A DNA stretch of 64,000 nucleotides from Balanoglossus misakiensis (Eukaryota; Animalia; Hemichordata). This document shows positions 1 to 64,000 of this stretch, in pieces. The first letter of the stretch is position 1; each line of letters begins with the position of its first letter. A program made the position numbers and the translations under genes. Under the pieces are notes generated by a model that was not told the DNA's origin, searched no databases, and worked only from the letters and a program-made list of their open reading frames with translations. Location of the stretch: NCBI GenBank assembly GCA_040954595.2, contig CM082593.2, forward strand, positions 9,309,200 through 9,373,199. The letters are read 5' to 3'.

Positions 1-793
1 CGTCGCTGTTCACTAAATATTCTATCTTTAATTTCTTCTTGCCGTAAGTCTTCTTATTCCCCACTTCACTATTCCTGTCTGGTGTCTTTTCATTTGACTG
101 AAGGTGAAAAGTGTAAAGACGTTGTTAATGCGCTTGACACACATGCAGTAAATAATAAGGTGTAAATATAAATATGTGAACAGCGTCAACAAGGTTATTA
201 TGTTCAAATACTAGTATATGATGATGCGGACAAACAACTTTGCTCACTGGACGATGCTGACATGGTCATGGTAATTATCTGATCACATGCTTTGTTTATC
301 AACGTACACCCAGGTATTTCAGGCTATAACTATGGCGAAAACTGTGTGTAATGCTATTCAACCGGACTTAGAAACGTGTGAAAAGTTGCTCCTAGTGACG
401 GTATGGTGTTCGCATGTCAAAGTTCCGCGAACACAGTGTATGTACACACTGGCATTTCATTTCGATGGCACTCCATTTCTTCCAGATAATACAAAAAACA
501 CAATCAATGCATGTTCTAAACACACTACGACCAATTCAAATTATCATGAAAATGTATTACCGTTGATGGTTGCTCCATTATCCTGCCCGGGATTAAAGAC
601 TAGGTCGATTATCCACGCAACAGAAGATAGACCGTCGACCGCCATGTGATGTTCCATAACATAACCTGGGTCAGATGACGTGACCTTTGTTCAGCTTCCG
701 GCAATCACGTCATATCGCACATGCGCGTTGGAGCTAAACACTAAGTAGCTAATTAGTTGCGCATACGCAAGTCGCTAAATTTGGAGGTTTGTC

Positions 794-1681
794 CTACTGC
801 TTACTGATAACATGACCCCAAAATTTAACACTCTTTCTCATAAATTGACATTTGCTGGGTTTTAATTTCAATCCAGCTTGACGTAACCTGGTTTGGACAG
901 TATCAATGTGTTGTAGATGCTCCTCAAAAGAGCTGCTTAATATAAAAATATCATCAATATAACAAAGCACATATTGCCACATAATATTGCGTAACACGTG
1001 TTGCATAGTACGCTGAAAACAACTGCACTTATGTACGAATTTCTTATTAACTGCTGGTTTAACAGGAGGTGTGTATAAATATACAGGATCCCCCACTTTA
1101 AGATTTTGCGACCGTTGGATATTTTTATCATAACGGTCCTTCATATTCTGTTGATATCGATCTGTATTCTCTTTGGCGATTTTATGAGCTATCTCCCTTT
1201 TAGCAGCTAAATGTTTAAGGTGTGTATCTATATTTCTTGTCCTCCCCTCAACTAGCTGGAATTCAACATCCATGGGCAATGTGGGATGCCGACCTTATAA
1301 CACATAATACGGGCTGAACCCACTGGACTCTTGAGGACTAACTCTATACGCGAAAAGCACTGAACTTAGGTACCGATACCAATCTTTCTGTTTATTATCG
1401 ACAAACATGGACAGCATGTCGACTAGGCAACCATTGAAACGTTCTGTAAGGCCATTGGTCTGTGGACGATAAGGGGTAGAAACTTTACTCTGAATGTTGA
1501 AATATTTGCAGGTTTCGTGAACTACCTGGGATAAAAAAAATCGATCCCTCATTACTCAGCAAAACTCTGGGGCTTCCATAAGTAGCAATTACTTCATCAA
1601 ATAAGATCTTAGCAACTGTCTCAGCTCGTGCATTACGTAATGGATATGCTAATGAAAACTTTGTAAAGTAATGAGTAAGTA
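794..1681 (-). pseudogene. Degraded Ty3/Gypsy pol fragments (integrase core and C-terminus, then an RT fragment)
   Basis: Integrase motifs TPYRPQTNGLTERFN, LFAYRVSPQESSGFSPY and YGSPRVLLSN; RT motif LCYIDDIFI..LKLKPSKC; frameshifted across ORFs 1485-1706, 1295-1552 and 794-1279. Confidence 0.9.
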
Positions 1682-2217
1682 CAACAGTATAGAAAACATT
1701 TTCCAATTTCCGAAAAACCTCTTTTTTACATAATTACTGCTGAAAAAGTTAGAAATTTATGAAAATATTCCCCATTCTTTGCCAATTTCTAATTAAAAAA
1801 TTACATAATGGTATTCTTAGTCTCCCTCCTGCAGCTGTACAGCAGGAAAAATGCATTTTGTCATATTTTGGCTTTAAACTAAAATTAAAATTTATCTGTG
1901 AAATAACTGAGTCTCCTTCAAAGCCACGTACATGACAGTCCTTTTGATTTTTTTCTAATGAAATTTTGTCTCCATGTTTATCATGAGTAATATTTCTATT
2001 GAAAATTTGCAAGTGTGTGAATTGTTTGTAAAATTTCGCCAGAAAAAACAATAGCATCAAAAAGTAAATCTGAAACCCAATATTTATTACAAGAATTGTT
2101 AGATTAATATCCGTATCACACAAATCCGTTGGATTTCGTATGAATTTTAGGAAATAAGCACTGCTCATTGACAAATCCATATTTTGCGGCTGAAATACTT
2201 GGAAAAGAGTCAGTGGC

Positions 2218-3007
2218 ATGTGAGAGCTTGGAAATTTCCAAGTACTGACAAGGGTCAGTGGTCGGAAATTTCCAGACACTCAGGGAATGTGAGAGTCTGG
2301 AAATTTCCAAGCACTGACAAGGGTCAGTGGTCGGAAATTTCCAGACACTCAGGGAATGTGAGAGCCTGGAAATTTCCAAGCACTGACAAGGGTCAGTGGT
2401 CGGAAATTTCCAGACACTCAGGGAATATGAGAGCCTGGAAATTTCCAAGCACTGACAAGGGTCAGTGGTCGGAAATTTCCAGACACTCAGGGAATATGAG
2501 AGCCTGGAAATTTCCAAGCACTGACAAGGGTCAGTGGTCGAAAATTTCCAGACACTCAGGGAATGTGAGAGCTTAGAAATATCCAAGCACTGACAAGGGT
2601 CAGTGGCTGGAAATATCCAGACACTCGAGGAATGCGAGAGCCTGGAAATTTCCAAGCACTGACAGGTCAGTGGCTGGAAATATCCAGACACTCAGGGAAT
2701 GTGAGAGCCTGGAAATTTCCAAGCACTGACAAGGGTCAGTGGTCGGAAATTTCCTGACACTCAGGGAATGTGAGAGCCTGGAAATTTCCAAGCACTGACA
2801 AGGGTCAGTGGTCGGAAATTTCCAGACACTCAGGGAATGTGAGAGCTTAGAAATTTCCAAGCACTGACAAGGGTCAGTGGTCGGAAATTTCCAGACACTC
2901 AGGGAATGTGAGAGCTTAGAAATTTCCAAGCACAGACAAGGGTCAGTGGTCGGAAATTTCCAGACACTCAGGGAATGTGAGAGCCTTGAACTTTCCAAGC
3001 ACTGACA
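2218..3007 (+). repeat. 69-bp minisatellite array, about 11 units (left arm)
   Basis: Unit CAGGGAATGTGAGAGCCTGGAAATTTCCAAGCACTGACAAGGGTCAGTGGTCGGAAATTTCCAGACACT; 23-aa periodicity in the ORF track. Confidence 0.95.
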
Positions 3008-3079
3008 TGGTCGCGGTAGTCCTCTGTACATGTCTGCGTTCTCCCGGCGTTTAATACACGGCTTCCACCACATCTCTGC

Positions 3080-3467
3080 AAGGCTCCATGGACAAAACTG
3101 ATTCGTCTGAGATCCGGATCCGGACAGCAGCTTTTCGGCCGAGATTGGATTTTATCGGGGGGAATCTTTCCCCCGTCTACACACAAATGACTCCAAATAT
3201 GATGTAATTAACTTCCGAGCCACTCGCTTTCTGATTTTCTCTTGTGTTTACCTGTTGAGATCGCCATATTGAATACAGTCAGGTTATCTCAATGGGTAAA
3301 CACAAAAGTTTCAGAAAGCGAGCGGTTCGGATGTTAGAAGAAGTCAATCGCGGTTATAACCGGTTAGTAGACAGGGAAAGGATATTCTCCCGATAAAATC
3401 GAATTTCGGCGAAGAGCTCTGGTACGGATCTGGACCGCAGACGCACCAGGTTTGTCTAAGGAGCCTT
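3080..3467. repeat. Degenerate ~390-bp inverted repeat (old MITE or central hairpin)
   Basis: Paired segments AAGGCTCC/GGAGCCTT, TTTATCGGG..CCCCGTCTAC/GTAGACAGGG..CCCGATAAA, CTCGCTTTCTGA/TCAGAAAGCGAG and TGTGTTTACC/GGTAAACACA. Confidence 0.75.
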
Positions 3468-3918
3468 AGCGTCACAATGTTCATGACAGGCTTCGCCTAC
3501 CAACTCCTCTGAGTTAGCCCATACACTAGTTGTTTATTGGGAATTGGTATTGTTTATCTGACACAATTGTTCTTTCTACTCTGTATACAAAGTCACAACT
3601 TCACAACTACCAAATGCTATTGTTCTTGAATTATGCAGTGTTACCAAATGTCACAGTTCAAACCACTGTATATAAAGAAGTATTGCCATCCCGCCCCTCT
3701 CTCTTCATTCCGAACCTATTCCCAAGTGTACGCGGTACATTTGTTGGTGCCGAGACCAGGATGTCGGGCATGGAGAGAGAGAGAAGAACAGCAGAAGAGG
3801 CCACCGCAGTCAAACGACCAAACTCATCCGTAGGGTTGAAGATATAAATACAGGCGAAGTTCCTCAACAGATCGTTTTCCTAAAGGCCATAATTTGAAAC
3901 ATGATAGAGAAACTCAAG

Positions 3919-4312
3919 ATTTCCAAGCACTGACCCTGTCAATGCTTGGAAATTTCCAGGCTCTCACATTCCCCGAGCGTCTGGATATTTCCGGCCACTA
4001 ACCCTGTCAGTGCTTGGAAATTTCTAGGCTCTCACATTCCCTGAGTGTCTGGAAATTTCCGACCACTGACCCTTGTCAGTGCTTGGAAATTTCTAAGCTC
4101 TCACATTCCCTGAGTGTCTGGAAATTTCCGACCACTGACCCTTGTCAGTGCTTGGAAATTTCCAGGCTCTCACATTCCCTGAGTGTCTGGAAATTTCCGA
4201 CCACTGACCCTTGTCAGTGCTTGGAAATTTCCAGGCTCTCACATTCCCTGAGTGTCTGGAAATTTCCGACCACTGACAAGGGTCAGTGGTCGGAAATTTC
4301 CAGACACTGACC
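3919..4312 (-). repeat. 69-bp minisatellite array, about 5 units, inverted relative to 2218-3007
   Basis: Reverse complement of the same unit; ends in a near-perfect ~54-bp palindrome at about 4253-4306. Confidence 0.95.
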
Positions 4313-4608
4313 CTCCTGGAGTGACTAGCAATTTTTGCAAATTGTACTATTAATTGAATTCATAATTTAATTATTAGTTTTTTTTCAATGAAATATTCAA
4401 ATCCATACAACCCAAAGATGGCTCCTTCATTATTTCTATGGAAATTTCACAGTTTATTCTTTTCTTTCTGCACACTCGCAAACATCTTGAAAATAATCAT
4501 AGAAAAATATCGAAATATATTGTACTGTGAACAAAACACTAATTTCCTTGAAAAAAGTTAAAAAAACGGCTACTTTTCGGAAATTGGAAAATGTTTTCTA
4601 TACTGTTG

Positions 4609-4760
4609 TACTAAGAAGTAAAGTAATGAGTAAGTACTAATATGTATTTATGACCATCATAAGTTCTAGGGAGGGGTCCCACAATATCCATACCCAGTCG
4701 GTCCCAGGGTCCTGAAACTGGAATTGGTAACAACTTAGCATGAGTAGGGTGTGTTGTTCT
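4609..4760 (-). pseudogene. Upstream continuation of the degraded Gypsy integrase
   Basis: LLPIPVSGPWDRLGMDIVGPLPRTYDGHKYILVLTHYFT is the integrase N-core with the first catalytic Asp. Confidence 0.9.
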
Positions 4761-7002
4761 CACACACAAAAAATAGAAAAAAAGTGGTCTCGAACCAAGA
4801 TCAGTTGACACCTTCAGGTAAAAGGCTAGCCTTCCTGAAACCATTCGCCATCACGATGTGTACTCGAAAAAGTCGGAAATTTTCCGCACTATATTGCAGC
4901 ATTACTCCAATGATCTTATTTGCACCGCAGCGATGCATATACGAGTTCCCTGCACCGCAGCGGTGCGAATAAGAGTTTCCTACCCCGCAACGATCTGACC
5001 GTTCTTTATTCACTCCTCGGCGACAAAAATGTTTTATTACGGCCTAAATAACGACTTTTTCGCTCCTTGGTTGGTCATGCGGACGGAAAGACACGGTTTT
5101 AGCGAGTTTATTTTTCTCTCTGCTGAGCACTCCGTATTCAGACTTGCCCAAGTGAACCACGACAAAAAATGACCAAGTTTCCCTGCATGTTTCTTGTACC
5201 CGACAGATAAAAAACGCAGCGTAGATATTGAAATGAATTGGATTTATGAAAATGATAAAAATTACAATGGTAATGTCGTTAAAAGTTCTCACAAAAAAAA
5301 ATAGAAAAAAAAGTGGTCACGAACGGACATCAGTTGACACCTTCAGGTAAAAGGCTAGCCTTCCTGAACCATTCGCCATCACGATGTGTACTCGAAAAAG
5401 TCGGAAATTTTCCGCACTATATTGCAGCATAACTCCAATGATCTTATTTGCACCGCAGCGGTGCAAATAAGAGTTCCCTGCACCGCAGCGGTGCAAAATA
5501 AGAGTTCTCTGCACCGCAACGATCTGACCGTTCTTTATTCACTCCTCGGCGAAAAAACGTTTTATTACGGCCTAAATAACGACTTTTTCGCTCCTTGGTT
5601 GGTCATGCGGACGGAAAAAAAGGGTTTTAGCGAGTTTATCTTTCTCTCTCCAGAACACTCCGTATTCAGACTTGCCCAAGTGAACCACGACAAAAATATG
5701 ACCATGTTTCCCTGCATGTTTCTTATACCCGACAGATAAAAAATGCAGCGTTGATATTGCAATGAATTGGCTTTATGAAAATGACGTAAATTACACTGAT
5801 AATGTCGTTAAAAATTTTCACACAAAAAAAGAAATAAAAAAAAAATGTGGTCTCGAACCAACATCAGTTGACACCTTCAGGTAAAAGGCTAGCCTTCCTG
5901 AACTATTCGACATCACGATGTGTACTCGAAAAAGTCGGAAATTTTCCGCACTATATTGCAGCATAACTCCAATGATCTTATTTGCACCGCAGCGGTGCAA
6001 ATACGAGTTACCTGCACCGCAGCGGTGCGAAGAAGAGTTCCCTATCCCGCAACGATCTGACCGTTCTTTATTCACTCCTCGGGGACAAAAACGTTTTATT
6101 ACGGCCTAAATAACGACTTTTTCGCTCCTTGGTTGGTCATGCGGACGGAAAGACACGGTTTTAGCGAGTTTATTTTTCTCTCTACTGAGTACTCCGTATT
6201 CAGACTTGCCCAAGTGAACCGCGACAAAAAATGACCAAGTTTCCCTGCATGTTTCTTATACCCGACAGATAAAAAACGCAGCGTAGATATTGAAATTAAT
6301 TGGATTTATGAAAATGATAAAAATTACAACTGCAATGTCGTTAAAAGTTCTCTCAACAAAAAATAGAAAAAAAAGTGGTCTCGAACCAACATCAGTTGAC
6401 ACCTTCAGGTAAAAGGCTAGCCTTCCTGAACTATTCGACATCACGATGTGTACTCGAAAAAGTCGGAATTTTTCCGCACTATATTGCAGCATAACTCCAA
6501 TGATCTTATTTGCACTGCAGCGGGCAATACGAGTTCCCTGCACCGCAGCGGTGCGAAGAAGAGTTCCCTACCCCGCAACGGTCTGACCGTTCTTTATTCA
6601 CTCCTCGGGGACAAAAACGTTTTATTACGGCCTAAATAACGACGTTTTCGCTCCTTGGTTGGTCATGCGGACGGAAAGACACGGTTTTAGCTAGTTTATC
6701 TTTCTCTCTGCTGAGCACTCCGTATTCAGACATGCCCAAGTGAACCGCGACAAAAAATGACCAAGTTTCCCTGCATGTTTCTTATACCCGACAGATAAAA
6801 CACGCAGCGTAGATATTGAAATGAATTGGATTTATGAAAATGATAAAAATTACAATGGTAATGTCGTTTAAAGTTCTCAAAAAAAAAAAAAAATAGAAAA
6901 AAAAAATGGTCTCGAACCAACATCAGTTGACACCTTCAGGTAAAAGGTTAGCCTTCCTGAACCCTTCGCCATCACGATGTGTACTCGAAAAGTCGGAAAT
7001 TT
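4760..7002. repeat. Tandem ~530-bp satellite-like repeat, 4 copies plus a partial fifth
   Basis: Units start at about 4760, 5290, 5820, 6352 and 6880; each contains 30-bp subrepeats with the palindrome TGCACCGCAGCGGTGCA. Confidence 0.95.
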
Positions 7003-7223
7003 CACCTCAGTCGATTACACCATTAATAAAAACGCCTAGATAATATTGCTCTCTGTGAAGTATTTAACAAAAGCAGGAAAAACAAATCCTGAGTTAATTA
7101 TGTTTCTGTTGTTTTTACTAAATAATGAAAATAATAATAATTATTATTTCTTATATAGCGCATTACATAATGGACTAAAATCTCAATGCGCTTTACTACA
7201 TGATGAAAAGTACACTAAAAATA

Positions 7224-7865
7224 TGTAACGGCCTTGTTGATCCATTGAATTTGTATACATGTATATCTGTATGTATGTTATACCTGTATCTTATAGTAAT
7301 TAGTTATTCAATTATTCATATGACGTAATAGTACTTACCTTCAATTGGTTGATCTTAATTATATGCAAACCACCTGGAAGTTTCATTTGACCAATGAACA
7401 CAAGCTAATCTGGCACTATGATGTAATTGCTGATATAAAAGGACATGGTGCATAAAATTGGTCAGTTCACCTCTGTAGCCAGACCGGCCACACACGTTGG
7501 AACTGACATGTATTTGTTCCATTTCAGGTTAGTTTCCTTGTACCTTACCTGTTGCTTGAAGCTTTGTATTTTGGTGCATTCTACCGACTCATTTCAGCAC
7601 AAGTAATTGGTGTCTTTAACTTGCGTCAATTTTCCAATTGTATGTCTATATTTTTCACTTGCATGAATTTTGGTGTATTCTGTTGGAGGTGAACTCCCAT
7701 ACATGTGTGTAATTTAGCAGTTCACCTCTGTAGCCAGACCGGCCACACACGTTGGAACTGACATGTATTTGTTCCATTTCAGTTATTAAATGTAAGGCCT
7801 ATGTCTTTGTTACCCGTAACCTGTTTGGTGTGAATATGTTGGAATGAACGGCGACAACCGTGACA
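7224..7865 (+). repeat. 5' LTR
   Basis: TGTAACGG...CCGTGACA; TATAAAA at 7434-7440, TCAGTT initiator at about 7462, ATTAAA at about 7785; identical by eye to the 3' LTR. Confidence 0.97.
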
Positions 7866-7867
7866 AA

Positions 7868-7886
7868 TGGCGTAGTCGGCAGGATT
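7868..7886 (+). promoter_or_regulatory. Primer-binding site, tRNA-Ser
   Basis: TGGCGTAGTCGGCAGGATT is complementary to the eukaryotic tRNA-Ser 3' end ..AATCCTGCCGACTACGCCA; lies 2 nt after the LTR. Confidence 0.9.
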
Positions 7887-8936
7887 TGGCAATTCCTACG
7901 CAAGTTCTTTTTTCGGGACGGAGAGGATGATACTGACAAGTGCCATGTTTTAACTGGTCAGAAGTGTCTGGACAACGGACAACGCCCAACCAGGTGTGTC
8001 TTTCGCTGAGCTGGACGTCCTTGGGGAGCCACCCGGACTGCAGACAGACGGGAGCCAGGTCCAAGCGTCAACGGCGAGGAAAATTCTCTGCAGAGTGCCA
8101 AGTGGTGAAGTCGCTGAACTGTTACCGGCCGGAACTGTTTAGTGTGAAGTGTTCATCGCGGTATACAAGGTATTGTGTGTCCAGAACTTGACAGTGTTAT
8201 TCCGTGCGAAATATAGACAGTGCGCATAAATTCCGTCCGTGGCGCATAGTTTCCATCTGTGATAACTTCTGACTTGAACTTGTGGACTGGGTATTTTATT
8301 GCAAACGAACTTTCTGGTTATTCGCCGTAGAACCTGGTGTAACGTAATGTTTGTAAATTTTTCTTAGAAATTTCAATATTGTCTATATAATGCAATGTGG
8401 TCAAAGTAGTTTTGACTTTGATTTAATTGTTGAAGTGGGCTCCATGTGGATATAAACCCCTGTTTTGTTGCCTTTAGCCTGCTTTAAACGAAAAAAAATA
8501 TATATATAAATTTTATTTTCTTTCAACAGTATATTTTGGTTAAGTGCTGAAGTATAATTTTCTTTGTAAATTTCAGTTCATTATTTTCCAAACGACGTGG
8601 AAAAAAAAATTGTCAGCACTTGTTGAAAAAAAAATATTAAGTTATAAGTTAAATATTGTATATTGACTTGAGTTAGTTTATTATTGTATTAGTTATTTAG
8701 TTGTTTCATTATTATTGAGACTGTCCATGAATGGTCGTATTCATCCAAATCATACATTAGTCTCTATAGAACCTTTGGCAGTGTCTGTAAGCTATTCTAT
8801 GCTTATTTCATTCCCTGTTAACGTATGTGCTATGCCAGTAGATACTGATATTATTGTTAAGATTTTCCAGTGAAATAGCTTGCATTGTATCGTATTTAAC
8901 GACACGTCAGAGTCCTCCCAAATTGCCTCTCATTTT

Positions 8937-10373
8937 ATGGGAAAAAAAATGGCTGTGTCCAAAATATCAATTCAAGAGCGAAGCATTTATGTGCAACACT
9001 TGCCTTTTGAATGTACAAAGAAACATTTTAGAGAATTTATCGAGTTACAGCTTGGTTTGGCCCAGGTTGATCAAATTTATATTTCTGATAAAGATTCCGC
9101 TTTTGTCATATTTGAGAATATAGAATCAGCCACAGCCGCTCTGCCAGTAATACATAAAAGCACTTTTGAAGAAAGCAAATTACGGGCAAGTCGTGTGACC
9201 ACAGCCCGAGGGTTGGAACTGTGGCATTTAATTGAGGAAACCGAACAAAGTACTGGCCTAGATTACAATGAAACCAGTGATCCCAAGACATCCAAACCCA
9301 AAGCAGATGTACAGGAAATTATTAACATGTTGAGTTTACTGTCTGAAGCAGATAGGAAAGCGGTTGCACAGGCCATATCACCTGCTCCACTGAAACCAAT
9401 CGTATCAACCCCTATGCCACAGCCGATTCCATTTCCAGCATTTCCAGTACCAACTTCAGTTGCAGATTCTTCACCATTTATTATGTCTTCACCTGCCCAA
9501 GCAGCTGCTGCACAGCCAGCCACAGCCACTACTGCTTTTCACTCCGTGGAATTCCCAAGAATAGTCGTCTTCTCTGGCAAAGGTGATGTCACTTATGAAA
9601 TGTGGCGATATGAAGTTCGAGCACTACAGAGGGAGAATGTGTTTCCGGAGACCATAATTATGCAGGCTGTTCGGAAATCCCTACGAGCGTCCGCTGCTGA
9701 AGTCCTACTACATATGGGAGAAGACATCACAGTGTCCCGATTGATGGCGAAGATGGACATGGTCTTTGGGAAAGTATTGCCACCGGAAGCAGTTTTGGAA
9801 AAATTCTATACAGCACGACAAACGAAGACAGAAAAGGTAGCAGAATGGGCCTGTCGCATCGAAGGACTTTTGGATGAACTCAGATCAGGTCAGTCCATCT
9901 CTAGTAATTCAGAAGAAACCATGCTTCGAACCAAATTCTTTTCTGGCCTGTCAGATGAGCACATTAAGAATGCAATCAGACACCGATATGATACGGGAGA
10001 AGATTATTCAGGATTGTTGCTAGCCGCAAGAAAGCTTGAAGTAAACAGGGAGACCACTACCAGGGTTCACCAAGCAACTGTTGCTGACAAGACGATGATA
10101 ACCAAAATGGAGGAACTTACCAAAGGTCTGAAGAACTTAGCTGAGAAGGTTGCTGAACTAGAGAAGCGAACTTCAACATCATCAACTCCAGAGTCTACTT
10201 TTCGCCGACGTGTCAACAATGAAAATGGCCGGGATCGGCGTGGCAACGATGGAACTCGCCAACCCAAACAAGTTTTCCCAGGCAACTGCTTCAAGTGTGG
10301 TGAACATGGACACAAAAAGACAGACTGTCCTTTAAATGGGGAGCGACCAGGCATCCGGAGGGACATGCGCTAG
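8937..10373 (+). CDS. gag: Gag (N-terminal RRM-like domain, PNMA-like capsid, CCHC knuckle)
   Basis: First ATG at 8937 (alternative 8949); IYVQHL and SAFVIF RNP-like motifs; FSGKGDVTYEMWRYEV; CFKCGEHGHKKTDC. Confidence 0.93.
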   Translation: MGKKMAVSKISIQERSIYVQHLPFECTKKHFREFIELQLGLAQVDQIYISDKDSAFVIFENIESATAALPVIHKSTFEESKLRASRVTTARGLELWHLIEETEQSTGLDYNETSDPKTSKPKADVQEIINMLSLLSEADRKAVAQAISPAPLKPIVSTPMPQPIPFPAFPVPTSVADSSPFIMSSPAQAAAAQPATATTAFHSVEFPRIVVFSGKGDVTYEMWRYEVRALQRENVFPETIIMQAVRKSLRASAAEVLLHMGEDITVSRLMAKMDMVFGKVLPPEAVLEKFYTARQTKTEKVAEWACRIEGLLDELRSGQSISSNSEETMLRTKFFSGLSDEHIKNAIRHRYDTGEDYSGLLLAARKLEVNRETTTRVHQATVADKTMITKMEELTKGLKNLAEKVAELEKRTSTSSTPESTFRRRVNNENGRDRRGNDGTRQPKQVFPGNCFKCGEHGHKKTDCPLNGERPGIRRDMR

Positions 10374-13300
10374 GTCGGAACGGTAACAGTCCCTCTAATG
10401 TTATTGATTCTTTAATAGGCCACGCCAATGAAACTGAGATTGTGCTGGAAGGATCCTCGTGTATTGCGCTGATAGACACCGGGTCCATGGTATCTACTGT
10501 TGCTGACACTTTTAACAGAGAGAAGCTACAGAAACCAATTCATGACCTGAACAACTTGGTGAAGGTAGAAGGGGCTAGTGGTACAGAAGTTCCTTACCTT
10601 GGTTATATTGAAGTTGAAGTGAAATTCCCAGATAGCCATGGACAAGAGATGTCTAAAGATGTATTATTGCTTGTTGTTGAAGACACGGAATATAATCAGA
10701 TGGTTCCAGTTGTGATAGGCACAAATGTTCTCCAACATTATGTGGATGAAGATACACAGTACAGTACAGACCTATCCTCAGTATGGAGACTAGCATACCA
10801 AGCGACTATCCACCGGCAGAGGGCCGAAGGTAGGACATTTACAGTTACCACTACTAAACCCACAACCATTGGACCATACGAACGCACAGTCATCCATGGA
10901 TTTTGCAGAGTGGACCTAAGAAATTGTCAATCAGTAGTTGTGGTGGAACCAGAAAATGACAGACTTTTACCTGGTGGTTTACTTGTTACTCCAGCCGTGT
11001 TGAAGTTAGAGCCTCGTGGTAATTCGTGTCGAATCCCAGTAATGGTGACCAACTATGGAGCACGTGCTGTCACAGTTCCCCCTAAAAGCACCCTATGTAA
11101 CATGAACTTAGCATCTAATGTCTCACAGCCTTTAGATCCATATGGAGATGATATTGATACAAACTCAGATGGGACCACCTCACCAAAAGTACCCGATTGG
11201 CTGATAAAAGACCTGGGATTACAAGAGGCAGATACAGAATTAACAGAAATCCAGAAAGACCAAGCCTTGGCTACCATTGGTAAATGGCAAACCGTGTTCT
11301 CTACAGGTGAGAGAGATTTGGGACACACAACATTGGTAACACATTCGATAAAGTTAACGGATGAAACCCCCTTTAAAGATAAATACCGTCGAATCCCTAT
11401 GGGTATGTACGAAGAATTGCAACAGTACCTGCAAGATATGCTACAGAGTGGTGTGATTAGAGAATCAAACAGCCCGTGGTCCTCAAATGTTGTATGTGTC
11501 AGAAAACCTGATGGGAAGCTGAGGGTGTGTATTGATTATAGACGTCTCAACGCCAAAACCATTAAAGACGCTTACGCATTACCCCGGGTATTGGATACGC
11601 TTGATAACCTTAGTAACGCCGAGTGGTTTTCATCGCTTGATCTACGGTCTGGATATTACCAAGTAGAGATGGCGGAAGACGACAAAGCGAAGACAGCTTT
11701 CACGGTGGGAAACTTCGGCTTATTTGAATTCAACCGTATGTCTATGGGTCTGACCAACGCACCTGCAACTTTCCAGCGTCTCATGGAGAAGTGTTTTGGA
11801 GAATTGGCGTTCAGAGAATGTTGTGTGTATTTAGATGACATCATAGTATTTTCGAAGACTTTTGAAGACCACCTCAATAGATTGGAGCGGGTATTCCAGC
11901 GGCTGGCATCACATGGATTAAAGTTGAAGGCAACGAAATGTGTTTTATTCCAGAAGAAGGTGAAATATCTTGGACACGTGGTATCAGCCGACGGAATTAC
12001 AACGGACCCAGACAAGGTAGCAGCTCTGAAGGAATGGCCAATACCCACTACTGTAACAGAACTGAGAAGATTTCTTGGATTTGCAGGGTATTACAGGAGA
12101 TTTATCCAAAGCTACAGTAATATTGCCAAGCCACTTAACGACTTGCTGTGTGGACGTCAGTCAAGGAATAAGGCGGGAAAATTTGAAAAACTCCAGTGGG
12201 GACAACAGGAACAACAAGCTTTCGACACTCTGAGGAAGAGCCTAATGTCGTCACCAATACTAGCCTTTGCTGACTACTCACTTCCATTTGAAATACATAC
12301 TGATGCAAGTTCCACATGTCTGGGAGCAGTGCTGTATCAACGCCAGAAAGGTATTCTCAGAGTAATTGCCTATGCAAGTAGAGGAATCACCAAGTCTGAA
12401 AGTAATTATCCAGCTCATAAATTAGAATTTTTGGCACTGAAATGGGCCGTCACCAAGAAGTTCAACGACTACCTGTATGGAAGCAAATTCACTGTGTTTA
12501 CAGACAACAACCCTTTGACGTATGTGTTAACTTCTGCGAAACTGGATGCGGTGGGACACAGATGGTTGTCAGACTTGTCATTGTACGACTTCTCTATTGT
12601 TTACCGGAGTGGTAAGAAGAATATAGAGGCTGACGCTTTGTCTAGGATTCCATGGAATAGAGAGAATCCAGAGACGGAAACCAATCTGGGAGCCGATGTA
12701 GTCCAGGCGCTTTGTCGAGCAACAGAAGGTCCATACGTAACTTCATTCGGAATGGTAGCAGATGAGGACAGACCTGCAGTAGTTCAAGGTGGGGATGATG
12801 TGTTCTGGAAGACGGAGCAGTCCAAAGATTCAACAATACGGTATGTGACTGATCAGCTTGAAAAGGACCACAAACCACTTATGAGAGATCATACAGGAGA
12901 TATCAGAATACTTATACGAGATTGGAAACGCCTTGTTCTGAAGAATGGAGTCCTATACAGGAAATGCTTCATCGATGATATACAATATTTGCAACTTGTC
13001 TTACCAGTACACCATAGAAAAGATGTCCTGGAGGAACTACATGATAAACTTGGACACTTTGGCCAAGATAAAACCCTGGATCTGGTACGACGAAGATTCT
13101 ACTGGCCTAGGATGTCGATGGATGTTCAAAAGAAAGTGGAACATTGTTTACCATGCATTCGCAGGAAAAGTTCAACTTCCTTACCCAGAACTCCCTTGGT
13201 TAATATTCACACATCACAACCGATGGAAATGGTGTGCATCGACTTTCTCCATATACCAACACCAGATCAAGGATATAGCAACATATTAGTGATGACGGAC

Positions 13301-14374
13301 CATTTCACTCGATACGCTATAGCAGTACCTACAAAGAACCAGTCTGCCAAAACAACTGCCAAAGCATTGTTTGAACATTTGATTTTGCATTATGGGTTCC
13401 CTGGACGATTACACAGTGACCAGGGGCGAAACTTTGAGTCGTCTACAATTCAGGAACTTTGCCGAATAGCAAATATTAAGAAGTCCAGGACCACTCCATA
13501 CCACCCCCAGGGAAATGGAATGTGCGAACGATTTAATAAGACGTTATTACAGATGCTTGGAACTATGAATGAAGACAACAAAACAAGATGGGCTTCACAT
13601 GTCAATACGATGGTTCATGCCTATAATTCTACAAAGCATGAAAGCACCGGATATTCACCTTTCTTTTTGATGTTTGGTCGTGAACCAAGACTGCCTATAG
13701 ATGTATCTGGACATGCAGACCAGACCAACCTAGAATATGGTGGAACAGTTTCAGATTATGTGACGAAACTTGCCGAACGGTTGGATTACGCCTATAAAGT
13801 AGCAACGGAACGGTCTGTTAAGTCTGGTGAACGGCAGAAGAAGTCATATGATAGAAAAGTGAAGGTGGCCATAATACAACCTGGTGATACTGTGTTGGTG
13901 AAGAATACAGGACCTAAAGACAATTACAAATTGGCAGACCAATGGGAAAAGGATCCATATACAGTGATTTCACAGCCCATAGAAGACATTCCAGTATACG
14001 TGGTACAAAAACAAGTTAAGGGTGGAAGGAAGCGGACACTACATAGAAATTTGCTACTCCCAATACCAATAATTCCGGACGAACTGGATGACGATGTTAA
14101 CACCAAGATGACGCAGCGTGATGTTAAGCAGAGTGTACCGGGTGTTATCAACGATGCTACCCAGGATGCAGTGGACGAAGAGGATGACGGCATTGGTAAA
14201 TTGCAATTCGTGTCAACTATCAACTTGCCAACAGAACACAATGCTCTTAATCCTACTGCTGCAGAATTCATCCCATCCAGAAGAGAAAGTTCCCTGATGG
14301 ACAACCCCACAAGTATGGTTAATCCGGATGGACCTTCTCAAGTACTTACCTCAGATTTCTCGAATCATATTTAG
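10331..14374 (+). CDS. pol: Pol (protease, RT, RNase H, integrase), probably via a -1 frameshift
   Basis: LIDTGS, YLDD, TDAS..ELEFLAL-type RNase H region (HKLEFLAL), H..GH..C..C zinc finger, HSDQG and GMCER; in the -1 frame relative to gag, with slippery TTTAAAT at 10331-10337. Confidence 0.95.
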   Translation, partial: FKWGATRHPEGHALGRNGNSPSNVIDSLIGHANETEIVLEGSSCIALIDTGSMVSTVADTFNREKLQKPIHDLNNLVKVEGASGTEVPYLGYIEVEVKFPDSHGQEMSKDVLLLVVEDTEYNQMVPVVIGTNVLQHYVDEDTQYSTDLSSVWRLAYQATIHRQRAEGRTFTVTTTKPTTIGPYERTVIHGFCRVDLRNCQSVVVVEPENDRLLPGGLLVTPAVLKLEPRGNSCRIPVMVTNYGARAVTVPPKSTLCNMNLASNVSQPLDPYGDDIDTNSDGTTSPKVPDWLIKDLGLQEADTELTEIQKDQALATIGKWQTVFSTGERDLGHTTLVTHSIKLTDETPFKDKYRRIPMGMYEELQQYLQDMLQSGVIRESNSPWSSNVVCVRKPDGKLRVCIDYRRLNAKTIKDAYALPRVLDTLDNLSNAEWFSSLDLRSGYYQVEMAEDDKAKTAFTVGNFGLFEFNRMSMGLTNAPATFQRLMEKCFGELAFRECCVYLDDIIVFSKTFEDHLNRLERVFQRLASHGLKLKATKCVLFQKKVKYLGHVVSADGITTDPDKVAALKEWPIPTTVTELRRFLGFAGYYRRFIQSYSNIAKPLNDLLCGRQSRNKAGKFEKLQWGQQEQQAFDTLRKSLMSSPILAFADYSLPFEIHTDASSTCLGAVLYQRQKGILRVIAYASRGITKSESNYPAHKLEFLALKWAVTKKFNDYLYGSKFTVFTDNNPLTYVLTSAKLDAVGHRWLSDLSLYDFSIVYRSGKKNIEADALSRIPWNRENPETETNLGADVVQALCRATEGPYVTSFGMVADEDRPAVVQGGDDVFWKTEQSKDSTIRYVTDQLEKDHKPLMRDHTGDIRILIRDWKRLVLKNGVLYRKCFIDDIQYLQLVLPVHHRKDVLEELHDKLGHFGQDKTLDLVRRRFYWPRMSMDVQKKVEHCLPCIRRKSSTSLPRTPLVNIHTSQPMEMVCIDFLHIPTPDQGYSNILVMTDHFTRYAIAVPTKNQSAKTTAKALFEHLILHYGFPGRLHSDQGRNFESSTIQELCRIANIKKSRTTPYHPQGNGMCERFNKTLLQMLGTMNEDNKTRWASHVNTMVHAYNSTKHESTGYSPFFLMFGREPRLPIDVSGHADQTNLEYGGTVSDYVTKLAERLDYAYKVATERSVKSGERQKKSYDRKVKVAIIQPGDTVLVKNTGPKDNYKLADQWEKDPYTVISQPIEDIPVYVVQKQVKGGRKRTLHRNLLLPIPIIPDELDDDVNTKMTQRDVKQSVPGVINDATQDAVDEEDDGIGKLQFVSTINLPTEHNALNPTAAEFIPSRRESSLMDNPTSMVNPDGPSQVLTSDFSNHI

Positions 14375-14649
14375 CAAAGTACGGATGGTTGGTCATCGAG
14401 CGATCCAGATGGTATCACTCCTGCTACAACCAACATCAGTCCTGACTCCAGTAGTAGTACTCAACCTGAACCACGCTATCCTACACGACAGAGACGACCT
14501 CCAGATAGATATAGTCCCGAACAATGGAATCTAAAACAGTTTGCTCATACGACTTTATCTTCTATACCATTTATTAATTGCCACTATTAATCAAATATCT
14601 TTAACTTACTTTAAATGACGAGGACGCCATTTCTCCTCGCAGGGGTGCG

Positions 14650-15291
14650 TGTAACGGCCTTGTTGATCCATTGAATTTGTATACATGTATATCTGTATGT
14701 ATGTTATACCTGTATCTTATAGTAATTAGTTATTCAATTATTCATATGACGTAATAGTACTTACCTTCAATTGGTTGATCTTAATTATATGCAAACCACC
14801 TGGAAGTTTCATTTGACCAATGAACACAAGCTAATCTGGCACTATGATGTAATTGCTGATATAAAAGGACATGGTGCATAAAATTGGTCAGTTCACCTCT
14901 GTAGCCAGACCGGCCACACACGTTGGAACTGACATGTATTTGTTCCATTTCAGGTTAGTTTCCTTGTACCTTACCTGTTGCTTGAAGCTTTGTATTTTGG
15001 TGCATTCTACCGACTCATTTCAGCACAAGTAATTGGTGTCTTTAACTTGCGTCAATTTTCCAATTGTATGTCTATATTTTTCACTTGCATGAATTTTGGT
15101 GTATTCTGTTGGAGGTGAACTCCCATACATGTGTGTAATTTAGCAGTTCACCTCTGTAGCCAGACCGGCCACACACGTTGGAACTGACATGTATTTGTTC
15201 CATTTCAGTTATTAAATGTAAGGCCTATGTCTTTGTTACCCGTAACCTGTTTGGTGTGAATATGTTGGAATGAACGGCGACAACCGTGACA
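14650..15291 (+). repeat. 3' LTR
   Basis: Same 642-bp sequence as the 5' LTR, preceded by a short purine-rich AGGGG tract. Confidence 0.97.
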
Positions 15292-16049
15292 AATACAAGC
15301 TAAAAAATTCGACATAAAAACGCTAAAAAGGTATATAAAAGTTGTAAAAAGTGTAAAAGAATTAGTGTATAAATGCTTTCATAAAAAGATGGGTTTTAAG
15401 TATAAGTGGTCTTAATTCTAAGTTTAAAATTGCTCAGCTAGAAAATCCACAATAAGCATTTTCATTTTAATATAATTCAGTTCCCGATAATGATAAACAT
15501 TTCCTATATACACATCGTTTGAAGCCTCCAGGGCTGTCAAATTTCTCCCATTTTTTTCCACAATAAAATACTTCAAATATCATTTAAAATCCCCAGCATT
15601 AAGTCATATAACTTGTATTTGCATCAGTTTGTCTTCTATTGGAGACACTTACCACGTTAGCTGCAGTGTACTGTTTGTATGGAGGCTGATGAAATGGGTG
15701 CGGCACACATTAAATATATAATGTGAATAATTTGCAAAATACAGCCATAATTGTGCGTCGATGAGATGTTCATGTTTGCCTTATAGTATGTACCAATCTA
15801 TTTAAAGTGGGATAATAAAGTAATGAACATAATGTAAACAGTGGCAGTTCTTGAGGCTTTTTGGGGAGCACTTTGTCATGATTGACAGTAAAACCAGCCA
15901 ACAATAAATATTGGAAAGAGTGTATAGTTACCATGGACGCCCTCTATGTTTTGACGTCACCATTAATTAACTGTAAACAATTTCCATCCTGTTTGTTTAC
16001 ATGAGAGTAAAAATCTGGCCGAAAAAAAAATTAACACCAATTATTCATT

Positions 16050-16206
16050 TTGGCAAGATTTTTCACTCTGGTGTCTACAAGTGGGATGGAAGTTGTGTGT
16101 GGCGAATGTTGATTCACTATATGTCCACATGTAGAATGTAATCCATGTCTTGTAGCAAACATAATTAATAGAAAAGGGCAGCGAGAGAGAGACTTTGTCC
16201 CTTTAA
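16050..16206. repeat. Dispersed repeat end (also at about 24255-24410 inverted and 49560-49670)
   Basis: Shared GAAAAGGG(C/A)AGCGAGAGAGAGACTTTGTCCCTTTAAT; the 16 kb and 24 kb copies also share TCTACAAGTGGGATGGAAGTTGT. Confidence 0.7.
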
Positions 16207-16403
16207 TGTTGTACAGCCGCATGTCCTGTCCGAGTCAAGAATGTTTGAAAGTACAGGTGCAGGCAAAAATAACGATCAGCTATCAAACATTTCTCCTCAA
16301 CAGTGTATGGCAGAGACAAAATTAGACATGTTTTATCATTGGTTAATTTAAATGTACACAGTCGATAATCTTACAACTGAGTTGGAAGAGGCGGGGGGGG
16401 GGG

Positions 16404-16545
16404 GAAGACTGTAATATGTTTGGACCGCCAATAATACCTAATCAATGTGGACGCACAGATGGCCATTGGTATGATAATGAGTGTGCTGTAAAAAGAAAGC
16501 TCAAATTCTATTGGTTGAATATTTTTAGACTAGAAGCCTGTTGAA
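16404..16545 (+). pseudogene. C-type lectin domain C-terminal remnant
   Basis: Translates to EDCNMFGPP..GHWYDNECAVKRK, matching the EDC..WND-like..C signature; no intact upstream frame. Confidence 0.55.
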
Positions 16546-18429
16546 TGTCAGATAGCAGAGGATCCCTGAATCAGTATAAAATGTGTAGTAGTGTGAAGTA
16601 TTAGGGTCATTGACATTGTCTTGATTCACAATAGTAGAGATCGGTAGGCAGTTTATGTAAATTGTAATGCAAAAGTTATTTATTATACTTGTAATGTGAT
16701 TTCAGATAGGTATTAAAATAAAAGTATCATAATGTAATTATAATCCAGTTTTAATAATTCAAGAATTACCGGTTGTTATTTTAGTGCCAAATTTACATAC
16801 ATCAATCTAAGTGCTCAACTGCTCACCTGCGTCCCAGAAAGAAAATTTGGCAATGTGGCAAGCCATTCCCAACCTGAAGAGGGTTTTATACCAGGGTGGG
16901 GAAATATAGTTTCATGTTATGTTATTTGAAATTGACCAATATAATTTCCATCACTCCACTATTAAAGCCACCAGATCCAAAAATAGTGTGTTAACACATT
17001 TCTTCCCAATCAGTGCGGCGTACGAACGTGTACAAAGGGTTGAAAATATGACTGGATGATATGACAGGGGGGCTGCAAACATTAAAGTTATAAATGGGGG
17101 AGTTCCGATCTGCATTTTCCCCACCTGTCTTGTTATTTGCTAATCCAAAATAAAAGCTATCACATTTCCAATTAAGCACCTGCAAACAACTTAATCTGTG
17201 TGCCCCGTCCACAGATTAAGATGATAAAGTAAATTTCGCGAGTTACTGGGTATAACAAGAGGATCAAAGAGAGATGGATTGTTCTTTTTAACAGATTTGA
17301 GCAATGTAAACAAATCATATGGTTCTCTGACATTCACGATAAACATGCAGCACTATAGACATTTGTGTTGCAAGATTTGAATGAAATTCATCTCCGCATG
17401 TGAAGGAAGGACAGACCGAAATTTGTACGCCCCACTGGAACATGGCGATCGGGACAAACAAAACTATTGCAATTACCTCACAACCATCAACTACTGCCTT
17501 GGGCGGTATTTCGAATTCCGTTCCAGGAAAAACAACAACAACACATATGCGAAGTTATAAGTGATAGCGAAAGAAAGTATGTACGTTTATTAAAATAACA
17601 CTAATCATAATCAAATAATTCCGATCATATCCATCCATATTCCAAATATATTCAATCAATTATCACATTTATATGGCATATTGTACAGACAAACACAACA
17701 CAATACAGCACAGGTATTACAGTAAGTCCAAAAAGATATCCTCCAGTAGTTGAATGTACGCATGTGCACATAATAACTACCTAGGTCCATAGTGAATATG
17801 TCCTCTATACATTGGAAACCTACGATAATTAATACACCTGTGTCACATTTGTTCAAAAATAAATGTAGTTACAATTCAATTCCAATACGGTTTAAATGCT
17901 GACCTTTTTATTTAGCTTAATCTTAATTATTAAATGTAATAAATCGACAGTGTTGCGCTTAATGTAAGAGAAACCAAACTAACAATCATAAATAATATTT
18001 TGCATTCGATCATTGAATCAATAACACGGATAAAGCTCAAAGCCAGAACAGTATTCTGTCATTTTTCAACTTCGGAGCAGGGTCTAGGTTTCTTACAAAA
18101 CGCGAAATCCCGAGGATCAACACAATATGCACAACCAGATATGCAGCGAAAAAGCCTAGGACTAGAACCATGAAAGTGTTGTCATTGTTACCGAGTTCGT
18201 CACCTGTCAAGAAAAAAAAATGATAGCAAAAAAGCTTAAAGTGCAGAATATGAGGCCTTGGGCTATAGGCGTGGACAGGATTCATTCGGGTTACTTGTGA
18301 CGTGGGCAGGATCCATTCAGGTTACTTATGAAATACAGTATTATATATTTGCGAGCATAACCATCTATATATTCAATAAAATCACTAGGCAAATATATTT
18401 TACCATTGACTGGTAAATGGCCAATCAAA

Positions 18430-18492
18430 AACCACACACACATACACACACACACACACACACACCCACACAAACGCACACACACACACAAC
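18430..18492. repeat. (CA)n microsatellite
   Basis: Direct reading. Confidence 0.95.
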
Positions 18493-18870
18493 ATCAGCAG
18501 CACAGCGTGGCCTAGCACAGACAACCATAAATGCAGCCAGAAGACAAAACCATGAAAGAAAGATGCACGGACCTCTGGCAAAATAAAGAAGTGATATCAT
18601 GCAGGTGTTTCAAAAATATTAAGGCCGCCCAGTCTCATTTTATATTATTTGATTGTGTTTTGTTTCTACAATTGTGATTGTGAAGCACAGTGGGCCTATA
18701 CTTACAGCGGGGCACTTTCGAATAGCCATCGACAACACTAATGCTTGGGAAATGTTGGCACAGTGGACCTTTACATGCAGTATGTTGAGAGAAGATGCTG
18801 GCGTCGATTGTATCTGTTGATATGGAGACAGAATCAGTGTGGTCTCCCTCAACGTCTGGTTCAGTCCCAT

Positions 18871-18916
18871 CAATCAATCAATCAAGCAACAAAGTTTATA
18901 TAGCGCCAAAATCCCC
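18871..18916 (-). mobile_element. 46-nt LINE/SINE 3' tail inserted into the mucin exon
   Basis: GGCGCTATATAAA..(TTGA)n tail flanked by an ATGGG duplication; removal restores VVHGTEPDV. Confidence 0.75.
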
Positions 18917-20018
18917 CCCATGCACTACAGTTGTAGCCGTTATAGTAGGGTTTTCCTTCAAGATGAAACCAGACACGCTCTCAGTGCCCTTGTAATCAGG
19001 GATGTCTGTCAGAACTTCGTTATCTGTCGTTTCGTATCGCTGCATTACGGTTAACTCTAACGAGGATTCTGTTTCAGTCATTCTAGTTTCAGATTTAGCA
19101 TCAGCGCCAGTATCTTCTGTGACATCTGTTGACATTTTTGAATAACTGGTGTCAGTAACATCAGAGCTAACATGGTCTGTATACCCAGGTGTATTCGACA
19201 CTGGTTCACCTGTAATGTAAAACCCACAAGATATAACTGGTTTAGGATAAGTGGTATTCAAAGAAGCGTTTGGTCACAAAAGGGCGCCATGTTTACTTCG
19301 GCTTGTATTAGTGATTCATTGAAGCATGTTAGGTCCATATCTGACAAGAAACTGCCACGCTGAATATTGCAATTTCTGGTAACATCATTCATTCAAACTG
19401 CAATAAATCGATGGTGCAGATCGGATACACCTCTTAGTAAAACGGGTTTCCCGTTTATTTTTGGAGGACGTTTACACTTATTTTGTCTGCCGGTAATGTG
19501 GATAATGTAACGTTCTCGCGACGAAGGTTTTATTAGACACGCAAGAGAGAACCAATACAAGAAGTGGCGATGCAGTTCTTTTCTGAGATGGCGACATTTC
19601 AGTACTTGCATGTCGCAACCGTTCGTGACTCAAGTTACATCTATTTAGAGTTCAACATATTAACAAACATGGTACAATTATTACGCCACAACTTTGCAAT
19701 ACAATGAAACTGCACACATTAGAAACCCGACCAAAATCCTAAAAGGTCGCCATTCGTCTTTACTTCATACAAAAAGTATTGCTTAACCAATTTGCATGGG
19801 AGTCTCTGGTTTACTGTTGAACGATTTGATAAAGTTTAACATATACACCTACCATATCGACAGACAAATCTTCGATAAAGTAGACAATCATCCAAAATGT
19901 ACAATTTTGTGGCTCTAAAAAATTACAATAAAAAATCGTTACTAATTCTGTTCAATGCGATTATCAGGAAAAATCATTAAAACATGTTATCAGCTGAATC
20001 TGAATTGTGTCACATTCC

Positions 20019-20332
20019 TTAGGCTTCATTAAAGGGCGACGAACGCCTTATGCGCATGAGCCAAACTAGAGACTCGGGCAGTATGCTGTTATAACAACAG
20101 ACAAGATGGCGGAGACTAGTCTGTGTTGGAGATCAGGAACAGACAACAAATTGGATTAAACGAAGGGACAAATCTAAAGTCTCATATTCGGCGCCCATGC
20201 AATAAGAAAGGATGCGGATGCAGCCAACTATTTGAATGTGCCAAAGGCAAACTTTGCAGAACATTTGGGTTGGACGTATTGTTTGTACATACGAAAGTAC
20301 GCACATGCGCATAAGATGATCGTCGGCCTAAG
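20019..20332. mobile_element. Degenerate MITE
   Basis: CTTAGGC..CGACGA..CTTATGCGCATG paired with CATGCGCATAAG..TCGTCGGCCTAAG. Confidence 0.5.
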
Positions 20333-23300
20333 CTACACATCCTTACTCAACTTGATGCACATATGTGCTCTACTTATAGATGGAGACAACAGATCACGGA
20401 CGCGCAGTCACTGTACATTTTCTAGTTAACATAGCAGTACACCTTATCCAGACGAAACTGTTTACTGTGGATACATTGCGTTGGAGTGTCTAATTGTGAT
20501 GGTGTTACATTCACCAATATTCTGCTAGGGAAACATGGTTTGGTGAAGACAAATAAATAATTACAAATCCGCTCGAATACATGTTCTCCAAGGGCTACCG
20601 TATGGCTGGTGGTCCGCCCATGGTAAGTAAGTCAGTGGTGTCCCATCATAGTGCGTCCATTTATCCTCTGTATGCAAATGCATACCATCTATCCACAATA
20701 CTCTTTACAGAAAACCTTTATTGACGTAAAAAATAGAATTGATGTCAGGCCGGACAACTATGACTTCTTGCTTGTGATAGGTTTAGTTTATAGTGGATGC
20801 AACAAAAAGTGGAATGGATAACCGTTTTTTTTTAGTAAAGCATGTTGCTTTTTACCTGTTTTCAAATTCCGTTTTCCTGAATTTCAAAATTAAATCCGCA
20901 ACGAGTAAAAATTCGTTTGCGTTCTCGGGAAAGTTCACGTATACGGGCGCTCCGAAGGTTACAATACATAAACAAACTCGCCCTCGATCGACCTTCCGTA
21001 CCACGTAGACAACATGACAGTGACACTTGCGGCATAATTTTTTTACGTATAGCTTCGTTGACATGACTGCTTGGTACATGGTACACGGTATGTATGGTGA
21101 ACGAATGTCAAATCCAGCATCATCATCGAGAGGTTTGCTTTACGTGCGTGAGCGAGCCATGTTGACTGCGCGTGATTCAAGAGCAGACGACATGTACCGA
21201 CGCAGTAGGAAGAAAAAAATAAACAAATCGCCGTTCGAGGTCGGGTTTGGAAATTAATAAATATCGCCGTATTTATTCTGTTTATGTTTGCATTTCTTTT
21301 TTTACCCCTTAAAATGTTCGCATTGTTCGAAATCCTCCGTTATTCAGTCGGAAATTGTACACGTCCACTGGTTCTTGGGCGCGTCGCGCGTCCATCGAAT
21401 AACACGATACATTATAAGTAATAATGTATAGCTATGACGTCTCAAAATTCACTGGTATTGATAAAGCTATATTACATATATTACATATGGCCTGCCGTTT
21501 ACGTTTACACCCCGTTTCTTCATCTGACACTTGCAGTATCCTGTTTGCGACATACTGATGCCGACATCTGTGAAAGTCGCAGTCGTTGTGCTAGGTTACT
21601 TGCTGATATTTAGGACAGGTTTTTCAGGTTGTGTTGTAGGAATCTTTTCAATTATCTTGTTATGTCGTTATACAATGTATGTTCCTCTGGCATGGCGATG
21701 TATACATTTCTGGGTGCCACTAGTTGTATGACTAGTAAACAACATTGTCCAATGAAAGATGGGAGTGTGGTGTAACTAGCCTATAAAAAATTGTGATATC
21801 ATCGTAGTGTGACCTGTCCACGAAACAACCAATATCGTTGCCTGATCTCGTTTCTTTAATTTTCGGATGGTGTTCTTATGGTGTTTTCGATGTTTTCGTC
21901 TAAAATGGGAGTATCATATGTAATAATAACAGAACCCGATGGCGAGATCGTGCTGCAACAGAATACACCACCAGCACTCGTTCAAATACCGCGCTTGATC
22001 CATCTGGTCGTGGGGTTCTGTCATATTAGCCGTTCTACATCAAAGGCCTCGCCAATAGAGATCTCGTTGCAAATATAAATCGCACAACACGCAGGTCAGG
22101 TCAGACCCCTTTAAAATTAAAACAACATTACCATATTACACCACAATGTGCACCGTAATTGGTGTCTGTTCCAAACACCAAATCCATTACTGCGATACTT
22201 CTATCTATACTCGAACCGTCTGAGTGAACAAAGTGACCATTAGTCTCTCTATCATTGGCGTCGATCCAAACGAATTCTGTAAACCATTGCAAAGAGGAAA
22301 AGCATGTTGAACGTTGAGTAATACATGTAGATTTGTTTACTTTAAAAGTCATGTTGATTATTACAACAATTATACTTCTGAGTGAGAAGACATCGTTCGT
22401 ATGAACAAGCAGTAATGACAAAGTTGGGTACTCTATTACTCTTTACCGGAATGTGGTAGGACATCACCTCGCCAAACCAATAACGCTATAAAGCTGACAA
22501 CTATATTCATGGTCTCTTGGTCGTAAAACCTCAACAGATGCCCACTGTCCTGCTCACATGCTCTTTTTGCTTCCAGCCACGTTGTTTCATAGTTGGAAAG
22601 TTTCAACTCATTTTCGATCAGGGATATAAGCTCTTGGGCTGAAACACATGGCATTTACAAACATGATTAAGATCTTGTGTTGGCAGTACAGTTCTAAATC
22701 TGAACTAGAATGTGCACGTTAATTTAAAAACGTGTATTGTCTACATTAACTTCAAGTATTTGTAGTGTTGGCAACTGATGGTACATAGATTGAACGTATA
22801 TTCTGACATTTAATAACAGAATTCAAAACTGTTATGATTTGTGATCATTGTCACTTTCCTCGAAATGACATGTCTATGGCAAGATATTGAAGTTGTTAAA
22901 CACTGCTACTCTTATACTGAGATTACCATCAGGAATACATTAAAGTGGAAAACATGAAAATTGTCTACAATACCGTTCACTGTCACCTCGGTATGTGAGA
23001 AAATTACCACGGATACAATACTAAAGTAGCACAGCCATCGATGTAGTTATCCCATTGTTGAGCGAATATAGTGACGTGTGTGACGTGGTATATCCACGCC
23101 TTTAAAACCGCTTCTCTCATGTGCGCACAAGATTATTCCATCATACAATAGGCGTCATGTTTTTTCGATCGACTTTATGTACAATTGCCTCTAGAGTACT
23201 ACATGTGTTGAATTTAACCCTTTCAAGCCCAGACCCCTCTATAGATGTCCAACCTTCCCATGGAAAACAACTGGTTTGGACTGGACTATAGTGGTGAAAG

Positions 23301-23334
23301 GGGTAAAAGAATAATCAACCTCTAATTTAAATAA

Positions 23335-23690
23335 TCCCATATATGGTAAACAACGTGTGTCTAAGTCTTTTATTGATGTTTTTATTAGATATATTTTGGA
23401 AGAAGCATGCTTGTTTAATCGTCGGAAACCAAGAATGTAGTACTGAATTTAAAGGAATACAATACTTCTAATTTGTATATTCCCATATATAGACAAAGGG
23501 GTGTGTCCAAGTCTTTTATTGATGTTTTTATTAGATATATTTTGGAAGAAGCATGCTTGTTTAATCGTCGGAAACCAAGAATGTAGTACTGAATTTAAAG
23601 GAATACAATACTTCTAATTTGTATATTCCCATATATAGACAAAGGGGTGTGTCCAAGTCTTTTATTGATGTTGGCATTAGATATATCTTG
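23335..23690. repeat. ~145-bp tandem duplication (2.5 copies)
   Basis: Repeated TCCCATATAT..GTGTGTCCAAGTCTTTTATTGATG..GGAATACAATACTTC. Confidence 0.85.
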
Positions 23691-24453
23691 GGAGACGTGT
23701 AAACTGCGGAAATGTCGAGCAAATCTCGTGACAATTGCAAGGGAGTGGATGGTTGTTAGTGAAGATACCAAACGCGAATGTGAGTTGTTCTGTGCACGCA
23801 CCAGATGGCTGATAGAATTCGCGTGCCGCACAGAAGAATAAAGCATCGAGTTTCGTAGCATGTTTACGCCATCAGCACATTGTATCGAATTCAGGTACGA
23901 TGTAACGTTATCCTATACCACAATATCCCACCTAAGGCATACATGCAAAATTACTTCTGCTGCGGCGAGAGGTCTCAGAGAGGGAAAGTCTCACTATACA
24001 ATCCCACGACAGTCAAAACATAAAACTAAAAAAATTCGGTCTAAGTTTGATATCATTGTGTTGTACACTTTCTGTTCATTTTGTTTAAATGGGAGAGTTC
24101 CCGGAGACGAGGATGGTAACTGTACTTGTATAGCAAACAGAGGTAGAAGTACAGTGAATTATTGTTGTATTTCAACAAGATTGTTTCTGTATATCACTCG
24201 GTTTGAAATCCCTACAGTGTTTGGATCTGACCATTTTCCGTTGATATGTAATCTTAAAGGGACAAAGTCCTCTCTCTTGCTGCCCTTTTCCATCAATTAT
24301 GTTTGATACAAGATACCGTTTATGTTAATTGGCGTGATTTTTCACTCTCGTATCTACAAGTGGGATGGAAGTTGTCTGTGGTTGAGCGTTCATTCACTAC
24401 ATATACACATGTACTTGGAGATAAATATTCTTAGCCTTATAGTTCAACCACAC

Positions 24454-25757
24454 AAAGAAGTATTTTTGTGATAAATTGCAACTGTCTGTAGCCTCTGGGA
24501 AGGACCACAAAAAATGGCAAGTCATCAATGAAATCTTGAACAAAAATTCAAAGGTTAATGCTCCACAAAAAATAAAAGATGACAAACACCCCGGGAATTT
24601 TGTTACTAAAAATTTTGATATAGCTGACGCCTTTAATTTTTTTTTGTCAACATTGGACAAAATCTAGCATCACAAATACATTGTAGCGCTATCTAGCATC
24701 ACAAATACATTGTAGCGCTAATTTCAATGATTGCCTTGGTATTCGTCATTTTCATTCTTTCTTTTTCCATCCTGTGCATTCTGGTGATATACTCAGAGAA
24801 ATTAATGTATTAGATCATTGTAAAGCTGCTGGTTTTGATGGTATTTATCCAAAACTTGTAAAGGAATCAGCTGATTATATTACAGAACCATTTGCTCATA
24901 TTGTTAATATTTCCTTGTCACAGGGTATTTTTCCAGAGAAACTGAAAATGGCAAGAGTAACACCAATTTTTAAAAAGGGTTGTGTTCATGATATAGGAAA
25001 TTACAAACCTATCTCTGTCTTGCCAATCTTTAGTAAGCTGTACGAGTCTATTGTAAATAAGCAACTGTGTTCTTTTTTTGAAAAATTTGATATTCCCACT
25101 AACAGCCAATATGGATTTCGTAAGAAATTTAGTACCAAGTTAGCTTTAGCAGATCTCACAACTGAAAAAGCACATTGATAACGGTATCTTCATTGATTTT
25201 TAAAAGGCATTTGATACGATTAACCACACAATTTTGTTAGCTAAGCTATGCCACTATGGGATTAGGGGATCCACACTTAATTGGTTTAAGACTTATATAG
25301 AAGACCGACAACAGTATGTCAAGGTCAATAATTATACTTCAAAAGTGAAAAGGATCTCCTGTGGGATTCCACAGGGATCAATTCTAGGTCCACTTCTTTT
25401 TCTAGTATATATAAATGATATCTGCAGGTCCTCAGACTATTTTCAACTCAGGTTATTTGAAGATGATACCAATTTATTTTGTTCAGATAAGCAGGACAAA
25501 ATCGATCTTGCCACTCTGAATGTTTAGCTAACTAAAGTACAGACCTGGTGTAAGTCAAATAAACTTACTATTAATATTGACAAAACAAACTATGTTATTT
25601 TCAAAACAGCCCAGGCAAAATTTAATCCTGAGGGGGATTTATATGTCTCTGATTTACCAATACAAAATGTTTCGTCTGCTGTTTATCTTGGAGTTACTCT
25701 TGACTCATCATTATCCTGGAAGTCTCACATCAACATTATTTTTAAGAAGGTTAGCCA
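24454..25757 (+). mobile_element. CR1/L2-type LINE ORF2 fragment, copy 1 (truncated at both ends, frameshifted)
   Basis: RT motifs KMARVTPIFKKG, QYGFR, GIPQGSILGPLLF and FEDD; near-identical to 30260-31557. Confidence 0.93.
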
Positions 25758-28700
25758 TGATCATACATGCGTTTTTCTTTAAAAATGTCCCTAACAGTAA
25801 TTTTCATCCTGACTTTCATTCTGACATAACAGTTATATGTTGAGATGACTGTCCATGATACGATGCAGGATGCAAAAATATCACACTGAAGCCATTTACA
25901 TATGACAATTACCTGGAAATAAATATTCTAAGCTTAATAGTTCAACCTCACTTGCGTTATTTGTTTCATTTTTTCTCAAATTGGTTTAAATAAATGCATT
26001 AACGGGCATTTATTTGAATCTGGTTCTTCTCTCAGAATTTTTGTTTTATGTTTCAACCACATCACACATTTTCTTGTTCTCCTGCCTGGAATTTATCCCA
26101 AAATGTCTATGAGTCAACAAGTCATGTTTACGTGTGTAGACCATTCTTACTATTAAGAAATGCATTCAAGTCCGGGCTTGAATGCATTTTTTGTCAACAA
26201 AAACACATGCTGGTAGAGTTGAGAAGACAAATACTAATCCTGATATAGGGAGCCGAACAAGAAACCATGGTTTACACACAGAACAATAAAACTGACAAAA
26301 TAGTCACAAGTTACAGATAGTTGTGCCAGTTTTATTATAGAGATTAATGACGGAAAATGCACTTTTGTCGAATAGAGTGTCTGTTTCATAGCCAGCGACT
26401 TATGACAGTTACAAGGCCAACAAAGATGTTTTCCAGTTGCATGGAGAAGCTTCAATAAAGATTTAATAAACTAGCATCTCTGAAATCATGTACGCCTATT
26501 TTGGGACCTCTCTGTTAGCATATAGCGCAACTGCACATTAATTGACAGAGAAATATCCATGTGTGCACATATCGTGCACTTACTGTGTTGCGATAGGCTC
26601 TGGCTACCTGAGCCTTGAAATGCATCGTCGCCCGGGCCGGTTGCGTGTTATACTCGAAATAACCATTTGCTAATTTCTAACAGCAATTACTTTTCTTGTA
26701 GATGTTCACTTAGTAAATACAGTTTAATTTTTCGTGTAATACATATACATTATTCTCTATTTAGGTATGTGGTGTTTAACAGTAAGATGATAAGATTTCT
26801 TGGGCGATGGCTAAAGTATCTTCGTCCTGTTCTTTCTTCCATTGACATTACAAATAACTTGCTGCAAGTTTATACATATGATATCCATAAGTCATGTGTC
26901 AAAATATTCTTTCCCACTTTACATGTGCACAAGTTTTCACTGTGTGAAATGTTCCGTATCCATCGAGTTACAACAGAATCCATTTTGATGGATTCTTACA
27001 ATATACAATGGAATCCACAGAGAATCCTTCGATATCCTCTAGATGGTATCCAGCATAAGAATATACAATGGATTCTCACAGTATCCACAAATCTTTGGTA
27101 TTTGAGAATACATTTCAGAATCCTTTGTGGATACCGCTGGATACTGTTACCACAATGCATTGCGGTATTACTGTCTAACAGTAAGAGCGAGAATCCATCA
27201 TTCAAACCATTGGATTCTGTTGCCGTTATGCATTTTGGGTTTCAAAGGCGAAGTTGAGCATAGCAACATGGAAGGGTCACCAACAAAATTTTAAAAATCT
27301 TAAAAGTTTGAAACATTGTATTTTTCACATAGCTGACTAATTACTCGGGCTTCATGCTAATGGTTGCGATGTCTAAGCTAAAGTGGACGTTCAGCACTAA
27401 TATGCAATTTGAACTGAGATTAAGCCATGATTTCTCTCTAAGTAGTAATTGATTTAAACATTTAAATTCTCTGTGCTCTTGGTTCAGTCCTGGACTCTAC
27501 CGCTTTGGTGTGTTACAACGCATATTGTTTAATTTTGTATGCTTGGTCGAGAAATGCACAATAGCTTGGTTAAATTGAGAGGTTCGTAGGTGTATCTTGA
27601 AATAAGAGGCATACCAGAATTGCCAAATGAAAATACTGATACAGTAGCCCTGAAAGTCATCCAACTCATAGAAAAAGACATAACCAGTTCAGATATTGAC
27701 GTGTCACATCGAATCAAGAAACGTCAAGCACTCGGCAATGAACACATTGACCACGGTACCAATACCCGGTTTCCTGCCGCAATCATTGTGCGTTTCACCA
27801 GAAGAAAAATTCGTGACGCGGTCTACAAGCAACGCAAAAATATGTCTCGCTTCAAAACATCGGACATTGGCTACCAAGTAGAAAACAAGATATACATCAA
27901 CGAAAATCTGACACCAGGACGAAGATCTTTATTCACAAAGGTAAATGCCAGAAGAAAAGAATATGGATGGAAATACTTGTGGACGCAATACGGAAAAATC
28001 CTGACAAAGAAAGTCGACGGGTCACCAACTGTCTACATTCCGAATGAGGAAAGTCTCGCCAAAATCTGCTAGGCGTCCTTTAACTACTACATCATAGTGT
28101 ACAAGCAAACTCATCATCGGCGAAACCACAGACCACTTCTTGCAAAGTAACTATAATTGTAAGTCTTATACTTTGGACGAATTTAATGCAAACGATTCCC
28201 TTCTGACTCTGCAGTCATTTTCAACTCTTCATTTGAATATTAGATCGATCAGACGTCACTTTGATGACTTGTCAGTTGTTCTGTCGCTATTGAAATGCAA
28301 ATTTTCTGTCATTGCCCTCAGTGAAACATGGCTAGACCCAGGTGTTGATGCATCATTATATAACCTCCCTTCATACAACTTTGTTCATAAATGTAGAGCT
28401 GTTTCCAGAGGAGGAGGTGTTGGTCTCTATTTACACGAGTCGTTATCATACTCTATAATAGACTCAGTTGTTCTCCAACATTGCGAATGTCTTTTTGTTG
28501 AAATCCTACTTGAAAAAAGCAAGGTCATCATAGGTGTCATATATCGCAGACCAAATACACCTACTCAGGAATTTTTAACCAGTTTATCAGATTGTCTTGA
28601 TAATCTACGCATTACCAACAAAAAATGCGTTTTACTAGGGGATTTCAATATAAATATAGATGGCGATAACACTGTCTTTAATGAATATATCACTACTCTT

Positions 28701-28820
28701 AGTGGTAATAATTTTTATCAAATCATGGATGTACCGACCAGAATAACTACTCACACCTCCACATTAATAGATCATTGTCATGTAAATTTTCGTGACCAGT
28801 TCATTGAAAGTGAGACAGTA

Positions 28821-29839
28821 TACACATGATGATTGACAATGAGGGCAACAGTTAAATAATAACACATGTTAGCGAGGGCAATATCATGATCTTTGGCCTG
28901 CACGAGGGATGGTGATCTCTGACCATAATATTGATGATGCCCGAGCCGCAGGCGAGGGTATCATCAATATTATGGTCAGAGATCACCAGCCCGAGGGCAG
29001 GCCAAAGATCATGATATTGCCCGAGCATGACATGTGTTATTAATTTTATTATACCGAACATTTGACTATACATACAGCCTAGAGGGTTGCGTCCATGTCG
29101 TACATTGCAGGTTGCAGCGAACTAAAATATCTCGCCATACCTACTTCGAACTCAGATAATCTTGACGAAACCGCGCTGTTGGTTGCGACTTTGGTGTATT
29201 TACTGCCCGTTTGCGGTAAAATATCGTCCAGTTGAACAGGTGGTAATCCTGTGTGTCGCTTTGAAGCCATATATGCGGGAGTTGACTGATCATTCAGAAG
29301 AAAGGAACTGCGGTCGAGCATATTTTATATTTTACACTCCGTAAAGGAAGCCATTGAACGACAGTTTGTTATGCGCAGAAAAGATGCGTAGAACCTAAAA
29401 CCTGTTCTCAGCCTGCAATATTCTCTCAGCGCGCGCGTATCCCCGGCCCGTAGCCCCTACCTACGGGCCATAGACTCTGTCAACCATGTAATATCACGTT
29501 CTTTTCTATGTCACGTGGTACGGTCTCAGCCAATCAATAGTACGGAATACAGAGTGAGGTATAATAATGTATTTTGATGACCGAGGTGCTGCTAGTCACA
29601 ACTAAAACAGTCTTGTTTTCCCGAGGGCATAGCCCGAGGGAAACAGACTGTTTTGGTGTGACTGGCAGTCCCGAGGTCATTAAAAATACACTGTTGCCCG
29701 AATATGTCAGTCATCATGTGTTTTATAACACACCAAACCGATCGAACTGATGCCCTAGGCAACAGTTCGAAATGACTAATGTCACGTGACGTCGTATTGA
29801 CGAATCACGATCGAGGGTTCGCTGCATGGTGTGTTATAA
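28821..29839. mobile_element. Palindromic-ended non-autonomous element (outer) inserted in the LINE endonuclease
   Basis: TA on both sides; removal restores ..ETVQTDISDH; long hairpin centred on CCCGAGGGCATAGCCCGAGGG plus TTATAACACACCA/TGGTGTGTTATAA. Confidence 0.8.
28853..29568. mobile_element. Second palindromic-ended element (inner) of the same architecture
   Basis: ~185-bp hairpin at 28856-29042 centred on CCCGAGCCGCAGGCGAGGG plus TTATTATACC/GGTATAATAA; splits the left arm of the outer hairpin. Confidence 0.8.
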
Positions 29840-32800
29840 TACAGACTGATATAAGTGACCATTATCCCATCTTTGCCATCTTTAAGGATTTACGCCATGT
29901 ATTCAATGTTGAAACAACTGATTTCAAGTGTGATTTTTCTTCATTTGATCCAGTTTCTTATAAAATTGACTTTGCAAATATTTCTTGGCAGGATGTTTAC
30001 GACTCTAATGATCCGAATGTTGCCTATAATACCTTTTACAAATTGTTTCATGATATGGCAACAAGACACGTGCCAGTCAAACGGTGTTCAAACCAGCGTA
30101 AGCGCTCACGGAAACCATGCATCACAAAAGGACTTCTGGTCTCAATTAAAAACAAGCATAAGATGTTCTCCAAAACAAAACGCCATTCTGCAAGCTCATC
30201 TATTCATCAAGAGTACAAACTTTATCGCAACCTGTTAACAAAGCTGATGCGACGAGCAAAAAAGAAGTATTTTTGTGATAAATTGCAACTGTCTGTAGCC
30301 TCTGGGAAGGACCACAAAAAATGGCAAGTCATCAATGAAATCCTGAACAAAAATTCAAAGGTTAATGCTCCACAAAAAATAAAAGATGACAAAAACCCTG
30401 GGAATTTTGTTACTAAAAATATTGATATAGCTGACGCTTTTAATTCTTTTTTTGTCAACATTGGACAAAATCTAGCATCACAAATACATTGTAGCACTAA
30501 TTTCAATGATTACCTTGGTATTCGTCATTTTAATTCGTTCTTTTTCCATCCTGTGCATTCTGGTGATATACTCAGAGAAATTAATTTATTAGACCATTGT
30601 AAAGCTGCTGGTTTTGATGAAATATATCCAAAACTTGTAAAGGAAGCAGCTGATTATATTACAGAACCATTTGCTCATATTGTTAATATTTCCTTGCCAC
30701 AGGGTATTTTTCCAGAGAAACTGAAAATGGCAAGAGTAACACCAATTTTTAAAAAGGGTTGTGTTCATGAAATAGGAAATTACAGACCTATCTCTGTCTT
30801 GCCAATCTTTAGTAAGCTGTATGAGTCTATTGTAAATAAGCAACTGTGTTCTTTTTTCGAAAAATTTTATATTCTCACTAACAGCCAATATGGATTTCGT
30901 TAGAAATATAGTACTAAGTTAGCTTTAGCAGATCTCACAACTGAAATATCAAAGCACATTGATAACGGTCTTGTTACCTTTGGTATCTTTATTGATTTTA
31001 AAAAGGCATTTGATACGATTAACCACACAATTTTGTTAGCTAAGCTATGCCACTATGGGATTAGGGGATCCACACTTAATTGGTTTAAGATTTATATAGA
31101 AGACCGACAACAGTATGTCAAGGTCAATAATTATACTTCAAAAATGAAAAGGATCTCCTGTGGGATTCCACAGGGATCAATTCTAGGTCCACTTCTTTTT
31201 CTAGTATATATAAATGATATCTGCAGGTCCTCAGACTATTTTCAATTCAGGTTATTTGAAGATGATACCAATTTATTTTGTTCAGATAAGCAGGACAAAA
31301 TCGATCTTGCCACTCTGAATGTTTAGCTAACTAAAGTACAGACCTGGTGTAAGTCAAATAAACTTACTAATAATATTGACAAAACAAACTATGTTATTTT
31401 CAAAACAGCCCAGGCAAAATTTAATCCTGAGGGGGATTTATATGTCTCTGATTTACCAATACAAAATGTTTCATCTGCTGTTTATCTTGGAGTTACTCTT
31501 GACTCATCATTATCCTGGAAGTCTCACATTAACATTATTTTTAAGAAGGTTAGCCAAAAAATCGGTATTATTTCATATGTACGCCATTATCTCCCTAAGT
31601 CTATAATTTTATTATTATACAATTGTCTTATCCTTCCCCATATAATGTATTGTAGCGAAATATGGGGAAATGCGTATAAAACCTATTTAGATTGTATTTT
31701 CAAATTGCAAAAGAGACTTGTAAGACTTATAACATTTTCTAGCCCCAATACACATAGTGCACCACTTTTTCAGCAACTTGGAATTCTTAATGTTTACAAA
31801 CTCTGTAAATTTCAAACTTGTGTTTTTGCGTATGATCTAAAGGCAGGGCATTACGCCCACTCACTAGATCGCTATGCTTCATTTGTATCACACAAATATT
31901 TAACAAGATTTGCCTCTACTGATAAGTTTACGCTTCCCAAAGTAAAACTTACTTCATCTCAAAATAATTTATACTATTCTATTGCCAAGCATTGGAATGA
32001 AATTCCTACACAAATAAAATCAATTCAATCAAGGAATTTATTTAAAAGCTCTCTGAAAATGTATCTGTTGAGCATAGATTAATTTAACCTCTTTTATAAA
32101 CCTGTTTACTTTGTCACCGCGTTGTTTGACTACCAACTATTGTTTTGTGATATGAATTGGCAATTATATTAATTGTTTCAATGATTTGTATGTATTTAGG
32201 GCCAGGGACACGACTAGTTCCACTAGAACTACTTCCCTGGTCCGCACCAGTTATGTAAAATGCATCTTTCTGGTGAAATAAACTATCTATCATCATCATC
32301 ATCTGTGGCACAACGCATCAAGTCGCACCAGCTCAGGACAGCCGTTCAATTATCCAATGCTTGCCAGGAGTTATAACAAGGTAATATATGTAACATTTTT
32401 TCCTGCTAAAGTATGCTCTAGCCTCAACTGGTTGAATGCTTGTGTGGTAAAACAACCGTCTCATCAGAAAAACAAAACAACTTTGAGGAATTTTCTGTTC
32501 TCTAGAACTTATCAGATTTACTTTACCAATGTAATACTGTGATCATAGAATTCTCGACCAGTTGTATCCGCCTGTCAAAAATGTATTGAAATGCATGAAG
32601 TGACTAGAGCCATGGAACATGAGACCTCCATCAGAACAAAAGTCAATTCCACATAAATGTAGTTCCAGGTGTAAAAGGCATGTCCAGTTGAAGGTGCTAA
32701 AAGGCATGTCCAGTTGGAGGTGCTAAAAGGCATGACCAGTTGGAGGTGCTAAAGCATTGCATAATAACAAAAGGTAATCATTATGTATGTTTATTTGTTT

Positions 32801-33952
32801 CCCCACGGGAATGAGTCATCTGGAAGGAGTACAAACTCAAGCACAGAAGTTCATCCAAAGTCAGGAATTTATTATTGAAGCATTCAACTGTGAAAGTTCA
32901 AAAGCAGACAGGCGTTTGCCATCACCACAATTACAACTCAGAAACAATGGCCCCGGCCCGGAATACATTATGAATCAAGGAACCTAGTGTAACACGAACA
33001 TAATTGCAAACACAAACATATACATTTCTTAATAAAAAAGATAAAACATGAATTAAAATTACTACATCCCAAATAGGTCCCATTGTACTCCTAATCGAAA
33101 TAAAACAGTAAATGGAATAAAAGTTCTGAATTTACACATTCCGTGTCCAATGCAAAAGAGCATGACTAGAGCACGCTTGAACAAAATTCCGATCGTATAT
33201 CTCAATTATTATAGTGGCTTTCTTTCTAAAACTAAAGGCAGCAAATATCGGTGATATTTAATGCCATTTTCTAGCTGCAAGGTCACATGGGAAATTTTGA
33301 GGGAATGGGCGTGACCCCACGATTATTACTCTCATGCAGAATCCATCAAAATCAAGCAAAGATTTCTCTGGGAACTGTTACAGAGAATCCACTGAAATAC
33401 TGTAAAGGATTCTATTGTGGATTCTGAAAGTGTTCCGTATTTTACAGAATCCACTATTGGATTATATGTGGATTCTCTGAGTATCCACGATGGATATCTC
33501 AGGATTCTACTGGATTCTGTAAGAATCCACGAAAGAATCCACAACAATCCTTGGTGGATTCAGGCTATTTCACACAGTGTTTGATGGTGTATTTAATATT
33601 AAGGCCCATTGAGGTGAATTTTGCACAGCAGTCTCCAGTCCAAAATACATAAATACATAAATGAACCTCTTATAACAATTGTCGTCATTTCCAGAACAGT
33701 GTTGCTTTTGATGTGAAATGTCAGTTGTTACAATTAAAAGTTCTCATTGAACATTGTGTTGGAATAAGTTGAGATAGGAATAAGCTTAACATAACACTGC
33801 TCTTAGTCAAAATTCGTCACCTTCCTAGCATGCAACATTGTGTCACCTACCTTGTCAAGTGATTTGAAGGTAAGACCACAATCAGATAAAAATGCAGAAA
33901 TTTGATAAAATAAAATGACCACAAGTTTGACAAATTTCATTACACTATCACG

Positions 33953-36900
33953 TTTTTAGGTCCCATTGGTATGTACCATGGGACCTTATGGGATTGATTG
34001 CGTCTGTATGTATGGATGGATGTATGGATGGATGTATGGATGTATGTATGTCTGTATGTCCGTCCACATCAACAACTTGAAAACCACAGCGCGTATGACC
34101 TTGATATTTGGTGTGTAGATGCAGGCAGGGCTGTAGATGGGAGTTTGTTCAAATGAAGTTGTCATTGCCAAAAATATGCAAATTAGCTGGGAAAATGTGA
34201 CAAAACTCGGTAACTCAACAACCACTGGTCATATTGATTTGAAAATTGATATGCATGTACCTTATATCAACCTCATACAGTCCTGTATGTTTTGAGCTAA
34301 TATTATCGATTTCCTATTTTTTATGCATTTTTTTTTATTTTTCCATGTTATTCAATAAAAAGTCTTCATTTCTCAAAGTGATGGGCTTACTTCTTTGAAA
34401 TTTAGTATGAAGCTTCCTAAAATATTGATATAGCTGACGCTTTTAATTTTTTTTTTGTCAACATTGGACAAAATCTAGCATCACAAATACATTGTAGCGC
34501 TATCTAGCATCACAAATACATTGTAGCGCTAATTTCAATGATTGCCTTGGTATTCGTCATTTTCATTCTTTCTTTTTCCATCCTGTGCATTCTGGTGATA
34601 TACTCAGAGAAATTAATTTATTAGACCATTGTAAAGCTGCTGGTTTTGATGAAATATATCCAAAACTTGTAAAGGAAGCAGCTGATTATATAACAGAACC
34701 ATTTGCTCATATTGTTAATATTTCCTTGTCACAGGGTATTTTTCCAGAGAAACTGAAAATGGCAAGAGTAACACCAATTTTTAAAAAGGGCTGTGTTCAT
34801 GAAATAGGAAACTACAGACCTATCTCTGTCTTGCCAATATTTAGTAAGCTGTATGAGTCTATTGTAAATAAGCAACTGTGTTCTTTTTTCGAAAAATTTG
34901 ATATTCTCACTAACAGCCAATATGGATTTCGTAAGAAATATAGTACTAAGTTAGCTTTAGCAGATCTCACAACTGAAATATCAAAGCACATTGATAACGG
35001 TCTTGTTACCATTGGTATCTTTATTGATTTTAAAAAGGCATTTGATACGATTAACCACACAATTTTGTTAGCTAAGCTATGCCACTATGGGATTAGGGGA
35101 TCCACACTTAATTGGTTTAAGACTTATATAGAAGACTGACAGCAGTATGTCAAGGTCAATAATTGCACTTCAAAAGCGAAAAGGATCTCCTGTGGGATTC
35201 CACAGGGATCAATTCTAGGTCCACTTCTTTTTTTAGTATATATAAATGATATCTGCAGTTCCTCAGACTATTTTCAATTCAGGTTATTTGCTGACGATAC
35301 CAATTTATTTTGTTCAGATAAGCAGGACAAAATTGATCTTGCCACTCTGAATGTTGAGCTAACTAAAGTACAGACCTGGTGTAAGTCAAATAAACTTACT
35401 ATTAATATTGACAAAACAAACTATGTTATTTTCAAAACAGCCCAGGCGAAGTTTAAGCCTGAGGGAGATTTATATGTCTCTGATTTACCATTACATAAAG
35501 TTTCTTCTGCTATTTATCTTGGAGTTACTCTTGACTCATCATTATCCTGGAAGTCTCACATCAACATTATCTTTAAGAAGGTTAGCCAAAAAATCGGTAT
35601 TATTTCATATGTACGCCATTATCTCTCTAAGTCTATAATTTTATTATTATACAATTGTCTTATCTTTCCCCATATAATGTATTGTATCGAAATATAGGGA
35701 AATGCGTATAAAACCTATTTAGATTGTATTTTCAAATTGCAAAAGAGACTTGTAAGACTTATAACATTTTCTAGCCCCAATACACATAGCGCACCACTTT
35801 TTCAGCAACTTGGAATTCTTAATGTTTACAAACTCTGTAAATTTCAAACTTGTGTTTTTGCGTATGATCTAAAGGCAGGGCATTACGCCCACTCACTAGA
35901 TCGCTATGCTTCATTTGTATCACACAAATATTTTACAAGATTTGCCTCTACTGATAAGTTTACGCTTCCCAAAGTAAAACTTACTTCATCTCAAAATAAT
36001 TTATACTATTCTATTGCCAAGCATTGGAATGAAATTCCTACACAAATAAAATCAATTCAATCAAGGAACTTATTTAAAAGCTCTCTAAAAATGTATCTGT
36101 TGAGCATAGATTAATTTAACCTCTTTTATAAACCTGTTTACTTTGTCACCGCGTTGTTTGACTACCAACTATTGTTTTGTGATATGAATTGGCAATTATA
36201 TTAATTGTTTCAATGATTTGTATGTATTTAGGGCCAGGGACACGACTAGTTCCACTAGAACTACTTCCCTGGTCCGCACCAGTTATGTAAAATGCATCTT
36301 TCTGGTGAAATAAAACTATCTATCTATCTATCTATCTAATGGTTGTCTGAGTAACCATAGTTTTGTTCAAATTGTTGCAAAATTTGCATATTTATTATTT
36401 TGAGCAATATTTGCCATATTTGGTCAATTTTTTTTTCCTTAAAACCGCATGCCAGATGGCTTTGCAATTTGGTAGGCATGTTCGTAGGGGTAACCTAAGT
36501 AATATGCTGTAAAAAAATTTGATATCTGCATAAATGTGTTATCGGGGAAACTTTTGCAATTTTTGTCAATTTTTTTTTTGTCTGAAACTGCTTGTCATAT
36601 TGCATTGAACTTTGGCAGCATGTTCCTTGTAGTGATTGAAGTAAGATTTGCAAAATTTTGGTGATATTTGCATATTTGTGTTTTTGCCACTTTTGAACAA
36701 ATATTTTCTGTGAAACTGCTCGTTGGATTGCTTTGAAATTTGTTTTTTCTCTGATTGCTTTGAAATTTAGGATATAATTTCATAACACATGTGTCTGTTC
36801 CAGGGCTGACTGAAAGAAGTTTCTTCTCATTTGTGTTTGTACAGACAATTTTTGGTCAATTGTTTTTCTAGCATCAGTTGTAAGACTGCCATGACACATG

Positions 36901-37054
36901 ACAGTTTATTGGGCATGTTCCTTATTAATTTTTTTACATTCCATATTTCTATATGGTGAGATCATATCTGATAGCAATGTCACCTGTAATTTTTATCTGG
37001 TGTGTCACTGTTTCCGCATAATCCTCAAATGGGACCACAGTGTCCTTGACGCTA
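33953..37054 (+). mobile_element. Helentron-associated non-autonomous element (HINE/DINE-1-like) hosting LINE copy 3
   Basis: Lies in T-runs; subterminal IR GGTCCCATT/AATGGGACC, 5' palindrome, (TGGA/TGTA)n microsatellite, internal TTGAAATTT repeats, 3' stem-loop AGTGTC-CTT-GACGCT. Confidence 0.75.
34417..36337 (+). mobile_element. CR1/L2-type LINE copy 3 (5'-truncated)
   Basis: RT with FADD and in-frame stops, same 3' UTR as copy 2, (TATC)n tail, CTAA at both junctions. Confidence 0.93.
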
Positions 37055-39544
37055 TTTTTTTTTCATTTTGATGCTTGAAATGAGGTAAAATCTGTTGTTG
37101 AGATTAGCATTCCAATGGCGCTTGGGTGAAGACGTTTGCTGGTGAAGCTGCGCCACCTAAGTCTAATTTGCAAGTCTTTCTACCTGCTTTCTCAGCCGTT
37201 ACCCCTTCTAGTAGTTTCATAATTTTATTGGTATTTTAAAAATGTTTTCCTGTTTTTTTTGTTTACTTTTTTATTTATTTTTTTACTTTTTGTTGATTGT
37301 AATGCTGTATGGCATACCAGTCATTTCAGTACTTTTACTATTTTATTACCATTACGAATAGTCAGAATACAGGGATGACGCCGTTATGGCGTTAGCCATT
37401 CACAATATATGTGACAGCTGGGTTGACATAGCTATATAAAGTGCTGTAGACACAGTGACGTGACAGAGCCTGAAATGTATGCCTGTCCTATCACTGCATG
37501 TATAGGATCGTGGACATGGGTTTGAATACAGAACTGTAATATAGTCTGAATGATTTTTTTCTCTCCAATATACACACAATTCTGCCTGTAGAGGCTACAT
37601 TGGCCCAATTTTCTAAAATTTATCTCTTGAAATACAATATCTACTCAACATGTCATGATTTACTGTATACTTGTTCGAGCGGTATCCTTATGACAGTCAC
37701 ACCTAGGCGACTCCACTGAAGTCTCTGGATAATAAGCGGACACGCGAACATGCATTAAATACACGTAAACTCCTCGACTGTGATTTACACGAAAAGCCGA
37801 AACGGCGGAGGGAATCACCATCAATCACCCAACACTCACGCAGGGCAGCGATCTGCAGTAGAAAAAATAATGCCAATCGGCATGGCAAAGTAACACTTAA
37901 AATTTACATGTCCATACATTTATGAGACGCATGTGCTGAATGGTACTGTGTCCCGGAAGCTTGAATTGCCTGATTAATAATTAAAACATGCAAATATACC
38001 ACAGCCTCTTATGGCAATTCAGAGACTATCGCTCTAAAAGGACCATGGTTGCGACAATATTTGCCAAAAAGCTGTATAAACTGTAGCTCATGATAATTCC
38101 TGACTTTAACGCGATCTGGTAGAAAAGTGTTTGCTTGTTTGTTACTTGATTGTGGTGGAGTGTTATTTATTTGCTAGCGACTAAACAAACATTCTGAGCT
38201 ATAAATTAAGTGTGTTGAGTGGTTTCTGTCAAAGTCTATACCCGTAAAGCCAATAACACAAACAGTATTTAATCTTTTAGACTCATAGTAAATTGCTTCT
38301 GATATGTACCTGTACATATCAAGCTGAACAGACAGCATGTCAATAAACTTCAAACTAAACCATCAGAATATCAAAAACAACAATACCTAGGGAATAGTCA
38401 CAGAAACCTAATTAATGGAAGGTCAAACTTATGACTTTTATAGTGGTCTTGTGTGGACAGGGATGTCATTTACACTTCTTTACTTAGTACATGAGTGAGT
38501 GTGAACACGCTGATATTAATAACAATTCAATCGATGTTGGCTAATAGGAACAATAGTAAACGTTTAAGTTTTAATACAATAAGTATGAATTAACTTGAGC
38601 GGTGCTGATAACAATTACACACTGGAGGCTGGTACACATGGAGTCTCACTGACTCCAACATGTAATCAGATACAGGTGAAGGCCATTCTCTATAAGAGCA
38701 ATAAAATATCTGACAGTTTTATGACAGCTGGTCAATATTTGCCTTAAAATGTTTGCCAACGTGGTTCTTATATACTCCCTTTCTTATCAGTACGTGTGTG
38801 GTGGGTCATGTGTCAATTGCCCTTGCATAAAATCTCAAGAGATGCCACTTTTGCATTATTTTCATGATTTTATTTTACAACTTAGATTGGTCTATCTTAA
38901 TATGTCATAATGTCATACAACAACAGCAAGGGACTCTTTTTGGAACTGTCTTTTCGACAAAATGAGCATTACTGTTTCTACAACACTTTACAACTCAAAT
39001 GATCTTGCCTTCATTGCTAATATTTTAGGAGATAGAATTTACATGGTTGACTACCAGGAGTCTGGTGAACAAGCAACTCTTCAAGAAAATGTGCTGGACC
39101 TTGTACAAATATGCCTTGCGAACTGAATTTAGTACCGTGAAATGCTTCTTGTCGGAAGCCATCCTATATAATTTAGTATAGTAGTACCTCTGTAATTTAA
39201 TGTGTTGATGTAACTCTTCTCATTTCGAGGAGGAATAAAGGAACAACAACAACAACAAAAACAACTCCAAACAGCATGCTAATATACCCTTACTTCACTT
39301 GTCAACATTGCCTGTGGGTGTGTAATGCTATCACAGATTTTACTACTTTTACAAGCAAATATGCAACTTGTCTTCAAAATATGTGTTTATTGAATATATT
39401 TATTTATTTATTTAGAGTCAAATGTTTTTGGTGACATTTAAATATTTAGTGGAAGGTATTTTATACATAAATTGTGGGTTCCAACATATTGTTGGGAGTA
39501 GCACAAGAAACTTCAGTGGCCACATAGAATTAATTTTCAACCTT

Positions 39545-39696
39545 CAGTAAAACCTGTCAAAACCAAACCCTGTCTAATCTTGAAACCTGTCTATACTGAA
39601 CACCGTTTCAGTCCCTTCGACATAGAATCACATATTAAAAGAACCTTTACAATTTCTTCAGTGCCTTCAGTGTTCTGTTCAGACAGGTTTTACTGT
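39545..39696. mobile_element. Tc1/mariner-type MITE
   Basis: TIR CAGTAAAACCTGTC/GACAGGTTTTACTG followed by TA; related copy at 47095-47266. Confidence 0.75.
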
Positions 39697-41832
39697 AGTT
39701 AATATCCCAAATGTCATAGCAGCTGCCCCTTTAAAACAAATTCTTTTCAAAAAATGTGTTTCTAATAGATTTGGTCAGGTGGAAAGGTATGTCACACACT
39801 GTTTGCACTGAACACTGAAGTGGTTGCCATTTTATTGACACAAATTGAATGACACGATGCATCACATTAGACTTACGGGTAAACCATTTTATTGTTAGGG
39901 GAGTGCAGCTTAGTTTCTACTCTGCCTATTCTCTGATTTTTTTTTCTTTACTATTTGGCAGAGGCAAAATGCAGACTAGTTATGGAAGTGTTCCTAAGTA
40001 ACCATGCATCAATTATTTCTATTAATCTAAGCACAACATGTAAAATATAAATCAACCAGGTAGACTCATGTCTCCCCCTACAGTAATGGTGACAATTCCT
40101 ATCATAGTACCCAACTTACTCAAGTAAACACACTTAATGTTAGCAAACAGTCCTATAGATATAGCCTGGACCCCTGTCCCATTCCTGCTGCTGGTAGTGA
40201 CAGCAGGGTTAGAAAGTGGGCAGAGAACAAGAGTATCTTACAGGCCTCTTTCATGACCCCTGTGTGACCTTACATCCTGGTGATTTGTTGGTTTGACATC
40301 ATTCATCATTCAATGTTAAATACAACAGCTAATCTTTCTAACACAGGCAATGTTTAACAGTTTTGTTCAAGGATGAGAAAAAATGCATTGATTTAATAGC
40401 GTGGTTGGTAAACTCGAAATTGTATACTCACACCAACAAAATTCCAGGATCAGGAGGTCAAAAGGGGTCATAAAAGTGGCATGATATAGCTTAGTAGCCA
40501 GTGGTGTAATATTTATATGAACTGTGCAACTTCATGCATATTTCAATGTTATAAGTATTGACTGACATATAAAATTTCTTTGCGATGTCGAAATTCAATG
40601 AGAAGAAACAAAAGCCAAAAGTTACCACATTTTATACTGACAATGATTTGTTTTGTACAGTTTACCCTATGGATCCAGCTATCATAAGAATAGGTCCAAT
40701 AATTGTAGCTTTGGTGGGCTGGTTGATCGCTGACGGGCTTGATCAACCAGCCCATCTAGGCTACAATTTTTGCAGCTATCATAGGAAGGGCACATTCGGA
40801 ATACCCCCCACTGGGCAAAAAGGTTGATATACATTCAGTATTTTCACGTATATGGACACGTAGATTAGGAATATGCGCAAGTATACAATAGTCTGCACAG
40901 TTGTACATCTACAATCTGCACCACGTATATGTGACGTATATTCACGTATATGGAACATACCAATGTGTTAGTATACGTGCACTTATATCTATGAAGATCA
41001 CGGGTGTGCACAACGCAGACCAATGCAGATCAAGTGCACACTATAAACATTCCAACGTATTTGTACACATTCTCAGTGCATATCTTCCTTGCTATTTGCA
41101 TGACTGTGTTATTAGCATACGTTACATCATCATCACAGACATTTACATTTGCATAGTTGAGTTCACATTCCTGGTATTTTTACATATATTTAACGCAGAC
41201 CCTTCCAGAAATTACCATACATTATGTCATCATTGTTGGCAAATATTTGCAAAATAATTTTGGGGTCATATTTAAATTACCCCAAAGGTCACAATTCTGG
41301 GGTCATCCTTCATTGTCAGGATTTGACCTTTCCTTCTTATTCACCTTTGCTGTAAATTTGTTACTATTAATCTGCTTTGAGATGCAACTGCATTTCAAAG
41401 CAGATCAATAGCAACAAATCGGTAAATGCATATTTCAAGCCGATACACTTCCTCCCATCGTGCATCAACAAAAAACTGCTCACATAATAAAATTCACTTA
41501 AAAGGTAATTTTATTTAAAACATATAAAATGATTAAAGACATTACATGGACAAAGAACAAAGTGTTTTGTTTTTAAATGCAAACCTAAAATCTGAAAAAT
41601 AATCCTCAAAGTCTAGCTTCATTCAGTAACTCCAAAATACCATGAAAAATTTGCTTCATCTGACATCAGATCGCCTGCTTTCACCATGTTATCCTATTAA
41701 AGGGGAAATCAGGCGTAGCTGATTTCTACATAATTTGGTAGCTTTGATGTCACTCTTTCAGAAAAAAACATATTCGCCATGTATAGGTCGCGCGATTTTT
41801 TACAAAATCTAGGGAAAGTTGGCAGAATTTCC

Positions 41833-42187
41833 AATATGGCGTTTACTGTAATTTGAATCATGGGAAAAAAAGCGCCAGGACCAACTTCCGCCCACCTTGG
41901 TGTGGGTGATACCATTTTCCGATTGGTATCACTGCATCACAAGCTAAGCGTATTTGCATATTTTTCATGGGTTATAGCTCATGAAAACTGTCAATAGATG
42001 ACAAATTTTCGACTTTGCTGATGATTGTTTATCAACTGATGCAAAGAACAAACAATAGCTATGAAAATACGCCTAGTCTGTCGCCCAGTGACACCAATCG
42101 GAGAATGGTATCACCCACACCATGGTGGGCGGAAGTTGGTCCTGGCGCTTTTTTTCCCATGATTCAAATTACAGTAAACGCCATATT
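41833..42187. mobile_element. MITE with ~105-bp TIRs
   Basis: AATATGGCGTTTACTGTAATTTGAATCATGGG.. mirrored at 42087-42187. Confidence 0.85.
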
Positions 42188-42220
42188 TAATTTAAGGAGA
42201 AACCAAAAATGTACAATTAA

Positions 42221-43015
42221 GATGGGTCCCTGGGATCTTTTTGCTCGTTGCTATGGGCCTTTATAGGACACTACACTCAATTTTGATCGAAACCGTTATG
42301 AACGTCCGACAAGGGGCTTGTAACTAGTTAAAAATACGCACGATTGTGTGCACACCCCCTGTCTGAGTATGTTTACGGCAGCTACCGCCCGGCCATAGGC
42401 CGCCACGCTAATACGGCAAAGCAGCGGTCAGCGATAGCGTGCGCGTCCTGTAACCACAGTAACTGGATCGAACGCTAAAAATCCAATGTTTTGTACACAG
42501 AGATTTTGTACCGTTCACAAAAATCCCTAAGGCTTTTTTCACAGGCGACGTAGGCCAGCCAAATTTGACCTGCTTGTTGAGAACGCACTTCTGCATAGTG
42601 TGACGGATCGTTTTTTCGGTTTTCGTCGTGTTAAGAAGCGATACCAGTGGAAGAGTGCGTCCAAAAACACCCAAAATCGATGACTTTTTCAGGTGTGGTA
42701 CGGGTATGCTGAAATCGTAGGATACAACGATAATATTCGAAAACAAAATCCGTCACGATCTTCCCTGGTTCAAGCAACTAATGAATACGTATCAAGTTCG
42801 TTTTTGAGGTCACGGAATAAAAAGCCTTAGGCTTTTGAAATTTGACCTAGCTAATTTGCATATCAATGGCGTCAGCGGGCGCGCGCTCACAATCGTGCAG
42901 ATTTTCAACTAGTTACCAGCCCCTTGTTAGACTCTGAAAACGGCTTAGTCCAAATCGGGGTGTAATGTCCTATAAAGGCCCATAGCAACGGGCAAAAAGA
43001 TCCCAGGGACCCATC
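42221..43015. mobile_element. TTAA-flanked non-autonomous DNA transposon (Kolobok-like)
   Basis: TTAA TSD; long imperfect TIRs GATGGGTCCCTGGGATCTTTTTGC..; RR terminus rather than the piggyBac CCY. Confidence 0.8.
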
Positions 43016-44410
43016 TTAAGAGAAATAACAACACGTTCAATTTTACTGATCATACATCTTTAACACAATTTCTCAAAGAATGTTTGGTAACTGGCTTTCA
43101 GCATCTTTGCTATTGTCAACGTTTTGCCATCTCTAAACATCATGAAGAAAATAGCTTAGAACGAGTACCCTCGTAAACCACTCAACATTTTGTGTGTTTG
43201 TTTGTGTGATACCATGAGGCGATCGATGATATGGTCAGGGCATTATGGCCAAAGGGGACCATACCTGTCCTTTCTAATAAGGGCTACACAAAGAGAACAT
43301 TGTTTCTTGTTATCTAAATTTGACTGCATGGGCGAATTACATTTTCAAGCTGTTACGTACCGATCCCAACATGAAAATTTAGCATTCAAGGCTTTTGAAT
43401 GAAATTAAGATGAAGAGAATTTAACTGTCCCTGCATACACCTATGCAACTATGAAGGACACTATGATTTCTGTGTTTATAATGATTCATCTTGGCGTGTA
43501 TGTGATCATGCACTATCCTAGTCTAGTATCTAGCCGTCAACTTTGCTTCCAAAAATAACATCTAGATCAAGCATGCCACTGGCCCAATAAAACCTGATAG
43601 CCAAGTGATCATAGGTTAGCATGACATTAAACTGAGTGCGGCTGAAACACTGTTCGCTTACAATCGACAATTGTGTCACCTTGAATGAACTCGCACAGGT
43701 CAGAAAGGTCATTGTCTGTTGATATGGTAATTGGTATCTATGTGGAGTGAGCCACTGAAGAGATGCTAATCAGACTCGAGAATGATTGACTATACAGTAA
43801 TACAGACATAGATTGAAAACTTTGGATTGTGATAATAAAATATGACGAGCAATTTATTACTAGTAAAAACTTTGTACGTCCAGCACAAACAACAAACAGT
43901 TTCCATGATGTCATTGTTAAAAGTTGTGTGCCCCACTCACAGTCTCTCGATCCAACACAGACACCCCACTCACAACTGACGGATTGACTGACTGACTGAT
44001 TCACCTTTCCACAGATGTTTGGACAGTCATTTGATGTCTTGTAGAACAAGTCAGATTCATGGACTAATATTTTAGGCGTACAAAACGCGCATAGCACAGA
44101 GCTGGTTTGAGCTGACTTGCAATTGGAGCTAACATGCAAATGTGAGCACACATATATTGCCGTGTCTACAAGTTGCTGTCTGCTGCAGTGTTGAATTTCA
44201 TCGACAATTTGTCAAGTTTTCACAACTTTAATTTTGCTGCGACACGTTCTGTCCGGGTGGTAATTTGTAAATTTTGTCGTTCAAATGTTTCAGTCCACTT
44301 GAACCAAGAAAAATCTCAGCAGACGGATATTTATTCTGAAACACCTGTTGATAGATTATGGGTGGTCAGGATGAGACGGACAGCGTAAATTCAGTTCAAA
44401 AGTAACTTAC

Positions 44411-44440
44411 CTGTGGGTCTTTATCTTCCGGGGAAGCCAT
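44411..44440 (-). CDS. Possible first coding micro-exon of an unidentified gene (MASPEDKDPQ)
   Basis: GCAATGG start context and consensus donor CAG|GTAAGT; downstream exons not found. Confidence 0.35.
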
Positions 44441-46172
44441 TGCATTGTTGTGTCATTAACATTGCCTTGAAATTCATTCACAAATTACACCATATCACGA
44501 TGTTGCAGTCTTGAGTTCAACTGGCAAGTTAGTTTTGTTGGGATTGCGTCGTCTAGCTAATCATTTGATTTTGAAGACTGTATCTGTATAAAAGTCAATA
44601 AGTAAATACAAGCTGCACTACAAAGAAAAATAAGCATCTATTTGTCAGAATCATGATGGCACACAGAGTATTTATGAAACTGTTATCAGTTTTGCAGATT
44701 CGATTGTACACAGCCATAAATGGCAAAACAATCCCTTCACAAAATGTAAATATAATGGGTCAAACAAAATATATTGCGGAAGCTGCAATTAATATTACAC
44801 AATTCTCATTCCACGTTCTCATGTTGGTTTTTGGCGACATTCATGTGATGGTAATGACTACTTGGTTTACTATTGCAATGTGAAGTTATTAAATTAATTT
44901 GCTTTTTCATAAATAGTGGAACACATAACTGAAGTTTTGTGGGCCAAACTTGACTTCATATCTGCACTCTTCATTCTGTCAACATTTAATTAATCCACAT
45001 TAATTGTAGAGTTATCGAGTCAGTCAGAGCAATTAGCACCCTTCCCAGGTACTCAAGCTTTAGACTGTCAGCAGTCATCACTCCCCAGGCACGATCACAA
45101 CTCCCAGCATTTTTGTAGCAATGATATAAAATTATTCATGTCATTGTTGTTAGTGAAACAAATTGTTTTTCGACCACATTCTTGAACACCAATTATTGTG
45201 TCTGTAATTAAGCTATTGTGTTATTTCTCACATACTTAAAACATAAATTGCTAGAGAAAAACTACAGAAGGAAAGTGTATACAGAATGACAAAAGGAAAA
45301 TATATGAATGTCGAAAGATTGTGAATTTCTACCCTCCCCTGGTGGTGATACACTCAGGGTCAATAGCTATCCATGCATGTTCCCAAAACTATCACAGAGA
45401 AGGGGACGCTTTTCGGTATCATCACTGTCTTTGAAAATGATAAAAAATGGTACATCTTATAACATGACAATGTTCAAATGAGATTTGAAATACGGATGGG
45501 TGTCTAAACCATAGTTCTTTATATTAGAAACATTGTTATTGCTTTATATTTGTATTATGGCATTAACTGTCCCAGTTTTTGTAAATTAGGAGCTAAGGGG
45601 GCTTTTGTCTCATTTTCTTCCATATATATATATATATTCAGACAGTGTTTTATTCAGGATGGTATCAGCAGGGGGTATATGTCCCCCTTCGCCAGAATAT
45701 TTGAGGGTGATTCCACTCTGGCAAGGGGGAATGTTATATCTTCAACATGTGAGTAACATCATTTTAAAGGGCACTCAGGTGCCCCTTTGACAATTAAATT
45801 TCCAGGGGGTACCAACACATCAATAGGAGGTGAATCCAAATTGTCTTTTTGTTGTTGAAAATTCCTGGAAATGTTATGGACAGGCAATGTCTATTTTCCC
45901 TGAGAGTGCCAGCACCGGTTTTGTATTTCTGTTTTCCTGTTGCCCTTTGGAGATCTTGCTGCTTTGTCTTGGAGAAGAGTGATTGTGTTGTCTTTGTTTT
46001 CTCACAACATGATGTCATCATTTTGTATTCAAATTGGCGTACATGATCATGTTTTGGCTTCATAATTTTTCATTAATGAAGATTTCAATGTTTTCCTTTT
46101 ATATTACTGCTGTTTATGATTGCATTTTGAGAATATTTTGATGAAAGAAATGTTGATTGTTGAATGTTACAG

Positions 46173-49100
46173 AATCTAATCAATGCCGCAGTGAAGGGTG
46201 ATGTTGCAAAGATTCAGTCGCTGATAGCTGATGGATATGATGTCAATGCAAGGAGTAAATACCCAGGACAGGTAAGTGTTCGTATTGACCAATGTTTTAT
46301 ACAGAGTCATCGCTCAGGGCTAGCGTTTGATATTTAATTTTTCACATGAGGTGCATGCAGGAACTTAAAAAAATTGTGTGAAACTGTATTTCAATTACGT
46401 GCAACAAAATAACGATAGACAGCCTGGGTTTTTGGTAAGTAACAACTTTTAATAGAAATATATTTTTAAAATAACGAATTTTGTTGAAATAAAATGGATT
46501 CTTGGTGCAAACAAGATATTCCTAATGTCAATTCTTCCACAAAGATAAACTTACAGACACGGAGAGGTCTGCTGCAAGCAGTATTTTTAGGGGTCAACTA
46601 TGGTGTTTCAAATTCTCTGTGGCAAGAACTAATTCTCAACTGGGGTGTTTTTCAAGGTCCATCGCACTATTCTGTTTGCAAATACATCATTGCAGTTTGC
46701 CACGCCGCTTTCTATAGCACCCCTGATGCTGTTACTGTAGTAGCACTAGCTGAACCCCTGAAATGTTCCAGGACCACTTCAACTGTTCACATGTAATATT
46801 TTATGCCGGCATTTGAGCAGAGACGTTTCAGAAACATTTCAATGGTTATGAGTGACTGGCTTTTCACACAACAGTAACACTGAATCAACTAGATATCTAT
46901 GAACTTCCAAAATACCACACACTCCCAAAATGATATCACAACACCACATTTAGATTGTGCAAAAACAGACCTACACTAGCCCACAAATATAAATAATCTC
47001 AATTCAGTGCAGACTTTTTCATCAACAGTTCCAGTTTTACCTAGTGTGAACATGGTATCAGTCTACAGTTTGGTTCAATGTGGTTCAACCACATACAGTA
47101 ATACCTGTCGAAATGGAACATGCCGTATCTGGAAAACTGTCTATAATGAACACATTTTCCTGTCCCCTTGACATAGAACCACGTGTTAAAAGAACCTTTA
47201 CAAACCAGAAACGTCTGTAAACTGAACAATTTCTTCTGTCCCTTTGGATTAGACGGGTTTTACTGTACATGTGTTTTGGTCATAGAGAATTGTCACTCAA
47301 CCTTAGAAAATACTATTATTATGATCTTTCAGAATCAAATCTATATCAGTCTATTACTGAAATAACACACCATCATAATCAAAACCATTATTACAATAGT
47401 GACTGAAGCTCATTGTGATGAAATTCCTAGAGTTTCCTCATCAAAAGATCAAGCAGTTGACTCACATGGCAAGTATCAGATTTGTGATGTCATTTTTATT
47501 CCAACATTAAACGTCTTTATTCCAGAATGATTCCACAGCATTGCATGCAGCGTCCTTCAAAGGTAAATTGGATGCTGTCAGGATGTTGATTAGCCATGGT
47601 GCAGATGTCAATGCGAAGGATGAGGTACGTGAACTGACTTATCACTTTATTATGGATAATGTGGCCACACAATTGGATAATAAAAAAATGCCTTTGAAAA
47701 AGACCTAATTACAACACTCTTATTTTCATCCAAAATTACTTTGCATGATCCAAATTCAATGGGAAGAAACAAGCTAACCCTGAACAAGAAGAGGGAAAGG
47801 CCAAAAAGTATTACCCATACTGATTTAGTTTTACTAACCATGATACCCTTGGGATCCAGCCATAGGAAGGACAGTGGGACACATTGCACTCTAAATTTAA
47901 CAATCTTTACAATTTAGCCAAAGATGTTGAACCATAGTGTATTTGACACATTTGTTCCGAATGAATAAATATGTTCCAGAAAGTAAATTTTGATGCATTT
48001 TTTTGTGTTTCACCAAAGTTAACAAATTTTTTTTTTTTTCAAGCCATCTCTGAAATTTTGCTGGCAATCTTTTTTTAAATCTTCCAGATCCCCTCCATCC
48101 TTAGTTAAGCTATGGAGTCAAAAACATCCAATGTTAAAAACTATATGACCAGTCAAAGCGTTTTCCTCGCTGTTAGAATCAATTGAGATTCTTCACCGTC
48201 ATTCTTTGATCTGTATTCATTTTAACAGTCGGCAATTTTCATTTTGTGTGTAGAAGGACTGTGCATTATCCTTTCAAATCAGTCAGTATGCCATTCTTGC
48301 TTGTTTTTTGCAATATGGCTGATACTTTTGATATTTGTTTATTTATTTGTAGGTTTGTTTGTTTGTTTGTTTGTTTAAAGAAACCTCATATTACATTTCA
48401 ATTTTTGTGACATTGTTCCCATGCTTCTCCTTCATTACTTACAGGATGGAGTCACCCCTTTGAATGATGCAGCAGGGTTTGGTGGTGAAGGCTGTGTCAG
48501 ATTGTTATTGGAACACAAAGCTGATGTTACCATACAAACCCAGGTAAATACCAACTTGACTTCTGCAGGTTAATCTATCAGTATGGAATGATTTATTCAT
48601 TCATTTTTTGTTTGTTTGTTTGTTTGTTTGTATGTTTTTTGTTTAAGGAAAATTACACATTACGTTTAATTTTTGTGACATTGTTCTCATGCTCCTCCTT
48701 CATTACTTACAGTGGGGAGACACCCCTTTGCACTCTGCAGCAAGGAGGGATGTTGGTGAAGGCCGTGTCAGATTGTTATTGGAACACAAAGCTGATGTAA
48801 CCATACAAAACAAGGTAAATACCAACCTGACTTCTGCAGGTAAATTCTAAAAGTATGAGCTTTCTCAATAGTGCCATTTCCTCTGTAGTTTTCTTAGTAA
48901 ATTGTGTCTGGGATACAATGTATATATTTGTCCATTGCCCTTTGAATCAAAACTACTCCCTCCATTGGTCAGGTGTTGTACAGATAGACTGATGACAGTC
49001 CATGCCAATCCTATCACAGAACGTATCAGATAGGGTGATTGTCTGTCGGCCTCCAGCATCTGCCAACTCCTGTCTGGTACCTAATACAATTCATCATAAG

Positions 49101-52100
49101 GAGGTGCCATATAATTTGTCACTGTCCTTTGAATCAAAACTACTTCCTCTCGGCCAGGTGTTGTCCAGACACAGACAAGTATTGATTCATTATGGTGATG
49201 TGATTGTCTCTCCTATATCTGAGACATTTGATCTCCACTGTGAGCAATTTGGAGTTATGAGAAAGGGGGATTGTCTCCAGCATCTGCCAAAAACTGTCGT
49301 GTTGAACATAAGGATGTTGTTGTTTATTGCATTGTTTATCGTCAATCTTTTGTGGTTTAAATAATAATCTCATTATTGGCACAGCGATTTCTGTCTGTCC
49401 TTCTGTAGACAGATTTTGTTCCACTCATATCTTGAGAGAAATTGAATCCAATGATATGAAATTTTGTATGTAGCATTGTTATGATAAGTTCTAGATCTGA
49501 TAAGATTTTGGTGGGTATGGCTTATTAATAAATTCTCCTTTGCATATTTGTGTGTGGTCGAACGTTAATTCACTACATACACATGTAGAATAACATAAAC
49601 AGTGTCTTGTATCAAACATAATTAATGGAAAAAGGGAAGCGAGAGAGAGAGAGACTTTGTCCCTTTAATATTCAGGAATTTACTTTTCTTGTATACGTAC
49701 ACTCTTATAATGATTGTAAATCTTGAGAATGGCTATCAAGTTGACAACCCTCGCACAAGTACATCATGTACATAAACAAAAATAGTCTGGTTTGTGGAGC
49801 CTCCTCCCTTTTTTACAGGAAGTACTTTCAAAATATGTTTATGCAATCAGTCCACACTCATGCTCAGTTTTGTGTCAGAATTATAGTCATAGCAACATTT
49901 TGAGTAAGACTTTACCAGAAGAACTTGTTTTCATTGCGGCTCTGATTGGGGCCGTTTTAAAAAGGGGTTTGTTTGGCAACTTTTAGGACCGAAGGACGGA
50001 TGCGCAGCCATGGTCACATCACACATGTCAAGTTGGGGACTTGCTGGGGGCAGGGGTGCTTGTTGACGGTGCCGAGAGGAGTCGGCCAGTTTTAGCTTGT
50101 ACTTCAGGCCGAATAGCACAGTGCCAACCCAATTTACCTTTTATAAACTTTATAAAATATAATACATTTTAACATTAAATTGTTCAGTCGGATGATTTTT
50201 TTCATCATTCTGAGCAACACAGCGGCAGCATTTGGACTGCTCTTTCTCTTGGAAATAGCTCAAGCTTATAAAACATGAGGTCTGTGCGGCTCCACTCCTC
50301 AGCTTGTCATCACTGTCTGTCACTTACCCAATCATTTCAAAGGGGGTGATCAAGATGGCCAGAACAGCAAGTTTTAACCAACCAGGTTCCAGAACCTGAG
50401 AGAAGGTGCTAAAAGCATGCAATAGATATATTGATGAGATAAACATTGGGAACAATAGGATTAAGGGAAGTGTGACTGGTCCAATCTGTTCTGTTTTAGT
50501 GTGGGGCACGGCTGGAATGGTTACACAAATGTCCTTGAAAGTTAGTGCTACTGTGGCTTCCAATGTTATCTCTTATGAAGAGTTTTGATAATTTTGTTTG
50601 TTCTTTATATTACATGAAAAGAATGACTGCATTCATTGCATTTAATTTTGTTTGCCACACATTCCCATTGGCCACAGTGTCCACTGAAGTCTTTCTTTGG
50701 TTATTAGACTTTTTGATGCAGTGCGATGGAGAAAGGGAATCAGTGTTAACTTTCTTCAGATGGTTTTTTTTTTGGTGAAATTCAAGTTTTTTTTATTTAA
50801 ACACTATTTCTACAAATAACGAGTGACACCATTGCACAACTCTACTTGATATTGTTGGACCACTCAGTAGAAATTTATTTTAATGATGATTGATTTATCC
50901 CTTGTCACATACAATTTCTCTGTTATTTCCCCTTTGATCGACATCGTTCAGTCTGCACAGCTTGGCTACTTTGTGCTGAGAACAGTCTGATGCCCTCCTA
51001 CAGGAAATAAACATAGTTTGGTTAGCTCAGATGTTTGATCTGTTTCCACATAAATCTCCACATATCTCAAATTTGTCATCATATTGGAGATGAGATGTGA
51101 TTATTCAAAATTCTTCTGACAATTCTACTAAATGTCACTGTAGTTGTTTGCTAAATCTTCTTCTATATTGTGCAGGTTGCAAAAATAAATTGGTCCCATT
51201 CAGGAAATGTTCACTAACATCACATCACTGTCAGTTTTTTGATAGAAAATCATAAATAAAGTTCAGTTTAAAATTGGTGTATTGGTTATCCGTAATGTTA
51301 TCTGTTTTGCAAGTTGTCAAATTTGAGTTTGTTTGTGAATTATTTATAGTAACTTTTCTTTCTGTATCAACTGGCAGATATTTTGTCAGAATTCTTTTAG
51401 CTCGTTAAAATGCATGTATAAAACTGAATTACACATCTTGTGTGTAGAGTCGATACTGTTTCTGTTCAAATGCCATTTACTGTTGGTTAATATTATCCAC
51501 AAGGGAGTTTGCGATTATTTGTCGTTTGTGTGTTTGTTCGATCGTTCATTTTAACAAAATAACCTCATGTTACATTTCATTTTTCTTGACATTCTCATCA
51601 TGCTCCTCCTTCATTACTTACAGAATGGAGACACCCCTTTGCATTATGCAGTAAGAGGGTGTCGTGGTGAAGGCCTTGTCAGATTGTTATTGGAACACAA
51701 AGCTGATGTGACCATACCAAACAAGGTAAATACCAACATGACGTCTGCAGGTTAATTCTATCAATGCGGATATATTCATTCATTTGTTTGTGTCTTTGTC
51801 TATTTGTTTGTTTGTTTGTTAGTTTGTTTGTTTGTTTAAGGAAATTTCACATTACATTTCAATTTTGTGACATTATATATATATATTTATTTCACTATCT
51901 TAGGCCACCGGCCTTCATACAATAATTAAACTGATAAATATACAGACATGCAGTGGGGCTTACATTGACATAATAGATACAATGCCATCAAAACAGAAAT
52001 AGACGTGTATGCGATCAAGTGTCCTGCAATAAATTATCTCTTAACTTAAAACTATAATAAATAAACTTTGCCAGATTAACTAAGGTGTGGGGGTTTTGAG

Positions 52101-55100
52101 AGTTTAACAGGCTAGAGTATTTCTTCAATGAGGGTTGCTGATAGTGGAATGGTGAGAGAAAACGTGTTCTTAATTCCTTGTAGATGGGGCAAATAAGACA
52201 AATGTGAAATTCCGTTTCAACTTGCTGTAAAATACAAAACTGACAAATTCTGTTATCTCTTGTTAACCCTTCAAAGCGGCCACTCTCTATTAATAGTTTG
52301 TGGTTTGAAATTCTAAATTTACAAAGGGTGACTCTAAATAGCTCAATATTTACACAATTCAAATATTTTTCAAAAGACAAATTATTTTTAAATAGACGAT
52401 AAGAATCCATCTTAGTGGAATTGACCAATTCACTGTGCCATACCTGCTGACCAATATCCAGGCATCTTTGTTTAAAATTTGAAAGAAAAAGACACTCGTT
52501 TCCCACAGCCTGTGACTCCCAGGCAATACCAAAACCAAAATAAAATAAAAGGTCTTTGACCTTTTTGGCCCAACAATTATAACCTTTGTCTGCCATTTCA
52601 CGTTGGTAGTCATAACATTGCTTAGTATATCTATAATTTTCGCTATGAATTAATTTTACCCAGTATTTAATAATGCGTGGTAGACGAAGCGTTTTCAAAG
52701 ATTGTCTGCCCAGTTCCCCCAAGACAGCTAAATTGGTTGACCTTGAACTAACCATGAGTATATATTTACAGAAATCTATTTGAATTTTTTCAACATCCTT
52801 ACCCTCATGAAAACCCCATACTTCACTACCGTACATAAGTATTGGAAGAATTTTGCAGTCGAAAATTCGTAGAGCTAGCTCTATGTCTATGTTTTTAAAC
52901 TGACTCAGATATCTTTTAATATTGTACATAGCTTTTTTCCCTTGTTTGGCAAGGATTTCTTGAGCCTTTGTCCAGATTCCTGAACAAGACAAGGTCAGAC
53001 CGAGGTAGTTAAAATACGGTACTGTCTGAACCTGGACCCCATTCAATGTCCATCTCTCGTAATTTTTCAACCTTCCCCCACTCCTGAAGACATCAATTTT
53101 TGTCTTGGACCCATTAACTTTTAGTTTCCATCTGTTAGATAGATACACGATTTGTTAAGCTGTCTTTGTAGTCCAATTACTGAATTACTTACAATTGTTA
53201 AATCGTCAGCAAAGCAAAGATACAAGAGCTTCAAAATTCCTACATAAACACCATTAAACATGCCATTTTTGAGGGTTTCGCCAAGATCATCGATGAAAAG
53301 ATTAAATAATAATGGGGACAAAACAGATCCTTGTTGCACACCATAAGTACACTGGAAAAAGTTTGTAATCCCATGTGGTGTTCGTACACATGATTTCACC
53401 GATTTGTACATAGATTTTAACACTATAAGCATTTTACTCTTCATTTCACGTTTCAGTAATTTATAAAACAAGGCGTTGTGATCAATTCTATCGAAAGCTT
53501 TCTCGAAATCAATGAATGCACCATAAAAACGTGATTTGTGTTTGGATAAGTATTTCCATATTGTAGTATCCAAAATAAAAATGTTGTCAATTGTGCTGCG
53601 GTTCTTCCTAAAACCAGCCTGAGCTTCAGTGATTGGCGAATTAAGTTCAACAAAGTCATTTAAACGCTTGAACATCACATTGCAAAAAATCTTACCAATA
53701 ATAGGAAGAAGAGTTATTCCCCTATAGTTACACACAGAGTCATGTACCCCTTTCTTAAAAAGAGGGATAATCATACCATTAACCCACTCTTCTGGGAAAA
53801 TACCTGAGTTGAGAACACTATTGAAAAAGTTATACAAAATTAATCTAAATTCTTGGCATGAATACTTAAAGAAATCCGCAGGTATGCCATCAACGCCTGC
53901 AGCTTTACCCAATTTCAGGTTATTAATTGCACTATCTATTTCTTCAAGTGATATTTCACTATCCAGAACACTGGTATCAACGTCTGTGCCTACATCCGTA
54001 TATACAGGATCATGAAATGAAAACGAATTGTTTACAAACTCGTCGACTTCCACATAAAAATCTTGGAAATCGTCGTGTAAATTGCCAGGAGTATTAAATA
54101 AAACAGAAAAGTAATCAACCCATTCCTTAGCAGTAATTGAATCAGGGGGACCCGGGGTATAAGGTCTCAACATGGACCAAAAACGCTTAGAATTCGGGTC
54201 CTTGGCGGCTTCGGCAAAATTACGTTGTTTCAATATATCATAGTTCCTTTTCTTTTCTTTCAGCAGGTTGTGATAATCTCGCTGGATGGATTTATAGACA
54301 CCGAATGAAATAGGGGTGGGACTATATTTATGGTTTCTAAGGACATTCTTAACTTTGGCTTTAAATTCACGGCATTCATCATCCCACCAATTATTCGTCT
54401 TTTTCACTCGTCTACCCATGCCACCTGTTTTCATACATGAAAGTGAGTTCCAAATTGTATCCCTCAGACAAAGCGCAGCATTGTCTATTTCCCCTAAAGA
54501 GAGAAGCCTATTGATTTCAGACACATGTGAGTTTGAAGATGCGCTGTTCCAAAAGTTGTTAACTACATTGAGTAACTTATTATCCCATTTACAAGTAAAT
54601 ATAGAAGAGTTATTAACATTGTTATAATCAGACGTAAGACTTGTTCTCTCTTGGTGAGACAGGTCTAATTTAAATATCAGTGGTTGGTGGTCTGATTCAA
54701 CCCTAGAATCAATATACATATCTGTTAACAGGTGAAGATCATGACAAGATAACAAAAGGTAATCTATCACACTGCCCCCGCTTTTGGAAAGAAATGTATA
54801 CTCACCACTTCCATGATTCTTAAAAAATCTCCCATTAACAATTTTAAAATTTGTGCTGTGACAAAAATCCAGTAACCGTTTACCATAATCATTAACTGAT
54901 GAATCTCTTGACTCTCGTATTGGCAAAGGTGGATCTACGTCACTGTCATCCACTGGCAAACACCTGGAATCCCATTCGATAGTATCAGAGACACAGCCTG
55001 TGCGGGCATTAAAATCGCCGCATAAAATTACAGGCGAGCCTTCGTGAATGGTTGAATATTTTGCTAATTCATTTTCTAACAATTGGAACATTTCTGGATT

Positions 55101-58100
55101 TGCATATTGAGATGACCCTTCTGGTGAGAAGTAGACAACACACATTAACAATGAATTAATTTGAAAGTTATCTTTGAGAAACAGCTTTACCCATAGAAAA
55201 TCCTCGGACAAACTTGGCAGCTGTTGGAAGCTTTTGCATATTGAGTTCTTGACAAAAACTGAAATACCCCCTGAAAATCTTCCTAAATGCATAATCTTTT
55301 TTCTAGCAAGGTTGATAGAAGTGTAATTGGGAATAGAAAACTGATCTGAAGTACAAGCCCACGTTTCCGTCAGGCAAATTACACCAAAATCCGATTTTGT
55401 CAAAAAAGACATGAAATCCGTGTCAAGAAATTTAGATTTTAAACCATTAATGTTCCAGCAAATAAACTGAGTGTCAGTATCTTTGCCATGTTCAGAATAT
55501 AAGCTGGTGTTACTCGTGTCTGCATCATACCGTGTATTGCGGCTTCGGCCTGACCCCTAGCGATCGCGACGATTTCTGTAGAAAGGGCGAATGTCATTCA
55601 GCGAATCGTCGAAAATATATAGAGTTCCATCGATCTTTAGCTTGTCATAATTCAAAAATGCAAGTTTACCTTCTTCTCTTGCTTTCTGTAGAAACTGTCC
55701 AAGCTTCCTCCTAGTCTCCCGTACCCTTGGAGTAAAGTCTTCGGAAACCCGAAAGTTTGTGTTCTTGAGACTCCCTCGTGCTTTCTGTAAGACTTGTTCC
55801 CGTTGTTTAAAGCGTGTGAATTTGGCAACAATAGGCTGGGGATGACCTTTCGCATTAGATAGACGATGAACCCCGTCGAATTCAAAGCTGCTACCATCTA
55901 GGTCTAGTTTCTCCGACAAAAATGTCTTCACTTTGTTTTCGGTATCGTCCCAAGTTTCATTAGGCGACTGTTCGATATTGTGGAATAACAGATTATCCCG
56001 TTTCATCCTACCTTTGACATCGTCGAGTTCCCTTAACACCGTGCTTATATTGTCTTTTAAATGCTTGTTCTCTTCCGCTAATCGAGCAGTTTCCTGGTAA
56101 TTTTCTCTCAGTTCGCTCCGCAAACGATTCACTTCATCCTTCAACTCGTCAACTCTATCATGAACATCGTGAACCGAAGTATCAATCTGTGTTTTCAGGT
56201 CGACTTTGAGTTCTCGAATTTCGCGTATGACATCGGCTAGACTGGTTTCTTTTGGGGCCTCCGGTTCGCCCACTGTTGGAGTCGAATTTGACCTGAGTTC
56301 TCTTTGAGTACCAGTACATTCTGTCAATTTTACCTGCTTAACCGCTTTTGGAGGTCCTGGGTTTAATTCAATGTCTCCACTCAAAGTCAAAAGAAGGGGT
56401 ACGAATACTGTGTTGCCTTGCAGACCTGCTGTTGCAACGGCATTGGTAACCATACGCTGTTCAAAAACCATGACATGTTCGTATTCCATAAAACTGTTGA
56501 TATCTTCATTGGTTGAAAAGCTGGCTAGGTTGTCCATTTCAATTTTAGATAGCAGACAACCAACCAACAACGTCAGTTCAATAATGAAAACTGTTGCTGT
56601 AGTTCTGCACAGATAGTCAAGAACAGGTGGCCAACGTGAATACCTTGTCCGTTGCGACACGTCACCGCTATGACTTTCGACACACTTCCAGGAATTTGGT
56701 TGTGAAAACCCGCCGATGCGTCCTCTCCAAAGTTGCAAACTGATACCCATCTTTGTAGTTTGATATTACCCTTCGCTTAGACTTGGAGTTACTGTGAATC
56801 TTGAAGTTTTAACGGGATATTTTGAAAAAGTTATACGAGCAGGCAGGAGACGATGCTGACACGTCCACTCCAATATGGCGCCATTATTCTCATGCTCCTC
56901 CTTCATTACTTACAGACAGGAGACACCCCTTTGCATTATGCAGCAAGGAGGGATGGTGGTGAAGGCCTTGTCAGATTGTTATTGGAACACAAAGCTGATG
57001 TGACCATACAAAACGAGGTAAATACCAACCTGACTTCTGCAGGTTTATTCTATCAATGCGGATATATTTATTCATTTGTTTGTGTCTTTGTCTATTTGTT
57101 TGTTTGTTTGTTTGTTTGGTTAAGGAAATTTCACATTACATTTCAATTTTGTGACATTATTCTCATGCTCCTCCTTCATTACTTACAGACAGGAGACACC
57201 CCTTTGCATTATGCAGCAAGGAGGGATGGTGGTGAAGGCCTTGTCAGATTGTTATTGGAACACAAAGCTGATGTGACCATACAAAACAAGGTAAATACCA
57301 ACCTGACTTCTGCAGGTTTATTCTATCAATGCGGATATATTTATTCATTTATTTGTTTGTTTGTTTGTTTAAGAAAATTTCACATTAGATTTCAATTTTT
57401 GTGACATTATTCTCATGCTCCTCCTTCATTACTTACAGGATGGAGACACCCCTTTGCATGATGCAGCAAGGAGGGATGATGGTGAAGCCCTTGTCAGATT
57501 GTTATTGGAACACAAAGCTGATGCTAACATACGAAACAAGGTAAATACCAACCTGACTTCTGCAGGTTTATTCTATTGATGCGGATATATTTATTCATTT
57601 ATTTGTTTGTTTGTTTGTTTATGGAAATTTCACATAATATTTCAATTTTTGTGACATTATTCTCATGCTCCTCCTTCATTACTTACAGGATGGAGACACT
57701 CCTTTGCATTATGCAGCAAGGAGAGTTGGTGGTGAATGCCTTGTCAGATTGTTATTGGAACACAAAGCTGATGCTAACATACAAAACAAGGTAAATACCA
57801 ACCTGACTTCAGCAGGTTTATTCTATCACTGCGGATATATTTATTCATTTATTTGTTTGTTTGTTTGTTTGTTTAAGGAAATTTCACATTAGATTTCAAT
57901 TTTTGTGACATTATTCTCATGCTCCTCCTTCATTACTTACAGGATGGAGACACCCTTTTGCATTATGCAGCAAGGTTTCGTGATGAAGGCCGTGTCAGAT
58001 TGTTATTGGAACACAAAGCTGATGCTAACATACAAAACAAGGTAAATACCAACCTGACTTCTATAGGTTAATTCTGAAAGTATTGAAATATTTTTTTGTT

Positions 58101-61100
58101 TTTTTTTGTTTAAGGAAATTTCACATTATATTTCAATTTTTGTGACATTATTCTCATGCTCCTCCTTCATTACTTACAGGATGGAGACACTCCTTTGCAT
58201 TATGCAGTAAGGGATGGTGATGAAGGCCATGTCAGATTGTTATTGGAACACAAAGCTGATGCTAACATACAAAACAAGGTAAATACCAACCTGACTTCTA
58301 TAGGTTAATTCTGAAAGTATTGAAATATTTTTTTGTTTTTTTTTGTTTAAGGAAATTTCACATTATATTTCAATTTTTGTGACATTATTCTCATGCTCCT
58401 CCTTCATTACTTACAGGATGGAGACACTCCTTTGCATTATGCAGTAAGGGATGGTGATGAAGGCCATGTCAGATTGTTATTGGAACACAAAGCTGATGTG
58501 ACCATACAAAACAAGGTAAATACCAACCTGACTTCTGCAGGTTTATTCTATCAATGCGGATATATTTATTCATTTATTTGTTTGTTTGTTTGTTTATGGA
58601 AATTTCACATAATATTTCAATTTTTGTGACATTATTCTCATGCTCCTCCTTCATTACTTACAGGATGGAGACCCTCCTTTGCATTATGCAGCAAGGAGGG
58701 TTGGTGGTGAATGCCTTGTCAGATTGTTATTGGAACACAAAGCTGATGCTAACATACAAAACAAGGTAAATACCAACCTGACTTCAGCAGGTTTATTCTA
58801 TCACTGCGGATATATTTATTCATTTATTTGTTTGTTTGTTTGTTTAAGGAAATTTCACATTAGATTTCAATTTTTGTGACATTATTCTCATGCTCCTCCT
58901 TCATTACTTACAGGATGGAGACACTCCTTCGCATGATGCAGCAAGGAGGGATGGTGGTGAAGGCCTTGTCAGATTGTTATTGGAACACAAAGCTGATGCT
59001 AACATACAAAACAAGGTAAATACCAACCTGACTTCTGCAGGTTAATTCTGAAAGTATTGAAATATTTTTTTGTTTTTTTTTGTTTAAGGAAATTTCACAT
59101 TATATTTCAATTTTTGTGACATTATTCTCATGCTCCTCCTTTATTACTTACAGGATGGAGACACTCCTTTGCATTATGCAGCAAGGGATGGTGATGAAGG
59201 CCATGTCAGATTGTTATTGGAACACAAAGCTGATGTTTACATACAAAACAAGGTAAATACCAACCTGACTGCTGCAGGTTTATTCTATCAGTGCGGATAT
59301 ATTTATTCATTTTTTTGTTTGTTTGTTTGTTCGTTTACGGAAATTTCACATTATATTTCAATTTTGTGACATTATTCTCATGCTCCTCCTTCATTACTTA
59401 CAGGATGGAGACACTCCTTTGCATTATGCAGCAAGGAGGGTTGGCAAAGGCCTTGTCAGATTGTTATTGGAACACAAAGCTGATGCTAACATACAAAACA
59501 AGGTAAAGACCAACCTGACTTCTGCAGGTTAATTCTATCAATGCGGATATATTTATTCATTTATTTGTTTGTTTGTTTGTTTATGGAAATTTCACATAAT
59601 ATTTCAATTTTTGTGACATTATTCTCATGCTCCTCCTTCATTACTTACAGGATGGAGACACTCCTTTGCATTATGCAGCAAGGAGGGTTGGTGGTGAATG
59701 CCTTGTCAGATTGTTATTGGAACACAAAGCTGATGCTAACATACAAAACAAGGTAAATACCAACCTGACTTCAGCAGGTTTATTCTATCACTGCGGATAT
59801 ATTTATTCATTTATTTGTTTGTTTGTTTGTTTAAGGAAATTTCACATTAGATTTCAATTTTTGTGACATTATTCTCATGCTCCTCCTTCATTACTTACAG
59901 GATGGAGACACTCCTTCGCATGATGCAGCAAGGAGGGATGGTGGTGAAGGCCTTGTCAGATTGTTATTGGAACACAAAGCTGATGCTAACATACAAAACA
60001 AGGTAAATACCAACCTGACTTTTGCAGGTTAATTCTGAAAGTATTGAAATATTTTTTTGTTTTTTTTTGTTTAAGGAAATTTCACATTATATTTCAATTT
60101 TTGTGACATTATTCTCATGCTCCTCCTTTATTACTTACAGGATGGAGACACTCCTTTGCATTATGCAGCACGGGATGGTGATGAAGGCCATGTCAGATTG
60201 TTATTGGAACACAAAGCTGATGTTTACATACAAAACAAGGTAAATAGCAACCTGACTGCTGCAGGTTTATTCTATCAGTGCGGATATATTTATTCATTTT
60301 TTTGTTTGTTTGTTCGTTTACGGAAATTTCACATTATATTTCAACACTCCTTTGCATTATGCAGCAAGGAGGGTTGGCAAAGGCCTTGTCAGATTGTTAT
60401 TGGAACACAAAGCTGATGCTAACATACAAAACAAGGTAAAGACCAACCTGACTTCTGCAGGTTAATTCTATCAATGCGGATATATTTATTCATTTATTTG
60501 TTTGTTTGTTTAAGGAAATTTCACATTAGATTTCTATTTTTGTGACATTATTCTCATGCTCCTCCTTCATTACTTACAGGATGGAGACACCCTTTTGCAT
60601 TATGCAGCAATGTTTCGTGATGAAGGCCGTGTCAGATTGTTATTGGAACACAAAGCTGATGCTAACATACAAAACAAGGTAAATACCAACCTGACTTCTA
60701 TAGGTTAATTCTGAAAGTATTGAAATATTTTTTTGTTTTTTTTTGTTTAAGGAAATTTCACATTAGATTTCAATTTTTGTGACATTATTCTCATGCTCCT
60801 CCTTCATTACTTACAGGATGGAGACACTCCTTCGCATGATGCAGCAAGGAGGGATGGTGGTGAAGGCCTTGTCAGATTGTTATTGGAACACAAAGCTGAT
60901 GCTAACATACAAAACAAGGTAAATACCAACCTGACTTCTGCAGGTTTATTCTATCAATGCGGATATATTTATTCATTTATTTGTTTGTTTGTTTGTTTAT
61001 GGAAATTTCACATAATATTTCAATTTTTGTGACATTATTCTCATGCTCCTCCTTCATTACTTACAGGATGGAGACACTCCTTTGCATTATGCAGCAAGGA

Positions 61101-62114
61101 GGGTTGGCAAAGGCCTTGTCAGATTGTTATTGGAACACAAAGCTGATGCTAACATACAAAACAAGGTAAAGACCAACCTGACTTCTGCAGGTTAATTCTA
61201 TCAATGCGGATATATTTATTCATTTATTTGTTTGTTTGTTTAAGGAAATTTCACATTAGATTTCTATTTTTGTGACATTATTCTCATGCTCCTCCTTCAT
61301 TACTTACAGGATGGAGACACCCTTTTGCATTATGCAGCAAGGTTTCGTGATGAAGGCCGTGTCAGATTGTTATTGGAACACAAAGCTGATGCTAACATAC
61401 AAAACAAGGTAAATACCAACCTGACTTCTATAGGTTAATTCTGAAAGTATTGAAATATTTTTTTGTTTTTTTTTGTTTAAGGAAATTTCACATTATATTT
61501 CAATTTTTGTGACATTATTCTCATGCTCCTCCTTCATTACTTACAGGATGGAGACACTCCTTTGCATTATGCAGTAAGGGATGGTGATGAAGGCCATGTC
61601 AGATTGTTATTGGAACACAAAGCTGATGCTAACATACAAAACAAGGTAAATACCAACCTGACTTCTGCAGGTTTATTCTATCAATGCGGATATATTTATT
61701 CATTTATTTGTTTGTTTGTTTGTTTATGGAAATTTCACATAATATTTCAATTTTTGTGACATTATTCTCATGCTCCTCCTTCATTACTTACAGGATGGAG
61801 ACACTCCTTTGCATTATGCAGCAAGGAGGGTTGGCAAAGGCCTTGTCAGATTGTTATTGGAACACAAAGCTGATGCTAACATACAAAACAAGGTAAATAC
61901 CAACCTGACTTCAGCAGGTTTATTCTATCACTGCGGATATATTTATTCATTTATTTGTTTGTTTGTTTGTTTGTTTGTTTAAGGAAATTTCACATTAGAT
62001 TTCAATTTTTGTGACATTATACTCATGCTCCTCCTTCATTACTTACAGGATGGAGACACTCCTTCGCATGATGCAGCAAGGAGGGATGGTGGTGAAGGCC
62101 TTGTCAGATTGTTA
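46173..62114 (+). CDS. Spliced ankyrin-repeat gene, one repeat per phase-0 exon (partial; start and 3' part not identified)
   Basis: AG/GT-bounded 99- or 102-nt exons at 46173-46271, 47526-47624, 48445-48543, 48713-48814 and 51624-51725, then 22 units from 56916; GDTPLHYAA..LLLEHKADANIQNK consensus. Confidence 0.9.
47095..47266. mobile_element. Tc1/mariner-type MITE (intronic)
   Basis: TA-CAGTAATACCTGTC..GACGGGTTTTACTG-TA; shares AAAAGAACCTTTACAA with the 39545 copy. Confidence 0.7.
52015..55556 (-). CDS. LINE ORF2 (APE endonuclease, RT, C-terminal CCHC), one frameshift near 53150
   Basis: WNINGL, LTETW, GDFNAR, SDH, QAGFR, GVQQGSVLSPLLF, FADD and CQFC..EFH..C. Confidence 0.92.
55557..56750 (-). 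CDS. LINE ORF1 (2A-like peptide, coiled coil, L1-type RNA-binding domains)
   Basis: 397 aa; LLLTLSGDIELNPGP; RDNLLFHNIE, VHRL..PQPIVAKF and RVSEDFT. Confidence 0.92.
   Translation of the reverse strand: MGISLQLWRGRIGGFSQPNSWKCVESHSGDVSQRTRYSRWPPVLDYLCRTTATVFIIELTLLVGCLLSKIEMDNLASFSTNEDINSFMEYEHVMVFEQRMVTNAVATAGLQGNTVFVPLLLTLSGDIELNPGPPKAVKQVKLTECTGTQRELRSNSTPTVGEPEAPKETSLADVIREIRELKVDLKTQIDTSVHDVHDRVDELKDEVNRLRSELRENYQETARLAEENKHLKDNISTVLRELDDVKGRMKRDNLLFHNIEQSPNETWDDTENKVKTFLSEKLDLDGSSFEFDGVHRLSNAKGHPQPIVAKFTRFKQREQVLQKARGSLKNTNFRVSEDFTPRVRETRRKLGQFLQKAREEGKLAFLNYDKLKIDGTLYIFDDSLNDIRPFYRNRRDR
56888..62114 (+). repeat. Tandem array of 22 exon+intron units (~237-273 bp)
   Basis: Exon starts at 56916, 57189, 57439, 57689, 57943, 58180, 58417, 58664, 58914, 59154, 59404, 59651, 59901, 60141, (60344, acceptor deleted), 60580, 60817, 61067, 61310, 61547, 61794 and 62049. 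Confidence 0.95.
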
Positions 62115-62115
62115 T

Positions 62116-64000
62116 AGACCTTATTCACGCGTCAGCCATGTTGATACCAAAACGAGGCTCTAAACGCTACGATACGTCATGTAAGGTCAACGACCGTAGC
62201 CAGGGAGCACAATGGCCGCACTTAAAAGAGCAGACGACAATTCGCCGGCTCAGATTTACTCGTCGTGGACGAGTAATCTGGCAAACGTGCCCGACATTTC
62301 TTTTGGCGACGTCAGTGTGATTGTGAAAGCCGTATCAAAAGCTCCTAAGAACAATTTAAGAAAAGGCTACAAGTTCTTCCATGGATCGTACGTACACGAT
62401 ATGAAAAGTAAGTAGACGTCTGATCGTACCTGATTTGTTTACATTTTTTTGTAGAGGCGCAAGTGTCATGTATCATCCCAAAAATATTGTTAATTGTTGT
62501 TTTTTATCCTTTGGGAAAGTTTAAAATCGAAATGCTGCAATTACAATAGTTTTTTTAGCATATTTATATATATTTTTAATAAGTTGTAATCTGATACAAA
62601 CGACGACAACAAAAACAAAGGCGCCGAAAGGGCCGGAAGCCTATTCGTCGGCCGTCCGTTTTTCTTGTGCGGATCGAAGAAACATGACTGCGGAATCTCA
62701 TTTCAATGTGTCCATTGTGATGTAGTGCGTTACTTCTGAAAATTGATATTAATTTCGACGGAAAAATGTTTTAGCCGTGTGCGCGGGCAATAGTTGTAGG
62801 CAAAGGCACGCGATACGATCGCTTCGCGATGGGCTGCAGTAACTGTATGGAGTTCTTCCATACAGTTACTGCAGCCCGATCGCGAAGCGATCGTATCGCT
62901 TGCCTTTGATTGTAGGTAAATATCCTGATGTTTATTTTTTTCAATTTCAGTAAAAATGTTTGAGGAAGGGTGTCATGCCAAGTGTTTGTGTTATCGTTCC
63001 ATGAAAAAGAATGAACCACCTCATAGATTGATGGTAAGTTATTGAAGTACTACTAGTAGTCCATTGCTCGCGGTCGTAGTTGTTCACGTCTATTTCATGC
63101 GTTCTCACGCAAATATTTTATGCAAATATTAATCACGTAGAACCCATTAGACTACGGTCACTCCACACATAACAAAGCAAATCGGGCTTCAGAATCATTT
63201 CCTTGATGATAACACAAGGATTTGCTACTTTGTGTGTGTACAAATGAGTAATGTGTATTTGGATCAAACCATTGAATAAAAAGGGAACAGCTGTGAAACA
63301 TTACCGGTTACCAACTTTTTTTTTCAATTTGATATTACAGATAAGTTTGTTGAATGACAAATCAATCAGGCAACACCAGTGTTCGTGTACAGCAGGCAAA
63401 GGTATGTGCAACCACATATCTGCTATGCTGTACCAGATTGCCCATTACAAGACCATGGGACTAAAATCAATACCAGAAATAGTGTGCAAAACTTCGGCAC
63501 CTCAACAATGGCATATACCACCTAGGACTCATGGCATCAAACCAAGGGATGTATCCAGCGTGAAGTTCATCAAGCCCAAGTCCGAAGGTTCTAATTCATG
63601 TATAAAGAGTACGCTCTATAATCCCGTAAACAGTGACTTTCCTGATTTTAATTTAATGTCTAATTTGCATAAATCTTTATCAGTGTCACACAAATCAGCT
63701 CAAATTTTTCAAGTTCTTCCTGACAGCTTTGACAACTTACAAATGACAGCTACATCATATGGTAATGTAATAACAGGCAGTGTGCTTTCTTACCAATTGC
63801 CAAAACCACAATCTGATGGATCAGTAATTAAACTCCCCCAACTTGTATCTTGTCCAAAATTGCCCCTGAATAATTATCATATCCAGTTCGATTATAATGT
63901 CGTTCTTAGTGCTCCCCAACAGCAGTATTTTCAAGGTATTCAATTATCTTTGGAAGAGTGCCATGAAATTGAAATGCTGACAAGAAAGCAAAGTGAATGC
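62116..64000 (+). mobile_element. ISL2EU (PIF/Harbinger-related)-like DNA transposon interrupting ankyrin exon 22; runs off the window
   Basis: Abrupt junction TTGTTAT|AGACC in mid-exon; encodes a spliced SWIM/YqaJ-type protein. Confidence 0.7.
62212..64000 (+). CDS. Transposon SWIM zinc-finger / YqaJ-like exonuclease protein (exons 62212-62407, 62951-63033, 63341-64000)
   Basis: Phase-compatible GT-AG exons: RKGYKFFHGSYVHD, CYRSMKKNEPPH, CSCTAGKGMCNH (SWIM), KTSAPQQWHIP and IEMLTRKQS (start of the YqaJ region); missed by the ORF track. Confidence 0.8.

What the first reader, a model, noticed from the sequence alone, without database searches (positions are those of the whole stretch)
48445..62114. 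One-exon-one-ankyrin cassette array with hypervariable binding residues: candidate diversifying receptor (natural DARPin-like library)
Seen: about 25 related units, each a 99- or 102-nt phase-0 exon encoding one ankyrin repeat, separated by near-identical ~140-170-nt introns. The segment VRLLLEHKAD and the splice flanks are essentially invariant. Changes cluster after TPLH: YAARRDGGEGL, DAARRDDGEAL, YAARRVGGECL, YAARFRDEGR, YAAMFRDEGR, YAVRDGDEGH, YAARDGDEGH, YAARRVGKGL, YAVRGCRGEGL, including 3-nt indels that keep frame. Known: residues at the end of helix 1 and in the beta-turn form the ankyrin binding face randomised in DARPins, and one-exon-per-repeat shuffling is described for LRR/TPR receptors in the brown alga Ectocarpus. 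Inference: identical introns allow unequal crossover or conversion, and phase 0-0 lets any exon subset splice in frame. Together these would generate variable binding surfaces, possibly for an innate immune sensor (NLR, ROCO or death-domain type).
Basis: partly seen in the sequence, partly recalled or inferred. Interest (0 to 1): 0.88.

Follow-up and report, generated by a model that had tools for sequence, protein, structure and literature searches.

The report
Reshuffling one-exon-per-ankyrin array, invertebrate gene
A gene, likely from a marine invertebrate, carries 25 near-identical ankyrin binding modules, each on its own exon, that have been copied and recombined with one another at the DNA level, and it likely encodes the variable sensor end of an immune or cell-death protein, although selection for diversity is only suggested and this copy may be broken by a transposon.

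Summary
The array is real: 25 exon+intron units, 23 of them intact phase-0 exons of 99/102 nt encoding one ankyrin repeat each (15 distinct peptides). DNA recombination between units is shown (mosaic units, incompatibility rising with distance, a 987-nt higher-order duplication). Protein-level constraint is shown (codons 18-27 invariant; variants more ankyrin-tolerated than random, p=0.002). Diversifying selection is only suggested: omega about 3.7 in codons 8-17 (post hoc), but about 1 overall, and exons are no more diverse than introns. 'DARPin-like' fits only partly: the beta-turn is nearly invariant and buried position 17 varies. The closest protein by the two N-terminal repeats is an acorn-worm ANK-ROC-COR protein; the C-terminus lies outside the window. 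No RNA data were available, so splicing is untested. It works like fungal highly conserved ankyrin NLR repeats and brown-algal one-repeat-per-exon ROCOs. The scan noted similar arrays on other DNA before (a microbial eukaryote, a fungus-like eukaryote).

The parts
46173..46271 (+). Upstream ankyrin exon A, N-cap-like, 99 nt, phase 0-0
   Evidence: AG/GT flanks; no Pfam hit at E 0.01; ankyrin-like by Atlas features; best match of 230 proteins is residues 11-37 of P0143
47526..47624 (+). Upstream ankyrin exon B, 99 nt, phase 0-0, divergent from the array
   Evidence: Pfam Ank E 3.1e-10; 61% identical to residues 43-75 of P0143
48445..48543 (+). Array unit 1 exon, 99 nt
48713..48814 (+). Array unit 2 exon, 102 nt; followed by a 2,809-nt intron with array-type ends and dispersed-repeat matches inside
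51624..51725 (+). Array unit 3 exon, 102 nt
51877..56881 (-). Near full-length LINE in intron 3 (ORF1 55557-56765; endonuclease/RT frame 53121-55556 continuing in another frame 52015-53154), 6-nt target duplication CATTAT, acceptor of exon 4 retained
56916..60239 (+). Units 4-17: 14 intact exons starting at 56916, 57189, 57439, 57689, 57943, 58180, 58417, 58664, 58914, 59154, 59404, 59651, 59901, 60141, with 138-171-nt homologous introns
58503..60314 (+). Higher-order duplication of four units, period 987 nt (58503-59327 vs 59490-60314, 99.3% over 825 nt)
60344..60435 (+). Unit 18: exon remnant lacking the acceptor region and first 7-8 nt (about 50 nt deleted); would be skipped in frame
60580..61892 (+). 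Units 19-24: six intact exons starting at 60580, 60817, 61067, 61310, 61547, 61794
62049..62117 (+). Unit 25: intact acceptor, 22 codons, then in-frame TAG at the junction with foreign sequence
62115..64000 (+). Left part of a likely DNA transposon; frame 63248-64000 has a weak SWIM match and relatives of which 3 of 5 carry PF09588 (YqaJ, name recalled); runs off the window
   Evidence: start does not fit the ISL2EU termini given in PMC4482050, so group not assigned

Best explanation
This is a tandem array of exon-plus-intron units, each encoding one ankyrin repeat, that has expanded and been reshuffled by DNA recombination between units while the repeat framework stayed under protein-level constraint; it is likely the N-terminal, variable binding domain of an ANK-ROC-COR/death-type innate-immune or cell-death protein. 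Shown: duplication and mosaicism of units, phase-0 tolerance of exon loss, conserved helix 2, replacement-rich changes at the end of helix 1, the turn and the start of helix 2. Inferred: unequal crossover or conversion in the germ line changes repeat number and order between alleles, so adjacent repeats present new combinations of side chains; diversifying selection on codons 8-17 is likely but not established; the ROC-COR end is inferred from one homologue. This particular allele would need to skip exon 25, or it is truncated to ankyrin repeats only.
For: Recombination: four-gamete-incompatible site pairs 5 of 119 within 15 nt, 9 of 171 at 16-50 nt, 106 of 305 at 51-200 nt (rho 0.39); units 9/10/23, 12/16/20 and 14/21/24 share the variable segment but carry different 3' ends or introns; 987-nt duplication at 99.3%. 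Constraint: 10-codon invariant run, 0 of 20,000 permutations; 34 observed residue variants are more ankyrin-tolerated than random missense changes, p=0.002, p=0.012 without codons 18-27; no stop or frameshift in 23 exons. Variability profile matches the mean of 21 independent highly conserved ankyrin arrays, rho 0.62, p=0.0003. Diversification: pN/pS 3.9 in codons 8-17 vs 0.71 elsewhere; omega 3.7 (GY, 2dlnL 7.4) or 2.9 (MG, 2dlnL 4.5); a-priori binding positions of PMC8415598 carry 0.71 vs 0.30 replacements per site, p=0.0085, all 23 exons. Family lead: P0143/P0267, Ptychodera flava ANK-Roc-COR, is the top match of 230 for exon A (z about 4) and for A+B, and shares Lys at position 25 (3 of 39 proteins) and variable positions 8-17.
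Against: Minimum-change counts give 35 replacements per 80 sites vs 10 silent per 22 sites, omega about 1; the 11-codon cluster is not significant after allowing for window choice (p=0.145); in units 4-24 alone binding positions are not enriched (p=0.21). The invariant block lacks silent changes too, which local homogenisation could also explain. An intron stretch (pi 0.20) is more diverse than the exon hot spot (pi 0.136). Recombination inflates tree-based omega tests (noted in PMC4986451). 8 of 23 exons have an altered TPLH, including L6S, seen in 1 of 2,609 natural repeats; H or R at core position 17 in 9 of 23 exons. By framework identity P0143 ranks only 10th of 155; the top is an abalone caspase-nSTAND3-ANK protein. 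No C-terminal domain is in the window.
Confidence: 0.5

Rival explanations
1. Accordion expansion without diversifying selection: a functional ankyrin scaffold whose units duplicate by unequal crossover, with changes simply drifting at tolerant positions and long arrays buffering weak repeats.
For: Overall omega about 1 and window-corrected clustering p=0.145; exon pi equals intron pi; variability also tracks generic ankyrin tolerance, rho 0.47; the variable segment is a purine-rich triplet run (AGG AGG GAT GGT GGT) where slippage would give 3-nt indels, and CGT/CAT/TGT at codon 17 fits CpG decay (sequence; inference).
Against: In codons 8-17 of units 4-24, 15 derived alleles at 22 first/second positions vs 2 at 11 third positions and 26 at 111 intron sites; conserved Gly13 takes four residues; omega 2.9-3.7 there.
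Confidence: 0.28
2. A dead or dying gene: the array kept amplifying as a minisatellite after function was lost.
For: Stop at exon 25, dead exon 18, two expanded introns, L6S in four copies, no clear ATG exon on the + strand in 30000-46172; absence of nonsense changes is not significant alone (2.2 expected, P0=0.10).
Against: [quoted passage not shown]
Confidence: 0.11
3. A splicing-based repertoire: identical splice sites let cells include different exon subsets, giving many isoforms from one allele.
For: All exons phase 0-0 with near-identical splice sites; exon 25 would have to be skipped for a longer product; alternative splicing is reported for brown-algal ROCO LRR exons (PMC11378527).
Against: No docking/selector-type inverted repeats among the 25 longest pairs shown of 193; introns of 138-171 nt are too long to force mutual exclusion sterically (general knowledge); the two recorded isoforms of the acorn-worm homologue differ by 92 aa in the Roc region, not in the repeats; many exons are exact duplicates, which adds little to a splicing repertoire.
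Confidence: 0.08
4. Assembly artefact inflating copy number.
For: Raw reads could not be checked.
Against: Longest exact repeat is 401 nt in a 5.2-kb block; the 987-nt duplicate differs at 6 of 825 nt and by a deletion; units are mosaics.
Confidence: 0.03

Closest known systems
Fungal NLRs with high-internal-conservation (HIC) ankyrin repeats, e.g. Podospora Pa_3_8560 (PMC4986451; PMC13449251)
   Same: Near-identical ankyrin repeats (identity to column majority 0.87, above the 0.7 cut-off), repeat mosaicism, replacement-rich variable sites, nearby transposons
   Different: Repeats here are separate exons homogenised with their introns; array appears N-terminal with no NTPase upstream; beta-hairpin nearly invariant; repeat-number polymorphism and positive selection not demonstrated
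Brown-algal LRR-ROCO and NB-ARC-TPR genes with one repeat per exon (PMC3341825; PMC11378527)
   Same: One repeat per symmetric exon, inactivated exons inside the array, probable ROCO context
   Different: Ankyrin rather than LRR/TPR, phase 0 rather than phase 2, no reverse-strand repeat exons in the window, likely animal host, splicing untested
Ptychodera flava 'death-associated protein kinase 1-like' ANK-Roc-COR protein XP_070546714/5 (P0267/P0143)
   Same: N-cap repeat and second repeat match exons A and B in order and spacing; LLEHKA-type helix 2; variable positions 8-17
   Different: Its repeats are older (internal identity 0.65); its exon structure was not available; orthology not shown
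Designed ankyrin repeat proteins (DARPins)
   Same: Fixed framework with variable surface residues; ungapped alignment to DARPin repeats
   Different: Of the six randomised positions (recalled; 33, 1, 3, 11, 12, 31 in this numbering) only 12, and 11 through an indel, vary widely; variation extends to 13-17 including a core residue; only 15 peptide types

Membership tests
Ankyrin repeat (PF00023) | 33-residue repeat above Pfam cut-off | tested here: met
   4 of 4 array exons and exon B above 21.1 bits; exon A no hit
HIC repeat arrays | Repeat similarity to consensus of 0.7 or more | tested here: met
   0.87 mean, 0.71 minimum, own Psim-like measure, not T-REKS
HIC repeat arrays | Recombination or shuffling between repeats | tested here: met
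HIC repeat arrays | Repeat-number polymorphism between individuals | not testable with these tools
   no genome held, no runs listed
HIC repeat arrays | Positive selection on concave-face residues | tested here: inconclusive
   p 0.007-0.06 uncorrected, 0.145-0.21 in stricter tests
NLR (STAND NTPase, repeats C-terminal) | NACHT/NB-ARC/nSTAND domain upstream of the repeats | tested here: not met
   0 tblastn hits at E<0.01 outside ankyrin exons with 232 proteins, some with NACHT or nSTAND3; a distant or finely split domain could be missed
ROCO proteins | Roc-COR tandem in the same gene | not testable with these tools
   gene runs into a transposon at the window end; only a homologue shows Roc-COR
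Brown-algal-type exon-shuffling receptors | One repeat per symmetric exon | tested here: met
Brown-algal-type exon-shuffling receptors | Alternative splicing of repeat exons | not testable with these tools
   no RNA holder listed
DARPin-like binding library | Variation confined to beta-turn and helix-1 surface on an intact core | tested here: not met
   beta-turn nearly invariant in units 4-24; core 4-7 and 17 vary
ISL2EU transposons (element at 62115) | GG termini and A|AT|T target | tested here: not met
   junction reads TTGTTA-TAGACC vs PMC4482050

The most novel reading that the evidence does not exclude
An invertebrate cytosolic ANK-ROCO receptor gene builds a repertoire of binding surfaces from interchangeable one-repeat exons, by frequent recombination between homogenised introns (allelic, possibly somatic) plus exon skipping, under diversifying selection: an animal, ankyrin-based counterpart of the brown-algal exon-shuffling receptors.
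Probability: 0.15. Interest if true: 0.85.

Novelty: new variant of a known kind. Interest (0 to 1): 0.5.

Why it matters
Repeat shuffling with diversifying selection is described for fungal NLRs and brown-algal ROCOs, and HIC repeats are rare in animals (0.8% of ANK/TPR/WD repeats, PMC4986451). An animal case in which whole exon-intron units are the shuffled currency gives a clean test system: introns record the recombination history apart from protein selection, and each repeat can be typed on long reads across individuals, tissues and transcripts. It would also point to kinase-less ANK-ROC-COR proteins as overlooked invertebrate sensors. If variation is neutral, it is an ordinary accordion expansion.

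Tried and rejected
No whole genome is held. No RNA holder was listed for 44000-51900, so no reads were laid; this is no evidence on expression. Exact 30-nt core pattern in metagenome contigs: 0 matches; P0267 in metagenome contigs: 175 pattern matches, 0 confirmed. Word-based search with one exon gave 80 generic ankyrin proteins; LINE ORF2 gave 31 hits at 39% identity or mostly less with no organism named. Rfam: 0 matches in the window. No further ankyrin exon on either strand outside those listed. No docking/selector pairing among the 25 longest inverted repeats shown. No structure was predicted, because a spliced multi-repeat protein is not an unchanged stretch of the window; surfaces were mapped with Table 1 of PMC8415598. 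PMC8683736 passages did not give DARPin position numbers, so those are recalled. In one search the upstream intron flank of unit 4 included 2 LINE bases, slightly inflating the neutral proxy (conservative). Minimum recombination intervals were 3 or 5 (indel columns counted). Ten literature searches listed no paper on an animal one-exon-per-ankyrin recombining array; the library lacks most subscription papers and no supplements were read.

Full report
Observation. The core motif occurs 25 times between 48445 and 62114. Twenty-three units are intact exons of 99 or 102 nt with AG before, GT after and phase 0 at both ends; they fall into 17 nucleotide and 15 peptide types. Pfam Ank matches all 4 array exons scanned, and codon number in a 99-nt exon equals ankyrin position, TPLH being 4-7, with the exon border in the beta-turn. 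Twenty-one of 24 intervals are homologous introns of 138-171 nt. Two older ankyrin exons lie upstream (46173-46271, 47526-47624).

How the array arose (shown). A four-unit block is duplicated at period 987 nt with 99.3% identity, and the longest exact repeat is 401 nt. Incompatible site pairs rise with distance, 5 of 119, 9 of 171 and 106 of 305, the signature of recombination rather than recurrent mutation. The same variable segment is joined to different 3' ends and introns in units 9/10/23, 12/16/20 and 14/21/24. The 5' units are the most divergent, as expected at the edge of an array under unequal exchange (inference).

Constraint (shown, with a caveat). Codons 18-27 have no change of any kind; 0 of 20,000 permutations gave such a run. 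The 34 residue variants score better against 2,740 natural repeats than random missense changes (p=0.002; 0.012 without codons 18-27; the natural set came from a search with this array's own profile). The per-position variability follows that of 21 other internally conserved ankyrin arrays, out of 39 scorable among 150 hits (rho 0.62). So the gene was probably translated while the repeats diverged. The lack of silent changes in the invariant block leaves room for local homogenisation.

Diversifying selection (suggested only). For: pN/pS 3.9 in codons 8-17 against 0.71 elsewhere; omega 3.7 or 2.9 with 2dlnL 7.4 or 4.5 against omega=1; a-priori concave plus 13-14 positions 0.71 vs 0.30 replacements per site, p=0.0085. 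Against: 35 replacements per 80 sites vs 10 silent per 22 overall; best-window p=0.145; p=0.21 in units 4-24; binding positions vs silent sites p=0.17; exon and intron pi are equal and one intron stretch is more diverse than the hot spot; recombination biases tree tests.

Where the changes sit. By Table 1 of PMC8415598 (passages), positions 1, 8, 11, 12 are concave and 13-14 are enriched in contacts; these vary. But positions 2, 3 and 32 are invariant and 1 and 33 nearly so in units 4-24, and core positions vary: TPLH is altered in 8 of 23 exons and position 17 is H or R in 9 of 23, residues seen in 5 and 22 of 2,694 natural repeats. 'Natural DARPin library' overstates the match.

What protein. 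No domain other than ankyrin was found in the window with 232 query proteins, so an upstream NLR NTPase is unlikely. Among 230 ankyrin proteins, the best match for exon A and for A+B is P0143, whose repeats 1 and 2 align in order and which carries Roc and COR; sources name it Ptychodera flava DAPK1-like, and its C-terminal part resembles Roc-COR-Death clusters of molluscs, sponges and chordates. This is a lead, not orthology: by framework identity it ranks 10th of 155, behind an abalone caspase-nSTAND3-ANK protein with 0.86 internal identity and a brachiopod ANK-TIR protein. Those hits show that internally conserved ankyrin arrays recur in marine-invertebrate signalling proteins. The host is likely such an animal (3 of 5 relatives of the transposon frame are named Branchiostoma).

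Comparison. PMC4986451 (passages) and PMC13449251 (passages and section 12) describe near-identical ANK repeats with repeat-number polymorphism and positive selection in fungal NLRs, and note such repeats in animals. PMC3341825 (passages) and PMC11378527 (passages) describe one-repeat-per-exon shuffling, inactivated exons, positive selection and alternative splicing in brown-algal ROCOs. One ankyrin repeat per 99-nt exon is also common in ordinary animal ankyrin genes (recalled). PMC4482050, PMC8195603 and PMC8683736 were seen as passages. The combination here, an ankyrin exon-intron unit as the recombining currency in a likely animal gene, was not listed in ten searches, while the scan's own notes report related arrays in a microbial eukaryote and a fungus-like eukaryote.

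Verdict. Real feature, DNA-level reshuffling shown, framework constraint shown, diversifying selection and immune role likely but unproven, splicing untested, and this allele possibly truncated. New variant of a known kind; interest 0.5.

Noticed in passing
window 44440-44411 (-): A 10-codon ATG exon with a consensus phase-0 donor (MASPEDKDPQ, CAG|GTAAGT) on the opposite strand 1.7 kb upstream of exon A; the homologue P0143 also has 10 residues before its first repeat. Either a head-to-head neighbour or an inverted first exon; no comparable exon was found on the + strand.
   Followed up: partly
window 8874-14374 (+): Gypsy-type LTR retrotransposon with open gag (RRM, PNMA, zinc knuckle) and pol (RT, RNase H, integrase) frames.
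   Followed up: partly
window 27590-36114 (+) and 24687-25843 (+): Several broken copies of another LINE family (ORF1 with FP-like domain, endonuclease, RT), partly repeated.
   Followed up: partly
window 2210-3007 and 3919-4303: Two 69-nt minisatellite arrays in opposite orientation with open frames.
   Followed up: no
window 22128-22442 (-): 104-aa frame whose end resembles a C-type lectin segment (recalled motif); no Pfam hit.
   Followed up: partly
window 62801-62908: Nested palindromes (33-nt and 21-nt arms) inside the transposon-like element.
   Followed up: no
proteins P0119, P0155, P0128: Abalone caspase-nSTAND3-ANK and nSTAND3-ANK and brachiopod ANK-TIR proteins with internally conserved ankyrin arrays (0.75-0.86); worth checking for the same exon-unit design.
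   Followed up: partly
window 45001-52000: CpG observed/expected 0.19-0.46 across the ankyrin gene, lower than the window mean of 0.66, as in methylated invertebrate gene bodies (recalled interpretation).
   Followed up: no
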